Program-made: the position numbers and the translations under genes
The notes under the pieces: generated by a model
What the model was told of the DNA's origin: nothing
Database searches by the model: none
Seen by the model: the letters and a program-made list of their open reading frames with translations, nothing else
Assembly: GCA_043814095.1 (NCBI GenBank)
Contig: JBDRKI010000102.1
Span: 15,716 to 79,715 of the forward strand
Direction of reading: 5' to 3'
DNA length: 64,000 nt
From: Armatimonadota bacterium
Lineage (GTDB): Bacteria > Vulcanimicrobiota > JACPDS01 > JBDRKI01
Shown: positions 1-64,000 of the stretch, piece by piece
Layout of the letters: each line of letters opens with the position of its first letter
How positions within the stretch are numbered: position 1 is the first letter of the stretch

Positions 1-270
1 GTAAATTTATCATAAATACCGGATTCTTTTGCAAGCAGAACCAGGTTATGAGTATACGGAGGGGTAGCTATTTTAGTAAATACATAATAACTTTTTATGC
101 TTTTTTCTATCGTTTGATGGCACATAAACCCAACATATAAATACCTGCCTCCGTCAAGCGTAACCTTAGCGCTGTCTAAGTCATATTGAGCTAATTCCAG
201 CCAATAACTAACTTTTTAGTCCATATATAATTAAATTTTATTCACTAAAATCCTTTAAGCTGAAATATTA

Positions 271-297
271 AAAGCCCCCGGGAAATCAGGGGCTTTA
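271..297 (-). terminator. Putative rho-independent terminator hairpin (AGCCCC..GGGGCT stem) just downstream of the 186-aa minus-strand gene
   Basis: GC stem AGCCCCC/GGGGCT with a short loop and a T-run on the minus strand, immediately after the stop at 323. Confidence 0.4.
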
Positions 298-322
298 TAG
301 TAGATGTAAAATTTAATTGCTT

Positions 323-883
323 TTACAGTTTTTTTGTCCATATTTGATATTCGTCATTTGTTTCTTTTCTGGTTATTTTTTTGCCTGCAGTCATTCTTAT
401 TCCTTCCCATACTACATCGTCATATTTATCCTTAAACTGGCTGATCAATTCTTTCGTTCCGTTTCTATAAATGATGTATTGTTGATATAAGCAAGCTCCC
501 GGGCTAATGCCTACATTTGCTGTTTTGAAGTAACATGTTTGGCTTGGGAATCTATTAAATATATCCTGTTTATGCTTTTCGTTCATTTCGGGATCAAAGT
601 GATCAACAATTTTTAATGAACCGTCTTTGTTAAATATCGGATATCCTTGTGTGTCCACGCCAAAACTCTCACCGGGTTTTAATTCTACTTTAAGGAATCC
701 ATCTTTAATAAGTTTATCGGGATTATCAAGCCGCAGATCGTTTAATCCGGTAATAGGATTTTTAAGTCCGCATCGTTCTAAATTGCTTAGTGCATTTTTC
801 GTAACTTGTAATGTAGCTTGTTTAGGTTGAAATTTTCTTGTTTCAGGTATTTTTGGTGCACCAAATCTGATTGGGTCTGTCAT
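323..883 (-). CDS. Hypothetical cytoplasmic protein (186 aa); no family recognised; monocistronic
   Basis: Clean 186-aa ORF with a GGAGG RBS upstream of the ATG. It has its own terminator and no motif I can assign, and is charged with no TM segment. Confidence 0.5.
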   Translation of the reverse strand: MTDPIRFGAPKIPETRKFQPKQATLQVTKNALSNLERCGLKNPITGLNDLRLDNPDKLIKDGFLKVELKPGESFGVDTQGYPIFNKDGSLKIVDHFDPEMNEKHKQDIFNRFPSQTCYFKTANVGISPGACLYQQYIIYRNGTKELISQFKDKYDDVVWEGIRMTAGKKITRKETNDEYQIWTKKL

Positions 884-917
884 AATCCACCTCCATATTT
901 TTTCTCTAATTTAATTA

Positions 918-933
918 TACATACATACATACA
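918..933. repeat. (TACA)4 tetranucleotide simple sequence repeat in the divergent promoter region
   Basis: tacatacatacataca is visible between the 186-aa gene and the amidohydrolase gene. Confidence 0.6.
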
Positions 934-1041
934 ATACTCCAAAAGACCTATTTTTCACATATTTTAGAACCATTTTTTAAAAACAGGAAAAATCTTTTAA
1001 ATCGTAGAATTTTAAGTTAAAATCAAAAAGGATATAAATTT

Positions 1042-2397
1042 ATGGATATATTAATTAAAAACGGGCTAGTTGTAACAGAAAAAGGCATAATTAAAGAAGA
1101 TATAGCCGTTAAATCAGGAAAAATCTTTAAAACAGGTAAAAATTTAACTTTTAAAGCAGGGAAGATTATTGATGCTAAAGGTAAGTATGTATTCCCCGGC
1201 TTTATTGACGCTCATACTCATATGCATCTGCCTGTGGGGAAGACTTACAGCGCTGATGATTTCCTTTCAGGAAGTTGTGCCGCCGCCGCAGGCGGTGTAA
1301 CAACCATAATTGACTTTATAACACCTATCGGTAATACGGATTTTGTAAAATCCATAAAATCACGCATTAAAGAAGCGGATAAAAAATCAATAGTTGATTT
1401 TAATTTCCGTTTTACCATAACTAATGTAGATAAGAAGACAGAATCTGTTTTAAAGAAGTTATCATCATATAACATAAACAACTTAAAAGTTTATATGGTG
1501 TATAAAGAAGCCGGCCTTATGATGGACACTGATAAGATGTTATCAGCCATGAAGCTGGCTAAAAAATATAATCTTGTATTCGGCGTACATGCAGAAGATT
1601 ATGAAACTTTATGTAAGTTAAAAAACAAACTTATAAAGCAGGGAAAAACTTCCGCTTATTATCACGCGTTATCAAGGCCGGATAAAGTTGAAGCAGATGC
1701 AGTTAAATTCTGTGTTGAACTTGCTAAGAAAGCAAAATGCAAACTGTATTTTGTTCATGTAAGCACAAAAGAAGCTGTTGATATTATAAGGAAAGCGCAG
1801 AAACAGGGCTTAAGTATATATGCGGAAACTTGCCCCCAGTACCTTTTCTTTACCAAAGAGAAATATAAAGGCAGGAACGGCACTTATTATATAGCAAGCC
1901 CTCCGTTTAGAAGCAAAAAAGATACTACTGCTTTATGGAAAGCGGTAAAAGACGGTACTATATCTGTTGTTGCAACAGACCACTGCCCGTTTAGTAAAAA
2001 ACAAAAGAAACAGGGCGGGGGAAGATTCTATAAAACATTAAACGGCCTGCCTGGTGTTGAAACATTAGCTTCATTTTTATACACTGAAGGTGTTTTAAGG
2101 AAACGAATAAGTATAAATAAAATGATGCATGTTCTGTGTTCTAATCCCGCAGGAATATTTAATATATCTTCTTTTAAAGGTAGTTTGAAAGAAGGGATGG
2201 ATGCGGATATGGTTGTATTTGATACCGGAATAAGGAAGAAGGTCAGCATTAAAAATATGCATTCTAAAACGGATTTCAATCCCTTTAACGGGATAACTTT
2301 AACCGGTTGGCCTGAATATACGGTATGCAGAGGGAAGATTATATGCCATAAAGATAAGTTTTTAGTAAAACCCGGATACGGGAAATTAGTAAGATAA
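1042..2397 (+). CDS. Cyclic amidohydrolase of the dihydropyrimidinase / D-hydantoinase family
   Basis: 451 aa with an N-terminal [14 protein letters not shown] metal-binding motif and downstream His/Asp ligands typical of dihydropyrimidinase/hydantoinase/allantoinase. AGGA RBS. Confidence 0.8.
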
Positions 2398-2419
2398 ACC
2401 TGAAATCTTGGAGGATATA

Positions 2420-4996
2420 ATGAGACTTGATAAATTTACGGTAAAAGCGCAGGAATCAATAGCTGAAGCTCAGCATTTAGCTGATGAATATAAAAATCAG
2501 GAGATTCAGCCCGAACATCTGTTTCTTGCTTTGATTGACCAGGAAGGCGGTGTTGTCCGCTCCATAATTGAAAAACTGGGTTCGAACTACGAAGCGGTAA
2601 AACCGCTTGTTATTCAGGAGATAAATAAATTTCCTAAAGTCTCTGGTGCGGTATCGCAAACATATATCTCGCCTTCATTTAAGAACCTGCTTGATGTCGC
2701 GTATAATGAGAGTACAAGGTTAAAAGACGAGTATGTAAGCACAGAGCATCTTTTCATAGCTTTAGCGAAATCTGATACTCCTTCGGGCAGAATATTAAAA
2801 AGCTTAGGCATTACCGCTGATGCTATTTATAAAGTGCTGGTTGATATAAGGGGGTCGCAGCGTGTTACCGACCAGAACCCCGAAGATAAATACCAGGCGC
2901 TTACTAAGTACGGGAGAGATCTTACCGAACTTGCAAGGAAAGGCAAGCTTGACCCCGTTATAGGAAGGGATGAAGAGATAAGGCGCACCATCCAGGTTCT
3001 CTCGCGCAGGACGAAAAATAATCCCGTTCTTATAGGCGAACCGGGCGTGGGTAAAACCGCGGTGGTTGAGGGGCTTGCCCAGCGCATAGTAAAACAGGAT
3101 GTGCCTGAAGGGCTTAAAAATAAACGCGTTATAGCTCTTGATATAGGGTCGCTTGTCGCAGGGACAAAGTTCAGGGGAGAGTTTGAAGACAGGTTTAAAG
3201 CGGTTTTGAAGGAAATACAAAATTCCGCAGGACAGATAATACTCTTTATTGACGAGCTTCATACACTTGTAGGGGCAGGCGGCGCGGAAGGCGCGGTGGA
3301 TGCCGCTAATATGATAAAACCCGCTTTAGCAAGAGGCGAACTGAGGTGCATAGGAGCTACTACCTTAGATGAATACAGGAAACATATTGAGAAAGACGCG
3401 GCGTTAGAGAGAAGGTTCCAGCCTATATATATTAAGGAGCCTTCGGTTGAGGATACAATCGCGATATTAAGGGGATTAAAAGAAAAATATGAGATTCACC
3501 ACGGTGTTCGCATAAAAGATTCGGCCATAATAGCGGCCGCGGTTTTATCAAACAGGTACATAGCCGACAGATTTCTCCCCGATAAAGCCATAGACCTTAT
3601 TGATGAGGCGGCGTCAAAATTAAGGATGGAGATAGACAGCCTGCCTACAGAGATAGATGAAATAGACAGGAAAATCATGCAGTTGGAAATTGAGAAGCAG
3701 GCGGTAAGCAAAGAAAAAGACGCTCAATCCAAGGAGAGGCTGGAGAAGATAAACAAGGAACTGGCCAAGTTAAAAGAAGAAAGCGATTCTATGAAATGTA
3801 AGTGGCAGAAAGAAAAAGATGGTATTATAAAAATACAGAAGATAAAAGAAGATATGGAATCTGCTAAGCATGAGGAAGAAGAAGCTGAGAGAAAAGGGGA
3901 TCTCCAGAAAGTAGCAGAGTTAAGATACGGGAAACTGGCCGAACTTCAGAAGGAACTGGATAAAGAGAATAAAGCCCTTGAGAAGATGCAGAAAGAACAT
4001 AAATTCTTAAAAGAAGAAGTGGATGAAGAAGACGTGGCGGAAGTCGTCTCAAAATGGACAGGGATCCCTGTTTCTAAGATGCTTGAAAGCGAGATGCAGA
4101 AGCTTATACATATGGAAGAAGACTTAAGAAAAAGAGTAGTAGGGCAGGATGAAGCGATCTTTGCGGTGGCAAACGCAATAAGGCGTTCACGCGCGGGAAT
4201 ATCTGATGAGAACAAGCCCATGGGTTCATTTTTGTTTTTAGGCCCTACGGGTGTAGGCAAGACCGAGCTTACCAAAGCTCTGGCGGAATTTTTATTCGGT
4301 GACGAGAAGGCAATGGTCCGCATAGATATGTCTGAGTACATGGAAAAGCACTCTGTCGCGAGATTGATAGGAGCGCCTCCCGGTTATGTAGGTTATGAAG
4401 AAGGGGGCCAGCTTACCGAAGCCGTGCGCCGGAGGCCTTACAGCGTTATACTATTAGACGAGATAGAGAAAGCCCATACGGATGTATTTAATGTACTGCT
4501 CCAGATACTTGATGACGGGAGACTGACCGACGGTCAGGGCAGGACAGTAGATTTCAGAAACACGCTTATCGTAATGACATCCAATATAGGGAGCCAGTAT
4601 ATAAGGGAGTACGGCCAGAGCGAGCCTGAACTTATGAAGAAAAAGGTTACAGAAGAGCTTAACAACCATTTCAGGCCGGAATTTTTAAACAGGATTGATG
4701 AGATCGTCTTCTTTAACCAGTTAACCAAAGAAGATATAGGAAAAATTATTGATCTTCAGATAGCATATTTAGATAAACGGTTAAAGCTGAGAAAGATAGA
4801 TGTTGAATTAACCGATAAAGCGAAAGAATACATAGCCAATGTGGGTTTTGATCCTGTTTTCGGAGCAAGGCCCATAAAAAGAGCCATACAGAAATATATT
4901 CAGGATCCCTTAGCGATGAAAATATTAAGCGGTGACATAAAAGAAGGCTCTAAAGTAAAAATAGACTGCGCCGGAGGCGAGATAGTTATTAAATAG
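2420..4996 (+). CDS. clpB: ATP-dependent chaperone ClpB (AAA+ disaggregase with a long coiled-coil M-domain)
   Basis: Two Walker A boxes ([16 protein letters not shown]), a Clp_N domain and a long KE-rich coiled-coil insert between the NBDs. No ClpP-binding tripeptide. GGAGG RBS 6 nt before the ATG at 2420; the ORF-track start at 2408 is TTG. Confidence 0.9.
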
Positions 4997-5001
4997 TGTT
5001 T

Positions 5002-7176
5002 TTATATCGGCGCTTTTGAGTCTTTTAAAATTTCGGGGAGTTTATCCGTTATTTTAAGAAAAGCATCAACAACCGCCGGGTCAAATTTAATTCCCTTAAG
5101 CTTTTTTATTTCTTCCACTGCTTCTTCGGTATCCATGGCTTTTCTGTAAGGCCTGTCGGTAGTTATGGCGTCATAGTAATCAGCCAGTCCGATAATTTTA
5201 GCCCCAAGGGGGATTTCCGCGCCTTTTAGGCGGGCCGGGTAGCCGGATCCGTCTATGTTTTCATGATGCGCCCTTACCAGAGGAGTGACATTGTCTAAAA
5301 AATGTATTTCTTTAAGTATTTCATAACCGCGCGCGGGATGGGACCGCATTATTTCCTGCTCATCTTCCGTTAACGCGCTCTTTTTCAGGAGAATTTCGTC
5401 TCTTATGCCGATTTTGCCTATATCGTGAAGATAACCGGCTATTTCTATCTTGGAAATTTCTTCACTGGGTAAACCCATCTCGCGGGCGATATATCCCGAT
5501 ATTTTTGACACTCTGTCCGAATGGTACTGGGTATAGGGATCTCTCGCGTCTACCGCTTTTACCAGGGATTTAAGAGTGTCTTTGTATGACTGCTTCAGAT
5601 CCTTATAAAGATCTCCTACTTTTTGCCCCTGCTGGGCGTGTTCCACTCCTATAACAGCCAGAAGCTGAAGGGTTGAGAAAAGCGTAAGATCTACGTCTGA
5701 GCTAATAATTAATTCAGATGCTTTCTGAAACTGTGATATGGCATTATTAAAGTCGCCGCTTCTTGAACTTGCGGCGCCCAGAGCAAAATAAGCGTGAGCG
5801 CTGGAAGGGTTTAATTCCAGTATTTTTTCATAAGATTTTATTGCTTTGTCAAAATCCTGCAGTTTAAAATAAACGGCGCCTAAATAATAGTAAGCGTACA
5901 TATCTATGGGATTTATCTGTATTGTTTTTTGGAGTTCTTCTATAGCCTGAGTAAGCTTGTTTAATTTAAAATATGTCACACCGAGAAGGTTTCTGGCAAA
6001 AGCATCCTTGGGATTAATATTCAAGGTCTTTTTAAATGACTCGGCCGCTTCAGGAAGCTTATTTAAGCGCAGGTAAACCTGGCCCAGACTGTAATGCGCG
6101 TAGCCGTGAGAGGGCACAAGACTTATCACCGTTTTATATTCCTTTACGGCTTCATCTAATTTTCCGAGCTGAGTGTAAACTTCAGCCGTATAATAACGGA
6201 CATCATCATCTTCAGGGTAAAGTTCAGTAACTTTCTGGAAGTATTTTAACGCAAGTTCGGCTTTACCGAGATTTTTATAAAGGAGCGCAAGGTTGAAATT
6301 CGCTTCTCTGTAATCGGGTTTTATCCGCAAAGCCAGATGGTATTCTTCAATTGCCTCATCCATTTTAAATTGTTTTTCAAATATTTTTGCCAGCTCAAAA
6401 TGAGGTTCGGCAAAATCGGGATCCGTATCGGCAGATTTTTTAATGAAAGAAACAGCGTCATTAAAGTTATTCTGCATTGAATAAATAAGCCCCAGGTAGT
6501 AATTGGCAAGTATGTGATTAGGTTTGGTTCTTAATATGTGTTCAAGGTTCTTTAAGCTTTCGGCTATTTTTCCTTCTTTATAAAGGGACGCGCATAATGC
6601 GGAGATGACGGGGATGCTGTTCGGTTTTTGTTTTAACTCTTCTTTGAAGTGATCTGAAGCCTGCTTTTTGTCGCCGAGCAATGAGTAAATAAAGCCCAGG
6701 TAATAATTTGCCATTTCAAAATTAGGTGATTTCGCGATAAGCTCCCGGAAAGCGTCTTGGGCTTTCTTGTAATCTTTTAAGAAAATAAAAGCCTTGCCCG
6801 CGTTGGAACACGTAAAGGGGTGAGTATTCTGGGTATTAAGGTATTTTTCCCATAAATCTATGCATTTTTTTATAATATCCTGTTTATTATAATAATTAAT
6901 CTTATCTATCCGCAAATTACCGTCAGAATCTATGATTTTTTCCCATGAAGATATAGCTTCGCTGAAACGCCCTTTCAGAGTGTAAATAAGGCCCAGATTA
7001 AACAGAGCTTGATGCAAAAATATGTTGTATTGCAAGGCTTTTTCGTATTCGGTAAGAGCGTCATCTATATCGCCGTTTTCATCTAAAAGCAGGGCCAGTT
7101 CATAGTAAGCTTGCGCGCTATCCGGATTTTGTTCTGATTTTTGTCTTGCTTTTTTTATGAGTATGTCATTTTTCAT
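5002..7176 (-). CDS. TPR-repeat protein fused to a C-terminal HD-GYP phosphodiesterase domain (c-di-GMP signalling)
   Basis: About 13 TPR-like repeats in the N-terminal ~500 aa. The C-terminal part carries HD..HDIGK..HHE..GSGYP motifs. Confidence 0.8.
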   Translation of the reverse strand: MKNDILIKKARQKSEQNPDSAQAYYELALLLDENGDIDDALTEYEKALQYNIFLHQALFNLGLIYTLKGRFSEAISSWEKIIDSDGNLRIDKINYYNKQDIIKKCIDLWEKYLNTQNTHPFTCSNAGKAFIFLKDYKKAQDAFRELIAKSPNFEMANYYLGFIYSLLGDKKQASDHFKEELKQKPNSIPVISALCASLYKEGKIAESLKNLEHILRTKPNHILANYYLGLIYSMQNNFNDAVSFIKKSADTDPDFAEPHFELAKIFEKQFKMDEAIEEYHLALRIKPDYREANFNLALLYKNLGKAELALKYFQKVTELYPEDDDVRYYTAEVYTQLGKLDEAVKEYKTVISLVPSHGYAHYSLGQVYLRLNKLPEAAESFKKTLNINPKDAFARNLLGVTYFKLNKLTQAIEELQKTIQINPIDMYAYYYLGAVYFKLQDFDKAIKSYEKILELNPSSAHAYFALGAASSRSGDFNNAISQFQKASELIISSDVDLTLFSTLQLLAVIGVEHAQQGQKVGDLYKDLKQSYKDTLKSLVKAVDARDPYTQYHSDRVSKISGYIAREMGLPSEEISKIEIAGYLHDIGKIGIRDEILLKKSALTEDEQEIMRSHPARGYEILKEIHFLDNVTPLVRAHHENIDGSGYPARLKGAEIPLGAKIIGLADYYDAITTDRPYRKAMDTEEAVEEIKKLKGIKFDPAVVDAFLKITDKLPEILKDSKAPI

Positions 7177-7339
7177 AACCCGATTAACTTTCTATAATCG
7201 GGAGAGAATTCCTTTATGCTTAAAATATTTTATGATATTTTTCAATATTTAGAAGGATTTTACATGTACTTAATAGAAAAAAAGCTTAACTTTAATATTT
7301 AACAAGATAATATATATTTGCAGGAGGTTCGCAGTAAAT

Positions 7340-8062
7340 ATGCCAGCTCAAGAATTAGTAAAATTTAAAGGCACAAGACACGGCTTATTAATAAGCTTTA
7401 ACGAAGATGAAAATCTTTCCAGAATTCTGGAAGAATTCAAGGATAAAATAAATGATAACGGATCTTTTTTCAGAAACGCTCCCATCAGCCTTGATCTGGG
7501 CTGGAGGGAAGTGAATAATGATGATTTTACATCCCTTTATGATTTTTTAAACAACAACGAACTTAAACTTACGGGAATTATAAGTTCTTCAGCGTATACC
7601 AGAGGAATTGCCGAGTCTTACGGCATAAAAGTTATAATAGGCCGGCTCGGGCTGGCCCAGCATGAGGGAAGGATCAAAAAACAAAAAGAAAAACAGAAGA
7701 GTTCATTAGAAGAAAAAGTTAATGACAAGGAAAAATCTATATTAATTAAGAAGACATTAAGGTCAGGTCAGAAAATAAAATATCAGGGCAATGTCGTGAT
7801 TGTCGGAGACGTAAACCCCGGAGCCGAGGTTGAAGCAGGCGGGGATATTGTTGTGTGGGGAAGCGTAAGGGGTATTGTACATGCCGGCGCCTACGGACAA
7901 AGAGATGATTCCTGTGTAATCGCGATGAATATTATTCCCGCGCAGATGAGAATAGGGGACGGTTTTGCGTTGATAAGATATGAGAAGAAACTGGATGATA
8001 AATCGTTAAAGGTAGCCAGGCTTAAAGGACCTGAAATACTGGTAAGCAATTATAATAAATAG
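7340..8062 (+). CDS. minC: Septum site-determining protein MinC
   Basis: 240 aa with a C-terminal beta-helix region (GNVVIVGDVNPGAEVEAGGDIVVWG). Lies directly upstream of minD and minE. Confidence 0.8.
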   Translation: MPAQELVKFKGTRHGLLISFNEDENLSRILEEFKDKINDNGSFFRNAPISLDLGWREVNNDDFTSLYDFLNNNELKLTGIISSSAYTRGIAESYGIKVIIGRLGLAQHEGRIKKQKEKQKSSLEEKVNDKEKSILIKKTLRSGQKIKYQGNVVIVGDVNPGAEVEAGGDIVVWGSVRGIVHAGAYGQRDDSCVIAMNIIPAQMRIGDGFALIRYEKKLDDKSLKVARLKGPEILVSNYNK

Positions 8063-8074
8063 ACGGGGGAAAAT

Positions 8075-8899
8075 ATGGGAAAAGTAATAGTAATAACTTC
8101 TGGAAAAGGCGGTGTCGGCAAGACGACTGCTACCGCGAATATAGGCAGCGGCCTGGCCAAGCAGGGAAAAAGAGTGGTTATGATTGATGCCGACATAGGT
8201 CTTAGGAATCTTGATCTTGTTATGGGCCTGGAAAACAGAATAGTATTCAATCTGGTTGATGTTGTTGAAGGCAAATGCCGTTCGTATAAACAAGCTATTA
8301 TTAAAGATAAAAGATTCGATAATCTGTTCTTAATGCCGTCAGCCCAGTCCAGAGAGAAAGACGCCGTATCTCCGGAACAGATGAAAAGCTTATGCGATGA
8401 ATTAAAACAAGAATTTGATTTTATACTGCTTGATTGTCCCGCAGGCATAGAACAGGGATTTAGAAACGCGGTTGCTGGCGCCGATGAAGCGGTTATTGTC
8501 ACAAATCCGGAGGTTTCATCCATAAGGGACGCCGACAGGATAATAGGGCTTCTGGAAGCGGATGAACTTTCCAGAAATATGCACATAATCATTAACAGGA
8601 TTAAGAGCGATAAAATAAAGCGAGGGGACATGCTCAGCATTAATGATGTTAAAGATATTCTTAATATCGGAATACTGGGTGTTGTTCCCGAGGACGAGAA
8701 GATACTTACGGCTTCAAATAAGGGTGAACCCGTTGTTTTAGATCTTAACTCTAAGGCAGGGGAGGCCTACAGGCATATCGTACAGAGAATTCTTGATCCG
8801 GAAGTAACTCTTTATGTGCCGGGACAGAACGGCGGATGGTTTAATAAATTAAAGAATATTTTCATGGGGAAGAAAGCCGAAGAGACCGTAACAAATTAA
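8075..8899 (+). CDS. minD: Septum site-determining ATPase MinD
   Basis: Deviant Walker A (SGKGGVGKTT) and ParA/MinD-family conservation throughout. Confidence 0.92.
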   Translation: MGKVIVITSGKGGVGKTTATANIGSGLAKQGKRVVMIDADIGLRNLDLVMGLENRIVFNLVDVVEGKCRSYKQAIIKDKRFDNLFLMPSAQSREKDAVSPEQMKSLCDELKQEFDFILLDCPAGIEQGFRNAVAGADEAVIVTNPEVSSIRDADRIIGLLEADELSRNMHIIINRIKSDKIKRGDMLSINDVKDILNIGILGVVPEDEKILTASNKGEPVVLDLNSKAGEAYRHIVQRILDPEVTLYVPGQNGGWFNKLKNIFMGKKAEETVTN

Positions 8900-8924
8900 T
8901 ACAGCAAGTGATAAGGGGGAGTAA

Positions 8925-9416
8925 GTGATAGGATTTTTAAGAAAGTTTACTTTCATACAGAAAATACTGGGTATTGACGGGGAAAGCGGCAAAGTGGCGA
9001 AAGACAGGCTGAAGCTTGTCTTAATACATGACAGATCATCCATCTCTCCGCAGCTTATGGAAAATTTAAAGTATGATCTTATAGGCATCATATCCAAATA
9101 TATGGTTATAGATGAAGAATCCATAGAGATGGGCCTGGATAATAAAAACGGCACCGTCGCTCTGGCGGCAAATATCCCAATTTTGAAAATAAAATCTTTA
9201 GACGGTGATTCCGAACAGCTGGAGCTGATTAAAGAGGAACAGAAAGAAGTTAAAAAAGAAGAAAAGCTTGTTAAAGAAGAGGAAAAGCCTAAAACAACCC
9301 CTAAAAGATCGCCTAAAAGGCAGCAGAGTTATTCTTCCATGGTGAAAACCAGAAGAAGATCCTATAAAAATTACAGATCAAAGAAAAAGGTAAGAAAAGC
9401 TTCAATATCAACATAA
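8925..9416 (+). CDS. minE: Cell division topological specificity factor MinE with an extended K/E-rich C-terminal tail
   Basis: N-terminal MinE signature (FLRKF..KDRLKLVLIHDR). At 163 aa it is much longer than the typical ~90 aa because of a lysine/glutamate-rich C-terminal extension. Confidence 0.8.
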   Translation: MIGFLRKFTFIQKILGIDGESGKVAKDRLKLVLIHDRSSISPQLMENLKYDLIGIISKYMVIDEESIEMGLDNKNGTVALAANIPILKIKSLDGDSEQLELIKEEQKEVKKEEKLVKEEEKPKTTPKRSPKRQQSYSSMVKTRRRSYKNYRSKKKVRKASIST

Positions 9417-9441
9417 CCGAAAAACATATTAAGGTATTAAA

Positions 9442-9475
9442 GGGTCGAGGTGTCATTTGATACCTTGACCCTTTG
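9442..9475 (+). terminator. Hairpin (GGGTCGAGGT..ACCTTGACCC) plus T-run after minE
   Basis: 10-bp stem with one G-U pair, a 10-nt loop and TTTG following. It sits between minE and rodA. Confidence 0.4.
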
Positions 9476-9498
9476 ACTATAAGAAACGGATAAAACAG

Positions 9499-10581
9499 AT
9501 GTATTTCTGGCTTTGGAAAAAATTAGATTATAAACTTCTGGCGGTTACATTATTAATTGTAGCTTACGGTTTTTTAATTTTATACAGTGCTTCCGCCTTC
9601 AGCCAGGAAGATTCATCCGCCTGGATAAGGCAGCTTATTTACCTGCCGGTTGCCCTTATTTTTCTGGTAATATTTTCTTTGATTGATTATGAGTTCTGGG
9701 GCAAAAAAATCAATCTCCTTTACGGTTTTAACCTGATACTTCTTATCCTTGTTCTTGTTGCGGGGCATCACGCGATGGGAGCTCAAAGATGGCTGGGCTT
9801 CGGAAATTTTGTTTTTCAACCCTCGGAGCTTGCAAAATTAATTATGATTATTGTTGTTGCGAAATTACTTTCAGATATGCCTGAAGAGGTAAACTTAAGA
9901 ACTGTTATAAAGCCGGCTGTCCTTACTTTTATTCCCTTGATTTTGATACTGGTACAACCTGATCTTGGCACCGCGCTGGTTATAGCATTTATTTTTATGC
10001 TTATGCTTTATATGAAAGGCTTCAATGTTTTTTACATACTTGCCGTTAGCATAGCCGGTATAGCGGCTTCCCCGTTTGTTTTAAAAGATTATCAGAAGGC
10101 AAGATTGTTTGTTTTTCTTAATCCGGATAAAGACCCCATGGGCGCAGGGTGGAATCTTATCCAGTCTAAGATAGCCATAGGTTCGGGGATGCTCTTCGGC
10201 AAAGGCCTGTTCGCGAGCACCCAGGGGCACTTAAATTTTGTGCCTGAACACTGCACGGATTTTATCTTTACTGTTTTAGCGGAGGAGTTTGGTCTCGCGG
10301 GCAGTCTTGTTCTTTTAATCCTTTTTGCCTTATTTTTATACAGGTGTATTAAAACAGCGGTAACCGCCAAAGATTCATTCGGCAGCCTTCTCGCGGTCGG
10401 AATAACGGGCATGTTTTTTTTCCATATAATTGTTAATATAGGCATGACCTTGGGAATTATGCCTATTACAGGGATCCCTTTAATATTCATGAGTTACGGC
10501 GGGAGCTCTTTGCTGACAAATATGATGGCTGTAGGGATACTGTTAAGCATAAGCATGAGAAGGGAAAAATTATTTATTTAA
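9499..10581 (+). CDS. rodA: SEDS-family peptidoglycan polymerase RodA (rod shape-determining)
   Basis: 360-aa polytopic membrane protein of the FtsW/RodA/SpoVE family. Located after minCDE as in Firmicutes-type operons. Confidence 0.8.
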   Translation: MYFWLWKKLDYKLLAVTLLIVAYGFLILYSASAFSQEDSSAWIRQLIYLPVALIFLVIFSLIDYEFWGKKINLLYGFNLILLILVLVAGHHAMGAQRWLGFGNFVFQPSELAKLIMIIVVAKLLSDMPEEVNLRTVIKPAVLTFIPLILILVQPDLGTALVIAFIFMLMLYMKGFNVFYILAVSIAGIAASPFVLKDYQKARLFVFLNPDKDPMGAGWNLIQSKIAIGSGMLFGKGLFASTQGHLNFVPEHCTDFIFTVLAEEFGLAGSLVLLILFALFLYRCIKTAVTAKDSFGSLLAVGITGMFFFHIIVNIGMTLGIMPITGIPLIFMSYGGSSLLTNMMAVGILLSISMRREKLFI

Positions 10582-10611
10582 AGTATAAATAAGAAAACAG
10601 GAGGAGGATTT

Positions 10612-10905
10612 ATGGACAATCAGACGCCGGAGTTTAACAAAGAAAGAGAAAAAATAGAAAAGATGGTAAATCTGTATTCAGAAAAAGCCGGATACAGGCT
10701 TAATGATAATCCTGAAATGCTTAATATGGTTATAGACGGATTAACTAATAATAAGATTAAATACGGATTTGCTTACTGCCCATGCAGGGTGGTTACGGAA
10801 GATAAAAAAGAAGACGCCAAAATTATATGTCCGTGTATTTACCATAAAGATGAGATTAAAAACGACGGCCACTGCCACTGCCACCTGTATTTTAAAAGGA
10901 GTTAA
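10612..10905 (+). CDS. Ferredoxin:thioredoxin reductase catalytic-subunit-like protein (FTR-like)
   Basis: 97 aa with a CPC..CPC..CHC cysteine pattern typical of the FTR catalytic beta chain. Strong AGGAGGAGGA RBS. Confidence 0.65.
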   Translation: MDNQTPEFNKEREKIEKMVNLYSEKAGYRLNDNPEMLNMVIDGLTNNKIKYGFAYCPCRVVTEDKKEDAKIICPCIYHKDEIKNDGHCHCHLYFKRS

Positions 10906-10908
10906 GAA

Positions 10909-11667
10909 GTGTCTAAATTAACTAAAGTTCAGATGGAAAGATATTCAAGACAGTTAATGATATCAGACATAGGCATTAAAGGCCAGGCGAAGCTTTTAAA
11001 CGCGAAGGTGCTGGTTATAGGGGCAGGGGGACTCGGTTCGGTAAATCTTCTGTATTTAACGGCAGCCGGAGTAGGTAATATAGCTATAACAGATGATGAT
11101 AAAGTCCAGCTTAGTAATTTGCAGAGGCAGATATTGTATTCCCGGGATGATATAGGTAAGTATAAAGTTGATGTAGCCCGCAAAAAACTTGAAAAATTGA
11201 ATGAAGACGTAAAAATAAAAACTTTTAGAGTAAGGCTGGATGAAACTAACGCCCGGGATATTTTTAAAGATTATGATATTATTGTAGATTGCACGGATAA
11301 TATGCCGGCAAGACTGGTAATAAATAAATTTGCATGCAAAATGCGGAAAAAATGGTCTTACGGCGCGATATTTTCTATGGAGGGTCAGGCTTCAACTATA
11401 ATACCGGGAAAAACAGTATGCTACAGATGCTTATTTGAAGATACTCCGGATAATGAAAGCATAGTAAATAAAACGGGTCCCGGTGTTATAGGTGTTATAC
11501 CGGCGGTTATAGGATCTATACAGGCTACGGAGGTGATCAAGCTGATTATAGGGAAAGGGAAGTTGTTAACCGGCAAACTACTTGTTTACCAGGCACTGGA
11601 TATGAGCTTTGATACAATAAATGTAAAGAAACGGAAAAATTGCCCTGTATGCGGGAAGGGGTGCTGA
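10909..11667 (+). CDS. ThiF/MoeB/HesA-family E1-like adenylyltransferase
   Basis: GAGGLGS nucleotide-binding motif and two C-terminal CxxC pairs (CYRC, CPVC). GTG start with an AGGAG RBS. Confidence 0.8.
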
Positions 11668-11668
11668 C

Positions 11669-12223
11669 ATGATAAAATCTGATAACTGGATAAAGGAGAT
11701 GTCTCTTGAACATGGGATGATAAAACCTTTTGCTCCCGAACAGATAAGGGACGGCAATATTTCATACGGGCTCTCTTCTTACGGTTATGATATAAGGATA
11801 TCGGATGAATTTGAGATTTTAGATATTTCTAATAAGATAGAATATTTAGACCCGAAAAATACCGACAAACCGTTATTTAAAAAGATAAAAACAAAGGAAT
11901 TCATTATTCCCGCGAATTCTTTTGTTCTGGCCAGATCCCTGGAATATTTTAAAATTCCGAGAAATGTCATAACGGCTTGTTTCGGAAAGTCAACTTACGC
12001 GAGATCAGGCATCATAGTTAACGTAACTCCTTTTGAACCTCACTGGGAAGGTTTTGCAACCATGTGCATAGCCAACACTGCCCCTGTGCCCGTAAAAATT
12101 TACGCGGGAGAAGGCATCGCTCAGCTCCTCTTTTTTGAAAGCGATGAAAGCTGTATAACCTCATATGCCGATAAAAAGGGTAAATACCAGGCTCAAAAAA
12201 ACATAACCCATTCTAAAGTATAG
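11669..12223 (+). CDS. dcd: dCTP deaminase
   Basis: Alignable to Dcd signature blocks ([22 protein letters not shown]). Start codon overlaps the stop of the upstream E1-like gene (TGACATG). Confidence 0.85.
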
Positions 12224-12246
12224 TCAGAATAGGTTATGTTTTTTAC
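12196..12246. terminator. Bidirectional terminator hairpin (AAAAACATAACC..GGTTATGTTTTT) between dcd and the ferredoxin gene
   Basis: ~11-bp inverted repeat flanked by an A-run and a T-run. It serves the convergent dcd and ferredoxin genes. Confidence 0.5.
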
Positions 12247-12285
12247 TATTTTTCTTTTCTTGTTTTCAGTAGCTTCTTTTATGAA

Positions 12286-12453
12286 TTATTTTGATATAGC
12301 GCCGACAGGGCATACATCTACACATGCGCCGCAGTCTGTGCATTTTTCGGCGTCTATATTATATTTGTCTCCTGCTTCGGAGATTGCGCCTACTTCACAC
12401 TGTGGTTCACAGGCACCGCACGCGATACACTCGTCATTGATTTTGTGTGCCAT
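12286..12453 (-). CDS. 2x[4Fe-4S] ferredoxin (55 aa); absent from the ORF track because it is under 60 aa
   Basis: Minus-strand translation gives MAHKINDECIACGACEPQCEVGAISEAGDKYNIDAEKCTDCGACVDVCPVGAISK, i.e. two CxxCxxCxxxCP motifs. GGAGGAT RBS 7 nt upstream. The plus-strand ORF 12236..12484 is its shadow. Confidence 0.75.
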   Translation of the reverse strand: MAHKINDECIACGACEPQCEVGAISEAGDKYNIDAEKCTDCGACVDVCPVGAISK

Positions 12454-12524
12454 AATATCCTCCTTTATTAAATTTGTTTTTTAAGTTTCTGCCCAGATAT
12501 TCTATACCGTGAATAAATATCCTT

Positions 12525-13817
12525 CTAGGTTCTCTTGCTTTCCTGATTTGCCGCAATAGCTTTTATTATGCTTCCCGCCAGCGCCGTAGGGTTATGACGC
12601 AGATAAGTATCTTCTAAAAGTATATTGTCTTCAACTGTCTGTATGTTCATTTTAGCAAGCTGATCATAGTCATTCTGGACGACTTGTGCTCCCTCTTCTT
12701 TATATCTTTCAAGATATTTGCTGGGATGTTTGCTGTTTAAGATTACATAATCAAAGAAATTTTCCCCCGTATATTTATATATGGCTTTTAAATGGTCGGA
12801 AGCCTTAAATCCCGTAGTTTCGCCCTGCTGGGTCATTATGTTGCAGACATATATTTTTACGGCTTTTGAGTTTTTTATCCCTTCAATCATGCCGGGTATA
12901 AGAAGGTTGCATATGACGCTTGTATAGAGACTCCCCGGTCCCAGTATTATAGCGTCAGCTTCGGTTATGGCACTTAAAACTTCAGGCAGAGGGGTGCAGG
13001 AAGACGGTTTTAAAAAAAGCCGTTTTATGGGGGATGTGCTTTTGGATATATTGGATTCTCCTTCTACTATTTTTCCGTCTTCAAGTTCCGCACAGAGAAC
13101 CCCTATATCAAGCGTTGCGGGCAGGACCTTTCCGCATATGGATAAAATTTTACTTGAAAGTTTTATTGCTTCATAGAAATTACCGGTTATATTGGTCATC
13201 GCGGCGAGCAGTATATTGCCGAAATTATGGCCTTTCAGATCGCGCCCGCTGCTGAAACGGTACTGGAATAGTTCGCTCATAAGTGATTCTTCGTTTGCAA
13301 GCCCTACCAGGCAGTTTCTTATATCTCCCGGAGGCAGAATATTTAATTCCTCTCTTATCCTGCCCGAGGAACCACCGTCATCAGTTACGGCTACCACGGC
13401 TGTGATATTGCTTGTGAAGATTTTAAGGCCCCTTAAAAGGGAAGAGAGCCCCGTTCCTCCGCCCATGGTTATTATTTTATAGCCCTGCTTAAGATGCCCG
13501 CGCTCAAGCAGTACTTCCAGTACTTTCTTGTTTTCATAAGGCACAATCGCGGTATATATGGATTTAAACCACAGCCTTATACCCAGAACCATAAGGATTA
13601 ATCCGAGCAAAACAAAAAACATGTCTACCCAGAATGCCGAAATATTCTTATGGAATACGGTTTTAATCCAGGAAAGTATCGTAAGTTCTATGCTGATGGG
13701 TATTTTTATGTTTATCATTAAAATGATGCCTATGCTGAATATTATGAGCCCCGCCCAGAAAACAAACAGCCATCTTTTAACACGCAGGCCAGGATAAAGC
13801 CATTTTATGATATTCAT
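12525..13817 (-). CDS. YvcK/CofD-like protein (gluconeogenesis factor, UPF0052) with an N-terminal ~100-aa transmembrane extension
   Basis: Conserved YvcK blocks (ITMGGGTG, VVAVTDDGGSSG, LPPGDIRNCL). The N-terminus has two hydrophobic helices not present in the ~320-aa canonical proteins. Confidence 0.8.
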   Translation of the reverse strand: MNIIKWLYPGLRVKRWLFVFWAGLIIFSIGIILMINIKIPISIELTILSWIKTVFHKNISAFWVDMFFVLLGLILMVLGIRLWFKSIYTAIVPYENKKVLEVLLERGHLKQGYKIITMGGGTGLSSLLRGLKIFTSNITAVVAVTDDGGSSGRIREELNILPPGDIRNCLVGLANEESLMSELFQYRFSSGRDLKGHNFGNILLAAMTNITGNFYEAIKLSSKILSICGKVLPATLDIGVLCAELEDGKIVEGESNISKSTSPIKRLFLKPSSCTPLPEVLSAITEADAIILGPGSLYTSVICNLLIPGMIEGIKNSKAVKIYVCNIMTQQGETTGFKASDHLKAIYKYTGENFFDYVILNSKHPSKYLERYKEEGAQVVQNDYDQLAKMNIQTVEDNILLEDTYLRHNPTALAGSIIKAIAANQESKRT

Positions 13818-13829
13818 ATGTTCCTCTTG

Positions 13830-14687
13830 TTATTTATCTATATCCCTGTGTTCAATAATAATATTATAGCCCTGTTTTTTTAAATACTTACCCAGTTTCT
13901 GGGTTATTACCACGGATCTGTGTCTGCCCCCGGTGCATCCTATGGATATTGTAAGGTGGGATTTTCCTTCTTTGATGTAATTCGGTATAAGGAAATCCCC
14001 GATATCATATATTTTTCTTAAGAATTTCTTTACGATGGTTGAACGCAAAACATAATCTTCAACTTTTTTATCTAGCCCCGTTAATTTTTGCAGTTTGCCG
14101 TCATAAAAAGGATTGGGCATAAATCTTACGTCCAGTACTATGTCCGAATCGATAGGCAGCCCGTATTTAAAACCGAAGCTTACAACAGTTATGTTCAGGG
14201 TCTTTTTTGTTTCATCCCGGAAATAACTTGCCAGGACTTCCTCTTTTAAAAGATTGGAAGACTTTTTTGAAGTATTTATTATTTTAGTTGAAATTTTTCT
14301 CAGGACTTCAAGTTCTTTGCGCTCTTTTTTTATGCTGTTTAAAACTCTGCCGCCTTTGGCGAGAGGGTGCTTTCTCCTTGTCTCGCTGAACCTGCTTATT
14401 AGAGTAGAATCATCGGCTTCAAGGAAGAGGATCTCGTATTTTATATTAAGCTTTTTCAGTTCCTTAAGATTATCAAACAGTTCTTTGAAAAATTTCCTTC
14501 CCCTTATGTCTATGACTATAGCGGCTTTTTTGACGTTTGACTTTAAGAATATCTGGCCGAAATTATTTATAAGGGCCGGATGGAGATTATCTATGCAGAA
14601 ATAACCCATATCTTCAAAAATATGAAGCGCCAGGCTTTTTCCGGCGCCGGAAAGCCCTGTTATAATAATAAAATTCTTTTTTGACAT
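13830..14687 (-). CDS. rapZ: RNase adapter / nucleotide-binding protein RapZ (YvcJ)
   Basis: P-loop ITGLSGAGKS at the N-terminus and a RapZ-like C-terminal domain. Adjacent to yvcK as in Bacillus. Confidence 0.85.
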   Translation of the reverse strand: MSKKNFIIITGLSGAGKSLALHIFEDMGYFCIDNLHPALINNFGQIFLKSNVKKAAIVIDIRGRKFFKELFDNLKELKKLNIKYEILFLEADDSTLISRFSETRRKHPLAKGGRVLNSIKKERKELEVLRKISTKIINTSKKSSNLLKEEVLASYFRDETKKTLNITVVSFGFKYGLPIDSDIVLDVRFMPNPFYDGKLQKLTGLDKKVEDYVLRSTIVKKFLRKIYDIGDFLIPNYIKEGKSHLTISIGCTGGRHRSVVITQKLGKYLKKQGYNIIIEHRDIDK

Positions 14688-14730
14688 TTAAACCTCGCTT
14701 ATCGGTGTATATAGCTTCTATAACGGAGTT

Positions 14731-16347
14731 TTAATTACCTTTTAACGCGGCTCTTCTTCTTTTTTTATGCAGTTTTAGTGCAAAACGGTGAGCTTCATCG
14801 CGTATATATCTTACTAAATTCAAGATTTTAGGATATTCAGACAGATCTATTGGATTTTTAAGGTGCGGCGCGTATATTAATTCCTCCCTCTTAGCTATGG
14901 ATATTACATCCATATTTGAGATATTAAGTTTATTTATTATTTTAAGAGCAGTGCTTAACTGCCCCTTGCCGCCGTCAATTATTAAAAGATCGGGACGCCC
15001 TGTTTTATCTTTAAGGTTTCTTTCAAGCACTTCTTCAATCATGGCGTAATCATCCGGTGTTGTTTCCCCCTTTATTATATAATGCCTGTATAGTTTTTTA
15101 TGCGGTTTTCCGCCTGCAAAACATATAACGGAACCCGCGGCAAATTTACCGGATATATTTGAAATATCAACGGCTTTAATCACGGCGGGCAGGTTATTTA
15201 ATACCAGCAATTCTTTTAATTTTACAAGCGCTTCATGTCCGGATTCTGTTTCTTTAACCGATGACAGGATTTTTAATCCGGCATTTTTCTCCGCCAGAGC
15301 TACCAGAGCTTTATTTGTGCCCCTGTTTGCGGTGTATATAAGCAGTTTGTTTTCAAATTCTTCCCTGAAAAGGTTTTTATCTTCTTCCGTCAGTTTTATA
15401 GAAGTATAAATTTTTGCAGGCATAAATTCCGCGTCGGAATACATTTTTCTTATAAAATAAAGGATTGCATCGCTGTTTCTTAATCCCGGGGGAGGGGAGA
15501 ATATAAAGTTTTTTTCCGCGATAAGCCTGCCTTCCCTTACCTGCAGTATGCTGACAGATGTCGTGCCTTCCTGTTTTGCCGTACCGATATAATCGGCATT
15601 TATTGTTGATTTAAAAAATACTTTCTGTTTCTCTGTTATATTCATTATGCGGTTTATTATATTCTGTAAGAGGGCGCAGCGTTCAAAATTAAGATTTTTG
15701 CTTTCTTTTTTCACCTCTTTCCGCAGAGCGTTTAAAACAGGGGAGGTGTTGCCGGCTAAAAAATTTACGGCTTTTTCAACATTGTAATTATAGTCTTTTT
15801 CTTTTATAAGGTTGAGGCACGGCGCCGAACATAGTTTAATATTGTTGTATAAACATCCTTTAATTCTTTTAGATGGCAGTTTTTCTTTACATGTTCTTAT
15901 TGTAAATATTTTTCTTAATGTGTAGAATACTTTTCTTAATGCGCCTACATTTGTATAAGGGCCGAAATATGCGCTTTTAAGATTTGTAATGTTCCTGGTT
16001 ATCCGTATATAAGGAAATCTTACATTTACGGCTATCTCTATGAAAGGGTATTTTTTATCGTCTTTGAGCTTTATATTATACCTTGGTTTGTGTTTTTTTA
16101 TAAGATTGTATTCTAATATTAACGCTTCTTTTAAGGAATCTGTGGCGATATAATCAAAAGCTTTTATGTTTTCGGTAAGTTTCTGTGTTTTTAAGTCTTT
16201 CTGATGCTTAAAATAGGATGTTATGCGTTTTTTTAAAGAAGCGGAAGATCCCACATAGATTACTTTACCGCGGACATCCTTAAATAAATAAACTCCGCTT
16301 AAAGCTGGCAGGTACTTTAATTTTTGCTTGATTTTTTTATTTATCAT
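14731..16347 (-). CDS. uvrC: Excinuclease ABC subunit C (UvrC), apparently lacking the C-terminal (HhH)2 domain
   Basis: N-terminal GIY-YIG (GVYLF..GKVIYVG), a UvrB-interaction region and a C-terminal RNaseH-like nuclease block (IRDEAHRFA). It ends ~20 aa later without a helix-hairpin-helix region. Confidence 0.8.
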   Translation of the reverse strand: MINKKIKQKLKYLPALSGVYLFKDVRGKVIYVGSSASLKKRITSYFKHQKDLKTQKLTENIKAFDYIATDSLKEALILEYNLIKKHKPRYNIKLKDDKKYPFIEIAVNVRFPYIRITRNITNLKSAYFGPYTNVGALRKVFYTLRKIFTIRTCKEKLPSKRIKGCLYNNIKLCSAPCLNLIKEKDYNYNVEKAVNFLAGNTSPVLNALRKEVKKESKNLNFERCALLQNIINRIMNITEKQKVFFKSTINADYIGTAKQEGTTSVSILQVREGRLIAEKNFIFSPPPGLRNSDAILYFIRKMYSDAEFMPAKIYTSIKLTEEDKNLFREEFENKLLIYTANRGTNKALVALAEKNAGLKILSSVKETESGHEALVKLKELLVLNNLPAVIKAVDISNISGKFAAGSVICFAGGKPHKKLYRHYIIKGETTPDDYAMIEEVLERNLKDKTGRPDLLIIDGGKGQLSTALKIINKLNISNMDVISIAKREELIYAPHLKNPIDLSEYPKILNLVRYIRDEAHRFALKLHKKRRRAALKGN

Positions 16348-17739
16348 TTAACCTAGATTGTAATTGTCTATCAAATAATAAACGGCTTCTATTAACTGGG
16401 CGTCATCATCTTTGCCGAGGTTGGTAGGATCCATTTTTACCGATATATTCGGTTTTATGCCTACGGAGTTTATATCTTTGCCGTCGGGAGTAAAATAATG
16501 CGCCACGGTATATTTAATGGCGCTGTTATCCCTGAATTCGTGGATTTGCTGGACAGACGCTTTACCGAAAGACTGCTCGCCGATTAACATGGCTTTTTTT
16601 GTGTCCTGGAGAGCTCCCGCTGTTATTTCCGAAGCGCTTGCGCTGTATTCATTAATAAGAATAACCACCGGAATATTAACACCGTTCCTGCCGTCTGAAT
16701 AATAGTTTTCTCTTAAATTAGTGCGTTCGTTTATAACAGACACTACAAGCGAACCTCTCGGCAGGAATTTACTGCATACATCCTTGGCGGCGGTTATGTA
16801 TCCTCCGCCGTTATTTCTGAGATCTAATATTAATGCCTGAGCTCCTTTTTCTTTTATTACTTCCAGTGCTTTATTGAATTCGTAATCCGTATTCTCGCCG
16901 AAATACCGCAGTTTTATATATCCTATCTTTTTATTTATCAGCTTGGCCTGTGCGCTCTTTACGTGAATTTTTTCGCGTATAATAACATATTTTTTTATCA
17001 CGCCCTTGCGATCTACTGTTAAAACAACGGAAGACCCCATTTTTCCCCGTATTTTTTGCGCGGCCACCTCAATATCCATGCCCTTGGTCGGTTCGTCATT
17101 TATTTTCAAAATAATGTCCCCGCTTTTTAATCCGGCTTTATACGCGGGGGTGTTTTCTATGGGTTCAATAACGGTAAGCTGATTGTTATTTTTTTTGTCT
17201 GTCTGTATGTATATTCCGACCCCGCCGAAATTTCCCCCTGACATCTGTTCTTTTAATATTTTAAATTCGCCGGGAGTCATTAATAATGTATAAGGATCAT
17301 CATAAGGTGGCTTGGAAAGGATCTCCAGCATGCTGCTTATACACGCGTAAATAAATTTGGATTTATCAACAGACTCTTTATATTTATCAAGCACGCTGTT
17401 GATTCTTTCGGAGAATATGTTCATGTTTTCCCGGGTATCATTCTGTTCGTTTAAAAGAGGTATCTCATCATCCTTAAGCTTTAAAATCTCTTTAAGATAT
17501 TTATTGCCTCCGCGTATTGCCTCATTTAAAAACTGATTGACATTGATGTCTTTTATGTAATCCGATTTCAGAAGTTTTACCGTGTATAATATATCATTGG
17601 AATTTATTGAGCGGGCCTGAGCATGGACTTCATTGTACGCAAAATACGCGACAAACTGGAAAATAAGCAGAATAACCAGTACCATGGATAATTTAAAGCT
17701 TAAAGAGTTATTTTTACGCATATTCCCGCTCCTTTTCAA
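16348..17739 (-). CDS. S41-family C-terminal processing peptidase (CtpA/Prc-like) with a PDZ domain, paralog 1
   Basis: PDZ (GDIILKINDEPTKGM) and S41 catalytic region (LDLRNNGGGY..SASASEI). N-terminal signal/TM segment. Confidence 0.8.
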   Translation of the reverse strand: MKRSGNMRKNNSLSFKLSMVLVILLIFQFVAYFAYNEVHAQARSINSNDILYTVKLLKSDYIKDINVNQFLNEAIRGGNKYLKEILKLKDDEIPLLNEQNDTRENMNIFSERINSVLDKYKESVDKSKFIYACISSMLEILSKPPYDDPYTLLMTPGEFKILKEQMSGGNFGGVGIYIQTDKKNNNQLTVIEPIENTPAYKAGLKSGDIILKINDEPTKGMDIEVAAQKIRGKMGSSVVLTVDRKGVIKKYVIIREKIHVKSAQAKLINKKIGYIKLRYFGENTDYEFNKALEVIKEKGAQALILDLRNNGGGYITAAKDVCSKFLPRGSLVVSVINERTNLRENYYSDGRNGVNIPVVILINEYSASASEITAGALQDTKKAMLIGEQSFGKASVQQIHEFRDNSAIKYTVAHYFTPDGKDINSVGIKPNISVKMDPTNLGKDDDAQLIEAVYYLIDNYNLG

Positions 17740-17789
17740 CTTTTATATTTAAATACTTTGATAAAGTAACTTAAAGTCCTTGCGGAACT

Positions 17790-19136
17790 TTATTTATTTT
17801 TCAAAGCAACAGGTTCTATCTGCTTTTTTAATATTTTTATGGTTTCTTCAAGCTGGACATCGTGTTCGTTTAATATGTCATCTTCGGTAAATTTAATAAC
17901 TATATCGGGTTCAATACCTATTTTATTGATATTTTTGCCTTCCGGAGTGCAGTAATAAGCGGTTGTAAGTTTTATGGCTCCTCCGTCGGGGCTGGGTATT
18001 ATTCTCTGAACAGATGCTTTGCCGAATGTTTTTTCGCCGATAAGCGGCACATTTTTGCTTTTTAAGGCGGCTGCTGTTATTTCTGAGGCGCTAGCACTGT
18101 ATCTGTTTACCAGAATAGCCATGGGCAGAACTTTTCTGGGATTCGGCATGGATTTATATTCATCCCTGGAAACTTTACGGCCTTCTATTGATGTAATCAG
18201 GGTGTTTGTCGGGAGGAATTTACTGCAGACCGAGACAGCCGTTTCTATATAACCGCCGCCGTTATTCCGCAGATCAAGGATATATCCTTTTATATCATTG
18301 CTGTCAAAATAATTCAGGGCTTCTTCAAGTTCATAGGAAGTATCTTCCCCGAAAATATCCAGTTTTATATACCCTATGCTATCATCAATTATTTTATAGC
18401 TTGCGGATTTAATATGAATAAGCGCCCGGGTTAAGGTTGCGTCAAAAGTTTTATCTTCTTTTTTCCTGTAAACGGTTATGTTTACCGTAGATCCGACTTT
18501 GCCCCGTAAGAGGTTCTGAGCTCCTTCTATTGAGATGCCTTCTATGGATTTTCCGTTAACTTTTGTAATTACATCTCCGGATGCAAGACCTGCCTTTTCC
18601 GCAGGAGTACCTTCAAGCGGCCTTACTACGGTTAAGGCGTTGTTATTATCCGGGTCAAGTTCAATAGCTACGCCTAAACCTCCGAAATTGCCGCCTTCCA
18701 TCTGTTCAATAAGCAGTTTGTATTCTTTCGGCGTCATATATTTTGAAAACTGATCGCCTAAAGAATCAACGATACCGCTTATGACCACATCCGTTATATC
18801 CTGATATTTTAAATCTTTGTTCTCGTTAACTGCCGTATTTATATATTCTTTTAAGATTTTGACCTGAGCTTCACTCCCTGTATTTTTATCTAAATCTTTT
18901 ATGTACGAGTAATCTTTCTTATGGAGTGTAAGATATTTCTTAAGGGCGGATATGCCGTTGTTTATAAGTTCCAGCTGGTCTACTTCCGTAACATAATTAT
19001 TTTTTACGATTTCTATCGTATAATTGATTGATTTAAAATTTTGATCCTGCGCGGAATATGTTATTCCACCGGAAAAAATTAACGCGACAAAAATAATTAA
19101 AAAGAAGGCGGCTGTTTTAGATGCTGTTTTATACAT
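17790..19136 (-). CDS. S41-family C-terminal processing peptidase with a PDZ domain, paralog 2
   Basis: Same architecture as the adjacent gene (LDLRNNGGGY, SASASEI). Confidence 0.8.
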   Translation of the reverse strand: MYKTASKTAAFFLIIFVALIFSGGITYSAQDQNFKSINYTIEIVKNNYVTEVDQLELINNGISALKKYLTLHKKDYSYIKDLDKNTGSEAQVKILKEYINTAVNENKDLKYQDITDVVISGIVDSLGDQFSKYMTPKEYKLLIEQMEGGNFGGLGVAIELDPDNNNALTVVRPLEGTPAEKAGLASGDVITKVNGKSIEGISIEGAQNLLRGKVGSTVNITVYRKKEDKTFDATLTRALIHIKSASYKIIDDSIGYIKLDIFGEDTSYELEEALNYFDSNDIKGYILDLRNNGGGYIETAVSVCSKFLPTNTLITSIEGRKVSRDEYKSMPNPRKVLPMAILVNRYSASASEITAAALKSKNVPLIGEKTFGKASVQRIIPSPDGGAIKLTTAYYCTPEGKNINKIGIEPDIVIKFTEDDILNEHDVQLEETIKILKKQIEPVALKNK

Positions 19137-19280
19137 AAATTATTCCTCTTTTCTTATTTCCCGACAAAATATTACTAATATATTTATTAGTAGTATATTA
19201 TACTTATTTATTTCCAATTTTATTCTAACATATAAATATAAAGTACAGTATAGTCCTTTAGACCTATTTTGAAGTAACTG

Positions 19281-19301
19281 AAAAATTCTTAAAAATAAGA
19301 A
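19281..19301 (-). terminator. Small AT hairpin (TTCTTA-AAAA-TAAGAA) plus T-run on the minus strand after the envC-like gene
   Basis: Perfect 6-bp inverted repeat followed by TTTTT on the minus strand. Weak, AT-only stem. Confidence 0.3.
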
Positions 19302-19313
19302 TTTCATTAAAAA

Positions 19314-20516
19314 TCACAATTTACTTCTCGGGTTAATAGGAGTGCCGTTCTGTCTTATTTCAAAGTGAAGGTGAGGCCCTGTGCTCTGGCCTGTGCTTCC
19401 TATATTAGCGATATGCTGGCCTCTTGCAACCCTCTGCCCGCATTTTTTATATAATGCCGAGCAGTGTCCGTAAAGGGTGGAGTATCCGCCTCCGTGATCT
19501 ATAATCATGGCATATCCGTATCCGCCGTACCAGCCTGAAAATATTACGACCCCGTCGCACGCGGCGTATATCGGAGCGCCGTATCCCGCCGCTATGTCAA
19601 TACCCGAGTGAAATCTTACCCTGCCGTAAATTGGATGGGTTCTCCATCCGAAAGGGGATGTGATATATTTTGAGCTTGTGGGCCATGAAAATTTCCCCGA
19701 CGCGGCGTAAGGCGAAGTCACCTTATTCTTAATATTAGCTCTCTGGCGTTCCCTGATCAGCTGTTCAAGCTGGGCTTCCAGCTGTCTTGTGGAATGTTCA
19801 AGCTCTACGACATAATTCTGGACGGACCTTCTTTGCTGGGTTACTTCCCAGAGAAGATTTTTCCGCTGTCTTTCTATGCTTGTTAATTCTTTTTCTTTGC
19901 TGTAAAGCTCGTGTTTAAGCGCTAATTTTTCTTTTATTACGGCTTCGTATCTTGCTTTTTGTTTGTTTTTCTCTTCCTGGACGTTCTGTATCCTTTTAAG
20001 AATGGCCGCTTCATTATTAATGATATCCCTTAGCTGTTCGGACCGGGTTAAAAAATCATTAAAGCTGGCGGAACCTAAAAGGATGGAAAGGTAGTCCACA
20101 TCGCGTGTTTCATAAATATCGCGTATGCGCGTGCTTAATGAGAGCTCTTTCTGGTCTTCGGCCTGCTCAAGGTTTTCCAGCCTTTGTTTTACCTGTTCTA
20201 AAACACGCTTGTTTGCGTCAAGCTGTATTTTAACATGCTCTATATCTTTATTGACCCTGTTTAACCTGTACTGGGCGCTTGCGAGCTGGTCGGCAAGGAA
20301 ATCTTCTCTTGAGTTTAATTTGCGCAGCTGCTGGCGTTTAATATCAAGGTATTTTTTCTTTTCTTTTATCTGCTGGTTTTTTTGTTTTATTTTACTCTCA
20401 ATCGCGTCTTTCTTGCTCGCGGCGTAACAGAAGCAAAAAAGATTGACAAATATAAATGCTGAAAATATCAGCAAAAGTATGATTATTTTTTTGTAATTAA
20501 ATTTTGAATTCTTCAT
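19314..20516 (-). CDS. Coiled-coil M23 (LytM) peptidase, EnvC-like activator/hydrolase
   Basis: N-terminal TM segment, a long coiled coil, and a C-terminal M23 domain (HSGIDIA..HLHFEIR). Located next to ftsEX. Confidence 0.75.
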   Translation of the reverse strand: MKNSKFNYKKIIILLLIFSAFIFVNLFCFCYAASKKDAIESKIKQKNQQIKEKKKYLDIKRQQLRKLNSREDFLADQLASAQYRLNRVNKDIEHVKIQLDANKRVLEQVKQRLENLEQAEDQKELSLSTRIRDIYETRDVDYLSILLGSASFNDFLTRSEQLRDIINNEAAILKRIQNVQEEKNKQKARYEAVIKEKLALKHELYSKEKELTSIERQRKNLLWEVTQQRRSVQNYVVELEHSTRQLEAQLEQLIRERQRANIKNKVTSPYAASGKFSWPTSSKYITSPFGWRTHPIYGRVRFHSGIDIAAGYGAPIYAACDGVVIFSGWYGGYGYAMIIDHGGGYSTLYGHCSALYKKCGQRVARGQHIANIGSTGQSTGPHLHFEIRQNGTPINPRSKL

Positions 20517-20528
20517 AGTTACAATCGT

Positions 20529-21410
20529 TTACAGATGTAAAAATTTATTCACGGAAATAAAGCTGCCGATTGCTCCTACAATTATTCCCACACAGGTAAG
20601 CACAATGGAAAGCTGTGTAATTATAATAGAGGAATGGATAAGCGGTATAAACGGCAGCTGCTGGTGGAACTGGTGGGCAAGCTCCGGATATGTCAGGGAC
20701 ATTATGACAATTGCTATAATTGCCCCTATAAATCCCTGGAGAATGCCTTCTATAATAAACGGCCACCTTATAAACCAGTTAGCGGCGCCTACCAGCTGCA
20801 TTATCCTTATCTCCCTGCTTCTTGCAAAGACGGTTAATCTTATCGTATTACTTACAACAAGTACGTTAACGATAACAAGAAGCAGTATAATAAAAGAACC
20901 TGCGATCTTTATCGCTTTATCAAGCTTTATTATGTTTTCGGTGAAACCCTCACCGTAGTTAACTTTTTCCGTGCCCTGTATTTTTTCTATTAATAAAGCG
21001 GTATCCTTTATCTTGTCTTTATCCTTTACCTTGATTTTAAAATAGTTCGGCAGGGGATTATATTTTAAACTTACAAGGTTTACTTTCTGGACCAATCTTT
21101 CCTGGAGTTCAGAAAGCGCGTGATCTTTACTCACAAAGGAGATTGACGATATATTAGGGAGCCCTTTAAGTTCATTGCGTATTCTTGTTATATCCGCGGG
21201 GGTTACTTGTTTATCAAGCCTTACGGTTATCTCCAGCTGTTCTAAGACAGTTGTGGTTAAAAGACTGTTTAGATTCCATATGAGGATTAAAAACACACCC
21301 AGACTTATAAGCAGTATAAGGATATTGGATATACACGCAAGGTTCATAAGGGGGTTTCTCTGCATGTTCAGCTTTACTTCTCTGAAAAAATAATTTGCTC
21401 CGTAACTCAT
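20529..21410 (-). CDS. ftsX: Cell division permease FtsX
   Basis: 293 aa with four TM helices, a large first extracellular loop and FtsX family conservation. Directly downstream of ftsE. Confidence 0.8.
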   Translation of the reverse strand: MSYGANYFFREVKLNMQRNPLMNLACISNILILLISLGVFLILIWNLNSLLTTTVLEQLEITVRLDKQVTPADITRIRNELKGLPNISSISFVSKDHALSELQERLVQKVNLVSLKYNPLPNYFKIKVKDKDKIKDTALLIEKIQGTEKVNYGEGFTENIIKLDKAIKIAGSFIILLLVIVNVLVVSNTIRLTVFARSREIRIMQLVGAANWFIRWPFIIEGILQGFIGAIIAIVIMSLTYPELAHQFHQQLPFIPLIHSSIIITQLSIVLTCVGIIVGAIGSFISVNKFLHL

Positions 21411-21415
21411 AACAC

Positions 21416-22153
21416 CTACTCAAATATTAATTTTAGATTTTCATATTTATTGTTTGCTTTAGGATCAAATCCTTCCGTTGAATAAGAACTTCTCTCCTGG
21501 TCATCGGTAATTCTGCCAGAAGTTATCGTTACTACTCTTTTTTTCATGAAATCAACAATATCACGGTCATGCGTTGCAATTAATACAGTTGTTCCTTTTG
21601 AGTTTATCCTCTCAAGCAGCATTATAATCTCGCGGGAGGTTACCGGATCAAGATTTCCCGTCGGCTCGTCCGCGATCAGTATAAGGGGGTGGTTAACAAG
21701 CGCCCTTGCTATTGATATGCGCTGGCTCTCCCCTCCGGAAAGCTCGGTAGGGAATGCTTTATGTTTATCACTTAACCCCACAAGGTCAAGAGTATGCCTT
21801 ACAGCCTTATCAATCTGGAATTTAGGAGTACCTATAACCTCAAGCGCGTAAGCCACATTCTCATAAACGGTTTTTTGCGGGAGAAGTTTAAAATCCTGGA
21901 ATACAACACCTATGCTTCTTCTTAAGTAAGGCACCCTGTTTTTCTTTAAGGTAACTACATCCTGGTTGTTCACATATATATGGCCTGATGTGGGAAGCAT
22001 ATCCCTGTAGATAAGCTTAAGGATGGATGATTTTCCCGCGGCAGTTGAGCCCACTATAAAAACAAACTCTCCCTTGTCAACGGAGAAGCTAATGTCTTCA
22101 AGCGCTTTTACGCCGTTAGGGTATATAAGGTTTACATTCTCAAAGCGGATCAT
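21416..22153 (-). CDS. ftsE: Cell division ATP-binding protein FtsE (ABC ATPase)
   Basis: Walker A GSTAAGKSS, ABC signature LSGGESQR and Walker B ILIADEPT. Confidence 0.88.
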   Translation of the reverse strand: MIRFENVNLIYPNGVKALEDISFSVDKGEFVFIVGSTAAGKSSILKLIYRDMLPTSGHIYVNNQDVVTLKKNRVPYLRRSIGVVFQDFKLLPQKTVYENVAYALEVIGTPKFQIDKAVRHTLDLVGLSDKHKAFPTELSGGESQRISIARALVNHPLILIADEPTGNLDPVTSREIIMLLERINSKGTTVLIATHDRDIVDFMKKRVVTITSGRITDDQERSSYSTEGFDPKANNKYENLKLIFE

Positions 22154-22182
22154 AATATTTTACCTTTCATTTATATATTATA

Positions 22183-23277
22183 TCATTTTAACAAGTCCAT
22201 AACAATTTCATTGTTTTTACAGGCTTTCTTTTTCAATGAAGATACATTTTCCTTTAAATTTTTCTTAACCTGTTCATTATTCTTCAATAAGTAATCAAAT
22301 TTTTCATCCATTAAATTCAGTTCCATTCTCTTTATATCCACACTGGGCAGGTTCATAAGTTCAAAAAAGCTCTTAACCTTGGGATCATATATAATTCCCA
22401 AAGAAGGGATACTGTTAACCGCACCCATTATTGCCGCATGGAGTCTCATTGCAGCCATATAATTAAAATTAGAAATTAAACTTAATAACTGCAAAGTAGA
22501 TAATTTCTCATTTATCACAATTGCGTCAAAGACAAGTTTTTCTTTAAGTTTTAAGCACTGTTCAAGATCAGTACTTAACTGGAAGGGCAGTAAGTACTGT
22601 TTTATATCCGGATATTTTTTATTGATATTATTCAAAAAAGAAGCAAGTTTATCCAGATAATCAACACCCCAGGGCCTTACGGCTATACCCAGGTTAACAT
22701 TATCTTTATTTATATCATACTTACTTAAAATGTTAGTTATATCTGTTTGTCCTTCAAGCATAAGCACAGGATCCGCGGTAACTTCTATTAACTTTTCATT
22801 TAGTCCCAGGTTTAATAAAAGCTCCTTAGAAGCTTCATCCCTTACCGTGATATAATCAACCCTGTTTAAGGTTTCAGATGTAAGTTTTTTGCCTTCATCA
22901 GTATCAACAGGGCCTATGCCCTGAGCGTATACCATAACTTTTTTCCTGAAAAGCTTGGCAAGATTTATCAGGTTTAAATAATATCTTATGCTTCTTACGC
23001 TTGTTATATCCTGTATTAAGCCCCCGCCTCCGCTTATAAACAATGTTGTAGTAAACATGGCTTTTAATATTGAAAAATAATTCTTCCTGTTAACAAAATT
23101 TACATTATAATCAGATAATTCATCTATCTTACCGTTAGATAATACGGATATACCCGCTTCAGGCATGAGTTTCCTGAATGAAGTTACCATACTATATAAT
23201 ATGGCTTCATCACCTGCATTACCGAACCCGTAAAATCCCGATATTAATATATTCTTATTTTTATAAGTATTATCCAT
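22183..23277 (-). CDS. Polysaccharide pyruvyl transferase family protein (CsaB-like)
   Basis: N-terminal GFYGFGNAGDEAIL motif characteristic of the pyruvyl transferase family. Confidence 0.65.
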   Translation of the reverse strand: MDNTYKNKNILISGFYGFGNAGDEAILYSMVTSFRKLMPEAGISVLSNGKIDELSDYNVNFVNRKNYFSILKAMFTTTLFISGGGGLIQDITSVRSIRYYLNLINLAKLFRKKVMVYAQGIGPVDTDEGKKLTSETLNRVDYITVRDEASKELLLNLGLNEKLIEVTADPVLMLEGQTDITNILSKYDINKDNVNLGIAVRPWGVDYLDKLASFLNNINKKYPDIKQYLLPFQLSTDLEQCLKLKEKLVFDAIVINEKLSTLQLLSLISNFNYMAAMRLHAAIMGAVNSIPSLGIIYDPKVKSFFELMNLPSVDIKRMELNLMDEKFDYLLKNNEQVKKNLKENVSSLKKKACKNNEIVMDLLK

Positions 23278-23398
23278 AATTTAAGAGAATTCTATAAAAA
23301 ACAGAGTTACCCTTCCTTGCCTTGCGGGCTTGACCTTATGACTCATAAATGATACACTAATAGTGGGACATATATGCATCACTAGGAGGTTTGTAAAT

Positions 23399-23662
23399 AT
23401 GGCTGTCAGGAAAAATAGAATTCCCGTAACATTAGAATCTGTATTATATGAATGGATATTAAGTGAAGCCAAGAGACAGGGTATTTCCATTTCCCAGGCA
23501 ATTAGAGATGCCGTAAAGCTTGCATATGAATGGTCTGCCACATTTGAAGTGCTTTCAAGCGAAGAACTTACATTACAGCTCCAGCAGAGCGGCAAAGGTT
23601 CTGCAAAACATTATGTGCCTTTTGATGAGGTAAAGCGTGATGTATACCGCCGTTCTAAGTAA
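23399..23662 (+). CDS. Ribbon-helix-helix (CopG/RHH-type) antitoxin of a type II TA pair
   Basis: 87 aa with an AGGAGG RBS before the ATG at 23399. 3' end overlaps the toxin gene. Confidence 0.6.
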   Translation: MAVRKNRIPVTLESVLYEWILSEAKRQGISISQAIRDAVKLAYEWSATFEVLSSEELTLQLQQSGKGSAKHYVPFDEVKRDVYRRSK

Positions 23663-23897
23663 GCCGTCTGCAAAATATTTGGAAAATTTGCCGTTAAAGC
23701 AGGCTGAATTAATAATTGATAAGGTTGAAGATCTGCGGAGGGAACCTTTTCAAAATTCAATTTCTCTACAGGGACCCTTAAGAGATTTAAGAAGATCAAA
23801 AGCTGGAAAATTCAGGATAATATTTGAATTGGTTGAAAGTAAAAAAGAAATAATAATAAAAGCTATCGGACCAAGAGGCGACATATATAAAAGATAA
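23640..23897 (+). CDS. RelE/ParE-family type II toxin
   Basis: 85 aa with a RelE/ParE-like C-terminal basic region (GPLRDLRRSKAGKFRIIFELV..IIIKAIGPRGDIY). Overlaps the upstream antitoxin. Confidence 0.65.
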   Translation: MYTAVLSKPSAKYLENLPLKQAELIIDKVEDLRREPFQNSISLQGPLRDLRRSKAGKFRIIFELVESKKEIIIKAIGPRGDIYKR

Positions 23898-23918
23898 ATA
23901 ATAAATATTGAGGATTAT

Positions 23919-23952
23919 ATAGAAACACCCGGATAATTCCGGGTGTTTCTAT
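23919..23952 (+). terminator. Perfect 15-bp hairpin (ATAGAAACACCCGGA-TAAT-TCCGGGTGTTTCTAT) plus T-rich tail after the TA operon
   Basis: Perfect inverted repeat followed by ATTTATTAT. Confidence 0.55.
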
Positions 23953-24043
23953 ATTTATTATCATATAAAAGGGAAGAGAAAAGAACTATAGAAATATCAG
24001 GTAGCAAATGGTAGAATTAATATAAAATATATTTGGAGATGTT

Positions 24044-26341
24044 ATGGATTATTCGAAGCAATTAAATGATAAACAATCAGAAGCCGTATTATATAAGGAT
24101 TCCCCTTTGCTTATACTCGCGGGGGCGGGTTCGGGGAAAACAAGGGTATTAACCTATAAAATGGCATACCTTATAAGTGAATGCGGTTTCTCTCCTGACA
24201 GCATATTAGGTGTTACATTTACCAATAAAGCCGCGAACGAGATGAAAGACAGGGTGGCCCGTCTTTTAGGCACAAGACGTCCTTTGTGGGTAAGCACTTT
24301 CCATTCGGCTTGCGTGAGAATACTCAGGCGCGATATTGATAAACTTGAGTTTGGTAAAAACTTCATTATATATGATGAACAGGATAAACAGTTAAAGATA
24401 AAAGAGATTATAAAAAGACTTAATATAGATGATAAAAGAATTACTCCGGGGAGCGTTATATCAGCCATAAGCCAGGCAAAGAACGGCAAGATAGACCCCG
24501 GCCAGTATGCAAGAAGCGCGGATGATTTTTTTACAAGGTTAATAGCAGAGATCTATACAGAATATGAGAAAGACTTGAAAAAAGATAATGCTCTTGATTT
24601 TGACGATCTTTTATTAAAAACAGTGGAGCTTTTTGAGAAACATCCTGACGTGTTAGGTGTTTACCAGAATAAATTTAAGTATATCCTTGTTGATGAATAC
24701 CAGGATATAAATCATATACAGTACCTGCTCGTGAAGTATCTTTCAGATAAACATAAAAACATATGTGTTGTGGGCGATGATGATCAGAGCATATACGCTT
24801 TCCGCGGGGCCGATGTTTCAATAATACTGCAGTTTGAGAAAGATTTTCCCAGCGCTAAAGTCGTTAAACTTGAACAGAATTACAGATCAACTAAAACCAT
24901 ACTGGAGTCCGCAAACAGCCTTGTAAAGTATAACTCCGGAAGAAAGCCGAAAAAACTATGGACCCGGAACGAAGACGGCGACCTTATAACCGAATACTGC
25001 GCTTTTAACGAATCCGATGAAGCAAGGTATGTGATAAATAAGATTAAGGCTCTCTGCTCGGAGGGGGAGTATTCCCTGCGGGATTTTGCTGTTCTTTACA
25101 GGACAAATGCCCAGTCAAGAGCGCTGGAAGAGTTTCTTCTCTCAAGCGGGCTTGCTTATAAAATTGTGGGCGGGGTAAGGTTTTATGAAAGAAGAGAGGT
25201 TAAAGACCTTATAGCATATCTAAGGATTTGCTATAACCCCCATGACAGCGTAAGCATAAAAAGGGTTATTAATACTCCTTCCCGGGGAATAGGCAAAACC
25301 ACTTTAGAGAAAATTTATAGATATTCGGCTGATAATAATATAAGCAGTTATGATACATTAACACAGATAGATAATGTTAATATACAGAACGGCACGAAAT
25401 TAAAGATAAAAGAATTCCTGAATATAATAAGCAAGATGAGAGAAGAAGTAAAAGGCCTTTCCTTAAGCGATACAGTAAGGACCGTTCTTTCCGTAAGCGG
25501 TTTAAGGATATTTTTCCTCCAGGATAATACCGCTGATTCCATAACGAGAGTTGAAAACCTTGATGAATTTATATCCGTCGCCTGCGAGAGCGAGAAAAAG
25601 ATGGAAACTCCTAATTTAGAAAACTTTCTCGCGGAGATAGCCCTTTTTACCGATATTGATAATTACAGCGAAAATGAAGAAGTGATAACGCTTATGACCC
25701 TTCACTGCTCCAAGGGGCTTGAGTTTCCCGTTGTGTTTATCGTGGGGCTTGAAGAAGGGGTCTTTCCTCATGCAAGGAGCTTATTCTCCGCATATGAGCT
25801 TGAAGAGGAAAGAAGGCTGTGTTATGTGGGTATAACGCGCGCGGGTAAGAGACTCTATCTTACGCACGCGAAAGACAGAACTATTTTCGGGTCTATGATT
25901 TTAAGGGACAGGTCAAGATTCTTGGACGAGATAGATCCTGATTTTATACTGAATGAGACACCTCAGAAAAAACAGGTTGATAAAGATATTTACATAGACA
26001 GATCCATTTATGATTCTGATGAAGATACCGTAACATATGAGTTCAGGAAAGGACAGACCGTAATGCACCATCTCTGGGGCAAAGGAAAAGTTACCGATAC
26101 AGAAGACGAAGAGATAACCGTAGAATTTAAAAAGCTGGGCGTAAAGGTTATTCTTGCCGAGTATCTTAAACCCGTGGATACAGGTGATGATTCTTTATCC
26201 GAAAGCTACACCGATGCCGGCATAGGGGATAAGATTGTATCTGAGGAGTTCGGCAGCGGTGTTGTTTTAAGCAAGGATGATTTAAAAATAATCGCGACAT
26301 TTCCCGGGCTGGGAAACAGGGAGATAGCTTTAAAGGATTAG
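24044..26341 (+). CDS. pcrA: UvrD/PcrA-type ATP-dependent DNA helicase
   Basis: Superfamily 1 helicase motifs (AGAGSGKT, DEYQD..) and typical PcrA length. Adjacent to ligA as in Firmicutes. Confidence 0.88.
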   Translation: MDYSKQLNDKQSEAVLYKDSPLLILAGAGSGKTRVLTYKMAYLISECGFSPDSILGVTFTNKAANEMKDRVARLLGTRRPLWVSTFHSACVRILRRDIDKLEFGKNFIIYDEQDKQLKIKEIIKRLNIDDKRITPGSVISAISQAKNGKIDPGQYARSADDFFTRLIAEIYTEYEKDLKKDNALDFDDLLLKTVELFEKHPDVLGVYQNKFKYILVDEYQDINHIQYLLVKYLSDKHKNICVVGDDDQSIYAFRGADVSIILQFEKDFPSAKVVKLEQNYRSTKTILESANSLVKYNSGRKPKKLWTRNEDGDLITEYCAFNESDEARYVINKIKALCSEGEYSLRDFAVLYRTNAQSRALEEFLLSSGLAYKIVGGVRFYERREVKDLIAYLRICYNPHDSVSIKRVINTPSRGIGKTTLEKIYRYSADNNISSYDTLTQIDNVNIQNGTKLKIKEFLNIISKMREEVKGLSLSDTVRTVLSVSGLRIFFLQDNTADSITRVENLDEFISVACESEKKMETPNLENFLAEIALFTDIDNYSENEEVITLMTLHCSKGLEFPVVFIVGLEEGVFPHARSLFSAYELEEERRLCYVGITRAGKRLYLTHAKDRTIFGSMILRDRSRFLDEIDPDFILNETPQKKQVDKDIYIDRSIYDSDEDTVTYEFRKGQTVMHHLWGKGKVTDTEDEEITVEFKKLGVKVILAEYLKPVDTGDDSLSESYTDAGIGDKIVSEEFGSGVVLSKDDLKIIATFPGLGNREIALKD

Positions 26342-28348
<2,007 letters not shown>

Positions 28349-28393
28349 TGGATAAGAACTTGGAAGGGAATAATTTTAATGTAAAGAATCAAG

Positions 28394-28588
28394 GTGAATA
28401 TGATTAAAAAAGTTATCAGTATTAATAAAACCAAAGATTTTTCTGAGATAAGATCGAATCTGTCTTTCTGGCTGTCAAAACCATCAGAAGAGCGTATTTT
28501 TGCTGTAGAATTATTAAGGAGACAAATGCATGGATATTCAACAAGACTTCAAAGAACTGCTCGAGTTATTCAACGCAAACAAGGTTGA
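28394..28588 (+). CDS. Small hypothetical protein (64 aa) overlapping the start of the downstream nucleotidyltransferase gene in a different frame
   Basis: ORF with a PSEERIFAVELLRRQ segment. Its last 59 nt overlap the next gene. Coding status uncertain. Confidence 0.35.
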   Translation: MNMIKKVISINKTKDFSEIRSNLSFWLSKPSEERIFAVELLRRQMHGYSTRLQRTARVIQRKQG

Positions 28589-28979
28589 GTATGTTATTGT
28601 CGGCGCTTATGCATTGGCGCTTCACGGAGCACCTCGAAGTACCGGGGATATAGATATTCTTGTGGGGACTGACAAAATCAATGCAGAACGAATTCTTAAA
28701 GCATTAAATGAATTTGGTTTTGGTTCATTAAATTTAAAAGTTGAAGATTTTACAACGCCTGATAATATCATACAGCTTGGAGTGGCTCCGGTTCGAATTG
28801 ATATTATAACAACAATTACCGGGGTTTCCACAGAAGATGCGTTTTCTGGACGAATAGCTGATAAATACGGAGATGCACCCGTATATTATCTGGGCTTAAA
28901 TGAATTTATTGAAAACAAAAAAGCTCTTGCAAGAAAGAAAGATCTGGCAGACATTGAAGCCCTTGATAAGCTTGATTGA
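28530..28979 (+). CDS. Minimal nucleotidyltransferase (Pol-beta superfamily, MNT-like) protein
   Basis: GAYALALHG..RSTGDIDILV matches the GS..DxD nucleotidyltransferase core. 149 aa. Confidence 0.6.
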   Translation: MDIQQDFKELLELFNANKVEYVIVGAYALALHGAPRSTGDIDILVGTDKINAERILKALNEFGFGSLNLKVEDFTTPDNIIQLGVAPVRIDIITTITGVSTEDAFSGRIADKYGDAPVYYLGLNEFIENKKALARKKDLADIEALDKLD

Positions 28980-29062
28980 TTTTTTACGGAAATATATATG
29001 AATAAAAAAGTCCAAATAGCAATCCTACTATTAATAACTTAAAAGGAAATATAATAATATTA

Positions 29063-29094
29063 AAGAATAACCCAGTAAAGGTTATTCTTTTTAT
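29063..29094 (+). terminator. Terminator hairpin (AGAATAACC-CAGTAAA-GGTTATTCT) plus TTTT after the nucleotidyltransferase gene
   Basis: 9-bp perfect stem followed by a T-run. Confidence 0.5.
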
Positions 29095-29112
29095 TATATG
29101 GAGGTATTGTAT

Positions 29113-29535
29113 ATGAAAGATGACGGAAAAAAATATTTAAAGGACATGGATAAGATTTTTAACCGGTTTGGCGAAATCCAGAAAAGATTTAACGCGGGCA
29201 GGGATGGCATTAAAGCCATAGTCTCTTTTATAGGCGAGATGTCAAGGAAAAAAACTCCTGCTTTTGCGCTGGATGATCCTATACTCGTAAGGGGCAGTGA
29301 GCTTATGAAGGAAGTTATAGATTCTCTGGATGAACAGCTTAAAGCCGCCAAAAAAGTATCTGCTCCTACCGAGTTTTCAAAGTTCCATAAGGATCTTCTG
29401 GAATCGTTGAAGCTGCAGGTAAGCGGGTATAAAGAGATGACTGATATGTTCGCTGATTATAAGGTTACGCACGCTTTAAAAGGAAAAGATAAGGTAACTA
29501 AAGGCGTAGAACTTATTGAAAAAGCGGTAATATAG
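29113..29535 (+). CDS. Hypothetical protein (~140 aa)
   Basis: ORF with GGAGG inside the ORF-track N-terminus, which places the real ATG at 29113. No recognised family. Confidence 0.5.
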   Translation: MKDDGKKYLKDMDKIFNRFGEIQKRFNAGRDGIKAIVSFIGEMSRKKTPAFALDDPILVRGSELMKEVIDSLDEQLKAAKKVSAPTEFSKFHKDLLESLKLQVSGYKEMTDMFADYKVTHALKGKDKVTKGVELIEKAVI

Positions 29536-29536
29536 T

Positions 29537-30841
29537 GTGAACTGTGAAGTCACTGTAGATAAGATATCATACGGCGGGGAAGGTATAGCAAGAACAAACA
29601 ATATGGTTGTCTTTATACCGGGTGCTGTTCCCGGTGACAAGCTGGAAATTAAGCTTACCGAGCATAAAAAAAACTACGCAAGAGCTGAAATAGTAAAAAT
29701 TGTAGAGCCCTCCTCCCGCAGGATTAAACCCAAATGCAAATATTTTAATGTTTGCGGGGGATGCAGTTTCCAGAATATTGATTATAAAGAGCAGCTGAAC
29801 ATAAAAAAACAGATAGTTGAGGACTCTTTTTTCAGGTTCGGCAAGGGTCTCTGTGTAAAAGTAAAGGATCTTATCTGTTCGGAAAAAAAGTTCGGCTTCA
29901 GGAGCAAAATCCAGTGGGTGGCTAAAGATAATACTCTGGGTTTATATAAAAAAGGCACTCATAATGTAATTGATATAGATTACTGTTTTCTTGCAGATAA
30001 AAAAGTTAATGATTTAACTTCGTTAATAAAAAGAAAGCTTGCCGGAGCTGATTATAAGGTATTAAAGCATATTATAATCAGGGAATCATTATATAAAGAT
30101 GAATTTCTCGCGGTTTTTGTATTAAATAGCGGAAAAATTGAAGGTTTTAAAAAGATCACAGAAGAGCTTATGAGTGAGTTTCCGGGTTTGGCAGGTGTTT
30201 CGGCTAATATAAATGAAAAAATATCAAATGTGATTTTAGGAGATAAGAATATCCTGCTTGAAGGAGAAGGTTATTTAGAGGAAAAGGTTGATAATCTTTT
30301 CTTTTATTACAGCGGGACGCTGTTTTTCCAGGTTAATACAGGTCAGCTGGAGAAAATAATAAAGATTATAAGGGAAAATGTATTATTAACAGGGAATGAA
30401 GTTGTTTTAGATTTATACAGCGGGGTAGGGGCACTCTCCCTTCATATGGCAGGGGAATGCAGAAAGGTAATTTTGTCTGAAGAGTCCCCCGGAGCCGAGG
30501 AATTTTTCACAAAATCGGCTAATAGGAATAATATAACCAATGTTGAATTTATAACCGGTAAAGTTGAGGATTTTTTAGATAAGTTTCATAAAGAAGGCGG
30601 TTCTGCGGACTTAGTGATACTTGATCCGCCCCGTAAGGGTTGTTCTGACGAAGTTATAAGATGCCTGGGATTAATAAAAGCGCCTAAAATAGTATATTTA
30701 TCGTGCAATCCCGTCACACTGGCAAGGGACTGCAAAAAACTTGCGGGTTATGGCTATAAAGTTAATTTAATACAGCCGGTTGATATGTTCCCGCAGACAT
30801 ATCATGTTGAAGTGCTGGCTGTCCTGGAGAATAAGGAGTAG
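29537..30841 (+). CDS. TRAM-domain RNA (uracil-5-)-methyltransferase of the RlmD/RumA family
   Basis: N-terminal TRAM, a Cys cluster (CKYFNVCGGCSFQ) and a C-terminal SAM-MTase with DPPRKG motif. GTG start. Confidence 0.75.
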   Translation: MNCEVTVDKISYGGEGIARTNNMVVFIPGAVPGDKLEIKLTEHKKNYARAEIVKIVEPSSRRIKPKCKYFNVCGGCSFQNIDYKEQLNIKKQIVEDSFFRFGKGLCVKVKDLICSEKKFGFRSKIQWVAKDNTLGLYKKGTHNVIDIDYCFLADKKVNDLTSLIKRKLAGADYKVLKHIIIRESLYKDEFLAVFVLNSGKIEGFKKITEELMSEFPGLAGVSANINEKISNVILGDKNILLEGEGYLEEKVDNLFFYYSGTLFFQVNTGQLEKIIKIIRENVLLTGNEVVLDLYSGVGALSLHMAGECRKVILSEESPGAEEFFTKSANRNNITNVEFITGKVEDFLDKFHKEGGSADLVILDPPRKGCSDEVIRCLGLIKAPKIVYLSCNPVTLARDCKKLAGYGYKVNLIQPVDMFPQTYHVEVLAVLENKE

Positions 30842-30844
30842 GTT

Positions 30845-33079
30845 ATGGGACTTTTCCCGAGCGAAGGATTTGAAAAACTAAAACAAAAAGCGCTGGATAT
30901 ATTAAGGGCAAATAATATATGTTATCTTGGCGTTGAATATATATTTCTGGCATTTCTCTTAATCAATGAGAACCTTTTCAAAAAAGCCGGTGTGGATATA
31001 GAGAAAGTAGTTAAAGATATACTTGAACTGTCAATAAGAGGAGAGACAGCCCCTGAGTCGGTAGGAGTTACTCCCAGATACAAAATTATATTCAAAGAAG
31101 CGCAAAAGCTGGCTGAAGAAGAAAAATCCGACAGGGTCGAAGTCCCCCATTTTATAAAAGCAATGTTTGAAGACGAAAACAGCCTGCCTTCTGTTGTGCT
31201 TAAATGGAATAATATAGATAAAACGATTGTTACGGCCAATCTTGATAAGGCAAAAGACGTATCCGAAGCTTCCCCTGATAAACAGGAATCGAAAACTTCT
31301 AAAAAAGAAGATAAAAAATCATTTATTGAGAAATTCGGCAAAGACCTTGTTGTTGAAGCTAAAGCAGGCATGATAGATCCGGTAATAGGCAGGGAGAAAG
31401 AGATAGACAGAATAAAACAGATTCTTTTAAGAAAAACCAAAAGCAATCCTGTCTTAATAGGAGAGGCGGGAGTGGGCAAAACCGCTGTTGTTATGGGGAT
31501 TGCAAAAGCAGTGGCGGAAGGAAGGGTGCCGGATCAGCTTAAGGATAAGCGTATAATTGAACTTAACATAGCTTCCGTTCTTGCGGGGGCAAAATACCAG
31601 GGTGAGTTTGAAGAACGCCTGGAGAAAATAATAAAAGAAGTGGAAAAGAGCAAAGATATAATATTATTTATTGATGAGATCCATAATATAACGGGGGCAG
31701 GCAGGTCAGGTTCCGGTCTTGATGCCGGAAATATTTTAAAACCGGCGCTGGCTAAAGGCTCTTTCCCTGTTATAGGGGCTACCACGGTAGATGAACACAG
31801 AAAACACATTGAATCAGATCCTGCTCTGGAGAGAAGATTCCAGCCGGTCATAATTAACGAACCTTCTATTGAAGAAGCAATTGATATATTAAAGGGGTTA
31901 AAAGAAAGCTTCCAGGTTCATCACGGGGTTGAGTTTGAAGAAGAAGCTTTAATTGAAGCTGTTAAGCTTTCAAACAGGTATCTTACAAACAGAAACCTGC
32001 CTGATAAAGCCATAGATCTTATTGATGAGGCGGCGGCCAAGGTTAAAATAGAAGAGGTGGATTCTAAGGTTATCACCAAGGATATGATAGCTCAGGTTTT
32101 ATCTTCATGGACAGGGATACCTGTGGGAAAGATGACTTCACAGACTTCACAGGATCTTTTGAAGTTGGCGGATAATCTGCGTGAGGAAGTTATAGGTCAG
32201 GATAAAGCGGTTGATGCTGTATCCCAGACAGTGCAGATGGGCTACTCAGGTCTTGCTAATTACAAAAAACCTCTGGGAGTATTTTTATTCTTAGGTCCTA
32301 CGGGTGTGGGTAAGACATATCTTGCCAAGCGCCTGGCAGCCAAATTGTTCAGTTCCGAAAAAGATTTAATACGTCTAGATATGTCCGAATTTATGGAGAA
32401 GCATTCGGTGGCAAAACTTATAGGGGCGCCTCCCGGTTATGTAGGTTACGGGGAGGAAGGCATACTTACAAAATCCGTCAGGACAAAACCGTATTCCGTG
32501 GTGCTGTTAGACGAGATTGAGAAAGCCCATCCTGAGGTTTTTGATATATTCCTCCAGGTATTTGATGAGGGCAGGTTGACTGATTCCCGCGGCAGGACTA
32601 TTAATTTCTGCAATACTATTATAGTTATGACTTCAAATATAGGTTCTACGAGCATAGACAAAGACGGCAATGTGATATTGGTTGATATGGAAGATAAAAC
32701 TTCTCAGGAAGATATAATGAAGCTTGTAAGGAAAACATTCAGGGCGGAATTTTTAAACAGGATAGACGAAGTGGTTTTCTTTAAATCCTTAACTGAAGCC
32801 GAACTGAAAAAAATAGTTAAGTTGAGTTTCAGCGAAGCGGAGAAAAGACTTAAAGAGAAGAATATAAACTGGATTATATCTGATGAAGTTGTAGATCTGG
32901 TATGCAATCAGGGGTATAACCCCGCTTACGGGGCAAGGCCGTTAGAACGGGCCATAGGCACCCTTATACTGAAACCGCTTTCTTCGGAACTTTTAAAAGA
33001 GAATTTCAAGGAAGGCGATATTGTCCAGATTAAACTTAATCCGTCCACAAACAAGATAGAGTTTTTAAGGGAGAAATAA
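30845..33079 (+). CDS. Clp/Hsp100 AAA+ ATPase (ClpA/ClpC-like, two NBDs, no M-domain, no obvious ClpP-binding tripeptide)
   Basis: Two Walker A boxes ([16 protein letters not shown]). Only a short linker between NBD1 and NBD2. The region after TSNIGS reads DGNVILVD and lacks an [ILV]G[FL] loop. Confidence 0.8.
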   Translation: MGLFPSEGFEKLKQKALDILRANNICYLGVEYIFLAFLLINENLFKKAGVDIEKVVKDILELSIRGETAPESVGVTPRYKIIFKEAQKLAEEEKSDRVEVPHFIKAMFEDENSLPSVVLKWNNIDKTIVTANLDKAKDVSEASPDKQESKTSKKEDKKSFIEKFGKDLVVEAKAGMIDPVIGREKEIDRIKQILLRKTKSNPVLIGEAGVGKTAVVMGIAKAVAEGRVPDQLKDKRIIELNIASVLAGAKYQGEFEERLEKIIKEVEKSKDIILFIDEIHNITGAGRSGSGLDAGNILKPALAKGSFPVIGATTVDEHRKHIESDPALERRFQPVIINEPSIEEAIDILKGLKESFQVHHGVEFEEEALIEAVKLSNRYLTNRNLPDKAIDLIDEAAAKVKIEEVDSKVITKDMIAQVLSSWTGIPVGKMTSQTSQDLLKLADNLREEVIGQDKAVDAVSQTVQMGYSGLANYKKPLGVFLFLGPTGVGKTYLAKRLAAKLFSSEKDLIRLDMSEFMEKHSVAKLIGAPPGYVGYGEEGILTKSVRTKPYSVVLLDEIEKAHPEVFDIFLQVFDEGRLTDSRGRTINFCNTIIVMTSNIGSTSIDKDGNVILVDMEDKTSQEDIMKLVRKTFRAEFLNRIDEVVFFKSLTEAELKKIVKLSFSEAEKRLKEKNINWIISDEVVDLVCNQGYNPAYGARPLERAIGTLILKPLSSELLKENFKEGDIVQIKLNPSTNKIEFLREK

Positions 33080-33081
33080 TT

Positions 33082-33369
33082 ATGATAAAACTGGAGATAA
33101 TCGGCGGCCCTTATGACGGTAAGGAATATAAATTCAATAAATCAATAAAGATAGGCAGGGATAAATCTGCCGACATATCCATATATTTTGACAACTTTGC
33201 GTCCCGGATACACACTGGCTTGGAAATTGAAGGTAAAAAGTGTATATTAAAAGATATGAACAGCACTAACGGCACATATATTGGCAATAATAAAATAAAT
33301 GAGGTAGAATTAAAGGATAAAGATATATTTAAAGTCGGAAGAACGTTATTTAAAGTGGAGATATATTAA
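33082..33369 (+). CDS. FHA-domain protein (95 aa)
   Basis: GR..D....SR.H....SxNGT pattern (GRDKSADISIY..SRIHTG..STNGTYIGN). Translationally coupled to both flanking genes. Confidence 0.75.
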   Translation: MIKLEIIGGPYDGKEYKFNKSIKIGRDKSADISIYFDNFASRIHTGLEIEGKKCILKDMNSTNGTYIGNNKINEVELKDKDIFKVGRTLFKVEIY

Positions 33370-35529
33370 ATGATAGGACAGATTATAGGCAATTATAAAA
33401 TAGAGGAAAGAATAAAAAGCCAGGAACAGTATGCCATTTACAGGGCTAAGGATACCATATTTAATGTTCCCGTTTATTTAAAGATTTTATCTCACAAGAT
33501 AGTAGACAATCAGGATGTAAAAAAGAATTACTTATCCTGTGCTTCCCAGTATCTTAAGCTGAAGCATCCCAATATCTTAAATCTTTTAAAAACAGGCGAT
33601 GAAGGGGGATATACCTACCTTGCTTATGAGAATTTTTCAATTAAGACTCTCTATGAGTATTTAGGTGAAAACCCGGCTCTTACCCTGCATGAAAAAATGG
33701 ATATATTTTTTCAGATCTGTAAAGGTCTGAGTTATGCCCATCAGGATTGTATTCTGCACGGTAATTTAACGGCAGGGAATGTATTTATAGATAATAATAA
33801 AAATATAAAAATTGTGGATTTCGGAATTTCGGCTATTGAAATGCTGCAGACAGAAATTCACCAGAACCAGATACTTGAAGGCTTTTATTATTTCCCGCCC
33901 GAGAAGATAAACAAAGAACCCTTAGACGAGAAATCCGATCTGTATTCCCTGGGCGTTCTCTTATTCTACATATTGAGCAGAAAATACCCCTTTGAAGCCG
34001 AAGGGCTTAACCAGCTGTTCGGCAGAAAGCTGGAAGGTCACGCGGCAAGCATATCTTCATATGTTAACGATATTCCCCAGAGTATATCCGATGCAATATC
34101 CAAGCTTATTAAAAATAATAAACAGGAACGTTATTTAAATATTAAGGAACTTCTAAATGATATTAATAACTCCGGCTTAGATATTCAATACAATATCCCT
34201 TTATCCCCGAAACAGTCAAACTGGTTTGTTAATAAGGCAGGGGAAGCTTACCTTGCCGGAGATATAAATGCTTCTATTGAGAACTGGACCAAAGCAATTG
34301 AATTTGACCCTTATAATCCCGGATTATATACAAACCTTTCTAAAATATACTTGGAACAGGGAGATTACGCAAAAGCGGCTGAAAATTACAAAAAAGCCCT
34401 TTCGGTGGAGCCTTTTAAAACCAGCTGGCGCGTGGAACTCGCCAACTTACTTAAAAAAAGCAGTCAGTTCGGTTCCGCTCTTTCTGAATACGAGATTATA
34501 AAGAAGCTGGATTCTAAATACCTGCCGTATTATTTTAATGCCGGGAACTGCCTGTATTTCCTTAAAAGATACGGCGAAGCCATTACAGTATGGCTTGAAG
34601 GATTAAAACGCGATCCCGATAAACTGAGACTTCTGTATAACCTTGGGGTTGCCGAATACGCGATAGGCAAGACGGAAAAAGCACTTGAGTACTGGAGCAA
34701 GGTTCTGGAGATAAATAAAAATTTTGTAAAGGCCTCCTATAACCTGAGTATTGTAGAATTAAACAATAATAATACAGATAAAGCGTTCCTGTTATGGGAA
34801 GAGCTTGATAAAATATCCAATATGCCCGAGATAAAATTAAACCTAGGTAACAGTTATTATAACAAAAAAGACCATGATAAAGCCATGGAATACTGGAGTC
34901 TAGCCCTGGAATTAAATAAGGACTGCTGGCAGGCATATTTTAACCTCGGGATTTATTATTTCGGTAAAGATATAAATAAATCCAGAGAAATGTTTGAAAA
35001 AGCATCTCAGGCAAAGCCGGATTTATGGCTTGCTTACTGGAATCTGGGCTATGTTGCACAGAAAGACGGAGACCATAAAGCTTCTTCTGAATATTTTGAC
35101 AAAGTTCTGCAGCTTAACCCCGGATACTGGCAGGCAAATTACTATCTGGGCGAAAAACTCATAAAAGAAAATAAAATGGATGAAGCCCAGAAATGTTTTA
35201 TGAAGATATTTGACACACAGACTGACTTTTCGGAAGATTTCTGTAAAAATATGGGAGCCATCTTCTATAAAAATAGTCAGATTGACAAAGCTGTTGACTG
35301 CTGGGCAAAAACAGTATCGCATCATAATTTCCAGTGGGATGAAAAAGATGACGGTAAGGATATCCCCGACAGGATATATAAAGCTGCAAAGATTATGGTG
35401 CAAAAAGAACTTAAAGAAAAAGGGGATGGGGCCTCATTCTTTGTTCATGACCAGAAAGTCCACTTTAATATAAAGCCGGAGCTTATCCCGGCCGACTGCG
35501 GGGATATTATTCCTGTAATTGACTATTAA
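33370..35529 (+). CDS. Ser/Thr-kinase-like protein with a degenerate catalytic core (predicted pseudokinase) fused to TPR repeats
   Basis: Kinase fold recognisable (DFG, PPE, DLYSLG) but the Gly-loop is replaced, HRDLKPxN is replaced by HGNLTAGN, and the alpha-C Glu is not evident. C-terminal ~400 aa are TPR-like. Confidence 0.7.
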   Translation: MIGQIIGNYKIEERIKSQEQYAIYRAKDTIFNVPVYLKILSHKIVDNQDVKKNYLSCASQYLKLKHPNILNLLKTGDEGGYTYLAYENFSIKTLYEYLGENPALTLHEKMDIFFQICKGLSYAHQDCILHGNLTAGNVFIDNNKNIKIVDFGISAIEMLQTEIHQNQILEGFYYFPPEKINKEPLDEKSDLYSLGVLLFYILSRKYPFEAEGLNQLFGRKLEGHAASISSYVNDIPQSISDAISKLIKNNKQERYLNIKELLNDINNSGLDIQYNIPLSPKQSNWFVNKAGEAYLAGDINASIENWTKAIEFDPYNPGLYTNLSKIYLEQGDYAKAAENYKKALSVEPFKTSWRVELANLLKKSSQFGSALSEYEIIKKLDSKYLPYYFNAGNCLYFLKRYGEAITVWLEGLKRDPDKLRLLYNLGVAEYAIGKTEKALEYWSKVLEINKNFVKASYNLSIVELNNNNTDKAFLLWEELDKISNMPEIKLNLGNSYYNKKDHDKAMEYWSLALELNKDCWQAYFNLGIYYFGKDINKSREMFEKASQAKPDLWLAYWNLGYVAQKDGDHKASSEYFDKVLQLNPGYWQANYYLGEKLIKENKMDEAQKCFMKIFDTQTDFSEDFCKNMGAIFYKNSQIDKAVDCWAKTVSHHNFQWDEKDDGKDIPDRIYKAAKIMVQKELKEKGDGASFFVHDQKVHFNIKPELIPADCGDIIPVIDY

Positions 35530-35652
35530 TCTGTAATTTTTCTTCTATTTACCGGGTTTTTACCAAAAATACTCCATTTGACCTATATTTTTATTTATAT
35601 ATCCATGTTAAAATAATTATAGGAAAGATATTAATATAATTTGGAGTTGCAT

Positions 35653-35937
35653 ATGGTATGGGAAGGATTAAACAGCGGATTTAATGTTCAGGAATATAAA
35701 CAAAGTCTCAGGGAATCTGTAAAGCTTAAAAATCTGAAAGTAGGTATAGATCTAAATCTGGCTTTAAAAGAAGAAGAACTGCAGAAGCTTAAAGAAGATG
35801 ATAATGTTAATGAGATTAAATTAAGAAATATGGAGAAAGATGTTAAAAAGCTAAAAAGAAAAGCCGGAATATTGAAAGAAAAATATGAAATAATCGCAGA
35901 AAAACTGCAGAATTACGAAAGCCAGTTCTTTACATAA
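35653..35937 (+). CDS. Hypothetical coiled-coil protein (~94 aa)
   Basis: K/E-rich ORF with GGAG 5 nt before the ATG at 35653. Confidence 0.4.
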   Translation: MVWEGLNSGFNVQEYKQSLRESVKLKNLKVGIDLNLALKEEELQKLKEDDNVNEIKLRNMEKDVKKLKRKAGILKEKYEIIAEKLQNYESQFFT

Positions 35938-35943
35938 AAATTT

Positions 35944-36870
35944 TTACTTCCTCGGATGACTCTTCTTGTAAGTCTCTTCTATATGTTTTAATGAAATATT
36001 AGTATATATCTGTGTAGTAGACAGGTTCTCATGGCCTAAAAGCTCTTTTATGCTCATAAGATCAGCTCCGCCTTCAAGCATATGCGTGGCGAAACTATGC
36101 CTAAGCGTATGAGGGGAGGCATCTTTATTTATCCCTGCCGCCTTTTTATACTTATCGAAAATGTATTCTATCATCCTATCTGAGATACGAACATTTTTTC
36201 TGCTGATGAATAGGGCAGGGGAACTGACTTTCGGCCTTATAGTCAAATAATCTTTTACCGCCTTTTTCGTGGACTCGTTTATAAGGACAAATCTTTCTTT
36301 ATTTCCTTTTCCTCTTACTTTTATAAGCATATTCTCAAAATCTATGCTGTCGTGGTTTATGCTGACAAGCTCGCTTATTCTCAGGCCGGTAGCGTAGAAG
36401 AGCTCAAAAATAGCCTTGTCTCTGATAGAATAGGGATCCCGGGACTCTGCTATTGTCTCAAAGAATTTTTCCATCTCTTCCTTAGTGAGGACATTGGGCA
36501 GCTGCTTGCCCAGTTTGGCGCTCTTTATCTTGGTCATGGACGACTTTTTAACAATCCCTTCAGACTCTAAAAACGCAAAATATGCCTTTAATGTGGCGAT
36601 TTTTCTATTTAGTCCCTTAGGTGAATACTTCTTATCAAGCTTAAGATAGGTCAAGAACTCCCTTACAGTCCTTTCATCTATATCATCAAGAACCATTCCT
36701 TTTTTAATCTGGGGGAGGAAGAATGAGAAAAATATTTTTAAATCATGGGAATATTCTTCTATTGTTCTCGGCGCCAGATTTTCCTCAACGGCCAGATAAT
36801 TAAGAAAGTCTTTTACCAGAAACTCGCGTTCGCGCTCCTTAAACATGTTTTCCACAGAACAATTATCCAC
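35944..36870 (-). CDS. Tyrosine site-specific recombinase of the XerC/XerD type
   Basis: 308 aa with a C-terminal HTLRHSFATHML..LLGH..TTQIYT catalytic region including the Tyr. Confidence 0.85.
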   Translation of the reverse strand: MDNCSVENMFKEREREFLVKDFLNYLAVEENLAPRTIEEYSHDLKIFFSFFLPQIKKGMVLDDIDERTVREFLTYLKLDKKYSPKGLNRKIATLKAYFAFLESEGIVKKSSMTKIKSAKLGKQLPNVLTKEEMEKFFETIAESRDPYSIRDKAIFELFYATGLRISELVSINHDSIDFENMLIKVRGKGNKERFVLINESTKKAVKDYLTIRPKVSSPALFISRKNVRISDRMIEYIFDKYKKAAGINKDASPHTLRHSFATHMLEGGADLMSIKELLGHENLSTTQIYTNISLKHIEETYKKSHPRK

Positions 36871-37204
36871 AGATTTTCACCATCCTTGTTTTTTACTGTT
36901 CGATGCTTTAGGGGAGTATTTCTCTGTCCGGCTCCAATCTCCTCTTTATTCGTCAAAGATATGTTTGTCGAAATTGGGGGAGGGGGATCTGCAGAATAAA
37001 TAACGGCTTGGAATAATGCTTTTTTAGATAAGGGTCTATGGCCCGGGCTTATATGCCCTTATAATGATATAAATAAATATTTCTACATATAATATTACAT
37101 ATAATATAATGATAATTAAGTATCTCTATTCGCCTATTCAAATCTTTAATTAAAATATTTCAGCCCCTTATCTTCCATCCTTAAAATACCACTATACCCT
37201 CCAA

Positions 37205-37295
37205 TACATATATGTCTAAAGGCAAATTTTAAACCCCTTAAAACGCATTTAAATGCGCCGGATTTTTACGGTATTTTACCCCTGCCGGTTTTATA
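37205..37295 (+). repeat. Repeat A copy 1 (ACATATATGTCTAAA..AACCCC.TTAAAA.GCA..TAAATGCG..GGA.TTT..GCCGG..TTTT), intergenic
   Basis: ~60-90-bp element with about 75% identity to copy 2 at 37641. No ORF over 20 aa. Confidence 0.5.
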
Positions 37296-37487
37296 TGATT
37301 TATTAACCCTGTTTCTGTTTTTTTTAATTATTTGATATGTTAACTTATTTTTTGAAAATTAATTTTAATTTGTATTAAATTTATTTTTATGGATATTTTT
37401 TAAAATATATTTTATTGAAGATATAAAAACATACGAATAAATTTTTATGAATATAAACCAGCAGAATGTAAAATAATAAAAATATCA

Positions 37488-37540
37488 ATAGGGGAATTTA
37501 AAAATTTTCAAACTCCCCTATCTGTTTTTGTGTTTTTTCG
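37488..37540. terminator. Hairpin B copy 1 (ATAGGGGAATTT..AAACTCCCCTAT) followed by a T-rich tail
   Basis: 12-bp stem with one mismatch and a 9-nt loop, then TCTGTTTTTGTGTTTTTTCG. Near-identical to copy 2. Confidence 0.5.
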
Positions 37541-37640
37541 TAATGATCTATATTTTCAAATATGACATATCCGGCAAATGCTTGATATATATAGCATTAA
37601 TAGTGATTATCTCTCAGGTTTGATTTTTAATTAAGCGGTA

Positions 37641-37735
37641 TACATATATGCCTAAATCCGGATTTCAACCCCATTAAAAGGCAAATAAATGCGTCAGAAT
37701 TTGGAGCTGATTTCATTTTTCGCCGGCTCGGTTTT
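37641..37735 (+). repeat. Repeat A copy 2
   Basis: TACATATATGCCTAAA..CAACCCCATTAAAAGGCAAATAAATGCGTCAGAATTT..CGCCGGCTCGGTTTTT. Aligns with copy 1. Confidence 0.5.
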
Positions 37736-37772
37736 TGTCTTAAACTTTTATACAGATAATGCAAAAATAATA

Positions 37773-37820
37773 ATAGGGGAATTTATTTTTTTTAAAAAAA
37801 ACTCCCCTATCTGAATTTGT
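37773..37820. terminator. Hairpin B copy 2 (ATAGGGGAATTT..ACTCCCCTAT), probable terminator of the DUF167 gene
   Basis: Same GGGGA/TCCCC stem as copy 1, with an AT loop containing T8A8. Sits 29 nt downstream of the DUF167 stop on the minus strand. Confidence 0.5.
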
Positions 37821-37848
37821 GTATGTTTATGATTTATTTTTTTGTATT

Positions 37849-38133
37849 TTACATGTTCTTTATTTTTTTTATTAAATTTTCTCTGCTAATTTTAATTCCA
37901 ATTAATTTGTTCTGAACGGTTTCGCCTTTTAAAATTATAAGATCGGATTTTCTTATGTCTAATTTTTTTGATAACAGATCTATAACAGCCTTGTTTGCTT
38001 TTCCTTTTTCAGGCGCAGATGTAACTTTAATATAAAATTTGCTATCCCTTAAATCAATCTCGTTTTTCCTTGATTTAGGATTAACCTTAACTTCACAAGT
38101 TACATATTCTTTATATATACCTGTTTTTATCAT
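37849..38133 (-). CDS. DUF167 / YggU-family small protein
   Basis: 94 aa with a V..KVNPKSRKNEI.. signature reminiscent of UPF0235/YggU proteins. Confidence 0.65.
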   Translation of the reverse strand: MIKTGIYKEYVTCEVKVNPKSRKNEIDLRDSKFYIKVTSAPEKGKANKAVIDLLSKKLDIRKSDLIILKGETVQNKLIGIKISRENLIKKIKNM

Positions 38134-38205
38134 TATTTTATCCTTATATCTATATATTTCTTTCTAAGATTAAAAAATCCTTGTTTTATGCAATTTTTTA
38201 CCCCT

Positions 38206-38255
38206 AAAATGTTAACAATTTTGTAACATTTTGGCAATATTTTGGTAACATTACT
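38206..38255 (+). promoter_or_regulatory. Putative operator: imperfect palindrome AAAATGTTAAC-N6-GTAACATTTT followed by GTAACATTTTGG / CAATATTTTGG / TAACATTACTGG direct repeats, upstream of a TATAAT box
   Basis: Seen directly in the sequence. A TATAAT box lies at 38260-38265, and the gene start is at 38305. Confidence 0.35.
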
Positions 38256-38304
38256 GGATTATAATATAGATATAGAAAAAAAAACAGATCCTGGGGGGTA
38301 AAAT

Positions 38305-38757
38305 ATGGGAAGTTTCAATATAATAAATAGTAATATCAGGACAGGTTATACAAGCGCAATGACAAAATTAAGCACCGAGAAAAAGAAACAAAAGGCGGAA
38401 GAAATTTTAAACAAGCTTTCTGATTTAATAAATAAAGGTGTAATAACTACCAAAAATTATGGTTCTCTTAACAGATGTTTAGAAGATTATAACTGCAGGT
38501 TAAGATTTAAACATACCACAGATAACGATTTGCTTGTCGGTTACAGTTATAAGCTGAAGGACGGCGAAGGATATGTATATTATTCATTCAGGAAAAAAAG
38601 TTATGAAGTTTGTTATATAAAACAGGATGGGTATTCTTTCCGCAGAGCCGAAGATTGTGAAAAAAGATCTCTTAATTCAAAAATAGTAGCTACACATTCA
38701 AAACTTGAAAAAGAAGGTGTAATGCAAAGGCTGGAACAAATGGCTAAAAAATATTAA
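38305..38757 (+). CDS. Hypothetical protein (150 aa)
   Basis: ORF with a G-rich RBS (GGGGGGTAAAAT ATG). No recognised family. Its stop overlaps the rnc stop convergently. Confidence 0.5.
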   Translation: MGSFNIINSNIRTGYTSAMTKLSTEKKKQKAEEILNKLSDLINKGVITTKNYGSLNRCLEDYNCRLRFKHTTDNDLLVGYSYKLKDGEGYVYYSFRKKSYEVCYIKQDGYSFRRAEDCEKRSLNSKIVATHSKLEKEGVMQRLEQMAKKY

Positions 38758-39467
38758 TCAAATTTTTCCAGCGCCTGCTTTGCGGCAAGCTGCTCCGCTT
38801 CTTTTTTGGTACTTGATATGCCTTTTCCCAATTTTTTGTCCCTGTGGTAAACCGCTACTTCAAATGTTTTCTGATGAGCGGGTCCAGATTCTTTTAAAGT
38901 TCTGTATTCCGGAAGTTCTTTGTATTTATCCTGGATTTTTTCCTGCAGTATGCTCTTGTAATCAAAATCCTGTGTCATACTTTCTTTTATAATATTTTTA
39001 TAGAAATAAATGACGAATTTATGTGTAATATCTAATCCGGCATCAAGGTATATGGCTCCTATTAAAGCTTCAAAGGCATCTGCAAGGATAGACTGCCGCT
39101 GCCTGCCTCCCCCTGCTTCCTCTCCCCTGCCTAGAAAAAGATAATTTCCCAGTTTTAATTTTTTCGCTATATCAAATAATATACTGCCGCTTACTATACG
39201 TGATTTGCATTTAGAAATATCTCCCACGACAAGTTTTGGGTATTTGTCGTAAAGGTAGCGGGTTATAACAAGGTTAAGGACAGAATCACCTAGAAATTCA
39301 AGTTTTTCGTAACTTAAATTTTTATTTATCTTGTTTTCATAGCAGTAGGATTCGTGTGTAAGCGCCTGAACATATATATCTTTATTGCCGGGCGTAAATC
39401 CGAATTTTTTGCTTAAATATTCCAGCAGCTTATCTTCGGATTTTCTTTTTAATTTATTTTTATTCAA
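38754..39467 (-). CDS. rnc: Ribonuclease III
   Basis: RNase III signature ERLEFLGDSVL and a C-terminal dsRBD. Confidence 0.9.
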   Translation of the reverse strand: MNKNKLKRKSEDKLLEYLSKKFGFTPGNKDIYVQALTHESYCYENKINKNLSYEKLEFLGDSVLNLVITRYLYDKYPKLVVGDISKCKSRIVSGSILFDIAKKLKLGNYLFLGRGEEAGGGRQRQSILADAFEALIGAIYLDAGLDITHKFVIYFYKNIIKESMTQDFDYKSILQEKIQDKYKELPEYRTLKESGPAHQKTFEVAVYHRDKKLGKGISSTKKEAEQLAAKQALEKFD

Positions 39468-39483
39468 AGCCTATCCTTATATC

Positions 39484-40731
39484 TTAATTCGTGTATTTTT
39501 TAAATATTAATACCGCGTTCTGTCCCCCGAACCCGAACGAGTTATTCATGGCGTATTCCATATCTCTTTCCACTGCTTTGTTAGGGGTGTAATTAAGATC
39601 GCATTCAGGATCGGGAGTATCCAGGTTTATTGTCGGCGGCACTATGCCGTTTTTAATGGCCATTGTACATACTATTGATTCCACGGCTCCTGCGGCTCCC
39701 AGGCAGTGTCCGTGCATTGATTTTGTTGAACTTACAGAGAGCTTGGGTGCGTGATCTTTAAATACCATTTTCAGCGCTTTTGTTTCCGCGGGATCGCCTA
39801 CAGGCGTTGCCGTACCGTGTGCGTTTATGTAATCTATTTTATCCGGAGTTATGCCCGCGTTTTTAATGGCGGCATTCATAGCAAGAGATGCGCCCTTTCC
39901 CTCGGGATCAGGCATTGTTATATGATAAGCGTCTTCACTAGCACCGTATCCAACAATTTCTCCGTATATTGTTGCGCCTCTTTTTTTAGCGTGTTCCAGA
40001 TCTTCAAGTATTAGTATGCCGGCGCCTTCGCTCATAACAAAGCCGTCCCTGTCTTTATCAAAAGGACGTGAAGCTTCTTGGGGATTGTCGTTTTTTGTTG
40101 ATAATGCTCTTAAAGCACAGAAACCCGCCACGCTCATAGGAGTTATAGCGGCTTCCGTGCCGCCGGCTATCATAACATCTGCTTCCCCCCTTTTTATAAT
40201 ATGACATGCTTCGCCTATTGAATGAGCGCCTGTCGCGCAGGCTGTCATGATAGATAAATTGGGACCTCTTATACCGAAAAATATGCCCAGCTGTCCGGAG
40301 GCCATATTAGATATCATCATTGGTATAAAGAATGGACTTACTTTGCTGGGTCCTCTTTCAAAGAGTACTCTAAACTGGTTCTCAAGTGTTTCCATACCGC
40401 CTATGCCTGAGCCGACAAGAGCGCCGATTCTGTCGGAGTTTTCTTCATTTATTTCAAGATTTGCGTCAGCAAGAGCTGTTTTTGTCGCGCCTATGGCATA
40501 GTGCAGGAACTTATCCAGTTTACGGATCTCTTTGGGTTGTATATAATCCTGAACATTAAAATCTTTTACCTGCCCCGCAAACTTTGTCGCAAAGTTAGTT
40601 GTATCAAAATATGTTATATCAGATATACCCGACCTTCCGTTAATTAAATTATCCCAGAAAGTATCAATTTTAGAGCCCAGTGATGAAACAATACCCATTC
40701 CTGTTATAACAACTCTTTTGTTGTTCTGCAT
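39484..40731 (-). CDS. fabF: 3-oxoacyl-[acyl-carrier-protein] synthase II (FabF)
   Basis: KAS-II family with the active-site Cys region (TACATG), the HGTATPVGD and GHCLGAAG motifs. 415 aa. Confidence 0.9.
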   Translation of the reverse strand: MQNNKRVVITGMGIVSSLGSKIDTFWDNLINGRSGISDITYFDTTNFATKFAGQVKDFNVQDYIQPKEIRKLDKFLHYAIGATKTALADANLEINEENSDRIGALVGSGIGGMETLENQFRVLFERGPSKVSPFFIPMMISNMASGQLGIFFGIRGPNLSIMTACATGAHSIGEACHIIKRGEADVMIAGGTEAAITPMSVAGFCALRALSTKNDNPQEASRPFDKDRDGFVMSEGAGILILEDLEHAKKRGATIYGEIVGYGASEDAYHITMPDPEGKGASLAMNAAIKNAGITPDKIDYINAHGTATPVGDPAETKALKMVFKDHAPKLSVSSTKSMHGHCLGAAGAVESIVCTMAIKNGIVPPTINLDTPDPECDLNYTPNKAVERDMEYAMNNSFGFGGQNAVLIFKKYTN

Positions 40732-40859
40732 AATTCACCTCATTGTAATAAACTTCACTTTATCTGCTACAAATCATGTTAGAAGGATTAATTTTAAGTT
40801 TACTTAATTCTATAGGTATACTATACTTCCTTCTAAAGATATAATTTAGGCGGTGTTAC

Positions 40860-41837
40860 ATGAAAAAGTACTTAGTTTTAACTATTTTTCTAGTATTTGC
40901 CCTTTCTGTTTTTGTTTACGCTAATAATAGCTTATCCGCGGAAGAATATCAAGTCATACCCAATAATAATGAGATCATCCATGACTGTAATTCCACAGTA
41001 TCTATATTGTTTAATAAATCTTTATTAAATAATATAGAAATTAATAATACTAAAATCTTTCTTAATAGTAAAGAGATATCAAAAAAATGCTTATATAACG
41101 GAAATTCTATAACTTATCTGCCTATTATTTCTCTTCCCGCCGGCATAAATCAGGCAGAGGCCTTTATTGTGTATAAAGACGGCGGAGAAAAATCGGTTAA
41201 ATGGACATTTAATGTGATATCCAAGGATAATATAACTTCTGTAGAGCATGACGCAGTTGATACATTAATTATAAATGAGGATCTGAAAGTAACTATCAAA
41301 GGCATAGAAGGAGCCCGAGCAAGTTTTGACATAGGAGACAAAATAAAGAATATACCTTTAAAGGAAACATCTCCGGGTATCTATGAAGGTGTTTACAAAA
41401 TTAAGCCTATTGATAATTTCGGTTCTGAAGACATAATAGGACACTTAAAATTCAATACAGAACTTGAATCTTCATGCAAAGCCGAGAAGCAGGCTGATAT
41501 AAGGGGTGATTTGTTTCTAGTAAAAATTATTTCTCCGAAACCTGAAGACAGGGTCGGCAAATCATTTGAGATAATCGGCAGGACAAAACCTCATGCCCTT
41601 GTAATGATATCTTCTTTAATGTGGCTTAAAAATATACCTATTGTTAATGAATTAAAAGCAACCACAGGCGGATATGAAGCCAAAGCGGATGAAAACGGTA
41701 TATTTAAAATGAAATACGGTATACCTTTTGAATTAAAAGATTCCACATATACATTAAAGTTTTTAGGGAAGGATGATAAAGGCAATTATTCCATTCCTAA
41801 TACCGTAACTGTAACTACCCGTGGAGGGAAAGACTAA
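40860..41837 (+). CDS. Secreted hypothetical protein with a signal peptide, probably beta-rich / Ig-like
   Basis: N-terminal MKKYLVLTIFLVFALSVFVYA signal sequence. No recognised catalytic motif. Confidence 0.55.
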   Translation: MKKYLVLTIFLVFALSVFVYANNSLSAEEYQVIPNNNEIIHDCNSTVSILFNKSLLNNIEINNTKIFLNSKEISKKCLYNGNSITYLPIISLPAGINQAEAFIVYKDGGEKSVKWTFNVISKDNITSVEHDAVDTLIINEDLKVTIKGIEGARASFDIGDKIKNIPLKETSPGIYEGVYKIKPIDNFGSEDIIGHLKFNTELESSCKAEKQADIRGDLFLVKIISPKPEDRVGKSFEIIGRTKPHALVMISSLMWLKNIPIVNELKATTGGYEAKADENGIFKMKYGIPFELKDSTYTLKFLGKDDKGNYSIPNTVTVTTRGGKD

Positions 41838-42049
41838 TCTCCCCTATCAATTGTTTTTTTTTAAAAAAAATAAATTTATTAACAATTTGTTAATAATCTG
41901 TTAATATAATTATTATATAATTAAACCAAGGAAAATTTTTATATTCTCTTATCAGAATATTTTACCGTCTTTTGAAGCTATACAGGAGAACTCTTTACCT
42001 TTTTTGGAATACAGATTAATTATTTCATAGTTTGTATCTTTAGGAGTTA

Positions 42050-42220
42050 TTATTTCCGCTTTATAAATGCCGTTATTAATTCTTCCCGAATTAATGGGGG
42101 ATTAAGAAAATACTGGGTAACGCCTTTATCCAGAATCTGGCTCTTATAATCTCCTGTGTTATTTGACACCAGAATTGCTCCGGGTTTAATTGCGGCAGAA
42201 TTTACTGGGAAGTTAAGCAT
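42050..42220 (-). CDS. Small hypothetical protein (56 aa) downstream of the 155-aa gene; not in the ORF track
   Basis: Minus-strand ORF MLNFPVNSAAIKPGAILVSNNTGDYKSQILDKGVTQYFLNPPLIREELITAFIKRK with GGAG 9 nt upstream of the ATG. Confidence 0.4.
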   Translation of the reverse strand: MLNFPVNSAAIKPGAILVSNNTGDYKSQILDKGVTQYFLNPPLIREELITAFIKRK

Positions 42221-42250
42221 AATTTATTACTCCGTAAGTATTGGATTATA

Positions 42251-42718
42251 TTAATTTTCTTCTTCTTTAGGTTCTAAAAGCTTTACTCCGTCCTGGATGG
42301 CTTTTAAAAATTCTTCGTGTTTTTCTGATTTTTCTTTATCGGATATTATGCAGTTCAGACATGTAATAAGTTCTTCTTTTTCTTCCGCGGTTACCTGTCT
42401 GTAGCTTTTCTGTTCATATGTACATACAGAAGCTGGGCCTGTTCTGTTAGCAGTCCCTGTATAAGCGTCTTTACTGAAATAAATGTCAGGGTTTTTGAAT
42501 TTTTTGTCTTTTGTCTGTTTGACTATATAATTAAACTTGTCGGATCCCAAAGTAATAGTAAGCTTAACTTCTTTAGTTTTTACGGCGATATTCTTGGTTA
42601 TTACTAAAGTGGCTTTTTTATCGCCTTCTAAATCGTAGTTAATCTGTTCTTTTTTCTCTACGCTGGGCCTGCTATAATATGTACTTGTTGCTCCCTGTGC
42701 AATAATAGTATTGTCCAT
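42251..42718 (-). CDS. Hypothetical protein (155 aa)
   Basis: Charged protein with three Cys. No recognised family. Confidence 0.5.
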   Translation of the reverse strand: MDNTIIAQGATSTYYSRPSVEKKEQINYDLEGDKKATLVITKNIAVKTKEVKLTITLGSDKFNYIVKQTKDKKFKNPDIYFSKDAYTGTANRTGPASVCTYEQKSYRQVTAEEKEELITCLNCIISDKEKSEKHEEFLKAIQDGVKLLEPKEEEN

Positions 42719-42791
42719 TTTTCCCCTCCTTAAAATGATAGCATAGGTAAATTTTATTAATTATTGGCAATAAAGTCAATGGAATACAGGC

Positions 42792-42823
42792 GTGAAAATG
42801 TTAACTTTTTGTTAACTTTTCAC
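42792..42823. promoter_or_regulatory. Putative operator palindrome GTGAAAATGTTAAC-TTTTT-GTTAACTTTTCAC, ~75 bp upstream of the 155-aa gene
   Basis: 13/14-bp inverted repeat. It shares the AAAATGTTAAC core with the site at 38206. Confidence 0.35.
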
Positions 42824-42871
42824 TCCATTAATAAATTATATTAATACTAATTATGTAAAATAAGGGATTTT

Positions 42872-43891
42872 TTACAATAATGATATCTGGCTGTTCTGAG
42901 GTACTTCTAATCCCAAGTGTTCATAAGCGGATATCCCCGCGCATCTGCCTCTTGAAGTTTTGTTTATAAAGCCGAGCTGGATAAGATACGGTTCGTAAAC
43001 CTGTTCAATATTTTCAGACTCTTCATTTACGGCATGTGCTAAAGTTTCTATCCCCACAGGGCCGCCGTTAAATTTTTCTATAATAAAATGCATTATCTTT
43101 ATATCCAGCTCATCCAACCCCTTAGAATCAATCCCTAATTTATAAAGGGAGTCGTTTGCTATGGTAGAATCAATAATACCTGTTTCCGCAACCTGAGCAA
43201 AATCCCTTACTCTTTTAAGAAGGCGGTTTGCGACCCTTGGCGTTCCCCTTGATCTATGGGCTATTATATAGCCGGCATCTTCTTCTACTTCAATATCCAG
43301 TATTCTGCTTGAACGCATAATAATGTCTTTCAGGTTCTCAGGGGAGTAAAAGTCAAGGTTGAAATTTATGCCAAAACGGTTGCGCAAGGGGGAAGTCAGC
43401 ATGCCGGAGCGGGTCGTTGCGCCTATTAAAGTAAATTTAGGAAGCTTTATCTTAGCCGATTTTACGACAGAACTCTGTGATATAACTCTGTCAAAGGTAA
43501 AATCTTCCATTGCCGAATAAAGTATCTCTTCTGTTGCACGGTTTAAACGGTGTATCTCATCTATGAATAAAACATCATTCTCTTTTAAGTTTTTTAAAAG
43601 CACAAGCAGGTCAATTGGTCTTTCAATCGCGGGACCGGATGTTGCTTTTATATCAACACCTATTTCATTGGCAATTATATTTGACAGGGTGGTTTTTCCA
43701 AGGCCCGGAGGCCCGCATAATAATACATGATCAAGAGCTTCCTGCCTCATACCTGCGGCTTTTATGAATACCCTTAAATTTTCTTTGATATTTTCCTGGC
43801 CCACGTATTCATCTAATGTCTGAGGCCGCAAGGAGACTTCAAAATTTGCTTCTTCTTCCCCTCTCGCGGGGGATATGATGCGTTCTTCCAT
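42872..43891 (-). CDS. ruvB: Holliday junction branch migration helicase RuvB
   Basis: AAA+ Walker A GPPGLGKTT, Walker B and sensor motifs. Conserved RuvB throughout. Start probably MEERII at 43891. Confidence 0.92.
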   Translation of the reverse strand: MEERIISPARGEEEANFEVSLRPQTLDEYVGQENIKENLRVFIKAAGMRQEALDHVLLCGPPGLGKTTLSNIIANEIGVDIKATSGPAIERPIDLLVLLKNLKENDVLFIDEIHRLNRATEEILYSAMEDFTFDRVISQSSVVKSAKIKLPKFTLIGATTRSGMLTSPLRNRFGINFNLDFYSPENLKDIIMRSSRILDIEVEEDAGYIIAHRSRGTPRVANRLLKRVRDFAQVAETGIIDSTIANDSLYKLGIDSKGLDELDIKIMHFIIEKFNGGPVGIETLAHAVNEESENIEQVYEPYLIQLGFINKTSRGRCAGISAYEHLGLEVPQNSQISLL

Positions 43892-43893
43892 AA

Positions 43894-44478
43894 TTATTTC
43901 CCCATAATTACCAGGCATTTTTCTATAAATTCATCAAAATGCGCTGTTTTTTCAAACTGGGAAGCGGCTTTATCTATAATATCTTCGGATTCTTTAGAAG
44001 AAAGCCCCAAACTCATTAAAACTTCCTTTGCTTCTTCGGTAAAACTTTCTTTTTCCGCTGGATAGTCTTTAGGGATTATCAATCCTACCTTTTCGGCCAG
44101 CTCTACCACAAGTCTCTGAGCCGTCTTTTTTCCCACGCCCGGCACTTTTGTTAAGGAAGCTACATCCTGTTTAAAAATAATTTTGGCAAGTTTTACTGCA
44201 TCATAGTTATTTAAAATAGAGAGAGCTGCTTTAGGGCCTATGCCTGAGACGCTTATCATCATAAGAAATAGTTCTTTGTCTATGTTAGTCTCAAAACCGT
44301 AAATAGAGATATCATCTTCTTTTACGCATGTGTGAGCGGATAATTTAACCTCATCATCTAAGTTTAACTTGCCTATCGTTCTTAAAGGAACATTAACCCC
44401 GTACCCTACCCCGTTTACGTCTATAATAACGAGATTTTTACTTATACCGGATATTATTCCCTTTAATTGATGTATCAT
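43894..44478 (-). CDS. ruvA: Holliday junction DNA-binding protein RuvA
   Basis: 194 aa with HhH motifs (GIGPKAAL, VPGVGKKTAQRL). Immediately upstream of ruvB. Confidence 0.85.
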   Translation of the reverse strand: MIHQLKGIISGISKNLVIIDVNGVGYGVNVPLRTIGKLNLDDEVKLSAHTCVKEDDISIYGFETNIDKELFLMMISVSGIGPKAALSILNNYDAVKLAKIIFKQDVASLTKVPGVGKKTAQRLVVELAEKVGLIIPKDYPAEKESFTEEAKEVLMSLGLSSKESEDIIDKAASQFEKTAHFDEFIEKCLVIMGK

Positions 44479-44515
44479 AATTACCCTCCCCCGTATAATT
44501 ATGTATGTATATAGA

Positions 44516-44995
44516 TTATATCATCATTTTTTCGCTTGCCAGATGGCATAAAGCTATCGCCACGGCGTCTGCCGCGTCATCAGGAGTCGGCGGCTTCTCT
44601 AAATTAAACTGAAGCTGAACCATCTGCTTCATTTGGTTTTTATCGGCTCTTCCGTAGCCCACAAGCGTGTTTTTCACCTGCAGGGGGGTATACTCAAAAA
44701 GTTTTACGTTTTTTACGGCGCAGGCAAGAAAAATAATTCCTCTTACTTCTCCTATGCTCAAGGCTGTTTTGGTGTTTTTATTAAAAAACAGCAGTTCTAC
44801 CGCCAGAATATCAGGATTATATTCATCAATTAGAAGAGTCAATGCTTCATAAATCTGTTTTAGTCTATATTTCTTCTCGGTATCAGACGATGTTTTTATA
44901 CACCCGTATTTAATTAAATCAACAACGTCACCCGATGTGTGTATTATTCCGTATCCTGTTGTCGCTGTCCCGGGATCTATGCCCAGTATTATCAT
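44516..44995 (-). CDS. ruvC: Crossover junction endodeoxyribonuclease RuvC
   Basis: ILGIDPG N-terminus and RNaseH-fold acidic residues. 159 aa. Confidence 0.88.
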   Translation of the reverse strand: MIILGIDPGTATTGYGIIHTSGDVVDLIKYGCIKTSSDTEKKYRLKQIYEALTLLIDEYNPDILAVELLFFNKNTKTALSIGEVRGIIFLACAVKNVKLFEYTPLQVKNTLVGYGRADKNQMKQMVQLQFNLEKPPTPDDAADAVAIALCHLASEKMMI

Positions 44996-45003
44996 ATTTT
45001 CTC

Positions 45004-45750
45004 CTAAGCAAGTTCCTGCAGTATCTCTTCAGGTATATCAAAATTGGCATGAACCTGCTGAACATCATCGTGTTCTTCAATAGCTTCCATTAATTTTAAA
45101 ATTGACGAGGCTTGATCTTTATTAAGTTCTACCGTATTCTGGGGTATCATAATTATATTTGCCGATTCTAACTTAATTTTATTGTCTTCCAGAGCGGTTT
45201 TTACTTTATGAAAATCCGATATTTCGGTCTCAATTTCATAAGACGATTCCAGAGTTTTAAAATCCGAAGCTCCGGCGTTTATCGCTACTTCCATTAATTT
45301 TTCTTCTTCCGAGGCGGTTTTATCCACGGTAATAAGGCCTTTTTGAGCAAACATCCAGCCCACGCATCCTGTTTCGCCTAAGTTGCCGCCGTATTTTGAG
45401 AATAAGCTTCTTACTTCTCCTGCTGTTCTGTTTCTGTTATCCGTGGCTACTTCTATTATTATAGCTACTCCGTTAGGCCCGTATCCTTCATAAACTATGG
45501 TTTCGTAATTTTCCGCGCCTCCCGCGCCTGTTGCCTTATCAATAGTCCTTTTTATGTTATCAGCCGGCATATTAACTTCTTTAGCTTTGCCTATGGCTAT
45601 TTTTAACCTGTAGTTTACCTCGGGATCAGCTCCGCCTTCTTTTACGGCCATAAATATTTCTTTGGCAATCTTGGTGAACATCTTCCCTCTTTTGGCGTCC
45701 ATCTTGCCCTTTTTTTCCCTTATATTATGCCATTTTGAATGACCGCTCAT
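45004..45750 (-). CDS. YebC/PmpR-family transcriptional regulator
   Basis: MSGHSKWHNI..KGKMDAKRGK N-terminus is diagnostic of the YebC family. Confidence 0.88.
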   Translation of the reverse strand: MSGHSKWHNIREKKGKMDAKRGKMFTKIAKEIFMAVKEGGADPEVNYRLKIAIGKAKEVNMPADNIKRTIDKATGAGGAENYETIVYEGYGPNGVAIIIEVATDNRNRTAGEVRSLFSKYGGNLGETGCVGWMFAQKGLITVDKTASEEEKLMEVAINAGASDFKTLESSYEIETEISDFHKVKTALEDNKIKLESANIIMIPQNTVELNKDQASSILKLMEAIEEHDDVQQVHANFDIPEEILQELA

Positions 45751-45760
45751 GAAAATCCTC

Positions 45761-47074
45761 CTAAGGGTAAATCCTGTTTAAAGTTCTTGCGAAAGGTATG
45801 GTCTCCCTTACATGATCAAGCCCGCATATCCATGCGACAGCCCTTTCTATTCCTAATCCGAAGCCTGCGTGAGGCACGGAACCGTACCTTCTTAAATCAA
45901 GATACCATTTATACGCTTCTTTCGGCAGTTTATGCAGGTCTATCTTCTTCTCAAGTATCTGGAGACTGTCTTCCCTCTGGCCTCCTCCTATTATCTCTCC
46001 GTATCCTTCGGGAGCAAGAAGGTCAGAACTTAATGAAAGTTTGGAGTTATCCGGGTCTTCTTTCATGTAGAAGGCTTTGCATTCAACAGGAAAACGGTGT
46101 ACGAAAAACGGCTTATCGAATTTACTTGCTATAATTGTTTCGTCTCCCCCCCCGAAATCTCCTCCCCACTGGAATTCTACGCCTTCTTTTTTTAATATCT
46201 CAACTGCTTCATCATAGGAAATCCTTGGGAAAGGAGGCGTTACTTTTTTAAGATATGTAAGGTCGCGCTCTAAGACTTCAAGTTCTTTTTCGCAGTTTTT
46301 AATGACTGTCTGCACCAGATACGACACATATTCTTCCTGTATTTTTATATCCTGTTCCAGGTCGCAGTACGCGATCTCCGGCTCTATCATCCAGAATTCG
46401 TTAAGGTGGCGTCTTGTTTTGGATTTTTCAGCCCGGAAAGTAGGCCCGAAACAGTATACCTTATTAAATGCCATGCAGGCCGCTTCCATATATAACTGGC
46501 CTGACTGGGTAAGATAAGCTTTAGTGTCAAAATAGTCAGTCTCAAAAAGAGTTGTTGTTCCTTCACATGCCGAAGGAGTCATAATAGGAGCATCTATCAG
46601 AACATAACCGTTAGAGTCAAAATAATCCCTGCTTGATTTTATTATCTGGTGCCTTATCTTCATAATGGCATGCTGGCGTTTTGATCTTAGCCATAGATGC
46701 CTGTGGTCCATAAGAAATTCCGTGCCGTGCTCTTTCGGGGTGATCGGGTATTCCTGGGCTTGATTTATAACGGTGAGATCTTTTACCGATAGTTCAAACC
46801 CTATCGGGGAACGTGTGTCTTCTTTAACTTCACCGGTTACAATTATTGATGATTCATAAGGAAGTTTATCTGCCGTATCAAAAACTTCGGGGGAAACATC
46901 ACCTTTGAATACCACGGCCTGTATAATGCCGGTGCCGTCCCTGACCTGCAGGAAATGAAGCTTCCCGCTGGATCTTTTGTTATAAAGCCAGCCTTTAATC
47001 TGCACTGTTTTTCCAGCATATTTTGCTATATCCTGTATTAAAGCAGTTTCCATTGTTATTACCTCTTCTTGCAT
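45761..47074 (-). CDS. asnS: Class II aminoacyl-tRNA synthetase, most likely asparagine--tRNA ligase
   Basis: N-terminal OB anticodon-binding domain plus a class IIb catalytic core (motif 2 FRAE, motif 3 GFGLGIERA). The ~430-aa size favours AsnRS over AspRS. Confidence 0.7.
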
Positions 47075-47212
47075 GATTAGACACCTCTCCGGTTTAATAA
47101 TAGTCTCTTTTCTATACCCTATCAGCTATTCCCTCTTATATATTATAATTCCTTTTTATAAAATACAATAAAAATAATGGAAAAACAGAATAATATGAAA
47201 TTATATTATAAT

Positions 47213-47246
47213 AAAAGACACCCCGGTAAAACAGGGTGTCTTTTAA
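47213..47246. terminator. Terminator hairpin AAGACACCC-CGGTAAAACA-GGGTGTCTT flanked by A/T runs (after gdh)
   Basis: 9-bp GC-containing stem with flanking A-run and T-run, so it looks bidirectional. Confidence 0.6.
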
Positions 47247-47265
47247 ATGATTTACAAACGACAGT

Positions 47266-48534
47266 TTAGGGCCAGATGTCTCTGAGTTTGAGAGCGTCTG
47301 AGACTCTGCCTACCGCTAATATGTAAGCGGCTGTTCTCATGTCGCAGTTGTATTTTTTATGGATATTCAGCACATCCATGAATGATTTGTACATGATATC
47401 TCTGAGTTTATTGTTTACTTCGTCTTCGGTCCAGAAGTGGGCCTGTAGATCCTGTACCCATTCAAAGTATGATACTGTAACACCGCCGGCATTGGCTAAA
47501 ATGTCAGGTATTACCATTATACCGTTTTTGAAGAGAATATCATCCGCTTCAGGTGTTGTCGGGCCGTTAGCGGCTTCGGCAACTATCTTAGCTTTGATAT
47601 TTGCGGCGTTCTTTGATGTGATTACATTTTCAAGCGCTGCCGGTACGAGTACGTCTACTTCAAGTTCAAGAAGCTGTTCGTTTGTAATTTCTTTTGTGTC
47701 TTTATATCCTTTTACCGAACCTGTTTCCTGCTTGTAGGTTATAACTGATGTTATATCAAGACCTTTTTCCGAGTAGATCCCGCCTCTTGAATCGCTTACT
47801 GCAACTATTTTACAGCCTTCATCGGCAAGAAGTCTCGCAGCTATAGAGCCGGCATTGCCAAAGCCCTGTACTGATACTGTTTTGCCTTTTAAGTCGCCCC
47901 ATCCGAGAGCTTCGGCGGCTTTTTGTACTGTGAACATACAGCCTCTTGCCGTAGCTTCGTTTCTGCCGTAGGATCCGCCTACTTCAATAGGTTTGCCTGT
48001 TACAACGCCCGGTACCGAATAGCCCTTTATCATGCTGTAGGTATCCATAATCCAGGACATTGTTTTTGCGTTAGTGTATACGTCCGGTGCGGGGATATCT
48101 TTTTCCGGTCCGATTATAATGGAAATTTCAGAAGTGAATCGTCTTGTTATTCTTTCTAATTCACTCATTGACAGTTCTTTCGGGTTGCATATGACGCCGC
48201 CCTTTGCGCCGCCGTAAGGAATTCCTACAACCGCGCATTTCCATGTCATCCACATGGCAAGAGCTCTTACTTCGTCTACACTGACATCGGGATGGTATCT
48301 GATTCCGCCCTTTGCCGGTCCTCTTGCAAGGTTATGCTGAACGCGGTATCCCATGAAGGTTCTGATTGAACCGTTATCCATTCTGACTGGGATACTTACG
48401 TGTAATTCTCTTTTGGGGTATTTTAAAACTTCATGGATATTCGGATCCAGATTCATTTTTTTTGCAACTCTGTCAAGCTGCTGCAGAGCTATCTGCCATG
48501 GATTTAAATTTTCTTGTTTTGTAGCCACTGTCAT
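47266..48534 (-). CDS. gdhA: NAD(P)-dependent glutamate dehydrogenase
   Basis: Glu/Leu/Phe/Val dehydrogenase signature (GGAKGG), a Rossmann GFGNAGS motif and 422 aa. Confidence 0.85.
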   Translation of the reverse strand: MTVATKQENLNPWQIALQQLDRVAKKMNLDPNIHEVLKYPKRELHVSIPVRMDNGSIRTFMGYRVQHNLARGPAKGGIRYHPDVSVDEVRALAMWMTWKCAVVGIPYGGAKGGVICNPKELSMSELERITRRFTSEISIIIGPEKDIPAPDVYTNAKTMSWIMDTYSMIKGYSVPGVVTGKPIEVGGSYGRNEATARGCMFTVQKAAEALGWGDLKGKTVSVQGFGNAGSIAARLLADEGCKIVAVSDSRGGIYSEKGLDITSVITYKQETGSVKGYKDTKEITNEQLLELEVDVLVPAALENVITSKNAANIKAKIVAEAANGPTTPEADDILFKNGIMVIPDILANAGGVTVSYFEWVQDLQAHFWTEDEVNNKLRDIMYKSFMDVLNIHKKYNCDMRTAAYILAVGRVSDALKLRDIWP

Positions 48535-48563
48535 TTATTCTCCTCCAAAATTTTATTTGCCTT

Positions 48564-48588
48564 TTTCTTCTTTACTTAATAAAGAAGA
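48564..48588. promoter_or_regulatory. Perfect 10-bp inverted repeat TTCTTCTTTA-CTTAA-TAAAGAAGAA ~30 bp upstream of the gdh start
   Basis: Seen in the sequence. Position is consistent with an operator or 5'-UTR hairpin. Confidence 0.3.
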
Positions 48589-48768
48589 AAAACAGGACTT
48601 TCTTTTAGAAAAAGTTAACAGTAAAATGCTTCCTTATTATAACCCCCTTTCCATTTATGAACGGTTTAGCTGAAAGTGTAATTAGTGTATTTTGAACAGC
48701 GCCTCATATAATTCCATAGTCGGGTGCAAACTCCTTCTTTTTTGTTAAATTTTTAACAAGCAATCTGT

Positions 48769-50079
48769 TTACACTGTTTTTCCGTAGAAATCATATAATT
48801 TGGTTTTCACAACTTCAGCTTTTACTATATCTCCGGCTTTTATATTCTTAGCAGATTTTACATGAAAATTTCTGTCTATTTCAGGCGCGTCAAGCCGGGT
48901 TCTTCCAAGGTATTTGTAGGAGTTGCGGCTACCAGAGGCGACTTCATCAATCATTATATCATATACTTTTTTAATTTCAAGTCTGTTTTTCTTTTTTAAT
49001 ATTTCCTGCTGGAGATACATAATTTCTTCCATCCTGTGCTGTTTTACCGTTTCGGGCACCTGTTTTTTAAGGTTATACGATGAAGTCCCCTCTTCGTTTG
49101 AATATATAAAAACACCCAGATGATCAAATTTTATCTTTTTCATGAATTTTATAAGGGATTCAAAATCTTTATTTGTTTCACCCGGGAACCCCGTTATAAA
49201 TGTGGTTCGTATAGCACTAGCGGGGATCTTATTTCTTATCTTGTCTATCAGTTTTTCATAACCGTACGCATCAAGAGGTCTTTTCATAAGACGGAGTATC
49301 TTCTTTTCGGAATGCTGGAGCGGGATATCAAAATAATTGCAGATTTTATCCTCATTTTTTATGAAATCTATAAGTTCGTCATTTATATATGTGGGATACA
49401 TATATAATATTCTTATCCATTCCAACCCTTTAATTTTACATATTTTTTTCAAAAGAGGTATTAAAGACGGTTTATTATATATATCCATCCCGTAGGATAA
49501 AGAATTCTGAGCTATAATGTTTAACTCTTTAACTCCCCGTGAGACTTTTTTACGGGCGGCTTTAACCAGGGTTTCTATCTTTTCACTTTTAAGCTTTCCT
49601 CTTAGCTTTGGGATAATACAATATGAACAGGAATGATTGCACCCGTCAGCGACCCTTAAATATGACCAGTGGCCGGGAGTTAATGAAGCCACGCGGGTTA
49701 CCGCGCGTTTTAAGGAGAATATTTTGTCAAAATTATTATAATCCGTGATTTTTATCCACTTATTAACTTCAGGGAGTTTGTCTTTAATAATATCGGCGTA
49801 TCTCTGGGCTATACACCCGAGAACAACCAGCTCTTTATCCGTATTTTTTGTGTAATCGGAGAGTTCTAAAATTTTATTAATTGATTCTGTCTTCGCGTCT
49901 TCAATAAAACAGCAGGTATTTACAAATAAAAAATCCGCATCCTCCGGTTTTTCAGTTTTTTTAAAGTCTGCGGATATAAGTTTTGATATGATATTTTCGG
50001 AATCCACCAGGTTTTTAGCGCAACCCAGGCTTTCAATATAGAATCTGTTCTTTTTTGATTTAGTTCTCATTTTCTTCAA
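48769..50079 (-). CDS. rimO: Radical-SAM methylthiotransferase of the RimO/MiaB family (likely RimO)
   Basis: N-terminal LGCAKNLVDSE, a radical-SAM CxxxCxxC (CNHSCSYC) and a C-terminal TRAM domain. 436 aa. Confidence 0.7.
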   Translation of the reverse strand: MKKMRTKSKKNRFYIESLGCAKNLVDSENIISKLISADFKKTEKPEDADFLFVNTCCFIEDAKTESINKILELSDYTKNTDKELVVLGCIAQRYADIIKDKLPEVNKWIKITDYNNFDKIFSLKRAVTRVASLTPGHWSYLRVADGCNHSCSYCIIPKLRGKLKSEKIETLVKAARKKVSRGVKELNIIAQNSLSYGMDIYNKPSLIPLLKKICKIKGLEWIRILYMYPTYINDELIDFIKNEDKICNYFDIPLQHSEKKILRLMKRPLDAYGYEKLIDKIRNKIPASAIRTTFITGFPGETNKDFESLIKFMKKIKFDHLGVFIYSNEEGTSSYNLKKQVPETVKQHRMEEIMYLQQEILKKKNRLEIKKVYDIMIDEVASGSRNSYKYLGRTRLDAPEIDRNFHVKSAKNIKAGDIVKAEVVKTKLYDFYGKTV

Positions 50080-50737
50080 TTGCTGCCTGCAGCTCGGCTT
50101 CGTCTACATGGCGGATTATTTCCTGCTCGTTATCATGTTCTATTTCTTCAAGTTTTTCAAGCTGTTCTTTTATGTCAACTTTAGGCAGTTCGTTTAAATC
50201 TTTAAGATGGAAATAATGCAAAAATTCGCTTGTTGTTGCATATAATGTTGGTTTGCCTATTACAGGAGCTTTGCCTGCTTCTTTTATAAGTTTTTTATCC
50301 ACGAGTTTATTTATTATTTTATCTACATTAACCCCTCTTATATCTTCTATCTGGGCGCGTGTGACCGGCTGGTTAAAAGCTATAATTGCCAGGGTCTCAA
50401 GGGCCGCCCTTGATAAAAACTGTTTACCGCAGGCTTTCAGGAGTTTTTCAACAGAATCGGAGCATTTTGCCGAAGTTGTCATTTTATATTCACCGGCGGC
50501 GGTAACTATATTTATGCCTCTCGGTTCGTATTCAAGGATTAATTCTTCTAAAACATCTTCGGCTTCCTGTATCTTTAATTCAGCTGTATCAGCTATTTCT
50601 TTTAAAGAAAGAGGTTTTGCGGATATAAAAAGGAGAGATTCTATTATATATTTAGGATCATCGGTTTGTTCACTTTTATATGTAATTTCTGGATTTTCTT
50701 CAATTTTTTCTTCTGCGACACAGATATTTTCCTGCAT
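50060..50737 (-). CDS. scpB: Segregation and condensation protein B (ScpB)
   Basis: Winged-helix ScpB blocks (IIESLLFIS..PLSLKEIA.., second wHTH). Overlaps the rimO start. Confidence 0.8.
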   Translation of the reverse strand: MQENICVAEEKIEENPEITYKSEQTDDPKYIIESLLFISAKPLSLKEIADTAELKIQEAEDVLEELILEYEPRGINIVTAAGEYKMTTSAKCSDSVEKLLKACGKQFLSRAALETLAIIAFNQPVTRAQIEDIRGVNVDKIINKLVDKKLIKEAGKAPVIGKPTLYATTSEFLHYFHLKDLNELPKVDIKEQLEKLEEIEHDNEQEIIRHVDEAELQAAIEENEN

Positions 50738-50906
50738 AGGCGCCTCCGTATTAAATTAAGTTCTTCTCAGGCTTTCTTTTTATTATAATACTCTTGAGGC
50801 TATTTTTTGTCAATAAATTTATATTTTTTCTTTGAAATAAAAAAGGATTTGTATTAAATAAGGGGAATATATTTATGTTAAATAAATGTTAAAGGGGGCT
50901 AAACTT

Positions 50907-51575
50907 ATGGCCATGTGTCCTAAATGCGGAACTGATAATGATAATACCAGGCTGACATGCTTCAGATGCGGTATGGTGCTTCCGAAACTGTCTCTGGAAG
51001 AATTAGAGTCAAAATCGGAAGTAAATGTCGTTATAGATGAAAACCTTGAGACAAAAGACGTTGTAAAAGCTTCGGACTGTATATTCCTTTCCTCATTAAA
51101 GGAAATAAAGGATCTTGTTGATTCCGGGCAGTGGGAAGTTGAGGATATCCAGAATAAGCTGGACGCGGTTAAAAAAGAAAGCAACTATATCCTTGACCTT
51201 ATTAACAGCTTCTCGGATGAAGAAAAAAGCTGGATGACAACCGGTCTTTCAAAGATTGACACCTCATACGATAAATTCCAGGAATCTTTCGGCAAGTTTG
51301 ACCAGTTCTTAAATACCCAGGATGCCTCACTGCTTGAAGACGGCATGAAAGTGGCTACAGAAGCAAGCCATATGCTTTTAGAAGGCATAAATGAAGCCCA
51401 GGACGAGCTGGGTGTTGAAGAAGAAAAAATATCCGAAGAACTTGGCAATGTGGAAGGGCTGGATTTAGACGAAGATTTTGACCTTGATGAAGACGAAGAC
51501 TTTGATTTAGATGATATGGATTTTGATTCCGATGAATCTATGGAAGAGGAAGAAGCAGAAGAAGAATATAAATAA
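50907..51575 (+). CDS. Hypothetical zinc-ribbon protein with a highly acidic C-terminal tail
   Basis: N-terminal CPKCG..CFRCG zinc ribbon and a D/E-rich C-terminus (LDLDEDFDLDEDEDFDLDDMDFDSDE..). Opposite strand to the flanking scpA and scpB. Confidence 0.5.
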   Translation: MAMCPKCGTDNDNTRLTCFRCGMVLPKLSLEELESKSEVNVVIDENLETKDVVKASDCIFLSSLKEIKDLVDSGQWEVEDIQNKLDAVKKESNYILDLINSFSDEEKSWMTTGLSKIDTSYDKFQESFGKFDQFLNTQDASLLEDGMKVATEASHMLLEGINEAQDELGVEEEKISEELGNVEGLDLDEDFDLDEDEDFDLDDMDFDSDESMEEEEAEEEYK

Positions 51576-51595
51576 GTATGAAACTGCATAAGTTT

Positions 51596-51628
51596 AAAAG
51601 AAGGGCAAAATTACTTTACCCTTCTTTT
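51596..51628. terminator. Bidirectional terminator hairpin AAAAGAAGGG..CCCTTCTTTT between the zinc-ribbon gene and scpA
   Basis: 10-bp stem with A/T runs on both sides. Confidence 0.5.
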
Positions 51629-51633
51629 AAACT

Positions 51634-52383
51634 TTAATTTTTCAATATTATTATTTCACTTTCTAACGAACCCTGCACCAGACTTATTTTCTGCAAGCGT
51701 GAAAGCTCAAGTACTGCAAGAAAAGTAACTATAAGCATTTCTTTATCCGGCGCGTCTTCAAACAGCCTGCTGAAACTGAGCTGCTCTAAACGTGAGATCC
51801 TTTCGTATATCTGCTCCATTCTCTGCGGAACATTTATCCTTATTTTTTCAATCTGGATATCTTTATCCTTTTCCAATCTGTCATAGTAATTATTAAGAAC
51901 CCTGTTAAAAGCCGTTATTAAATCATATATTGAAGCTTCCGCGTAATGCTGGTGCTCCGGGTCTGTATCGTAAAAATCACGGTTTCTGCTGTAGGAAGAT
52001 GCCGCCCATTTTTCTTTTTCCGAAAGATATAACGCGGCTTCTTTGTATTTTTTGTATTTTTTAAGCTTGTTTATAAGTTCCGTGGCGGCTTCGTCTTCAT
52101 CCGCGTATTCATACTGGTTTTCCTTATTTTTCTCTATGGGAAGAAGCGCCCGGGATTTTATCTCCAAAAGGGTGGCGAATATTACAAGGTATGAACTCTC
52201 AACCTCAAGGTTAAGCACCTGCATAAGGTTCAGGTACTGCAGGTACTCATCGGCGATCTCGGCAAGGGATATCGCGCATATATCAAGCTGTGATTTATCA
52301 ACAAGATAAAGAAGAAGGTCCAGAGGCCCTTCAAAAAGATCTATTTTAACTTTGTATGATGTTTTAGGTATGTTTATAGTCAT
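51634..52383 (-). CDS. scpA: Segregation and condensation protein A (ScpA, kleisin)
   Basis: N-terminal FEGPLDLLLYLV..DI..ISLAEIADEYL is diagnostic of ScpA. Confidence 0.8.
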   Translation of the reverse strand: MTINIPKTSYKVKIDLFEGPLDLLLYLVDKSQLDICAISLAEIADEYLQYLNLMQVLNLEVESSYLVIFATLLEIKSRALLPIEKNKENQYEYADEDEAATELINKLKKYKKYKEAALYLSEKEKWAASSYSRNRDFYDTDPEHQHYAEASIYDLITAFNRVLNNYYDRLEKDKDIQIEKIRINVPQRMEQIYERISRLEQLSFSRLFEDAPDKEMLIVTFLAVLELSRLQKISLVQGSLESEIIILKN

Positions 52384-52395
52384 ATGTTTTTCCTT

Positions 52396-53043
52396 TTATC
52401 CCACGCCTGTAAATAGTTTGTATAAAAATACAAACGGTGGTACTAATATTACGTTTATTAATCCGGTTACTATTAAGATTATAAGGATAAAAAATATTAT
52501 CATGGGAGATGTTCTTTCAAGTTCGTTGTATTTCCATGCAAGATCTTTAGGCATAAGCCCCATTAAAATTCTTGATCCGTCCAACGGAGGAACAGGAATT
52601 AAATTAAACAATCCAAGCCCTATGTTTACAACAATAAATGTTTTTAAGAAAAGCAGCAAAATGAGAGTAAAAGTATTATAAGAGGAAGGAATCAGCAGCC
52701 TGAAAAGTAAACCTCCCGAGGCTGCCATGGCGAAATTCGCAAGAGGTCCCGCAAGCCCTACAAGCATGCTGTCCTTGAAATAGTTTTTGAAGTTATAAGG
52801 GTTAATGGGTACGGGTTTCGCCCAGCCGAAACAGAATTTCCCGCCTGATGCCAGAAAGGTTGTTACAAGCACAAGAGCGCCCCACAGGTCTAAATGATTC
52901 ATCGGGTTTAAAGTTAACCTGCCTGAATATTTTGCTGTAGGATCGCCTAAGTTATAAGCTACGCGCGCGTGCGCATATTCATGAACTATCAATGATATTA
53001 ATATAGCCGGCACAAATAATAATATAGTAATAAACATTTCCAT
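52396..53043 (-). CDS. M50-family (site-2 protease-like) membrane metalloprotease
   Basis: HEYAHA zinc-binding motif in a TM helix, a second ligand motif (LNPMNHLD-like) and a multi-TM topology. Confidence 0.7.
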   Translation of the reverse strand: MEMFITILLFVPAILISLIVHEYAHARVAYNLGDPTAKYSGRLTLNPMNHLDLWGALVLVTTFLASGGKFCFGWAKPVPINPYNFKNYFKDSMLVGLAGPLANFAMAASGGLLFRLLIPSSYNTFTLILLLFLKTFIVVNIGLGLFNLIPVPPLDGSRILMGLMPKDLAWKYNELERTSPMIIFFILIILIVTGLINVILVPPFVFLYKLFTGVG

Positions 53044-53063
53044 AATAAAGACCCCGGTAATAA

Positions 53064-55649
53064 TTATTTTTTAAATTTTTCTTTTAAATACTTCCTTGCT
53101 TCTTTTTTATCCTTTATTATACCATCTATCTGGGCATCTTCAAGTGCTGTTAAGGCTTTTCTGAAAAAAGGTCCGGGGGTATAGTTCCATTTTATCAGGT
53201 CATTTCCTGTTACAAAGAATTTTATATTCTTAAGATGTGACAGGAAATAAACAATCCTGTGCCTTACCGATATAAAGTTTGTCCTTGCTATTATGTATAT
53301 AAGAGCTTCTATCGCAAGCGGGGAGAGCAGCCGGTATATCTGGCTTTTGGTTATTGTTTTTGAAGAAAGCTTCCTTATTAATAAAGATGCCGTATCTTTA
53401 TCAAGCTTTCTTTTTCGGACTTCCTCTATAGAAAATTTAAATCTTTTCGCGACTTCATCTATCTTTTCCGAGGAAAGCTGGCTTACAAGAATCATAAAAT
53501 AAATGATCCATTTTTTAGCGTTTTCTTTTTTTAATATTTTCTTATATTTGATCATAAGGGCTGTAGCTTCCTGGAGTGTGGCTACTAATTTCTGGTTTAA
53601 AAATATATCTTTATGTATAACTTTTAAAATATTAAGTTTTGCCATCCGCTTTAATGCCGGCACGGGTTTTTCTTCGCTTAATATAAGGGTTATCTCATCC
53701 CTTATCCTCTCCCCTGTCAGCTGGTCAAAAATATTGCTCTTAAGAGCGTTTAAGAGCAGCTCTTCCGTATGGTGATCCATTTTAAAATGGTACCTCTGTT
53801 CAAACCGTACTGCCCTGAATATCCTGGTAGGATCTTCTATAAAGCTTAAATTATGCAGGACCCTTACGATACCGTCTTTTAAATCATTCTGTCCGCCGAA
53901 GAAGTCCAAAAGGCTCCCGAACCCTTTTTTATTGAGCTGGACCGCCAGGGCGTTTATCGTAAAATCTCTTCTGTATAAATCCTGTTTTATGGATGTGGCC
54001 CATACATGAGGCAGGGCGGCGGGACGGGTATAGTATTCAACCCTGGTAGATGCCACATCCACTTTGCAGTGTTTTGTGAATACTATTGCGGTTTTAAATT
54101 TTTCATGTGTTATGACTTTGGCTTTTAAAGCCTTGCCCAGCTCCCCTGCGAATAATACGCCGTCACCTTCCACAACTATATCTATATCAAGGTTCTCAAT
54201 GCCCAGCAAAAGGTCTCTTACAAATCCTCCGGCAAGAAATATGTTAATACCCAGCATATCGGCTATTTTAGAACAGGTTTTAAATAATTTCTGCATATTT
54301 AAAGGCAGCTGTTCTATATTTGTTTTTGTGTCATGCCAGTGCCTGCCGGCTTTAATATGCATGCCGTGCAGTGTTGTAAGAATATCAGTACGGGTTACAA
54401 TGCCTTTAATAATACCGTCTTCTATTATAGGCAGCCGCCCTATATTATGGTCTGTCATTATTCTCTGAAGTGTATTTAAGGATGTATACGGATTGGCGGT
54501 AACAACGTCTTTTAACATGAATTCTTCTATACTGGCGTTAGCCAGTCCGTGGTGTATGGCTTTATCTATGTCATGTCGGGTTATAATCCCCGCGACCCTT
54601 CTGTCTTTTAAAATAACCAGCCCGCTGTGCCCGAACCTTACAATAGCTTTCTGGGCATCGGCTATTGTCTTATCTTCTTCAAGATTTATGTATCTTACAG
54701 GGGAACTCATGATATCTTTAGCCATAATAGTCGGCTTTAATTCTTTTTCAAGTGTATCATAAAGCCTTTTTTCGGCTGTTTTCATCTGTTTATGCTTAAT
54801 TACAACGGAAGCCGCGTTAGGATGGCCTCCCCCGCCTAACGGCGCGAGGATCCTGCTTAAATCAATCTCGGGCTGTTTGCTTCTTCCTATTATTAATATT
54901 TTGTCTTTCATCTTTATAAGCGTAAATACGATATCCACGCCTTCTATGTCAACAAGCCTGTGAACCACCAGGGATATCTCATCTATAAATTCTTTTGCAT
55001 GAGCCCTGGCTATAAGTATTTTAAAGCCCCTTACATGTTTAACATGGGAATTTACTATAAGGCTGTTCAATAATTTTATCTGAGGATCGCTTAAGCTGTG
55101 ATGGATATATTCCGATATTACCTTTAGATTCGCTTTTTTGCTTAAAAGGTACGCGACTGTCTCAACGTCTTCTTTAGTTGTATGCGAGAAAGTTAGCGAG
55201 CCCGTTTCTTCATATATGCCCAGAGCGAATAAGGTCGCCTCTAAAGGAGTTATGGGTATTTTCTTCTCCCTTATTTTCCTTGCCAGCATTGTTACCGTAG
55301 CGCCTAATACTTCAATATAATTCTCATCACCCTGAATTGATTCGGGTGCGGGCGGATGGTGATCGTAAATATGTACTTCCACAAGCGGGCTTATGAAAAA
55401 TTCTTTAAAAGCCCCTACCCTATCGGGCAGGCTGGTATCAACGACGATTAATTTTGATATTTCAAGATTCTTAACTTTTCTGGGATACTCTATATTAAAA
55501 TAATCTTTATATAAATGAACAAACTCCCTTACATTCTGGCTTGGGGTGGACGTAAAAAAAAGCCGGGCCTGCGGGTAGAGTTTAGATGCCGCAACCATAG
55601 AGGCAAGAGAATCAAAATCAGCCGTAACGTGAGATATAATTACTTCCAT
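53064..55649 (-). CDS. Multidomain DHH/DHHA1 - CBS pair - polyA polymerase/CCA-adding nucleotidyltransferase fusion protein
   Basis: N-terminal DHH (HVTADFDSLAS), a middle CBS pair and a C-terminal Pol-beta NTase head (GGFVRDLLLG..DIDIVV) with a tRNA-NT-like body. Confidence 0.75.
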   Translation of the reverse strand: MEVIISHVTADFDSLASMVAASKLYPQARLFFTSTPSQNVREFVHLYKDYFNIEYPRKVKNLEISKLIVVDTSLPDRVGAFKEFFISPLVEVHIYDHHPPAPESIQGDENYIEVLGATVTMLARKIREKKIPITPLEATLFALGIYEETGSLTFSHTTKEDVETVAYLLSKKANLKVISEYIHHSLSDPQIKLLNSLIVNSHVKHVRGFKILIARAHAKEFIDEISLVVHRLVDIEGVDIVFTLIKMKDKILIIGRSKQPEIDLSRILAPLGGGGHPNAASVVIKHKQMKTAEKRLYDTLEKELKPTIMAKDIMSSPVRYINLEEDKTIADAQKAIVRFGHSGLVILKDRRVAGIITRHDIDKAIHHGLANASIEEFMLKDVVTANPYTSLNTLQRIMTDHNIGRLPIIEDGIIKGIVTRTDILTTLHGMHIKAGRHWHDTKTNIEQLPLNMQKLFKTCSKIADMLGINIFLAGGFVRDLLLGIENLDIDIVVEGDGVLFAGELGKALKAKVITHEKFKTAIVFTKHCKVDVASTRVEYYTRPAALPHVWATSIKQDLYRRDFTINALAVQLNKKGFGSLLDFFGGQNDLKDGIVRVLHNLSFIEDPTRIFRAVRFEQRYHFKMDHHTEELLLNALKSNIFDQLTGERIRDEITLILSEEKPVPALKRMAKLNILKVIHKDIFLNQKLVATLQEATALMIKYKKILKKENAKKWIIYFMILVSQLSSEKIDEVAKRFKFSIEEVRKRKLDKDTASLLIRKLSSKTITKSQIYRLLSPLAIEALIYIIARTNFISVRHRIVYFLSHLKNIKFFVTGNDLIKWNYTPGPFFRKALTALEDAQIDGIIKDKKEARKYLKEKFKK

Positions 55650-55952
55650 AACAAACTAATTTCCGTTTTATTTAATTTTATCCTCTATGAGAAAACTCAA
55701 CTTATTTAATCTGTCAGCTTTGTTTAATGTTTTTTTAACCAAGCCCAGCCACTTTCTTATCTTGATCTGACATTTATAATCCTTTTCAGATAGTTGATTT
55801 GTTCGTTCTGTTGGATGACTAATTGTCAGGCAAACAGTTGAAAATATTTCAGTTTTAAATTAAAGTTATAAAAAAGGGTTTAACCTGCCGGTTTAGAATA
55901 TATGCTTGATAAAAAAATAACAATCAATTTAACTGAATACAGGAGGCATACT

Positions 55953-57242
55953 ATGGTAAGTAAACAGGAAGCGCTGGATTATCATTCACAGGGAAGGCCG
56001 GGCAAAACAGAGGTTGTACCCTCAAAACCGTGTTCAACCCAGAAGGAACTGTCTTTAGCTTATACCCCCGGTGTTGCCGAACCATGCAGGGAGATCCATA
56101 AAAACCCAGATGATGTATTTAAGTACACGATAAAAGAAAATCTTGTGGCTGTTGTAACGGACGGTACTGCCGTGCTGGGATTAGGCAATATAGGGGCGCT
56201 GGCCGGAAAGCCCGTTATGGAAGGCAAAGGTGTGCTCTTTAAAAAGTTTGCCGATGTTGATGTTTTTGACATAGAACTTGCGACAAACGACCCCGATGAA
56301 ATAGTTAAAACAGTTAAGTATATGGAACCTACATTCGGCGGTATAAATTTGGAAGATATCAAAGCCCCAGAATGCTTCTATATTGAAGAAAAACTTATAG
56401 AAGACCTTGATATTCCCGTTTTCCATGATGATCAGCACGGAACGGCTATTATAAGCGGGGCGGCTTTCATTAATGCTCTTGAGCTGATCGGTAAAAAGAT
56501 AGAAAAAGTTAAAGTTGTATTTAACGGAGCCGGCGCCGCGGGAATAGCCTGCGCTAAATTTTATTTAAGCTTGGGGCTTAAACCGGAAAACTTGATTTTA
56601 TGCGACAGTAAAGGCGTTATATATAAAGGCAGAAAAGAAGGTATGAACCCTTATAAAGAAAGGTTCGCGTCTGATACTCCCAAAAGAACTTTAGCCGAAG
56701 CGATGGAAGGCACTGATGCTTTTGTGGGTGTTTCGGTAAAAGATACGGTAACTCCGGATATGTTAAAATCAATGAACGAAAATCCCATAATATTCGCCAT
56801 GGCAAACCCCGATCCCGAAATAACATATGATGCGGCAATATCTGCAAGACCTGATGTTATTATGGCTACGGGAAGAAGCGATTATCCGAACCAGGTTAAT
56901 AATGTACTGGGCTTCCCCTTTATATTCAGAGGGGCCCTTGATGTAAGGGCAGCTGCCATAAACGAAGAGATGAAGCTTGCGGCCGCTTACGCCCTTGCGA
57001 ATCTCGCAAAAGAACCTGTCGCTGAAGATATAGCCAAATTATATAATAAAACGGTAATTGAGTTCGGCAGGGAATATATTATCCCTAAACCGATGGATCC
57101 CAGGGTTCTCTTATGGGTTGCCCCGGCAGTAGCAAAAGCCGCCATAGACTCGGGTGTTGCCAGAAAACCCATCAAGAATTTTGAAGATTATAAAAAAGAG
57201 CTAGAATTAAGATTAAATCACTTAAGCAAAGTCTGCGTGTAG
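55953..57242 (+). CDS. NAD(P)-dependent malic enzyme (malate dehydrogenase, decarboxylating)
   Basis: Malic enzyme signature blocks ([36 protein letters not shown]). AGGAGG RBS before the ATG at 55953. Confidence 0.85.
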
Positions 57243-57287
57243 CTGGCAAAAGCTGATATCCTGTAGACAGATATTATAAAATGTTGT

Positions 57288-57321
57288 AAAATCTGTAAAT
57301 CATAAACTGATTTACAGATTT
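57288..57321. promoter_or_regulatory. Perfect 14-bp inverted repeat AAATCTGTAAATCA-TAAAC-TGATTTACAGATTT between the malic enzyme and GT39 genes
   Basis: Perfect palindrome 25 bp upstream of the GT39 start, with no strong T-tail. Operator or attenuator-like. Confidence 0.45.
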
Positions 57322-57345
57322 TACTTTAATAAGGTTTATTGCAGG

Positions 57346-58944
57346 ATGAAAAATAAACATAAAATTTATCTGTTAATATTAATATTTTTATCAGTACTGC
57401 TGCTTTTCTTCCGTCTAGGAGATTACAGTTTATGGGATACCGACGAACCCCTGTACTCCCAGATGGCAAGGGAATTCAATTACCATAATGACCTTCTTAC
57501 CCTTTACTGGAACGGCGAGCCCTGGTTCTGTCATCCCCCGTTATACATGTGGCTTACAATGGTAAGCGGGAATCTGTTCGGCTGGAATGAATTTGCCGTG
57601 AGGTTTCCTTCCGCTTTATTCGGCGTTCTTATAATTATTCTCACTTATTTTATGGGTAAAAGATTTTACAATGAAGATGTGGGATTCCTGTCGGGTTTGA
57701 TTTTAATGACATCTCTTCAGGTATTTGTTCAAGGCAGGTTATCCAATTTAGATACTCTCTTTACGTTTTTCCTTATGCTCTCAACTTATGCCTGTTATGC
57801 GGGGGTTACGGATAACTCCCGTAGGTATATACTGTTTTTCTGGCTTTCATGCGCTTTGGGAACTCTGGCTAAGGGGCCTTTCGCTCTATGCCTCCCCTTG
57901 GGCCTTATATTCCTATGGCTTTTCTCTACAAAGAAACTGAAGGAATTTAAAAAGGTATTTATATATGAAGGCATCATAGCTTATGTTATTTTAGGCGGCT
58001 TCTGGTATATAGCGGGGCTTATTAAATACAAAACAGAATTTTACAATTTAGTATTTAAATATTTTATATTCCAGAGGGTTACAACAGCGGTAATGGACCA
58101 GAGCGGCCCTGTTTATTTTTACATACTCATATTTATAGCGGGATTCTTACCCTGGGTTTTCCTTTTCGTGCCTGCCGTTATTGATTACTTTAAGAACAGG
58201 AAAAATGAAATTTCTGTTTTCTTGCTTATATGGGCGGTTATACCGTTTTTATTCTTCTCGCTTGTCCAGACAAAACTGCCCAATTACATATTATTCATAT
58301 ACCCCGCATGCGCTATTATGCTTGCTAACTATTTTTACAACTACATTTACATTAAAGACTTAAAAACTTCGCTTTTGATATCTTTAATAGTTTACACTTT
58401 ATTTTACACGGCGGTTATTACTTCTTTCGTGCTTCTTGCAAGCGGGAAATATCCCAATGAATATATGGCGGCGCGCGGGCACCTGCTTCCCCTTTTATAC
58501 ATAATAATAGGCACTGCTTTATTCAGCTGGTTTTTCTTTGCATTCAATAAGAGGAAATACGTGCTCCCCGCGATCATAGCGGGAACTTTTATACTTTACC
58601 TTTCGATTGTCAACATGGCCGTGTATATTGACCAGTTTAAACCCGTAAAGCCCATAGCATTGAAGATAAAAAGCTTAAAGTCGCCTTCCGAAAAAATGAT
58701 AGTATTCACAGAGAAGTTTAATAACAGCGCAAGCTTTGTATTTTACATGAACGAAAAGATTACATTCATGGAAAAGATTGATGAACTTAAGGAATTTTTA
58801 AATAATAATCCCGGAGCTTATATCCTTATAAAAAGAGGCATTAATAACGGTGGTGACAGATATTACCAGCTTAAAACGGAAATGCCGGGAATAAAAACAG
58901 TATTCGTTAATGACGGTTATGTGGTCTGCAGGGCTACAGATTAG
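57346..58944 (+). CDS. GT39/ArnT-family membrane glycosyltransferase (dolichyl-phosphate-mannose protein mannosyltransferase-like)
   Basis: Polytopic membrane protein with an N-terminal DxD-like motif (WDTDEP) and an ArnT/PMT-like loop. 532 aa. Confidence 0.7.
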   Translation: MKNKHKIYLLILIFLSVLLLFFRLGDYSLWDTDEPLYSQMAREFNYHNDLLTLYWNGEPWFCHPPLYMWLTMVSGNLFGWNEFAVRFPSALFGVLIIILTYFMGKRFYNEDVGFLSGLILMTSLQVFVQGRLSNLDTLFTFFLMLSTYACYAGVTDNSRRYILFFWLSCALGTLAKGPFALCLPLGLIFLWLFSTKKLKEFKKVFIYEGIIAYVILGGFWYIAGLIKYKTEFYNLVFKYFIFQRVTTAVMDQSGPVYFYILIFIAGFLPWVFLFVPAVIDYFKNRKNEISVFLLIWAVIPFLFFSLVQTKLPNYILFIYPACAIMLANYFYNYIYIKDLKTSLLISLIVYTLFYTAVITSFVLLASGKYPNEYMAARGHLLPLLYIIIGTALFSWFFFAFNKRKYVLPAIIAGTFILYLSIVNMAVYIDQFKPVKPIALKIKSLKSPSEKMIVFTEKFNNSASFVFYMNEKITFMEKIDELKEFLNNNPGAYILIKRGINNGGDRYYQLKTEMPGIKTVFVNDGYVVCRATD

Positions 58945-59884
58945 CCCTTTTAGCTATTTGTTCGTCTATATATATTATTATTTCGGAAGGTCCCCAGCTT
59001 GTAACAAGCAGGTTTATCCTGTCACCGCTTGAATGAGTGCTTTCATATATGGTCTGAGGTCCCGTAAGATCGTTTAATACGGCCTTTACATTCATTTTTT
59101 TGCTGGATGCGGGGACTACAAAGATTATATTGTCCTGTTTTAATTTTAAATCAATATATCTTGTACCCGCGCTTATTTTAAAAGATACGTTCGTGCCCGG
59201 ATAAACGAGCTCATCTTCATTAATGCTCTGCCATAGAATCTGGCCTAAGTCTTCTTCGTCGCTGTATTCCCATTTAATACTGCCTGTTTTAAGTTTTAAA
59301 TCCTCCATTTTGCTTCTTGCGTCTTTTATATTCATACCCGCAAATTTAGGTACTCTCACGGAAGGCTGTCCGCCCGAGTTAACGGTTACGTCAACTTTAG
59401 TGCCTTTTTTTACTCTTGAACCTGGGAGAGGGTTCTGGTTGAATATCTGCTCCTGTTCAACCGTATTATCCTGGCCCTTTTCCACTTTGCCTGCATCAAG
59501 CATATAGTTTGAAAGCATTATTTTGCCTTCCCTTAAAGTAAGGCCTATTAATTTCGGAACTTCGCATAAATCGGGGCCGCTGCTTACTACAACAAGTATA
59601 TCGCGCCCTTTTTTTACTTTTACGCCGGCAAGAGGCTCCTGTGATATCACGGTGTTTTCTGGCAGTTTGTTATCATATCTTGAATCAACAACCATAATAC
59701 TCAAATGTTTTGATTTTAAGGTTTTTTCCGCGTCATCTACCGAAATACTTGTAACATTAGGCACTTCAATTTCGCCTGTGGTGCCCCAGAAAGTGTAGAA
59801 CATATTAAACAGAAACCATACAAAGAAAATGACCGATATTATGATAAATCCGTACAGTAATCCTTTTTTAACAGATTCTCCCAT
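58934..59884 (-). CDS. Membrane-anchored protein with three PASTA domains
   Basis: N-terminal TM helix followed by three ~65-aa PASTA-like repeats (VP..G....A...L...GL). Directly downstream of the kinase gene. Confidence 0.65.
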   Translation of the reverse strand: MGESVKKGLLYGFIIISVIFFVWFLFNMFYTFWGTTGEIEVPNVTSISVDDAEKTLKSKHLSIMVVDSRYDNKLPENTVISQEPLAGVKVKKGRDILVVVSSGPDLCEVPKLIGLTLREGKIMLSNYMLDAGKVEKGQDNTVEQEQIFNQNPLPGSRVKKGTKVDVTVNSGGQPSVRVPKFAGMNIKDARSKMEDLKLKTGSIKWEYSDEEDLGQILWQSINEDELVYPGTNVSFKISAGTRYIDLKLKQDNIIFVVPASSKKMNVKAVLNDLTGPQTIYESTHSSGDRINLLVTSWGPSEIIIYIDEQIAKRANL

Positions 59885-59896
59885 AGCATTTCTCCT

Positions 59897-61900
59897 TTAC
59901 TTAACCACTATTAAATCAATCTTCTGGCCGGCAGGCACTTCCATTCCTGATTTCGGGTCCTGTTCAATAACAGTTCCCGATTTAGCTATTGAAGATTTTA
60001 AATATTCCACTTTGCCGAGAGCAAAACCGGCATTTTTTATAAGCGATTCGGCTTCGTCTTTTGACTTACCGATAAGATCAGGCACTACTATTGTCGAAGC
60101 AAGTTTTACTTTTACAATATTGCCCTTCATAAGGGCGCCGACTTCGGGGTCCTGCATTATAATCTGAGAGTTATCGTTAATTTTATCCCCGTTTTCAATA
60201 ATTATAAGGTCTAAACCCAGTTCATTAACTTCCTGTTTTGCTTCATTTAAGCCGAGCCCTATTAAATTAGGGGCGGTTAAATTCTCAAATCCCGAGCTTA
60301 AATACAGTTTTATCTTTTTATCTTCGGGAATGGCCCGTTTAGGCTTAGGATCCTGGTCTATCACATTGCCTTTGGGTATTTTAGCAGAAGGCTTCTCCCC
60401 TGCTATTTCATAATCCAGGTTAAAATCTTTTAATATTTTTTCCGCTTCTTCCAGCGTAAGATCGGTTAAATTGGGAACGGCTTTAGCGAAAGCACCCTGG
60501 CTTACCTCAAAATATACCGTGTCTTTCTGCGCTATTTCCTCGCCGGGTGCCGGTCTCTGAGCAATAATTATGCCTTCGGGAACGTCCTTATTTATGACTT
60601 CTTTTATGACCCTGAATTTTAAATCCATGCCGTTTAGAATGGTTTCAGCGTCTTTTATGTTTTTGCCTATAAAATTAGGAACCTTTAAACCCGCGATACC
60701 CTTGCTTAAAATAACAAGTACGGGAGTGTTTATATTAAGCTTTCTGCCCCATTCTGGGTACTGTTTTATAATTCTTCCCGTCTCTACTGTGTCGCTGAAC
60801 TCTTCACCCTGCACTTTAATTTTAAGTCCCGCATTCTCGGTCGCCGTTAAAGCTTCGGCGTAGTTCATATTTACAAGGTTGGGCACGTCAACTTTTTCCG
60901 TTAAACTGTTTATAACAAAATACGCGCCTGCCAGTAAAAGGATAAGCACTATGAATAATCCTATATAATTTCTTTTTTTAGACGGTTTCTTATCATGCCT
61001 TTCACTTCTTTTTTCAAATTTTACTTCTTCGTCTTTAAGCTTTAAAGCCGGCTTTATAATGGTATTTTCAAGCTTTACGGTTAAAAGTTTCTCCAGCGCC
61101 CTGTTAAAGTCTGTATAAAATTCATCTATATTTTTATATCTGTCCAGCGGGTTTTTGCTTAAAGCTTTTAATATGCAGTCATCTATCTCCGTGCTTAGTT
61201 TAGGATTTATTTCAGACGGTTTTGGGGGTGTTTCTTTTACATGCTTTAAAGCCACCGTAACGGCGTTATCGCCTTCAAAGGGGAGCTTCCCGGTAAGGAG
61301 CTGGTATGCAAGAACACCCAGTGAATACACGTCCGAGGCAGGTGTTATCTCCTTGCCCTGCGCCTGTTCGGGCGAGAAATAAAAAACAGAGCCCAGCATT
61401 GTACCCTGGGTGACCGTTTCGGTCTGGGTTATCCTTGCTATGCCGAAATCCGTAACCTTTATATTCCCTTCATCGTCTATTAAAACGTTTGAAGGCTTTA
61501 TATCCCTGTGTATAATGCCTTTAGTGTGTGCGTAAGCTATCGCGGAAGACACGTCTTTTATTATCTTAAGGGTTTCATTAAATTCTAAAACTTTTTTTGT
61601 CTCAAGGTAGTCTTTAAGATTCTCAGCGTTTATATATTCAAGAGCAAGAAAAATTAAGCCGTTATCTTCGGCAATATCATAAACATTTATTATATTGGGA
61701 TGGGATAAAGCCGCGTAAGCCCGGGCTTCGTTTTTAAATCTTAATATGAAATTTTTATCTTTTGAATACTCCGTCCGGAGTATTTTTAAAGCCACCCAGC
61801 GTCCTAGTTTTGTATCCTTGGCTTTATAGACAACAGCCATCCCGCCGTCGCCTATTTTTTTAACTATCTCGTAACGGTTCTGAATAGTTTTTCCCAGCAT
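59897..61900 (-). CDS. Eukaryotic-like Ser/Thr protein kinase with extracellular PASTA repeats (PknB/PrkC-type)
   Basis: Intact kinase motifs (GDGGMAVVYKA, VALK, HRDIKPSN, DFGIA, SPEQ), a TM helix and 4-5 C-terminal PASTA repeats. Confidence 0.88.
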   Translation of the reverse strand: MLGKTIQNRYEIVKKIGDGGMAVVYKAKDTKLGRWVALKILRTEYSKDKNFILRFKNEARAYAALSHPNIINVYDIAEDNGLIFLALEYINAENLKDYLETKKVLEFNETLKIIKDVSSAIAYAHTKGIIHRDIKPSNVLIDDEGNIKVTDFGIARITQTETVTQGTMLGSVFYFSPEQAQGKEITPASDVYSLGVLAYQLLTGKLPFEGDNAVTVALKHVKETPPKPSEINPKLSTEIDDCILKALSKNPLDRYKNIDEFYTDFNRALEKLLTVKLENTIIKPALKLKDEEVKFEKRSERHDKKPSKKRNYIGLFIVLILLLAGAYFVINSLTEKVDVPNLVNMNYAEALTATENAGLKIKVQGEEFSDTVETGRIIKQYPEWGRKLNINTPVLVILSKGIAGLKVPNFIGKNIKDAETILNGMDLKFRVIKEVINKDVPEGIIIAQRPAPGEEIAQKDTVYFEVSQGAFAKAVPNLTDLTLEEAEKILKDFNLDYEIAGEKPSAKIPKGNVIDQDPKPKRAIPEDKKIKLYLSSGFENLTAPNLIGLGLNEAKQEVNELGLDLIIIENGDKINDNSQIIMQDPEVGALMKGNIVKVKLASTIVVPDLIGKSKDEAESLIKNAGFALGKVEYLKSSIAKSGTVIEQDPKSGMEVPAGQKIDLIVVK

Positions 61901-61910
61901 ATTAAACCTC

Positions 61911-63314
61911 TTATCTCAAGGCGGTTTCCAGTACTCTCCTCGCGATCGGCGCCGCCGTAACTCCGCCGTATCCGCCGTTTTCCACTATCACGCAGACCAG
62001 AACTTCGGGATCTTCAGCGGGAGCAAATCCGATAAACCACGCGTGCTCTATCCCACCGGGGTTTTCAGCAGTTCCTGTTTTACCGGCAACCGATACCCCC
62101 TGTATTTTCGCGCGCGTACCTGTGCCTTTATTGACTGCATCGACCATTATATTTTTTACTGTTTCCGCTGTATTTTTGTCTATAGGATTATACAATATTC
62201 TGGATTTATTTACAAATATTTTATTAAAGTTTTTATCTATAACTTCTTTTAATAAATAAGGCTTCATGATTTTTCCTTCATTCGCGACGGCACTGACAAC
62301 CATAGCCATCTGAAGAGGGGTTATTACAATTTCTCCCTGCCCGAACCCGCTTTGAGCAAGCACACCGCTGTAAAAGGTATCTTTTCTTGAGATATGAGCT
62401 CTCTCAACAGGTACCTCTAACGGCACTTTTTTTGTTATACCGAATCTCTTAGCGTATTTTATGAAAAGGTCCGGCCCGATTGTAAGGGCTATATCCGCAA
62501 AAGCGATATTGCACGAATATATAAGGGTTTCGGAATAATTAAGACGCCCGTGCGCGGCATCATGAGCTTCATGAAGGGTGTATTTTCCCACTTTGTAGTA
62601 TCCCGGACAGTTAATAGAGTAAGTCTCATCTATTGAAGCCGAATCAAGAGCCGCTGAAAGGGTGAATACTTTAAAAGTAGATCCCGGCGGGTATACGCTC
62701 TCCGTGCACCTGTCTATTAAAGGAGCGCTTTTATCTTCTATAAGATACTGCCATTCGGAATTAAGTTTGTTGGGGTTAAAACCAGGGGAAGACGCAAGAG
62801 CTAGAACCTCCCCTGTTTTGGGATTTATAGCTACTACAGCGCCTTTTTTACCGTTAATAAGTTCATATGCTTTTAACTGTACCTTTTCATCTATGGTTAA
62901 TATACAGTCAAACCCGCTCCATGCTTCTTCTTTCAAAAAGCGTTTTAATTTAAATAAAGAATCTACTCTGCTGTCAAAAAGAAGGTAGCTGTTCAGATAT
63001 TTTTCAAGGCCTGATTTTCCGTAAATTAAATTATCATAACCGACCAGCTGGGCTATGGCATAAGAATAAGGGTAAAACCTTTCCCATTCATCCGGATTAT
63101 CCGCGTCCTGCCTGCTGAAAGCAAGTGTTTTCATGTTGGCGGAGTATATATCGCCGCGTCTGGCAATATTTTCTTTTAATCTGGGGTCAGACGCCAGGTT
63201 ATGCAGTTTTCCGGAAGCGAAGAACTGGATATAGGCAAGATAAAGAATAAGGATTACAAATATTATGCCGAAAAGTTTATACAGTTTTTTAATATTTTTA
63301 TCTATATTATTCAT
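61911..63314 (-). CDS. Class B penicillin-binding protein (PBP2/FtsI-like transpeptidase)
   Basis: N-terminal TM anchor, a dimerisation domain and a transpeptidase domain with STFK, SCN and KTGT motifs. Confidence 0.85.
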   Translation of the reverse strand: MNNIDKNIKKLYKLFGIIFVILILYLAYIQFFASGKLHNLASDPRLKENIARRGDIYSANMKTLAFSRQDADNPDEWERFYPYSYAIAQLVGYDNLIYGKSGLEKYLNSYLLFDSRVDSLFKLKRFLKEEAWSGFDCILTIDEKVQLKAYELINGKKGAVVAINPKTGEVLALASSPGFNPNKLNSEWQYLIEDKSAPLIDRCTESVYPPGSTFKVFTLSAALDSASIDETYSINCPGYYKVGKYTLHEAHDAAHGRLNYSETLIYSCNIAFADIALTIGPDLFIKYAKRFGITKKVPLEVPVERAHISRKDTFYSGVLAQSGFGQGEIVITPLQMAMVVSAVANEGKIMKPYLLKEVIDKNFNKIFVNKSRILYNPIDKNTAETVKNIMVDAVNKGTGTRAKIQGVSVAGKTGTAENPGGIEHAWFIGFAPAEDPEVLVCVIVENGGYGGVTAAPIARRVLETALR

Positions 63315-63339
63315 TCTTTACTCTTTCCCTGATTCGGTT

Positions 63340-64000
63340 TTATTTGGCCTTTTCTTTTTCTTCATGAGTATTTCTGGCTATTACCGTCAGTAAACCCAGA
63401 ATAATAAAATTTGAAACTATGGATGATCCGCCGTAGCTTACAAAGGGGAGTGTTATTCCTGTCAGAGGTATAATCTTTAAATTGCCGGCGATAATAACTA
63501 TGGACTGCCATGCGATTATCGCTGTTAATCCTGCGGAAAGCAGTTTCCCGAAGCTTTCTTTAACATTGATACTTACTTTAAAAGCTTTCCCTATGAACAA
63601 AAGATAAAGGATTATAAGGGCAGTGGCGCCTAAAAATCCCATCTCTTCAGATATGGCGCTGAATATAAAGTCGGTCTGCACGGCGGGCACGTAATACGGT
63701 TTGCCCATGCCCAGTCCCGTGCCGAATAATCCCCCTGCGGTTATTGAAAAAAGCCCTTGTATAATCTGGTGCCCCATGCCGTAAGGATCGCTCCAGGGAT
63801 TTAACCAGCTTATAAACCTTACCTTTATGTGGGCAAACGCCCTGTAGCACAGGTAAGATCCGCCGGCAAAAAGCATTATGCTTGTTACCATGATATCTTT
63901 CCTGGACGTGCTTAAATAAAACATAGTGATAAAGATACTGAACAGCAGAAGCGCCATACCCATATCTTTTTGCAGGACTATTATGAACATGCATAAAAGC
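63340..64000 (-). CDS. SEDS-family protein FtsW/RodA, 3' portion (N-terminus lies beyond the window end)
   Basis: C-terminal SEDS conservation (PAVQTDFIFSAISEE..GITLPFVSYGGSS). The ORF runs off the window edge. Confidence 0.8.
   Translation of the reverse strand, partial: LLCMFIIVLQKDMGMALLLFSIFITMFYLSTSRKDIMVTSIMLFAGGSYLCYRAFAHIKVRFISWLNPWSDPYGMGHQIIQGLFSITAGGLFGTGLGMGKPYYVPAVQTDFIFSAISEEMGFLGATALIILYLLFIGKAFKVSINVKESFGKLLSAGLTAIIAWQSIVIIAGNLKIIPLTGITLPFVSYGGSSIVSNFIILGLLTVIARNTHEEKEKAK

Follow-up and report, generated by a model that had tools for sequence, protein, structure and literature searches.

A Clp ATPase lacking the M-domain, encoded with an FHA protein and a TPR pseudokinase, as a possible phosphothreonine-signalling module

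In the McsA/McsB-ClpC system a kinase gene lies beside that of an Hsp100 protein, and a phospho-mark directs or activates the unfoldase. The mark is phospho-arginine, which is read by the N-domain of ClpC, with no FHA domain and no Hanks-type kinase; ClpC itself, which has an M-domain, docks on ClpP. The docking of an FHA domain on a kinase phosphothreonine is an established mode for PknB-FHA pairs. Type VI secretion systems (T6SS) encode a Hanks-type kinase (PpkA), an FHA protein (Fha1/TagH) and an ATPase (ClpV/TssH) together, and binding of phosphothreonine by the FHA protein controls the ATPase-dependent machine (PMC3953482). In the T7SSb the dead kinase fold of EssB/YukC binds the FHA domains of EssC/YukB, apparently without phosphorylation (PMC9436818). 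Lastly, the Actinomycetota have a third group of double-ring Clp proteins, ClpI (ClpIa/ClpIb), which lies as far from ClpB as from ClpC; some of its sub-types carry the ClpP-docking motif and others do not, and ClpIb is a predicted stand-alone unfoldase (PMC10149685).

Here we describe three genes that lie on the forward strand of a window of 64,000 nucleotides, the whole stretch of DNA that was analysed. These encode a 744-amino-acid Clp ATPase without an M-domain (the M-less Clp, 30845-33079), a 95-amino-acid FHA protein (33082-33369) and a 719-amino-acid TPR pseudokinase (33370-35529). Their coordinates and abutting junctions are as the initial annotation gave them, although its gaps of '2, 0 and 0' nt are slightly overstated, because three genes have just two junctions: the 2 nt and one 0 nt stand and the third figure does not. 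Read directly from the sequence, the Clp/FHA junction is TAA, 2 nt and ATG with GGGAG upstream, and the FHA/pseudokinase junction is TAA, 0 nt and ATG with GGAG upstream. The tight array extends further upstream. An RlmD/RumA-type 23S rRNA m5U methyltransferase gene (29537-30841, forward strand; TRAM and methyltransferase domains) meets Clp at a junction of TAG, 3 nt and ATG with AAGGAG upstream, and at all three of these junctions the Shine-Dalgarno-like site lies within the preceding gene. The first gene of the array, hyp145 (29098-29535, forward strand), encodes a conserved all-helical protein and ends 1 nt before RlmD. Between hyp145 and an open reading frame at 28530-28979 there is a bidirectional terminator-like hairpin (29062-29090; an 11-12 bp stem, then a T run, on both strands), which is the probable upstream boundary of the operon. 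The operon probably consists of hyp145, RlmD, Clp, FHA and the pseudokinase (29098-35529), an earlier start than the trio.

The Clp ATPase has the N-domain, D1 and D2 of a double-ring Hsp100 protein (Pfam domains Clp_N, AAA, AAA_lid_9, AAA_2 and ClpB_D2-small), with Walker A and B motifs and the pore-loop tyrosine in both rings. The M-domain and the ClpP-docking loop are both missing, as initially proposed. Alignments to ClpB and ClpC break into two parts; residues 402 to 407 correspond to 394 to 518 of Thermus thermophilus ClpB, with about 120 M-domain residues missing, and the same gap is seen against the ClpB encoded in the window. Across the M-less clade the PDK-to-WTGIP spacing is 36-53 residues, against 95 and 159. 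The docking tripeptide [LIVA]-G-[FL] is absent, the 'AGF' loop of ClpC aligning to 'DKD---GNVILVD'. Lacking the M-domain, the protein has no site for Hsp70 or MecA-type control, and lacking the docking loop, its predicted outcome is the unfolding or remodelling of proteins in place of the degradation seen with ClpC. One member of the clade (L090) has a V-G-F insertion.

With scores of 643 bits to ClpB and 640 bits to ClpC, the M-less Clp is equidistant from the two, as ClpI is, and it falls below the cut-offs of the ClpB, ClpA and ClpV equivalog models. All 200 bootstraps of a neighbour-joining tree place the M-less Clps in a single clade distinct from ClpB and ClpC. ClpI differs in having a ClpC-length M-domain, and its authors found no conserved gene neighbours, whereas the M-less clade lacks the M-domain, has a conserved FHA neighbour and is found in other phyla. 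A canonical ClpB, complete with its M-domain, is encoded elsewhere in the window (2408-4996, forward strand; TIGR03346 score 1393, cut-off 1232), which makes the M-less Clp an additional paralog and not the sole disaggregase of the cell.

The 95-amino-acid protein is a bare single FHA domain (PF00498, E = 3e-15), and all 14 aligned orthologs share its phosphothreonine-binding motifs GR, SRxH and STNGT. Its nearest solved structure is the FHA domain of Mycobacterium tuberculosis Rv0020c (FhaA; 36.9 bits), a likeness to the mycobacterial system of PknB with FhaA/FhaB and GarA that extends to the PknB/Stk1-like kinase domain encoded next to it. However, the module's FHA protein has no transmembrane or linker regions and is encoded outside a cell-wall gene cluster, coupled to an unfoldase. 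The initial annotation had raised a generic FhaB/GarA-type factor as the competing identity; this is rejected, as the protein falls below the cut-offs of both the FhaB/FipA model (58 bits, cut-off 125) and the OdhI/GarA model (29 bits, cut-off 200), and its gene co-migrates with its neighbours.

The pseudokinase has a kinase fold (residues ~1-270; Pkinase, 113.9 bits), a TPR array (~285-650; many Pfam TPR matches) and a clade-specific C-terminal extension (~655-719). Its early classification as a TPR pseudokinase is borne out: the Gly-rich loop reads KSQEQY, HRD has become HGN with loss of the Asp, Thr replaces the catalytic-loop Lys and the αC Glu is gone, with the VAIK Lys and DFG still present. 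In Xenobia-type MAGs its ortholog is a 659-amino-acid kinase-TPR protein with active motifs, 29% identical across the whole length (E = 7e-106). GRGGMG, VAIK, the αC Glu, HRDVKPxN and DFG are intact in all 17 of these orthologs that were read residue by residue (L007-L023); a 659-amino-acid protein of the same size and position in L092 lay outside this motif check. The activation-loop Thr161 is invariant. The kinase is degenerate in the three window-clade sequences, and the dead domain is conserved there as much as the TPR region (52-54% versus 51-57%). In the pseudokinase an active kinase has degenerated in one lineage, and the ancestral system would therefore have been a kinase-FHA-unfoldase circuit. 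Its closest NCBIfam match is PknB/Stk1-like, and it shares the motif FYFSPEQ with a PASTA Ser/Thr kinase encoded outside the operon (59897-61900, reverse strand; Pkinase, 196 bits, and five PASTA repeats). The latter is a genuine kinase, as claimed, with GDGGMA, VALK, HRDIKPSN and DFG all present, and is a candidate trans-acting source of phosphothreonine.

In 10 of the 12 loci of the clade (the window, L001, L005, L007-L010 and L090-L092) the gene after the M-less Clp is FHA; this is a small sample in which all genomes are uncultured MAGs. Most of these junctions are short, ranging between 17 nt of overlap and a gap of 2 nt, and in five loci the FHA gene begins 4-17 nt before the Clp gene ends. 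The FHA neighbour is missing from two M-less members (L093 and L094), and none of 48 ClpB/ClpC control loci, which have the M-domain, is followed by an FHA gene. In L163 an unrelated, divergent M-less Clp is followed by an FHA protein, and an Hsp70-like gene accompanies this pair. The FHA gene acts as a hinge, keeping to Clp or to the kinase when the other is away: an ortholog that shares 64-66% identity with the Clp-linked protein adjoins the kinase in L014, L022 and L023, where Clp is not adjacent, and in L090 and L091 it adjoins Clp, where the kinase is not. Of 17 kinase-anchored genomes, 10 have the kinase by itself after rho and a radical-SAM gene, so its adjacency is not obligatory. Clp-FHA, with RlmD before it, forms the conserved core, and the kinase is a frequent but non-obligate neighbour; no phosphatase gene is linked to the module. 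The trio is kept in both close (L001-L005) and distant (L007-L010 and L092) relatives. Together with the co-migration of FHA, this synteny leaves the proposed functional linkage of the three genes well supported, and since the FHA protein is also not of the FhaB/GarA type, a functional module is supported.

Building on the observed gene architecture, motif states, clade identity and conserved linkage, our preferred reading, held with about even confidence, is that of a phosphothreonine-signalling module around a stand-alone Hsp100 unfoldase, an FHA reader and a kinase-fold TPR scaffold. The motor would be a double-ring Clp of a distinct clade that unfolds or remodels without degrading, its constant partner would be the translationally coupled, bare FHA domain as phosphothreonine reader, and the third part would be a kinase-fold protein of the cytoplasm whose TPR platform has 11 repeats. 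In Xenobia-type Vulcanimicrobiota, which keep the ancestral kinase, an active Hanks-type enzyme would write the mark, possibly on its own activation loop (Thr161), on Clp or on clients that the TPR platform holds. The FHA protein would bridge a phosphothreonine to the Clp hexamer, and thereby switch the unfoldase on or off or bring marked clients to it. In the window lineage the kinase would be conserved as a scaffold without catalysis; since catalysis is lost, the mark would come from another kinase, with the PASTA kinase as candidate, or the contact between FHA and pseudokinase may now be phospho-independent. We infer phosphothreonine-dependent regulation or substrate delivery from sequence, and every protein-protein contact and direction of regulation named here is likewise a proposal.

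The comparison with McsA/McsB-ClpC made in the initial annotation is sound as a conceptual analogy. However, the chemistry and the parts differ, and it is not the closest precedent, since PpkA-Fha1-ClpV and EssB-EssC are nearer. The T6SS pathway likewise joins a kinase and an FHA reader to a double-ring ATPase that is related to ClpB and independent of ClpP, but PpkA sits in the membrane and has a periplasmic domain, the kinase here being cytoplasmic with TPRs, Fha1 is larger than the bare domain, and ClpV has a VipB-binding N-domain in addition to its M-domain. The pseudokinase, FHA domain and ATPase of T7SSb recall the state of the window clade. EssB, however, is a membrane protein and EssC a membrane ATPase of the FtsK/SpoIIIE type with fused FHA domains, whereas here there are three separate soluble proteins, an Hsp100-type ATPase and a pseudokinase recently derived from an active ortholog.

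The synteny may in part reflect common descent rather than selection, as the window clade and L008/L009 share the PcrA-LigA-hyp145-RlmD-Clp-FHA-kinase block in the same order. Taken further, FHA and kinase-TPR would be an ordinary signalling pair with targets elsewhere, and Clp an independent chaperone paralog, which would fit the separation of kinase and Clp in 10 of 17 genomes and the FHA-kinase pairs without Clp. We consider this unlikely. At 29-50% protein identity gene order is normally lost unless selected, and yet Clp-FHA persists amid changed flanks: it is followed by L31 and RF1 in L090, has other genes on both sides in L091 and lies in another upstream context in L092. The 4-17 nt overlaps, and the recurrence of the pairing in the unrelated L163 against none among the controls, also argue for more than inherited order.

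It is also possible, if unlikely, that the kinase-FHA pair acts on Clp itself, with the phosphorylated unfoldase docking FHA in place of the M-domain as a repressor or activator of the ring, a switch and not an adaptor. The M-domain is the control element of ClpB and ClpC (PMC10149685) and is absent here, and the overlapping genes couple FHA stoichiometrically to Clp. Xenobia Clps carry a tail motif, D-x-T-[MIL]-x-G, and T706 of Clp, a candidate docking residue, is invariant in eight FHA-linked Clps and Asn in the two unlinked ones. Against this, the motif is missing in the window, L001, L008 and L009, and T706 is Ser in P0123, a close relative in the window clade. This is a sub-case of the signalling module preferred above, and the two are inseparable on the sequences at hand.

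Distinctly unlikely, in our judgement, is that hyp145-RlmD-Clp-FHA forms a ribosome or RNA-protein unit in which the unfoldase remodels or clears 50S intermediates or stalled complexes linked to m5U1939, with FHA and kinase tying it to growth signalling. In L001-L003, L007-L009, L090-L092 and L094 the gene directly upstream of the M-less Clp is RlmD, and in the window, L007, L008, L090 and L091 the two are separated by 0-3 nt or overlap by 1 nt. Orthologs of hyp145 are co-conserved upstream of the pair (L001, L007-L009, L092 and L094), and L094 keeps the hyp-RlmD-Clp order although FHA is absent. However, RlmD passes its housekeeping equivalog model (TIGR00479, 355.7 against a cut-off of 183.55, with a Pfam match as well), no earlier case of RlmD and Clp working together was found, and neither Clp, FHA nor TPR sequences give a pointer to RNA. 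Furthermore, L093 has an M-less Clp without RlmD, and L163 has the Hsp70-like gene instead. The hyp145 protein has no Pfam, NCBIfam or PDB match, and its single-sequence AF2 model has a pLDDT of 56.

A remnant or variant of a secretion or defence module, such as PpkA-Fha-ClpV or an anti-phage kinase system, is very improbable: T6SS is the only literature joining FHA to a ClpB-like ATPase, and PADLOC matches the kinase (PD-T4-6, mad6) and AAA domain (DolB), but these are generic domains, the FHA protein has no PADLOC match, the genes called in the examined loci include no T6SS structural gene, the flanks are housekeeping, the position is stable between genomes, unlike a mobile island, ClpV has an M-domain (PMC10149685), and the M-less Clp scores 688 against the ClpV/TssH cut-off of 885, beneath its ClpB score.

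Our literature search found no paper describing a Clp-FHA-kinase system. The relatives that carry a live kinase in the same gene set point to an undescribed, phospho-controlled unfoldase module.

Hsp100 unfoldases are controlled via an M-domain (by Hsp70, MecA or McsB) or act through ClpP, and we know of no account of how a ring with neither an M-domain nor a ClpP output is targeted and restrained. The initial annotation described three abutting genes that bear on this question, and the ORF listing and translation place them on the + strand at precisely the positions given: a Clp ATPase of 744 aa (30845-33079), an FHA protein of 95 aa (33082-33369) and a kinase-like protein with TPRs of 719 aa (33370-35529). 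Profile matches and motif alignment also bear out its descriptions of the products as a Clp without M-domain or docking loop, an FHA protein and a TPR pseudokinase. Read directly, the junctions run from the TAA of Clp over 2 nt to the ATG of FHA, and from the TAA of FHA over 0 nt to the ATG of the kinase-like gene; Shine-Dalgarno-like purine stretches (GGGAG, GGAG) lie within the 3' ends of the genes that precede FHA and the kinase-like gene. Upstream on the same strand are an RlmD-type methyltransferase gene (29537-30841), whose stop is 3 nt ahead of the Clp start with AAGGAG preceding that start, and a gene for a conserved hypothetical protein of 145 aa (hyp145, 29098-29535), 1 nt from RlmD. 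Because these two genes share the tight spacing and a terminator-like hairpin (29062-29090) lies just 5' of hyp145, the transcription unit probably comprises five genes (hyp145, RlmD, Clp, FHA and the pseudokinase) and not three. An ORF at 35641-35937 was considered as a further conserved member and rejected, as it has no homology to the ORF at the matching place in a close relative (L001). A small gene with a nucleotidyltransferase fold (DUF6036/MNT-like, 28530-28979), between LigA and hyp145, looks like a local insertion, since L001, L008 and L009 lack it despite their synteny.

By general criteria the Clp is a class-1 AAA+ Clp/Hsp100 protein (AAA_2 222 bits, ClpB_D2-small 81 bits), in which Pfam models recognise a weak Clp_N repeat, two AAA+ modules and a ClpB D2-small domain. 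The Walker motifs are intact (GEAGVGKT and ILFIDE in D1, GPTGVGKT and LLDEIE in D2) and the pore loops carry a Tyr in both rings (KYQGEFE, GYVG). The protein falls short of the equivalog cut-offs for ClpB (TIGR03346, 844.9 bits against 1232.1, with the match split in two), ClpA (TIGR02639, 717.9 against 993.15 bits) and ClpV/TssH (TIGR03345, 688.2 against 884.95 bits). Among solved structures, ClpB (643 bits) and ClpC (640 bits) are equally close to it and ClpA (510 bits) is more remote; the matches to ClpB and to ClpC break at the position expected for the M-domain.

The M-domain of ClpB is a long coiled coil inserted in D1 that serves as the Hsp70 docking site, while ClpC has a short UVR-type M-domain and a ClpP-docking loop in D2. 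The long M-domain is absent here: residues 402 to 407 of the query span what is 394 to 518 in Thermus thermophilus ClpB, and alignment to the window's own ClpB leaves a gap of about 120 residues. There is no match to PF02151 for a short UVR domain either, PDK and WTGIP are about 36-43 residues apart as compared with 95 in ClpC, and neither the docking motif [LIVA]-G-[FL] (the AGF of Staphylococcus aureus ClpC aligns to DKD---GNVILVD) nor the ClpA-type IGL tripeptide is found in the alignments. Judged by these motifs, the protein is apparently a double-ring translocase that is competent but lacks both the usual control element and the usual output element. The window also encodes a standard disaggregase, a ClpB of canonical type whose M-domain is complete (2408-4996, TIGR03346 score 1393 for a cut-off of 1232), 26 kb upstream of the M-less Clp; the latter is therefore an additional paralog, and the genome has both.

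The M-less Clp is not an isolated oddity. In a neighbour-joining tree of 735 well-aligned columns, with the M-domain left out, ten M-less Clps are monophyletic in 200 of 200 bootstraps and lie outside ClpB and ClpC, and the window's clade is the first branch within them. The spacing from PDK to WTGIP is 36-53 residues in about 90 of the 120 closest homolog clusters, compared with 95 in ClpC and 159 in ClpB; the M-less homologs among these clusters are 740-1174 aa long. The M-less Clps are thus a sizeable Hsp100 group without a name. Among published groups, ClpI/ClpIb of Actinomycetota comes closest (PMC10149685). However, ClpI retains an M-domain of ClpC length, whereas the M-less clade has none, and the study that described ClpI saw no conservation of its gene neighbours (PMC10149685), whereas the M-less Clp has an FHA neighbour in most loci. 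The D1 Walker A motif GEAGVGKT was tried as a signature for the clade and dropped, as a metagenome scan with it gave mostly ordinary ClpB and ClpC that share the motif.

The FHA protein is a bare domain (PF00498, E = 3e-15, 56.9 bits for a gathering threshold of 20.7) whose closest solved match is the FHA domain of Mycobacterium tuberculosis Rv0020c. All orthologs share the residues of its predicted phosphothreonine-binding pocket (G25-R26, S41-R-I-H44 and S62-T-N-G65). A generic FhaB/GarA identity, which the initial annotation had set against its own reading, is rejected on both curated cut-offs: the protein scores 58.4 bits against 125 for FhaB/FipA (NF049868) and 29.3 bits against 200 for OdhI/GarA (NF041660).

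The third protein has a Hanks-type kinase fold (Pkinase, 113.9 bits) followed by many TPRs. The motifs of an active kinase are largely lost: KSQEQY stands in place of GxGxxG, the αC Glu is gone and HRD reads HGN, so that only the VAIK Lys and the DFG are retained. It is not a Stk1/PknB-type PASTA kinase (NF033483, 177.3 bits against 450), having TPRs and no PASTA domains. Other sequences of the window's clade share the losses, with HKN for HRD, no Gly-rich loop and, in one, NFG for DFG. A word-index search of a collection of 5.8 billion proteins, which missed the orthologs described below, returned two other 90% clusters, and a library of 1.84 billion representatives holds one representative.

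Proteins of 659 aa encoded at three loci of Xenobia type (L007-L009; Xenobia, or UBP9, is a class of Vulcanimicrobiota) are full-length orthologs of the pseudokinase, with 29% identity over 655 residues (E = 7e-106), Pkinase scores of 177-183 bits and 10-11 TPRs. These orthologs keep every catalytic motif (GRGGMG, VAIK, REAQ, HRDVKPxN and DFG). When one genome per species was scanned with an alignment of the 659-aa proteins, 14 further full-length orthologs were found (L010-L023), 54-99% identical to one another and with all motifs intact. The intact motifs indicate that the window's pseudokinase derives from an active kinase by a degeneration specific to its lineage. Within the window's clade, conservation is similar in the dead kinase domain (52-54%) and in the TPR region (51-57%), and a C-terminal extension of about 60 residues (approximately 655-719, window 35332-35529, with FQWD...KELKEKG...KPEL...IDY) is found in all three proteins of the pseudokinase clade. 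Since the extension is missing from all active 659-aa orthologs, it was gained together with the loss of catalysis. The conservation of the dead domain and the gain of the extension argue for a pseudokinase that is retained as a scaffold and is not decaying. An activation-loop residue, Thr161, is invariant in all six aligned kinases, three of them pseudokinases, and this makes it a candidate docking site for the FHA domain.

The active orthologs were reached only via the context of Clp; the word-index search missed them, although BLASTP scores them at 325 bits, and the precomputed Pfam table has no entry for them even though their Pkinase and TPR matches are strong. Absence from such tables is therefore not evidence of absence. 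The records of L010-L023 are labelled UBP9, Vulcanimicrobiota and rumen bacteria and, inconsistently, Bacillota, Burkholderiales and Selenomonadaceae. As kinase-TPR proteins that are 70-99% identical come from metagenome-assembled genomes under such widely differing NCBI names, the labels in this group should be regarded as unreliable, and caution is also due with 'Armatimonadota' as the name given to the source genome. Three loci carry an RsbW-like HATPase_c_2 gene 3' of the gene for the kinase-TPR protein, whose catalytic motifs are intact at L007 and L022 (L007 12668-13744, L092 12712-13761 and L022 12010-12975), with a receiver domain in the product at L007 and L092. This gene is a possible partner-switching output of the kinase, and there is none in the window.

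Synteny of the trio in related genomes, a point raised by the initial annotation, is found in close and in distant relatives. Five metagenomes of the window's clade (L001-L005) share an array of PcrA, LigA, hyp, RlmD, Clp, FHA, the kinase-like gene and an opposite-strand XerC, with intergenic gaps of 52-123 nt. On four contigs of Clp homologs with about 50% identity (L007, L008, L009 and L092) the order is hyp, RlmD, a Clp of 740-805 aa, an FHA protein of 96 aa and a 659-aa protein. The FHA gene is directly 3' of Clp in the window and in L001, L005, L007-L010 and L090-L092, with an overlap of 4-17 nt between the end of Clp and the start of FHA in L007, L008, L090, L091 and L092. It is missing at two members of the M-less clade, L093, where Clp lies in a different gene context, and L094, where a Clp of 974 aa with a long tail is still found behind hyp and RlmD.

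Could this gene order be nothing but inherited synteny? For the adjacency of the kinase in particular, this is a possible explanation. With the kinase as the anchor, 17 loci of Xenobia type (L007-L023) could be tallied: four have Clp, FHA and kinase, three have FHA and kinase with no Clp nearby (L014, L022 and L023), and the other ten have the kinase without either partner, 3' of rho and a radical-SAM gene. Unrelated genes follow Clp and FHA in L090 and L091. The FHA proteins of L014, L022 and L023 share 64-66% identity with the FHA protein linked to Clp in L007, and thus the loci with FHA and kinase only carry the same FHA ortholog as the Clp-linked loci. The FHA gene keeps company with either partner, a pattern that would be expected of a connector between Clp and the kinase.

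As an explanation of the whole arrangement, inherited synteny is weakened by this hinge pattern and by the persistence of the overlap-coupled Clp-FHA pair where the flanks have changed. It is further weakened by the controls, for which the GEAGVGKT-based scan was reused: among 48 ClpB or ClpC loci with an M-domain and at least 600 nt downstream, tblastn with four FHA queries found an FHA relative beside none. Finally, the pairing recurs independently on an unrelated high-GC metagenome contig from the same scan (L163, 374-4483), which encodes in succession an Hsp70-like nucleotide-binding protein, a very divergent M-less Clp of 758 aa and a zinc-ribbon-FHA protein of 161 aa. The functional linkage of the trio is well supported, while its mechanism we infer.

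A ribosome-related role is suggested by RlmD and hyp145, which are linked to Clp as tightly and as widely as FHA is; however, it finds no other support. The hyp145 protein, which opens the operon, is all-helical and recurs upstream of RlmD and Clp in six other loci, including the FHA-less L094. It has no Pfam, NCBIfam or PDB profile match, a word-index search for homologs returned the query alone, and an AF2 single-sequence model has a pLDDT of 56; the protein may belong to the system without having been recognised as part of it. Descent from T6SS or from a defence system is contradicted by gene content and curated cut-offs, as there are no partner genes (the flanks inspected in the window and at related loci include none of T6SS), the score is below the ClpV cut-off, and PADLOC reports no full defence system, only generic kinase and AAA domain matches and none for FHA and hyp145.

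Several further features of the Clps were noted, and the candidates among them for an FHA docking site on Clp are weak. Position 706 (window 32960-32962, in RAIxT after sensor 2) is a Thr in all eight aligned FHA-linked Clps, an Asn in both clade members without FHA and a Lys in the window's ClpB. This D2-small residue was considered as an FHA docking site and rejected, as it is a Ser in a close relative of the window's clade (P0123) and varies across 120 homologs; it can be viewed as a weak lead at best. The Xenobia-type Clps of L007, L090, L091 and L092 end in acidic, Gly-rich tails with a common D-x-T-[MIL]-x-G, encoded where the sequence overlaps the region of the FHA start codon; the motif is not in the Clps of the window, L001, L008 or L009. 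The Clp of L090 (278-2692), whose gene is linked to FHA but has no kinase gene in its vicinity, carries 23 extra residues with V-G-F in its D2 loop, and this insertion may be a ClpP-docking variant inside the M-less clade. The difference from the rest of the clade recalls the split between ClpIa and ClpIb.

Other signalling genes are found in the window. The genuine PASTA Ser/Thr kinase of the initial annotation is there, with intact catalytic motifs and five PASTA repeats. It lies in a cell-wall signalling cluster (58934-63990, -) with a partial FtsW/RodA, a PBP transpeptidase and a 316-aa PASTA-only protein; among ORFs of at least 150 aa in the visible part of the cluster there is no FHA or phosphatase gene. 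A 724-aa protein (5002-7176, -) with a long TPR array and an HD-GYP-type (HD_5) domain is a second large TPR signalling protein. An 861-aa protein (53064-55649, -) is a fusion of DHH/DHHA1, tandem CBS and a CCA-adding/poly(A) polymerase head domain.

From its gene linkage, the FHA protein is a candidate phosphothreonine-dependent adaptor or regulator of Clp, much as the initial annotation had thought plausible. A phosphothreonine would be made by the kinase or, in the window's lineage, by a surrogate kinase, and the FHA domain would bind this residue and couple it to the Clp ring. This coupling could either regulate the ring or deliver clients bound to the TPRs, and the output would be unfolding or remodelling, not proteolysis. 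More broadly, it is possible, if somewhat doubtful, that the M-less Clps and their dedicated FHA proteins form a system for phosphothreonine-directed unfolding or remodelling, where the TPR kinase marks clients or the motor and FHA hands over to a ClpP-independent Hsp100.

Two precedents make a scheme of kinase, FHA and Clp plausible. In T6SS, a PpkA-dependent phosphothreonine is read by Fha and activates a machine that uses the ClpB-like ClpV (PMC3953482). In T7SSb, the partner of the EssB/YukC pseudokinase is the EssC/YukB ATPase, whose FHA domains it binds (PMC9436818). Both the components and the principle (kinase, FHA and AAA+ machine) are already known. The initial annotation knew of no description of the arrangement itself, and this holds: a full-text literature search for FHA with Hsp100, ClpB, unfoldase or pseudokinase returned T6SS, T7SS and ClpI papers only, with no module of Clp/Hsp100, FHA and kinase outside secretion systems. 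What is new is the combination of a distinct M-less, ClpP-independent Hsp100 clade with a dedicated minimal FHA and a transition from active kinase to pseudokinase.

The locus and its relatives offer a concrete, testable answer to how rings without an M-domain and a ClpP output may be directed, namely by a TPR kinase and an FHA reader whose translation is coupled to that of Clp. The organisms are uncultured; all components, however, are soluble and small enough for reconstitution in vitro. The active kinases and the pseudokinase are a natural before-and-after pair for the evolution of an enzyme into a scaffold and, if the scheme is true, the window's lineage shows a circuit rewired after the death of its kinase, with a scaffold fed by other kinases. 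It would then be a phosphothreonine counterpart to the phospho-arginine/ClpC system, would tie Ser/Thr phosphorylation directly to bacterial protein unfolding and would also give a name to a widespread clade of M-less Clps.

Follow-up and report, generated by a model that had tools for sequence, protein, structure and literature searches.

We report here that the gene at 33370..35529 (plus strand) of the window, by which we mean the whole 64,000-nt stretch of DNA analysed, encodes a kinase fold several of whose catalytic motifs are lost far beyond chance, as is evident from its family match and its orthologues, and which is fused to a solenoid of tetratricopeptide repeats (TPR). The losses are shared by five lineages, and a sister clade carries in the same gene order a homologue with every catalytic motif intact. 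Most probably the protein is a long-established pseudokinase-TPR, which would serve without catalysis as the scaffold or adaptor of a phosphothreonine (pThr)/FHA/Clp module whose pThr is now made in trans.

To our knowledge, bacterial pseudokinases have been catalogued with a function known for almost none of them. For bacterial Hanks kinases it is difficult to tell non-catalytic from catalytic roles. The locus described here amounts to a natural live-versus-dead experiment, in which the kinase of one three-gene module is apparently active in one clade and, as a fixed state, apparently dead in its sister. The consequences in the dead form are measurable: a rate shift in both domains, lost dimer contacts and a gained tail. 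Comparison of the two forms would reveal the role of a kinase fold in a bacterial signalling module after catalysis is gone, and would tell what an orphan Clp paralogue devoid of the M-domain and ClpP-loop couplers is for. Practical limits are set by the rarity of the family and by its hosts, which are uncultured Armatimonadota-like metagenome-assembled genomes (MAGs).

A PknB-like kinase domain with degenerate catalytic motifs

The gene is a single ORF of 719 aa. The product is predicted to be cytosolic; the Kyte-Doolittle maximum (19 aa) of 0.76 indicates no transmembrane (TM) segment. An identical protein is listed in the database as 'MAG: tetratricopeptide repeat protein [Armatimonadota bacterium]'. 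A Pfam Pkinase match at residues 31-263 (113.9 bits, cut-off 31.7) places the protein in the Hanks-type superfamily (PF00069). The pseudokinase domain comprises residues 1-268 (33370..34173, plus strand) and has a PknB-like fold according to phmmer against the PDB, AF2 and Foldseek. Its best PDB match by phmmer is Staphylococcus aureus PknB/Stk1 (4eqm, E 3e-36, 28% identity), the AF2 model reaches a pLDDT of ~90, and Foldseek returns 9ymt/4eqm with TM scores of 0.88-0.89, followed by Mycobacterium tuberculosis PknB. Membership of the Stk1/PknB PASTA family (NF033483) is not reached: the score is 177.3 bits against a cut-off of 450 and covers residues 7-268 only, and the protein contains neither PASTA domains nor a TM helix.

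The stretch between residues ~290 and ~650 is matched by many TPR families of Pfam (among them TPR_2 3e-42, TPR_1 2e-36, TPR_8, TPR_11). Pfam and AF2 together delimit a solenoid of ~11 repeats at residues 286-650 (34225..35319, plus strand). It is modelled as 22 helices in 11 repeats, the helices between 280 and 649 mostly having a pLDDT of 85-94, and forms a superhelix similar to OGT/SPY by Foldseek. The solenoid is followed by a clade-specific C-terminal tail of 63 aa ending in ...IDY (35338..35529, plus strand), which is non-TPR and modelled by AF2 with low confidence. Orthologue comparison finds this tail only in the five pseudokinase lineages; the active orthologues end in ...LFSW, which aligns to NFQW of the window protein.

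Motifs were called by alignment to S. aureus PknB 4eqm and by translation at exact coordinates. The Gly-rich loop (33412..33441, plus strand), LGGGGMSTVY in 4eqm, reads IKSQEQYAIY and contains zero glycines. In 5/5 pseudokinase lineages the consensus [LIV]GxGGxGxVY, and with it GxGxxG, is replaced by a pattern of their own, x-S-[KQ]-E-[LQ]-[YF]. The VAIK motif reads VYLK (33472-33483, plus strand) and keeps the β3 lysine, K38 (33481..33483), which neither the five pseudokinase lineages nor any of the active relatives have changed. At the αC 'REV/REA' motif, which reads YLSCA (33529-33543, plus strand), the glutamate has become Cys57 in the window protein; across the five lineages this position is Cys, Glu, Ala, Glu and Gln, so that Glu is lost in 3/5 and present in 2/5. 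The catalytic loop HRDIKPQN reads HGNLTAGN (33757..33780, plus strand): Asp is replaced by Asn and Lys by Thr, and the Mg-binding Asn is kept. Both replacements are found throughout (H-x-N-[LI]-T in 5/5 lineages), and the terminal Asn (N137 in the window protein) is found in 4/5. DFG is retained at 33817..33825 (plus strand) and in 4/5 lineages, the fifth (L005) having NFG. SPE/APE reads PPE (33895-33903, plus strand), and DLYSLG is present at 33937-33954 (plus strand). In addition, the N-lobe dimer residues of PknB, R10/L33/D76, are changed to N/F/K(N) in the dead clade only.

A pseudokinase has been defined as lacking at least one of the β3 Lys, HRD Asp and DFG Asp (PMC12599244). The protein is one by this definition, since Asn stands in place of the HRD Asp in each of the five lineages. 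From the motif losses it is predicted to be catalytically dead. Because it retains K38, the Asp of DFG and the Asn of the catalytic loop, ATP binding or weak, residual or non-canonical activity is possible as judged by sequence.

These results bear out most of what the earlier note had read from the window, namely the loss of the catalytic Asp and Lys from HRDLKPxN, the replacement of the Gly-loop, the presence of DFG, PPE and DLYSLG, and the contrast with an intact PknB-type kinase at 59897, which the motif comparison upholds. The note's prediction of a pseudokinase is likewise supported, and the role of scaffold or allosteric regulator that it expected of such proteins is presumed here too. 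Two statements needed correction. The αC Glu, described as not evident, is indeed a Cys in the window protein, but the claim does not extend to the family. The TPR fusion stands, but its extent of about 400 aa does not, as the C-terminal 450 aa consist of ~365 aa of TPR plus the tail.

Conserved losses and an intact sister clade

The pseudokinase family comprises the window protein and the lineages L001 (P0003), L005 (P0002), L009 (P0121) and L010, which derive from independent metagenomes (JGI, ENA and Logan assemblies). The lineages are ~52-61% identical, and 51-64% identical in the kinase domain. The family is rare, these five lineages being all that were found. A HMMER search of 1.84 billion representatives with a pseudokinase-domain profile gave one family member (P0121) among the best 150 matches by summed score; these are dominated by proteins with several kinase domains, and single-domain relatives below ~213 bits fall outside them. 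A scan of GTDB species representatives with the orthologue alignment gave zero matches, and a scan of metagenome contigs returned one already-known locus and two unrelated kinases.

The unusual motifs and the origin of the sequence from a MAG could raise the suspicion of a sequencing or assembly error or of an incipient pseudogene. We consider this extremely improbable. The earlier note had proposed orthologues as the arbiter, and all five lineages, in independent assemblies, have the same degenerate residues, which refutes sequencing error and recent decay alike. Furthermore, the ORFs are intact and uninterrupted in all five (715-719 aa), about 21-27% of alignment columns are invariant, the kinase fold is modelled confidently by AF2, and dN/dS is well below 1. 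The pN/pS of the kinase domain is 0.35-0.41, equal to that of the TPR region. As dS is saturated in most of the pairs compared, dN/dS is best read from the least saturated pair (L001-L009), in which it is ~0.19 for the kinase domain and 0.05 for the TPR. The dead kinase domain is thus still under purifying selection. Orthologues with HRD and GxGxxG, which the earlier note had named as grounds for refutation by error or recent loss, are confined to a remote sister clade of ~30% identity. Given this distribution, the loss is old and was fixed at the base of the window clade.

In the sister clade the same gene order is found, and the third gene encodes a colinear kinase-TPR homologue of 659 aa. 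Because the summed-score ranking is filled with proteins of several kinase domains and the word-based search is crowded by TPR proteins, both missed these orthologues, which were reached only via the Clp neighbour. BLASTP of the window protein against them gives full-length colinear alignments with 29-30% identity over 660 aa (E 1e-103 and 4e-107). Examples are L013:8502-10481 (NCBI GCA_043798715.1) and P0391-P0403. The 659-aa proteins are marked '-' in precomputed Pfam tables, which wrongly suggests unknown proteins; direct comparison identified them as canonical kinases. Every catalytic motif (GRGGxG, VAIK, REA, HRD[VI]KPxN and DFG) is intact in 16/16 members. The active orthologues share with the window protein the kinase domain, the linker with its ISPK motif and the TPR, all colinear, and are without the 63-aa tail. 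When matches are ranked domain by domain, the active clade comes directly after the pseudokinase clade for each domain; the TPR region scores 149-172 bits against the active clade as compared to at most 100 against other TPR kinases.

The two clades differ strongly in rate. At a matched Clp dN of ~0.10-0.11, kinase-domain dN is 0.258 in the dead clade versus 0.026 in the live clade, a difference of about tenfold, and TPR dN is 0.183 versus 0.025. FHA dN is alike in the two (0.150 in the dead and 0.117 in the live clade).

The Clp and FHA neighbours and the PASTA kinase

Directly upstream lies a gene for a stand-alone FHA protein of 95 aa (33082..33369, plus strand; Pfam FHA 3e-15), whose stop codon abuts the ATG of the pseudokinase gene. 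The residues that bind pThr (GR, SRxH and S[TR]NGT) are kept in 10/10 lineages aligned from both clades. By its residues the protein is predicted to be of the canonical pThr-binding type.

The preceding gene encodes a Clp/Hsp100 double-ring ATPase of 744 aa (30845..33079, plus strand), identified by NCBIfam and PDB alignments. It scores below three NCBIfam cut-offs (ClpB 845 versus 1232, ClpA 718 versus 993, ClpV 688 versus 885 bits). The M-domain is missing, being skipped in PDB alignments, and ClpB is matched in two pieces. The ClpP-docking [IVLA]G[FL] loop is also missing, a deletion and 'DGNVIL' standing opposite 'FAGFG' of S. aureus ClpC. Both features are absent from all Clp orthologues as well, and the protein is assigned neither to the ClpP-coupled ClpA/ClpC group nor to the ClpB disaggregases. 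A true ClpB is encoded separately at 2408-4996 (1393 bits). Three nucleotides upstream of the Clp gene lies a TRAM/U5 RNA methyltransferase gene (29537..30841, plus strand; Pfam). It has the same position in both clades, overlaps the Clp gene in L013/L014 and is possibly co-transcribed with it.

The order Clp ATPase, FHA, kinase-TPR is common to the five pseudokinase lineages and four loci of the active clade. The genes abut or overlap: in the window they are 2 nt and 0 nt apart, in L009 they overlap by 4 nt, and L013 has an overlap of 17 nt. L001 departs from this with gaps of 70 and 110 nt between the genes. The triad is still adjacent although the Clp proteins of the two clades are only ~50% identical. 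Downstream genes vary (XerC; a metallophosphatase; in L013 a 322-aa protein and then one with a NERD domain; CorA). Exceptions among Clp relatives are L016, with FHA and no downstream kinase, and L017, with neither. Wider synteny (UvrD-LigA-x-methyltransferase ... XerC) is found within and between the clades, so that the Clp/FHA adjacency could partly reflect inherited gene order and not function. A scan for promoters and terminators found promoter-like sites at chance frequency and hence does not define an operon. An ORF at 35641-35937 was dropped as a fourth component, as it aligns poorly to the 71-72-aa ORFs found at this place in the orthologues. An anti-phage defence system was considered and rejected: PADLOC gave only generic kinase (PD-T4-6, mad6) and generic AAA matches, and the neighbourhood is of housekeeping type. 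A type VI secretion system (T6SS) was likewise rejected on the ClpV score and the flanking genes (UvrD, LigA, RNA methyltransferase, XerC), among which T6SS structural genes are absent.

The window contains two kinase domains only, 24 kb apart: the pseudokinase and an intact PASTA Ser/Thr kinase of the PknB type (59897..61900, minus strand; Pfam Pkinase and 5 PASTA). The motifs of the latter are complete (IGDGGMAVVY, VALK, NEA, HRDIKPSN, DFG), which makes it a candidate source of pThr in trans. A putative target lies in the activation segment of the pseudokinase, where Thr161 (TEI; 33850..33852, plus strand) is invariant in 5/5 pseudokinases and aligns to the first Thr of the T-x-T of the active clade. 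Its equivalence to T171, the main site of PknB, depends on the alignment, a gap-free register placing T171 at Ile163, and Thr161 is therefore named as a candidate site, which may be phosphorylated in trans and docked by FHA.

Functional readings and comparison with known systems

As the sister clade has a Ser/Thr kinase with all its motifs in third place, the ancestral module presumably was a self-contained circuit of kinase, pThr reader and unfoldase. Catalysis would have been lost once, in the window clade. Thereafter the kinase-TPR protein would have evolved much faster than its operon partners, dropped the N-lobe dimer contacts and gained the tail. The TPR solenoid and the tail may hold partners or clients, and the kinase-fold domain may provide a docking surface for FHA. 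It may also serve as a nucleotide-binding switch, an idea that arises because Lys38, Asn137 and the DFG Asp are kept. Since the pThr pocket of FHA is still canonical, we infer that the writing of the pThr mark has passed to another, active kinase. The output may be recruitment or regulation of the adjacent Clp unfoldase, the pseudokinase itself having a presumed scaffold or allosteric role. A bolder version, which we put forward tentatively and with considerable doubt, is that the Clp ATPase without M-domain and ClpP loop, FHA and kinase-TPR form an undescribed pThr-controlled unfoldase system. Here kinase-TPR would be writer and client adaptor, and the window clade would represent a rewiring in which the writer role was dropped and an adaptor or allosteric subunit alone was left, the mark coming from the cell-wall PASTA kinase or being dispensed with.

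Two further explanations have to be weighed against a scaffold or adaptor within the module. The pseudokinase might be unrelated in function to FHA and Clp, being for instance an allosteric partner of the PASTA kinase, a decoy for it or a general TPR scaffold, and its adjacency would then be inherited synteny. The synteny beyond the three genes in both clades speaks for this, as do the Clp-FHA pair without kinase in L016, the lone Clp in L017 and the intergenic gaps in L001. We nevertheless judge it unlikely: the triad holds together despite the divergence of Clp and the change of downstream genes, several lineages have abutting or overlapping genes, a Ser/Thr kinase and an FHA domain belong together naturally, and without the R10/D76 pair the canonical back-to-back dimer with a kinase of the PknB type is less to be expected.

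Alternatively, the protein could still be an enzyme that uses ATP, as an atypical kinase or otherwise, and dispenses with the canonical Gly-loop and catalytic Asp. All lineages have the VAIK Lys, DFG and the Mg-binding Asn are each kept in 4/5, and the substitutes themselves are conserved in 5/5 (Asn132, Thr134, Ser17, Glu19, Tyr/Phe21), which suggests that the active-site region is constrained and not drifting freely. There are precedents of kinases once called dead and later found active, and of pseudokinase folds repurposed for other chemistry. HER3, which has HRN, binds ATP and is weakly active. Among bacteria, SidJ is a pseudokinase fold with a new catalytic activity, and ActPs2 is a family with Asn for the HRD Asp (PMC12599244). 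Against such an enzyme stand the joint loss of every glycine of the Gly-loop, of the catalytic base together with the Lys of its loop, and of the αC Glu in 3/5 lineages, further the tenfold faster kinase domain as compared to the active orthologues, and the missing N-lobe dimer residues for activation of the PknB type. We regard continued catalysis as quite improbable and prefer the non-catalytic scaffold or adaptor.

Among kinases of solved structure, the PknB/Stk1 type (4eqm/9ymt; M. tuberculosis PknB 1mru) is closest to the window protein by sequence and structure. The two have in common the bilobal fold, the VAIK-Lys, DFG, the APE-Glu and DxxSxG of subdomain IX. The window protein differs in lacking the Gly-loop, catalytic Asp, catalytic-loop Lys, TM helix and PASTA, in having R10 and D76 of the N-lobe dimer replaced, and in having TPR. 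C-terminal TPR is the only accessory domain to recur across several bacterial STK families, namely PknG, Strep1, Strep2, GN-NS1 and Myxo1 (bioRxiv 10.1101/2025.01.12.632604; PMC12599244); these are canonical kinases, unlike the window protein. Seven bacterial pseudokinase families have been described (ActPs1-3, GLW, CP1, DYD, DLHK), all of which include substitution of the VAIK-Lys, either in every member or in some (bioRxiv 10.1101/2025.01.12.632604; PMC12599244). They are mostly actinobacterial, proteobacterial or domain-fused; CP1 is joined to a COG3899 ATPase, and the ActPs families are actinobacterial with loss of DFG (bioRxiv 10.1101/2025.01.12.632604; PMC12599244). The window protein fits 0/7 of them in a comparison by features: VAIK-Lys and DFG are kept, the motif is HxN and not GLW or DLHK, the partner domain is TPR and not COG3899, and the host is of the Armatimonadota. 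The replacement of the HRD Asp by Asn is shared with ActPs2 (PMC12599244).

Pairs of pseudokinase and FHA have precedents in MviN-FhaA (PMC12599244) and YukC-YukB(FHA) (PMC9600267). The pseudokinase domain (ActPs3) of M. tuberculosis MviN (MurJ) acts via FhaA, which reads pThr written in trans by PknB (PMC12599244), and resembles the window protein in being a Hanks-fold pseudokinase, for which an FHA partner is proposed here too. It differs in the absence of VAIK-Lys, HRD and DFG, in its short activation loop, in its fusion to a membrane flippase and in having neither Clp nor TPR (PMC12599244; bioRxiv 10.1101/2025.01.12.632604). In T7SSb the pseudokinase EssB/YukC is an interaction hub, and its counterpart is the ATPase EssC/YukB with its FHA domains (PMC9600267), which gives a similar triad of pseudokinase fold, FHA and ATPase. 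There, FHA is fused to an FtsK-type ATPase, lacks the pThr residues and binds independently of phosphorylation within a membrane secretion machine (PMC9600267), whereas the window encodes a stand-alone FHA protein with the canonical pThr residues beside a soluble Clp/Hsp100 ATPase. In the T6SS, PpkA, Fha and ClpV represent a co-encoded Hanks kinase, FHA and Clp-family ATPase, and FHA reads pThr and switches the machine on (PMC3953482). The window departs from this pathway in its housekeeping neighbours, a Clp below the ClpV cut-off and a kinase that is soluble and predicted to be dead. Finally, the kinase-TPR of the sister clade shares with the window protein the architecture and the place after Clp and FHA, and differs in its intact motifs, in being tail-less and in evolving ~10x slower relative to Clp.

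The pseudokinase-TPR protein and its orthologues

The gene at 33370-35529 (+) is a single unbroken ORF encoding 719 aa. In Pfam, residues 31-263 match the protein kinase profile (113.9 bits; cut-off 31.7), and many TPR families match over residues ~290-650. Among solved structures, PknB/Stk1, a PASTA kinase of S. aureus, comes closest (E 3e-36). AlphaFold2 models the kinase domain with a pLDDT of ~90 and residues 280-649 as 22 helices, corresponding to 11 TPR-like pairs; confidence is poor for the final ~70 residues. In Foldseek, the kinase part best matches PknB of S. aureus and of M. tuberculosis (TM 0.8-0.89), and the repeat part the OGT/SPY TPR superhelices. Since a scan of the whole sequence revealed no hydrophobic segment, the protein is predicted to be cytosolic.

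An earlier note had described a degenerate Gly-loop, a change of HRD to HGN and no evident αC glutamate. Residue-by-residue alignment and translation of the exact coordinates bear this out: canonical LGGGGMSTVY reads IKSQEQYAIY, the αC Glu is Cys57 and HRDIKPQN reads HGNLTAGN. DFG is kept, SPE/APE reads PPE and subdomain IX (DxxSxG) reads DLYSLG. Also retained are the β3 lysine K38 (in VYLK), the Asp of DFG and Asn137, the Mg-binding residue that closes the catalytic loop. The contrast drawn with the PknB-type kinase at 59897-61900 (-) likewise holds, as this PASTA Ser/Thr kinase (667 aa, five PASTA) is complete with all motifs present. It belongs to a classical cell-wall signalling cluster (58934-63990, -), which also encodes FtsW/RodA, truncated at the edge of the window, a PBP transpeptidase and, separately, a protein of 316 aa consisting of PASTA repeats only.

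The exact window protein is already on record from an Armatimonadota MAG. The searches yielded five lineages from independent assemblies (JGI, ENA, Logan): the window protein, P0003 (loci L001-L004), P0002 (L005), P0121 (L009) and a 717-aa protein of L010. Identity among them is 51-64% across the kinase domain and 50-73% across the TPR region. The conservation of the degenerate residues, on which the pseudokinase call was to be checked, is evident: the HRD Asp, the catalytic-loop Lys and the Gly-loop are lost throughout. In all five, HRD has become H-x-N with Asn replacing Asp, the Lys has become Thr, and the Gly-loop glycines have given way to a consensus of their own, x-S-[KQ]-E-[LQ]-[YF]. 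K38 is invariant, DFG and the terminal Asn of the catalytic loop are each present in four of five, and the αC position varies (Cys, Glu, Ala, Glu, Gln).

Sequencing error, a recent loss and pseudogene decay are excluded as explanations by the shared losses, by unbroken reading frames in the five lineages, by a kinase-domain pN/pS of 0.35-0.41 among the pseudokinases (the same in the TPR part) and by a kinase-domain dN/dS of ~0.19 for L001-L009, the least saturated pair. With losses fixed and frames intact, the interpretation as a pseudokinase stands at the level of sequence.

The family is rare. A profile search of 1.84 billion clustered proteins gave one representative among the matches listed, and there were no matches among GTDB species representatives. 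By summed score, the top matches to the pseudokinase profile were proteins of 1,300-2,900 aa with 4-10 tandem kinase-like domains (P0122-P0133, P0170, P0172, P0230, P0235), often degenerate themselves (HGN, HRN, HRS; DFG replaced).

Live orthologues and the shift after loss of the catalytic residues

Searching with the Clp protein encoded upstream, and then inspecting the neighbourhoods of ~50% identical Clp relatives, we found a sister clade with the order methyltransferase-Clp-FHA-X, where X is a 659-aa kinase-TPR protein. Along its full length X is colinear with the window protein, 29-30% of ~660 aligned residues being identical (E 1e-103 and 4e-107), and it carries the complete motif set LGRGGMGIVY, VAIK, RFIREA, HRDVKPAN, DFG and SPE. 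In precomputed Pfam tables, three such proteins (L011:6078-8057, L013:8502-10481, L014:8520-10499) are entered as "-", a database gap given that they are typical kinase-TPR proteins. After the set was widened by a search with X, all catalytic motifs were found in 16 of 16 active-clade members examined, and none of these was intermediate between live and dead kinases.

Besides synteny, sequence comparison speaks for orthology: when the kinase domain and the TPR region were searched separately against all retrieved sequences, the active clade came next in rank to the pseudokinase clade in both cases. For the TPR region the active clade scores 149-172 bits, colinear end to end, compared with at most 100 bits for other TPR kinases. 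The conserved, apparently dead kinase fold descends from a live one. LFSW, the C-terminus of the active proteins, aligns with NFQW (653-656) of the window protein, so that the remaining 63 aa (657-719) form a tail added specifically in the pseudokinase clade.

The co-inherited Clp gene served as yardstick for divergence. In the pseudokinase pair L001-L009, dN is 0.113 for Clp, 0.258 for kinase, 0.183 for TPR and 0.150 for FHA, whereas in the active pair L013-L014 the values are 0.103, 0.026, 0.025 and 0.117. Identities of the kinase-TPR protein exceed those of Clp in the active clade (0.63-0.80 against 0.54-0.63) and fall below them in the dead clade (0.50-0.73 against 0.66-0.82). Therefore both kinase and TPR domains, and not FHA, are accelerated in the dead clade, which fits a new role for the entire protein better than mere decay at a single site.

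In M. tuberculosis PknB, the back-to-back N-lobe dimer is formed by R10, L33 and D76 (numbering of the reference sequence checked against known residues); structures of L33D and D76A mutant PknB were among the Foldseek matches. At these positions the active clade and the window PASTA kinase have R/L/D, and all five pseudokinases N/F/K(N). Activation-segment T161 is invariant in the pseudokinases and shared with the active clade; where PknB has its main phosphosite, T171, the pseudokinase has Ile.

The Clp-FHA neighbourhood

Directly upstream of the pseudokinase gene lie genes for a Clp/Hsp100 ATPase (30845-33079, +; 744 aa) and an FHA protein (33082-33369, +; 95 aa), separated by 2 nt (Clp-FHA) and 0 nt (FHA-pseudokinase). 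This order is common to all five pseudokinase lineages, and in L009 both junctions overlap by 4 nt. The FHA protein keeps the canonical pThr-binding residues GR, SRxH and S[TR]NGT in every lineage aligned. The pseudokinase gene is thus a permanent neighbour of an orphan unfoldase and of a pThr reader whose binding pocket is intact. As an argument for a functional link the adjacency is weakened, because synteny extends around the module. One Clp relative has Clp-FHA without the kinase and another has Clp alone.

The 744-aa Clp has two Walker modules but does not reach the NCBIfam thresholds of ClpB, ClpA or ClpV. In alignment it shows no M-domain and no ClpP-docking Gly-Phe/Leu, with a deletion at the position of the ClpC docking loop. 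As a canonical ClpB (2408-4996, +; 862 aa; 1393 bits, cut-off 1232) is also encoded in the window, the 744-aa protein is an extra, specialised paralogue. From its sequence, the type appears to be an undescribed subfamily of stand-alone unfoldases, usually with a 96-aa FHA gene. Most orthologues compared (L001, L009-L011, L013-L017) carry His (AG.xHRG) at the aromatic position of the D1 pore loop, where Tyr is usual; Tyr is kept in the window copy (AGAKYQG).

A TRAM and U5-MTase RNA methyltransferase gene (29537-30841, +) ends 3 nt upstream of the Clp gene. It lies directly 5' of Clp in both clades, overlapping it in L013/L014, and may share a transcript with the module. A perfect 11-12-bp inverted repeat (29062-29090) with T-runs on both strands, located between this gene and the LigA region, is plausible as a bidirectional terminator at the upstream limit of the unit. 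Downstream of the pseudokinase lies a small coiled-coil ORF (35641-35937, +); its conservation is doubtful, because the 71-72-aa ORFs at the same position in L001, L003 and L010 align poorly to it. Elsewhere in the window, an 861-aa fusion (53064-55649, -) whose N-terminal part is NrnA/DHH-like resembles A-adding tRNA nucleotidyltransferase (697 bits; family cut-off 1440), and in a 724-aa protein (5002-7176, -) a long array of TPRs is joined to a C-terminal region like NosR-family response-regulator c-di-GMP phosphodiesterases.

Proposed role and known systems

As for function, we infer an ancestral module in which a Ser/Thr kinase, an FHA reader and a Clp-type unfoldase were coupled. The kinase-TPR protein would live on in the window's clade as a non-catalytic scaffold or adaptor, possibly also as a nucleotide-binding switch. 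Given that the FHA protein still has a canonical pocket, some other kinase should now write its pThr ligand. The window holds two kinase domains and one FHA, no more, and the PASTA kinase would be the sole candidate writer within it.

Related arrangements are known. The pseudokinase MviN recruits FhaA via a pThr written by PknB (PMC12599244), and the T6SS PpkA-Fha pathway joins a Hanks kinase to an FHA reader (PMC3953482). The YukC/EssB pseudokinase binds FHA domains of the YukB/EssC ATPase independently of phosphorylation; those domains have lost their pThr residues (PMC9600267), whereas the FHA of the window module keeps them. A 2025 atlas of bacterial STKs distinguishes 42 families, seven of them pseudokinases that all substitute the VAIK-Lys, and reports C-terminal TPR only for the canonical families PknG, Strep1, Strep2, GN-NS1 and Myxo1 (bioRxiv 10.1101/2025.01.12.632604; PMC12599244). 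The window protein, from an Armatimonadota-type MAG, keeps VAIK-Lys and DFG, has lost the HRD Asp and the Gly-loop, and carries TPR. Judged by features and not by atlas profiles, it fits none of the seven. The literature searched did not describe a module of Clp, FHA and kinase-TPR. The window protein is a bacterial Hanks-type pseudokinase with a putative scaffold domain; what is added to the pseudokinase call is the conserved Clp-FHA context, the live orthologues of the sister clade and a measured evolutionary shift after the loss of the catalytic residues.

Follow-up and report, generated by a model that had tools for sequence, protein, structure and literature searches.

Tandem conserved non-coding units between xerC and a DUF167 gene: candidate sister small RNA genes in an uncultured bacterial lineage

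The spacer and its flanking genes

What is encoded in the spacer between a Xer-type recombinase gene and a DUF167 gene, the sole long ORF-free stretch (36871-37848) in the 64-kb window, that is, in the whole stretch of 64,000 nucleotides analysed here? A preliminary description had called it the only long non-coding stretch, and rightly so: the next largest gap (23281-24025) holds ORFs of 99 and 86 aa. It had also reported a direct repeat and two hairpins in the spacer, and every element was found again where it had been placed. The spacer is best explained as having two parts. The 330 nt nearest xerC (36871-37200) are best explained as the control region of that gene, and the remainder is a tandem pair of units (37204-37827), each with a repeat module (A), a middle and a hairpin (B). 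All features are listed in Table 1.

Table 1 Positions of the features in and around the spacer, in window coordinates.
Feature	Position	Strand	Details
Xer-type tyrosine recombinase gene (xerC)	35944..36846	-	NCBI protein MFH1454269.1; model scores in text
Two DnaA-box-like 9-mers	36848..36871	-	TTTTCCACA, TTATCCACA on + strand; directly 5' of the probable xerC start
11-6-11 palindrome	36947..36974	.	TATTCGTCAAA-GATATG-TTTGTCGAAAT; conserved, unique in window
Module A1	37204..37273	+	65-70 nt, conserved, unstructured; sharp left edge at ATACATATAT; nhmmer E = 3e-19
Unit 1 middle	37263..37482	+	Inverted repeat arms 37263-37296 + 37451-37482; long variable stem-loop
Hairpin B1 and T-rich tail	37488..37538 (hairpin 37488-37521)	.	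ATAGGGGAATTT..AAACTCCCCTAT; putative bidirectional intrinsic terminator
Candidate unit 2 promoter	37570..37610	+	Conserved block TCCGGCAAAnnnTTGATATATA; TTGATA-17-GATTAT
Module A2	37640..37710	+	A1 paralogue, most diverged copy; nhmmer E = 8e-18
Unit 2 middle stem-loop, short (GAGCTG..CGGCTC)	37704..37729	+	Predicted in minimum-free-energy and centroid folds
Hairpin B2 and conserved flanks	37773..37827 (hairpin 37773-37810)	.	Putative DUF167 terminator (-), candidate unit 2 terminator (+)
DUF167 (YggU family) gene	37849..38133	-	Flanking gene

The gene context is syntenic and of a housekeeping kind (FabF, RNase III, DUF167, xerC). The recombinase passed a single model, XerA NF040815, with 260 bits (cutoff 220). 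Its scores for XerC (306 bits, cutoff 335) and XerD (287 bits, cutoff 330) were below the cutoffs, and no second xer gene was found within the 64-kb window. The NCBI product name of the protein, which comes from the XerA model, includes 'integron integrase'. As the start of xerC, the ATG at 36846 is more likely than the GTG at 36870, since it gives a protein of 300 aa, as in more distant homologues.

The probable control region of xerC

The two DnaA-box-like 9-mers start at 36848 and 36863, between the two candidate start codons. The perfect box, TTATCCACA, has a single occurrence in the window. In the related loci L001 and L002/L013 the block TCCACAGAACAGTTATCCACAG does not vary, and L008 carries three to five DnaA boxes. 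An origin of replication was rejected: there are only two DnaA boxes, the skew goes from positive to negative, which is the wrong sign, and the AT-rich core of the spacer is not conserved in L013.

L001, L002/L003, L013, L005 and L008 each have the palindrome once, 40-170 nt upstream of xerC. When its arms are aligned, 8 of the 11 pairs do not vary and one shows covariation (CG, AU, UA). The 11-6-11 geometry, the uniqueness in the window and the conservation together with the recombinase gene are all those of a dif/Xer core. In sequence, the palindrome has no relation to the inner arms of canonical dif (..ATAA-N6-TTAT..), and the spacer has no classical dif (ATAA-N6-TTAT). It may work as a dif-like site or another site bound by Xer, as an operator, or, in the RNA, as a hairpin of the xerC leader. 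An operator fits better with the extra half-sites present in relatives. With the recombinase beside it passing only the XerA model, the palindrome can be put to the test as a possible part of a bacterial xer/dif module of the single-recombinase kind.

A direct repeat conserved in primary sequence

The direct repeat that the preliminary description had placed at 37204 and 37640 is real, with 37204-37266 aligning to 37640-37702 over 63 nt at 78% identity and without gaps; as full modules, A1 and A2 are 75-78% identical. As had been described, both copies open with ACATATATG[T/C]CTAAA and carry ACCCC..TTAAAA..TAAATGCG. The seed ACATATATGYCTAAA alone was within chance (reached in 13 of 100 shuffles), whereas the 63-70-nt module was beyond it (nhmmer E about 1e-18 to 1e-19). 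Whether the repeats are multiplied elsewhere had been asked as well. No further copy was detected in the 64 kb or in 17 other loci, and the repeats are conserved at the syntenic locus. Sub-motifs of A were not enriched elsewhere in the 64-kb window, and searches of GTDB genomes (a collection that does not include the source MAG) and JGI metagenomes with the A pattern gave chance matches only, lacking the TAAATGC half. A search of the genome collection with XerC returned no related loci.

Module A contains the palindromes CATATATG and TTTAAA, three YTAAA motifs at a spacing of ~22 and 11 bp, and one C-rich ACCCCUU block, which is anti-Shine-Dalgarno-like. Inspection of both strands showed no fit to the sigma-70 or sigma-54 consensus inside A. 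ATATGTCTAAAG may resemble the Tus/RTP Ter cores, but only when a 1-4-nt gap is allowed. Comparing folds for compensatory changes, as the preliminary description had proposed, yielded none in module A on either strand, across five copies from three genomes, and the module had no conserved secondary structure on either strand (consensus energies of -0.02 and -2.0 kcal/mol).

A small protein gene in place of the repeats had been named as the finding that would speak against them, and no conserved ORF was found. A small protein, type I toxin or leader peptide was rejected, since tblastx matches occurred in all frames and contained stops. The sole open frame through A has no start codon, and in A1' of L013 a TAA stands immediately before it. 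A mini-ORF of 9 codons is truncated in A1 and has no ATG in L001.

Conservation in related genomes

The preliminary description had staked its reading on conservation of the repeats in relatives, and their order and orientation are kept in L013 and L001/L012. In L013 (XerC 76% identical), A-B-A-B stands in the same order and orientation between DUF167 and xerC; L001/L012 (XerC 84% identical) has at least one A-B unit. The comparison of A comprised five copies from three genomes, all closely related; these copies were 63-83% identical among themselves, with the remaining spacer at background (35-50%). This difference indicates, at the level of sequence, purifying selection on A. A1 is 80% identical to A1' of L013, and A2 is 63-75% identical to the remaining A copies. 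The paralogues of one genome resemble each other as much as orthologues do, and the A copies may therefore have evolved in concert. The three-part plan is common to all five units, and their middles are unrelated.

The more distant L005 and L006 carry 3-4 genes where the spacer stands, which means that the locus has been remodelled. In L013 and L001, REP-like hairpins are inserted in the spacer, and assemblies of relatives break at it. These three observations would suit a neutral relic that is now functionless, either the terminator region of DUF167, duplicated in tandem long ago, or what is left of a small mobile element (MITE, IMEX, cassette). The breaks were rejected as a sign of a multi-copy repeat, because the shared sequence is too short to break assembly graphs; more probably, coverage was low in DNA that is very AT-rich or forms hairpins. 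Such a relic is nevertheless quite improbable. Module A is conserved across copies and species next to spacer at random level, its position is syntenic in three genomes, and no other copy exists in the 64 kb or the 17 loci. Neither terminal inverted repeats nor target duplications were seen, and the viral, genome and JGI metagenome collections held no matches beyond chance. Pseudogene traces were also lacking: tblastn with DUF6941, GGDEF and the other proteins encoded at the spacer position in L005 and L006 left no trace in the spacer. A MITE, IS or REP-type repeat was rejected, as there are no dispersed copies and the position is syntenic. So was a CRISPR or tandem-repeat array, as Tandem Repeats Finder and a repeat search reported only trivial A/T repeats.

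Middles and promoter-like sites

The inverted arms in the middle of unit 1 enclose ~155 nt at roughly 10% G+C. Their local alignment scored 25, compared with 14 +/- 2.2 for shuffled sequences (reached in 0 of 200), and they pair in minimum-free-energy folds. The sequence of this middle is not conserved in L013. Between the middles of the two units there was no significant similarity (20 vs 16.9 +/- 2.7 shuffled).

The promoter scan detected TTGATA-17-GATTAT upstream of A2, with GATTGT in place of GATTAT in L013. The site lies on the + strand, ~30-58 nt upstream of A2, and its predicted start is near 37618. The window and L013 share the conserved block at 37570 (score 29 vs 19 +/- 2.7; 0 of 200 shuffles reached it). 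For unit 1, a promoter-like match (TCTACA-17-TATAAT, ending at 37110) occurs in the window only and is not conserved in L013. No conserved, convincing promoter was found upstream of A1, a promoter-like site being conserved for unit 2 only, and no relationship is visible between the promoters of the two units.

Hairpins with the features of intrinsic terminators

The two near-identical hairpins of the preliminary description were confirmed. TAGGGGA..TCCCCTA, at 37489-37520 and 37774-37809, forms the only such pair in 64 kb, and two were obtained in 0 of 100 shuffles. The hairpins start 285 nt (B1) and 134 nt (B2) past the start of the respective repeat, in agreement with the spacing given earlier, and the T-rich tail noted behind the first is present. 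B1 and B2 remain similar beyond the stem, over 10 nt on its upstream side and 17 nt on its downstream side. Each hairpin measures 34-38 nt, with an A/T loop of 10-14 nt and a stem of 12 pairs, including one A.C mismatch on the + strand that is a G.U pair on the - strand. The stem has a G/C base (GGGGA/UCCCC) and an A/T-rich extension, with an A-tract upstream and a T-tract downstream, so that T-rich tracts lie on both sides. Both B1 and B2 thus combine a G/C-containing stem-loop, a U-rich tract and a position at the 3' end of a unit, as intrinsic terminators do. No match to the hairpin pattern was found in viral contigs.

B2 ends 38 nt beyond the DUF167 stop codon. A hairpin of this type follows that stop codon by 0-38 nt in three genomes (the window; L013, at 4494-4528; L012, at 6363-6403), bearing out the earlier proposal that the second hairpin terminates DUF167. 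By its position, B2 is the predicted DUF167 terminator in all three. B1, which has an equivalent in L013 at 4913-4947, is preceded by no ORF on either strand and is, as far as its sequence tells, a terminator without a coding gene to terminate. Because this hairpin is kept in two species and no ORF stands before it, something non-coding is probably terminated there.

As RNA of the - strand, the window hairpins are ~6-9 kcal/mol more stable than as RNA of the + strand (B1, -20.0 vs -10.8 kcal/mol; B2, -18.5 vs -13.0 kcal/mol), and so they should work at least as well for - strand transcripts. The terminator scan called B1 on the - strand (16 pairs, tail GATATTTTTA). The strand preference resulting from G.U versus A.C is - in the window, neutral in L013 and slightly + in L012.

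Could the whole locus then be read on the - strand? The reverse complement of A would act in cis as a conserved regulatory module, in a leader or close to a promoter. A1 would lie in a long (350-430 nt) 5' UTR or upstream control region of xerC, A2 would be a duplicate heading a short non-coding transcript that ends at B1, and B2 and B1 would be terminators insulating xerC from DUF167 read-through. Such a reading accounts for the greater stability of the hairpins as - RNA and for the strand on which B1 was called. It also agrees with the orientation of xerC and DUF167, both on the - strand, and with the position of A1, which is always 350-430 nt upstream of xerC (window, L001, L013). A promoter-like TAGACA-16-TATAGT (-) overlaps the A1 edge in the window, and the conserved block 37570-37591 would fall within the A2-to-B1 transcript. 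However, conservation of the TAGACA/TATAGT site does not extend to L013 or L001, the A1-to-xerC side and the A2-to-B1 side share no similarity, the L013 and L012 hairpins show no - strand preference, and the reverse complement of A has no conserved fold. We consider this arrangement unlikely.

Module A as a possible DNA site

Module A might instead act as DNA, as a protein-binding module, with B simply being terminators. It could provide accessory or recognition sites for the Xer-type recombinase, the direct repeats bracketing a segment of 436 bp, or form a nucleoid, replication-termination or regulator binding array. The conservation of A in primary sequence only would fit, as would its two palindromes and three YTAAA motifs, and its confinement to the surroundings of a recombinase for which the single-recombinase XerA model is the only one passed. 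Furthermore, in xerS/difSL and in some xerA/dif pairs, gene and site make up one module (PMC5357621). The cumulative GC skew of the window peaks at 34-36 kb, which would fit as well, but it follows gene orientation and is not monotonic.

Several observations make a DNA site improbable. The preliminary description had offered dif as an alternative identity for the repeats and hairpins, and this was wrong; the 11-6-11 geometry occurs only in the palindrome at 36947-36974, which is the better candidate for a recombinase site. Module A has no inverted-arm core of 11-6-11 (or 9-13 / 6-8) type, with no inverted arms of ~11 bp, and it is present twice at 75% identity, too diverged for partner sites of one recombination. 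Hairpin B has its 12-bp stem and A/T loop of 10-14 nt in place of such a core. The pairing of a constant A with a downstream stem-loop and a terminator would also be left unexplained. We regard it as very improbable that the A copies are direct DNA repeats cooperating with the recombinase and the dif-like palindrome, and not RNA genes. If they were, they might be accessory or synapsis sites, borders of a small excisable segment or polar terminus-organising sites, and the locus would be a xer/dif module with accessory architecture of a kind not described before, from an uncultured lineage of phylum level.

A candidate pair of small RNA genes

With A and B conserved in relatives, no ORF conserved and the second hairpin ending DUF167, the layout is the one expected for two paralogous sRNA genes. 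Our best explanation, which we put forward tentatively, is that the two A-B units may be the genes of a sister pair of small regulatory RNAs, members of a family so far undescribed. Each unit would be a gene for a small non-coding RNA, with transcription of its own on the + strand, and the predicted RNAs would measure roughly 200 and 330 nt. They would consist of the A/U-rich module A (65-70 nt), a copy-specific stem-loop, and B with its A-tract and T-tract flanks. In these RNAs, module A would be the single-stranded functional 5' part, binding a target or a protein, and B would be the terminator. B2 would serve both the + strand RNA and the convergent - strand DUF167 mRNA. The two genes would be old paralogues held by selection, as OmrA/OmrB are. 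For the units we infer transcription, its strand, the 5' ends and a trans-acting function.

The preliminary description had already suggested paralogous sRNAs, and this stood in part. The conserved 5' module, the divergent middle and the shared type of terminator agree with it; the missing conserved fold in A and the conservation of a promoter-like site for unit 2 only do not. Unstructured conservation over 65 nt is long for an sRNA seed and fits a DNA-level protein-binding region equally well. Rfam 15 gave no matches at gathering thresholds in the whole window. The covariance-model scan that had been proposed found no family in the spacer, and at E <= 10 over 36700-38350 only hairpin look-alikes appeared (e.g. 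mir-361, 22 bits vs a threshold of 70). No tRNA or tmRNA was detected in the window by ARAGORN.

If transcribed, the units would be the first candidate trans-acting sRNAs for an uncultured group related to Armatimonadota and Eremiobacterota, and a natural sRNA gene duplication retained across species, useful for studying the divergence of paralogous sRNAs. The A module profile, together with the syntenic anchor (DUF167, xerC), is a means of finding more members. None of these findings overturns current understanding.

Comparison with known systems

As in an integron, the gene of a tyrosine recombinase is read away from an array of short units that have no ORF and that each close with an imperfect palindrome. 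An integron was nevertheless rejected: the recombinase scored 139 bits with the IntI model TIGR02249 (cutoff 265) and 87 with NF011946 (cutoff 435), and the locus is a syntenic housekeeping one. Hairpin B is, unlike attC, only 34-38 nt long and has no RYYYAAC/GTTRRRY ends.

The site difSL lies directly beside xerS, and the archaeal dif site is built as 11-6-11 (PMC5357621). Of the elements in the spacer, only the palindrome, with its 11-bp arms and 6-bp centre beside a recombinase gene, resembles XerS/difSL, XerH/difH and archaeal XerA/dif. It differs from these modules in that its sequence is unrelated to canonical dif arms and an operator or RNA hairpin also fits; the A and B repeats do not have such geometry.

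With its G/C base, A-tract and T-tract, B resembles the bidirectional Rho-independent terminators of convergent units. Unlike the usual ones, B1 has no protein-coding gene on either side, and the two window copies are near-identical paralogues, flanks included.

The closest known case is OmrA/OmrB; PrrF1/PrrF2 of Pseudomonas are similar to it. In contrast to OmrA/OmrB, to which they have no sequence or Rfam relationship, the window units belong to an uncultured lineage related to Armatimonadota and Eremiobacterota, and their conserved 5' module is ~65 nt long, compared with ~20 nt in OmrA/B. In E. coli, OmrA and OmrB are adjacent paralogues whose 5' modules and terminator ends are conserved and whose centre differs (PMC2588501). 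The window units have the same layout: they are adjacent, paralogous and on the same strand, their ends are conserved and their centre is divergent, no structure is predicted for the conserved 5' part, and each closes in a putative intrinsic terminator.

Two tandem units between xerC and DUF167

The spacer between the xerC and DUF167 genes is the only long region of the window free of ORFs, as the preliminary description had it. It contains two copies of a conserved module of 65-70 nt (A1 and A2), each followed by a middle region and a terminator-like hairpin (B1 and B2); A, middle and B are called a unit here. The direct repeat claimed earlier was recovered by the repeat finder and in the sequence itself, over 63 nt at 78% identity without gaps. 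The paired hairpins were likewise confirmed, with identical arms (ATAGGGGAATTT / AAACTCCCCTAT). TAGGGGA..TCCCCTA matched twice in 64 kb, both times at the B hairpins, and two matches were seen in none of 100 shuffles. B1 and B2 remain similar for 10 nt before the stem and 17 nt after it, as revealed by the repeat finder. The seed ACATATATGYCTAAA by itself was within chance expectation; the full A module exceeded it (nhmmer E about 1e-18 to 1e-19). A CRISPR or tandem array was ruled out by the repeat search.

The runner-up gap between long ORFs carries two small, overlapping ORFs, whose arrangement resembles a toxin-antitoxin-type pair.

Positions of features in the window and in contigs of relatives (L numbers); primes mark the L013 counterparts
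Feature	Contig	Position	Remarks
xerC	window	35944-36846	- strand; ATG at 36846, annotated GTG at 36870
DnaA-box 9-mers	window	36848-36871	TTTTCCACA + TTATCCACA
Spacer	window	36871-37848	
Palindrome	window	36947-36974	two 11-bp arms around GATATG; core TTCGNCAAA-GATATG-TTTGNCGAA
Palindrome	L001	413-436	
Palindrome	L002	293-316	
Palindrome	L013	5385-5408	
Palindrome	L005	7935-7958	
Palindrome	L008	35-58	
A1; A2	window	37204-37273; 37640-37710	
Direct repeat	window	37204-37266; 37640-37702	
Inverted repeat, unit 1	window	37263-37296; 37451-37482	34 nt, around ~155 nt of ~10% G+C
B1; B2	window	37488-37521; 37773-37810	
A1'; B1'	L013	5104-5034; 4947-4913	window orientation
A2'; B2'	L013	4708-4640; 4528-4494	window orientation
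DUF167	window	37849-38133	- strand
Tandem repeat	window	38213-38252	TAACATTTTGG x 3.6
150-aa ORF	window	38305-38757	+ strand
Runner-up gap	window	23281-24025	
99-aa; 86-aa ORFs	window	23363-23662; 23637-23897	+ strand
DUF167-xerC interval	L005	4439-7844	DUF6941, small hypothetical, GGDEF and 371-aa genes
DUF167-xerC interval	L006	4788-7494	DUF6941, small hypothetical and GGDEF genes
DUF167 stop region	L016	2329-2369	
REP-like hairpins	L013	~4600-4650; ~5225-5250	
REP-like hairpins	L001	~230-300	
Spacer breaks	L002/L003	1	13 nt into A1
Spacer breaks	L014; L015		begins at B1'; just past B1'
Spacer breaks	L001; L012; L016	1; 6443; end	

Conservation in relatives

The window recombinase corresponds to NCBI protein MFH1454269.1, encoded on a 148-kb contig in a MAG labelled Armatimonadota; the closest homologues with a name come from Eremiobacterota and Xenobia-type MAGs. 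Relatives were reached via XerC homologues (amino acid identity 84% for L001, 76% for L002 and L003, 68% for L008, 59% for L005 and L006) or via RNase III homologues (L012, L013, L014, L015, L016 and L017). L013, a 17-kb JGI contig, covers the entire syntenic block (FabF - RNase III - DUF167 - ~960 nt non-coding - XerC), and the A-B-A-B architecture recurs in its spacer. L001 has one A copy, at a distance from xerC equivalent to that in the window; in L012, from the same sample, DUF167 is followed by a B hairpin. Both contigs carry the same 25 nt (GTCATTGCGAGCGAAGCGAAGCAAT) at their tips, and this genome therefore has one or more A-B units.

Pairwise identity among the A copies was 63-83%; that of the remaining spacer was 35-50%, which is background for such composition. 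A profile search with A found no further copy, either in the rest of the window or among the other fetched loci. A MITE, IS or REP origin was rejected, as the units occupy a single syntenic locus and have no dispersed copies. In L005 and L006 the interval is filled with genes, none of which left a detectable remnant in the window spacer, and decayed genes were discarded as an explanation. These comparisons indicate that the A-B units sit at a fixed locus, are subject to purifying selection and are specific to one lineage, whose depth is roughly that of a genus to a family. L016, whose RNase III is 64% identical, has GGGGAGG-N7-ATG and an open reading frame after the stop codon of DUF167, and no B hairpin. 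The units are thus not universal, even in fairly close relatives. We regard the A-B element as a new, lineage-restricted candidate family, unsurprising in principle, yet cleanly delimited and conserved.

Short-read assemblies of the relatives break repeatedly within the spacer, and L013 is the sole contig crossing it. The breaks probably reflect low coverage where the DNA is very AT-rich or forms hairpins; alternatively, strain-level variation may be responsible. REP-like hairpins starting GTAGCCGCGG (e.g., GCGGACATAAATGTCCGC, 2 copies) are inserted in the relatives' spacers, one of them within unit 2 of L013. The window has no counterpart to these hairpins. The window genome alone has a 150-aa ORF between RNase III and DUF167, on the opposite strand and downstream of a tandem repeat. 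It has no Pfam/NCBIfam match and is absent in L006, L012, L013 and L016.

Structure and reading of the units

The left edge of module A is sharp (ATACATATAT). The module includes three conserved blocks (ATACATATATGYCTAAA; ACCCCTTAAA; TTTAAATGCG then TCAGATTTT) and one C-rich stretch amid A/U-rich sequence. It matched no Rfam family, and consensus folding of the copies yielded no common structure for either strand (-0.02 and -2.0 kcal/mol). On inspection, it did not fit the sigma-70 or sigma-54 consensus on either strand; its sub-motifs did not recur elsewhere in the window. No conserved peptide was found, as tblastx matches fell in all frames and contained stops. Only one frame stays open across all A copies, and it has no start codon; a 9-codon mini-ORF is cut short in A1, and in L001 it has no ATG. 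A type I toxin or leader peptide was rejected on these grounds. That A acts as a DNA-level binding module would suit its conservation purely in primary sequence, and we consider this quite improbable. A conserved 5' module, a middle helix free to vary and a terminator, all tandem-duplicated and retained across species, are most simply accounted for by a pair of paralogous genes for small non-coding RNAs. Such a pair had been proposed in the preliminary description; this reading withstood the comparison with relatives, in which the A-B units proved to be conserved, but is itself unproven.

Hairpin B consists of a G/C-based stem with an A/T-pair extension, preceded by an A-tract and followed by a T-tract, an arrangement typical of bidirectional intrinsic terminators. 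A B2-type hairpin follows the DUF167 stop codon after 38 nt in the window, 0 nt in L013 and 7 nt in L012, which marks B2 as the DUF167 terminator. It would be common to the + strand RNA of unit 2 and the convergent DUF167 gene. B1 was called by the terminator scan and is kept as a hairpin in L013, despite no ORF preceding it in the window on either strand. A terminator with no coding gene to terminate strengthens the small RNA account.

All five units fold alike, with a mostly open A, a stem-loop unlike in each copy, and B. The alignment score of the inverted repeat in window unit 1 was reached by none of 200 shuffles. Upstream of A2, a 22-nt block (TCCGGCAAAnnnTTGATATATA) is conserved between the window and L013 (0/200 shuffles). 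It includes TTGATA, followed 17 nt on by GATTAT in the window or GATTGT in L013. This + strand promoter-like site would place the start of transcription ~20 nt ahead of A2; no conserved counterpart to it was found upstream of A1.

We infer transcription, strand, ends and targets of the units. The + strand is favored because every A has its own stem-loop and then its own B in that direction, unit similarity begins abruptly at A and stops ~17 nt past B, and the promoter-like site precedes unit 2. The main rival, which we consider unlikely, reads the - strand: A would serve xerC as its leader or as a control module, and the transcript of the duplicated copy would end at B1. The window hairpins are indeed stabler as - strand RNA (-20.0 and -18.5 kcal/mol for B1 and B2, vs -10.8 and -13.0 on the + strand), because an A.C mismatch turns into a G.U pair. 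Neither strand is ahead in L013 and the + strand has a slight advantage in L012, so the hairpins leave the strand of the units unsettled.

Elements next to xerC

Two DnaA-box 9-mers lie directly 5' of the xerC ATG, between it and the annotated GTG. Neither varies in L001 and L013, and 3-5 boxes precede the ATG of L008. The 308-aa annotation probably begins 8 codons too early, since the conserved boxes adjoin the ATG and a start there gives the 300 aa seen in homologues that are more distant. An oriC was rejected (two boxes only, skew sign wrong, AT-rich core unconserved); the GC skew peak near 36 kb follows gene orientation and is uninformative.

A conserved palindrome of 11-6-11 geometry, unique in the window, has one covarying arm position. 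L001, L002/L013, L005 and L008 each have a single copy of it, 40-170 nt upstream of xerC. An operator is as plausible as a dif-like site, because relatives (L001, L013 and L006) carry extra half-sites; alternatively, the palindrome may form an RNA hairpin in the leader of xerC. The recombinase missed the equivalog cutoffs for XerC and XerD, passed that for XerA (single-recombinase) and fell far short of that for IntI. An integron was dismissed on the failed IntI models and the lack of attC cores in B.

The dif site raised earlier as an alternative does not hold for the repeats, as A lacks the 11-6-11 recombinase-core geometry. It may hold for the palindrome, beside a recombinase of the XerA model. 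The 11-6-11 geometry is that of archaeal dif sites, and a recombinase gene adjacent to its own dif is found in xerS/difSL and in some xerA/dif pairs (PMC5357621).

Follow-up and report, generated by a model that had tools for sequence, protein, structure and literature searches.

A phased TGTTAA direct repeat between genes of an uncultured bacterium, probably recognised by a common regulator

In the current study, we detected a DNA element that is shared by several sites in a 64-kb stretch of bacterial DNA (64,000 nucleotides in full, referred to here as the window). The element is real and non-random, and a common DNA-binding regulator is the best explanation for it. The feature that unifies the sites is best read as a direct repeat of TGTTAA/TTAACA with a period of 11 bp, rather than as a palindrome centred on GTTAAC. 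We observed the motif with this phasing, in excess of expectation and outside genes, and in one case conserved in a relative. The likeliest reading, on an evenly balanced judgement of the sequence, is that the sites are binding sites for a winged-helix response regulator of the OmpR/PhoB type, arranged as head-to-tail hexamers with A/T-rich spacers. Regulators of this type bind tandem repeats as head-to-tail dimers or longer arrays.

The window, at 38% GC, comes from a 148-kb contig of an NCBI metagenome-assembled genome (MAG) labelled 'Armatimonadota bacterium'. The sites are surrounded by housekeeping genes (a xerC/D-like recombinase, DUF167, rnc and fabF, followed on the minus strand by ruvB-ruvA-ruvC-yebC-aspS-gdh), and genes for proteins of 150, 155, 56 and 325 aa that lack a family match are interspersed among them. 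The features are listed below by position.

22188-22204, minus strand: site 5 (doubtful), TGTTAT-GGACT-TGTTAA, then TGATATAAT
35944-36870: gene for a XerC/D-like tyrosine recombinase
37337-37346, plus strand: lone hexamer ATGTTAACTT inside a 978-bp non-coding region, with no partner at 11 bp on either side
37849-38133, minus strand: DUF167 (YggU) gene (Pfam PF02594, E = 6e-19), divergent from the 150-aa gene
38206-38257, plus strand: site 1, intergenic, between the divergent DUF167 and 150-aa genes
38260-38265, plus strand: TATAAT, a perfect -10 box for the 150-aa gene (ATG at 38305), read from the sequence
38305-38757, plus strand: 150-aa ORFan gene (ABIH00_09905), presumed target of site 1
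41877-41904, plus strand: site 3, TTAACA-ATT-TGTTAA-TAATC-TGTTAA, three hexamers
42050-42718, minus strand: presumed targets of site 2, namely the gene for the 155-aa ORFan (42251-42718; ABIH00_09930) and, after it, a 56-aa ORF (42050-42220)
42751-42779, minus strand: TTGACT-17-TAAAAT, found in a promoter scan as a match of the sigma-70 type, for the 155-aa gene
42792-42823, plus strand: site 2, GTGAAAATGTTAAC-TTTTT-GTTAACTTTTCAC
50876-50892, plus strand: site 4, TGTTAA-ATAAA-TGTTAA, without palindromic symmetry

The presumed target proteins of sites 1 and 2 stand apart from known families. Both the 150-aa and the 155-aa protein matched only themselves among 5.8 billion proteins, and a full HMMER search with the former returned weak matches to TPR-repeat proteins only. 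The two are not paralogues of each other, and none of the 150-aa, 155-aa, 56-aa and 325-aa proteins had a Pfam, NCBIfam or PHROG family above threshold. Single-sequence AF2 models of the 150-aa and 155-aa proteins were poor (pLDDT 57 and 50, respectively) and unsuited to a fold search.

The initial annotation had drawn attention to an exact 11-mer, AAAATGTTAAC, common to sites 1 and 2. This observation stands, as the 11-mer occurs twice in the 64 kb (at 38206 and 42795) against 0.09 expected, and none of 100 shuffles reached two copies; when one mismatch is allowed, the count is seven against 3.9 expected, i.e., no enrichment. Neither the single TGTTAA hexamer nor GTTAAC is enriched in the window, so that the signal sits in the phasing. 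The exact dyad TGTTAA-N5-TGTTAA is found three times (41888, 42799 and 50876) where 0.04 would be expected, always outside genes, and the degenerate form TGTWAH-N5-TGTWAH six times against 0.44 expected, adding site 1 (38212-38228, minus strand), site 5 and one match within the DUF167 gene. Written as GTTAA-N6-GTTAA, the direct repeat likewise occurs at three loci (41889, 42800 and 50877; about 0.4 expected). When spacings from 0 to 22 were compared, exact TGTTAA pairs were present only at N5, and TGTTAA-N5 ranked first among 77,700 hexamer-by-spacing tests covering all hexamers and spacings of 0-20 (p = 7e-6). After full Bonferroni correction the exact-dyad count by itself is not significant (about 0.3-0.5); significance depends on adding to it the position of the dyads between genes, the near-matches and the conservation. 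In intergenic DNA only, with a Markov null, two exact dyads were counted against 0.002 expected and three degenerate ones against 0.06, and neither number was reached in any of 3000 simulations. Besides, site 1 is the top four-unit array with an 11-bp period in the window: scored with a weight matrix from which site 1 had been left out, it reached 22.7, compared with at most 15.1 in 40 Markov shuffles. Matches to the weight matrix numbered eight in the window versus 1.5 per 64 kb in AT-rich control loci (262 kb), and the exact dyad was not found in any of 44 unrelated RuvB loci. Avoidance or enrichment of GTTAAC of the kind linked to an HpaI-type restriction-modification system was also considered and rejected, with 21 copies observed against 15 expected and no signal.

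The set of sites is not limited to the two gene units upstream of which the motif had originally been reported, since equally good sites lie at the positions of sites 3 and 4, and a doubtful one at that of site 5. A third related half-site, proposed near position 37336, is present as ATGTTAACTT, but it is a lone hexamer and not above chance. Site 5 lies 35-51 bp upstream of the start of ftsE, the first gene of an ftsE-ftsX-M23(PcsB-like)-ctpA operon, and falls in the last seven codons of a pyruvyl-transferase gene. In the relative L066, whose FtsX is 68% identical, the equivalent codons, part of a conserved C-terminus, read TGTAAAGCAATTATTGA; these are partly similar, the motif itself is not kept and no -10 box follows them, so the match at site 5 is probably a by-product of the coding sequence.

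The counts also bear on whether a dedicated binder is needed at all. The repeats could be due to chance or to AT-rich sequence related to promoters, as overlapping promoter-like hexamers or local slippage duplications, which we regard as improbable. TTAACA differs at a single base from TTGACA, the -35 consensus, and TGTTAAnAT is similar to a -10 box of the extended kind; the region 36800-43000 holds 41 promoter-like matches where 26.5 are expected, and site 3 itself is a promoter match (TTAACA-17-TAATAT with an upstream TG). The corrected dyad probability, the unenriched one-mismatch 11-mer, the apparent coding origin of site 5 and the lack of the motif in most relatives point the same way. 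On the other hand, promoter elements give no reason for identical hexamers to recur every 11 bp, yet only N5 is enriched; none of the 3000 intergenic simulations reached the observed counts, and the four-unit array of site 1 is far above its null. The retention of 17 of 18 bases, spacer included, at the orthologous position of the relative L046, despite a RuvB identity of 68%, argues further against chance.

Site 1 illustrates how the repeat and the palindrome are superimposed. Its palindromic part consists of AAAATGTTAAC (38206-38216), AATTTT (38217-38222) and GTAACATTTT (38223-38232), and the two arms pair only through a 1-nt indel (GTTAAC versus GT-AAC). The phased direct repeats previously noted here are confirmed as hexamers of one orientation in exact 11-bp steps, TTAACA (38212-38217), GTAACA (38223-38228), GCAATA (38234-38239) and GTAACA (38245-38250), which on the minus strand read TGTTAC-TATTGC-TGTTAC-TGTTAA, and so is the perfect TATAAT that follows them. 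The imperfect palindrome corresponds to the first two units plus flanking AAAA/TTTT. Unit 1 begins 48 bp upstream of the TATAAT, which has no usable -35 box before it (TTGGCA is 23 bp off and TTGGTA 12 bp off). As described, site 1 is upstream of the 150-aa gene; but the region is divergent, and the site also lies 73-120 bp upstream of the start of the minus-strand DUF167 gene.

Site 2 is found 74-105 bp ahead of the start (42718) of the 155-aa gene, which is on the minus strand, and begins 48 nt after the ruvB stop codon. The reported distance of about 75-100 bp between the motif and the start codons agrees with what we found for both sites (73-105 bp). Site 2 contains the 11-mer TGTTAACTTTT twice in perfect tandem (42799-42809 and 42810-42820), reading TTAACA-AAAAG-TTAACA in the orientation of the 155-aa gene, and at the same time forms a near-perfect palindrome, whose arms of 13 bp are GTGAAAATGTTAAC and GTTAACTTTTCAC. 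It is both because GTTAAC is self-complementary and because of extra GTGAAAA/TTTTCAC flanks, which contribute seven symmetric bases beyond what a pure direct-repeat model explains. The promoter match for the 155-aa gene is 19 bp from the site, which is upstream of it, and the distance from the start of unit 2 to the -10 box is 48 bp, a register shared with unit 1 of site 1.

Site 3 contains an exact TGTTAA-N5-TGTTAA (41888-41904) together with an exact TTAAC-N5-GTTAA palindrome (41879-41893), and is immediately followed by TATAAT (41905-41910). It is placed past the terminator-like end of the 325-aa gene, and downstream of it we found no plus-strand ORF or structured RNA (fold z-score -0.7). 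Site 4 immediately precedes a Shine-Dalgarno sequence (AGGGGG) and the probable ATG, at 50907, of a gene for a zinc-ribbon protein; the only ATG that it overlaps, at 50886, is probably not the true start. The start of the divergent scpB is 139 bp from site 4.

The GTTAAC-centred palindrome that had been proposed as the shared architecture of sites 1 and 2 does not unify the wider set: sites 1, 2 and 3 and the site in L046 have the symmetry, but site 4 and the site in the relative L001 lack it. The palindromes at sites 1 and 2 arise largely because GTTAAC is self-complementary. It is possible, if rather unlikely, that sites 1 and 2 are palindromic operators, with a TTAAC-N5-GTTAA core and AAAA/TTTT flanks, of a symmetric dimeric HTH regulator, which in that case would probably repress the adjacent ORFan genes and might be distinct from the protein binding the non-palindromic sites. 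This would account for the 13-bp arms of site 2, which need one indel and fold stably, and for their outer GTGAAAA/TTTTCAC symmetry, which does not come from the tandem repeat. It would also fit the exact TTAAC-N5-GTTAA at sites 2 and 3 (two against about 0.2 expected), the single match to TGTTAAC-N3-9-GTWAAC where 0.02 is expected, and the imperfect 8-bp inverted repeat (eight AU-rich pairs with a mismatch) that the L046 site keeps. Yet no symmetry is seen at site 4 or in L001, where the direct repeats are exact or nearly so, and site 1, whose arms pair only with the indel, continues as four units of the same orientation in an 11-bp register. In gene orientation, TTAACA-N5-TTAACA describes both site 1 and site 2, and as direct repeats the two can be aligned with no gap (17 of 24 positions), whereas as palindromes they need one. 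A direct repeat of the self-complementary GTTAAC is, moreover, automatically an inverted repeat, and the position of sites 1, 2 and L046 upstream of the -35 position would be unusual for a simple repressor. The common dimeric regulator originally suggested is thus retained as a likely shared regulator, but the 11-bp direct repeat, not the palindrome, is the unifying feature. In our reckoning, it was counted against the direct-repeat assignment that an inverted repeat, TTAAC-N5-GTTAA, describes sites 1, 2, 3 and L046 just as well.

Relatives were gathered through RuvB and, in metagenomes, through FtsX, the latter yielding one relative (L066, 68% identity). The RuvB of the MAG is at most 78% identical to any sequence found. 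Loci L049/L050 and L131 were excluded as relatives for having another gene order around ruvB (SpoIID and queuosine genes after ruvB). L046 (RuvB 68% identical, 39% GC) shares the aspS-yebC-ruvCAB order and carries, downstream of ruvB, TTTACAAAAAGTTAACA, which equals site 2 at 17 of 18 bases with the spacer included. It is followed by an extended -10 box, TGGTATAAT, whose distance to the start of unit 1 is 49 bp, and by hairpin- or terminator-like sequence up to the contig end. In L001, a Xenobia MAG with 65% GC, the sole match in 21 kb is TGTTACCGGCGTGTTAA, which is intergenic, upstream of ruvC and without symmetry. No site was found in L047, L048, L132 (62% GC) or L066, nor in the closest relative, L045, of which only 74 bp after ruvB were available, holding a different, GC-rich hairpin instead. 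The lack of a site in these five relatives and the absence of any response regulator or kinase gene from the 64-kb window were likewise counted against a response regulator as the binder.

The palindromes could also be read as hairpins in RNA or DNA, with a 3' stem-loop or terminator of the ruvB transcript at site 2 and similar structures at the other sites; we consider this very unlikely, and conceivable at site 2 only. The short distance to the ruvB stop codon, the predicted stability of site 2 (-15.6 to -16.4 kcal/mol, z = -5.7 to -6.4; -15.6 kcal/mol on the ruvB strand, a value reached by none of 200 shuffles) and the other hairpin after ruvB in L045 would all suit such a structure. Site 2 is, in opposition to this, A/U-rich with no U-tract after it, and a terminator scan did not call it. 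Site 1 folds weakly (-9.5 kcal/mol) and, as the genes on either side of it diverge, is not at the end of any transcript; site 4 is unable to fold into a hairpin, and what L046 conserves is the primary sequence and not the strength of the stem. Rfam gave no match for the window, for the segment 36850-38320 or for the sequence that follows the site in L046.

Site 4 contains, at 50873-50883, the exact 11-mer TTATGTTAAAT, which we take to be the XerD arm of Escherichia coli dif, and the recombinase gene at 35944-36870 is nearby. The dif site is a 28-bp, single-copy site at the skew switch, in which 6 central bp are flanked by the XerC and XerD arms. That the sites described here are Xer/dif-type recombination sites is nevertheless exceedingly improbable. 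TTATGTWAANT occurs at chance level in the window (two against 1.05 expected), the would-be XerC arm, AAATAAGGGGA, has no inner ATAA symmetry, and the GC skew tracks the gene strand without a switch at 50.9 kb. The hexamers of sites 2 and 3 are 3 bp apart in the everted sense, compared with roughly 12 bp in dif, and dif sites occur in single copy.

Based on the positions of the repeats, we return to a response regulator of the OmpR/PhoB type and propose a theoretical scheme for its action, in which the class of the binder, the choice between activation and repression and the existence of a regulon are what we infer. In sites 1, 2 and L046, the repeats read TTAACA toward the downstream gene, and units start 59, 48-49 and 37-38 bp before -10 boxes that are consensus matches, not mapped starts. 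The -10 box is strong in site 1 (TATAAT) and in L046 (TGGTATAAT), and neither has a -35 box, a geometry typical of promoters that depend on an activator. At these three sites, the regulator, once phosphorylated, would bring RNA polymerase to the ORFan genes; activation is suggested because the sites are upstream of the promoter in a common register and the -35 is weak or absent. At sites 3 and 4, the repeats read TGTTAA and lie directly against a -10-like box or a ribosome-binding site; from there the bound protein would act by occlusion of the promoter, which implies repression.

A broader and more doubtful extension of this scheme is that of a lineage-specific global regulator in a deep-branching uncultured clade (Armatimonadota/'Xenobia'-related). 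Such a regulator might use phased (T)GTTAA units, at an unusually high local density of about one site per 3 kb, to switch on sets of ORFans interleaved with housekeeping operons, its site being kept beside ruvCAB at 60-68% RuvB identity, even at 65% GC.

If the binding-site assignment is true, it provides a concrete cis-element, TGTTAA-N5-TGTTAA in arrays of two to four units, for a poorly known uncultured lineage. The element could then be used to define the regulon in a complete MAG and to pair an orphan response regulator with its targets. Co-regulation of the 150-aa, 155-aa, 56-aa and zinc-ribbon genes would also give a first functional handle on proteins that have no homologues. A practical lesson is that a GTTAAC-centred 'palindrome' may be a disguised direct repeat.

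Among known systems, the closest in sequence include WalR (YycF/VicR) of Firmicutes, whose consensus is TGTWAH-N5-TGTWAH, with 29 exact intergenic matches per Clostridioides difficile genome (PMC9210968). Sites 2, 3 and 4 match this consensus exactly, and site 1 (on the minus strand), site 5, L046 and L001 fit its degenerate form, all with the same 11-bp head-to-tail geometry. Genes activated by WalR have their sites upstream of the promoter, and genes repressed by it have sites overlapping the promoter; the sites described here are likewise found both upstream of and overlapping predicted promoters. The differences lie in the host, which is labelled Armatimonadota and is not a Firmicute, and in the targets, which are ORFans instead of cell-wall hydrolases. 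No walRK genes were seen in the window, the sole site related to the cell wall (at the ftsEX-M23 operon) is the doubtful one, and site 1 has four units. The density is also far higher: four sites fall within 13 kb, some 20 times denser than the exact WalR consensus in C. difficile intergenic DNA, which is odd for a specific regulon and was counted against the response-regulator reading.

SaeR of Staphylococcus aureus binds GTTAAN6GTTAA with an A/T-rich spacer (PMC5083920). Sites 2, 3 and 4 are exact matches to it, with A/T-rich spacers, and SaeR too is an OmpR-family winged-helix regulator binding direct repeats. SaeRS, in contrast, is a staphylococcal virulence system with no phylogenetic or functional link to the present host, and the unit found here extends to TGTTAA and occurs in arrays of three to four.

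Generic palindromic operators of HTH repressors were compared as well. Sites 1 and 2 resemble them as imperfect, promoter-proximal inverted repeats with arms of 10-13 bp and a spacer of 5-6 bp, but site 4 and L001 are asymmetric, the repeat of site 1 runs one way and the sites lie upstream of the -35 instead of over the core promoter. Several other candidates were compared by eye through their consensus sequences and set aside: Rex/CRP-type GTGAA...TTCAC, whose arms are here 22 bp apart and thus too far; BirA, for which the spacing is too short; a sigma-54 -24/-12 promoter at TGGCAA...TTGGTA, with no GC at -12; and LexA, CodY and LytTR (21-bp period), none of which fits.

The layout of site 1 is also reminiscent of PhoP. 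At promoters activated by Bacillus subtilis PhoP, four TT(A/T/C)ACA repeats extend from about -60 to -20. Site 1 similarly has four TTAACA-like hexamers with an 11-bp period, from about -60 to -22 relative to the -10 box, and no -35. Arrays of 11-nt direct repeat units have also been described for Streptomyces PhoP (PMC2275107). Unlike in those systems, no phosphate-related gene (pst, phoU, phoR or phosphatases) is present in the window or beside any of the sites. The element is not the site of WalR, SaeR or PhoP themselves, because the label of the MAG is Armatimonadota, not Firmicutes, and the genes around the sites are not of the kind found in those regulons. Overall, it is probably the binding site of an ordinary regulator in an uncultured bacterium, unsurprising in mechanism and useful for genome annotation. 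Current understanding is left unchallenged, as phased direct repeats are textbook for winged-helix response regulators and the consensus found here overlaps those of WalR, SaeR and PhoP.

Two sequences near gdh, the gene at the end of the ruvB-ruvA-ruvC-yebC-aspS-gdh run, may be related to site 2, the repeated TTAACA motif upstream of the 155-aa gene (42792-42823). The sequence TTTAGAAAAAGTTAACA (48604-48620) is located 70-86 bp upstream of gdh and contains AAAAG-TTAACA, as in site 2 and in L046, the ruvB locus of a relative. Besides, a perfect inverted repeat of 8 bp, TTGTTAAA-TT-TTTAACAA, was detected at 48741-48758, between the rimO-like gene and gdh. The putative factor of site 2 may also bind both of these, as weaker sites or as sites with another arrangement. 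In the comparison locus L001, derived from a 'Candidatus Xenobia' MAG of 65% GC, the AT-rich TGTTACCGGCGTGTTAA (8138-8154) is the sole motif match within 21 kb, and it lies between divergently oriented genes, 41-57 bp upstream of ruvC.

The 11-mer TTATGTTAAAT (50873-50883), overlapping site 4, is identical to the arm of E. coli dif that XerD binds. A dif site at this position was rejected, given that the remainder of dif is absent, the GC skew does not switch, and the pattern is about as frequent as chance predicts.

In L046, the conserved TTTACA-N5-TTAACA site and its TGGTATAAT box are followed downstream (4558-4620) by two hairpins and a terminator-like GGCCTT...AAGGCC, and then by TTTTATTT. 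A short RNA or a leader could be encoded in this segment. The stretch downstream of the conserved site had no match in Rfam, and the contig stops at 4645.

Two paralogous non-coding elements were also found in the window, within a gene-free stretch of 978 bp adjoining a xerC/D-like recombinase gene:

37204-37538, plus strand, non-coding element, copy 1
37640-37827, plus strand, non-coding element, copy 2

They share a 5' part of approximately 110 nt (ATACATATATGyCTAAA...TAAATGCG...GCCGG), and each has at its end a hairpin of 16 bp (GGGGA/TCCCC) with T-runs, at 37487-37522 and 37773-37811 respectively. The pair matched no Rfam family and could constitute small RNA genes.

Three further coding features were recorded:

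42050-42220, minus strand, 56-aa ORF following the 155-aa gene
23637-23897, plus strand, ParE-family toxin-like gene (PF05016, E = 1e-5)
16348-22153, minus strand, operon of ftsE, ftsX (with extracellular domain), an M23 peptidase (PcsB-type coiled coil) and two S41 CtpA-like proteases

The 56-aa ORF had no match in Pfam, NCBIfam or PHROG; a speculative likeness between its sequence (...GAILVSNN...DKGVTQYFLNPPLIREEL...) and the C-terminal half of a receiver domain was noted by eye. The toxin-like gene is flanked by a pyruvyl-transferase gene and helicase/ligase genes. The operon constitutes a cell-wall hydrolase module resembling FtsEX-PcsB; the MAG that carries it is labelled Armatimonadota.
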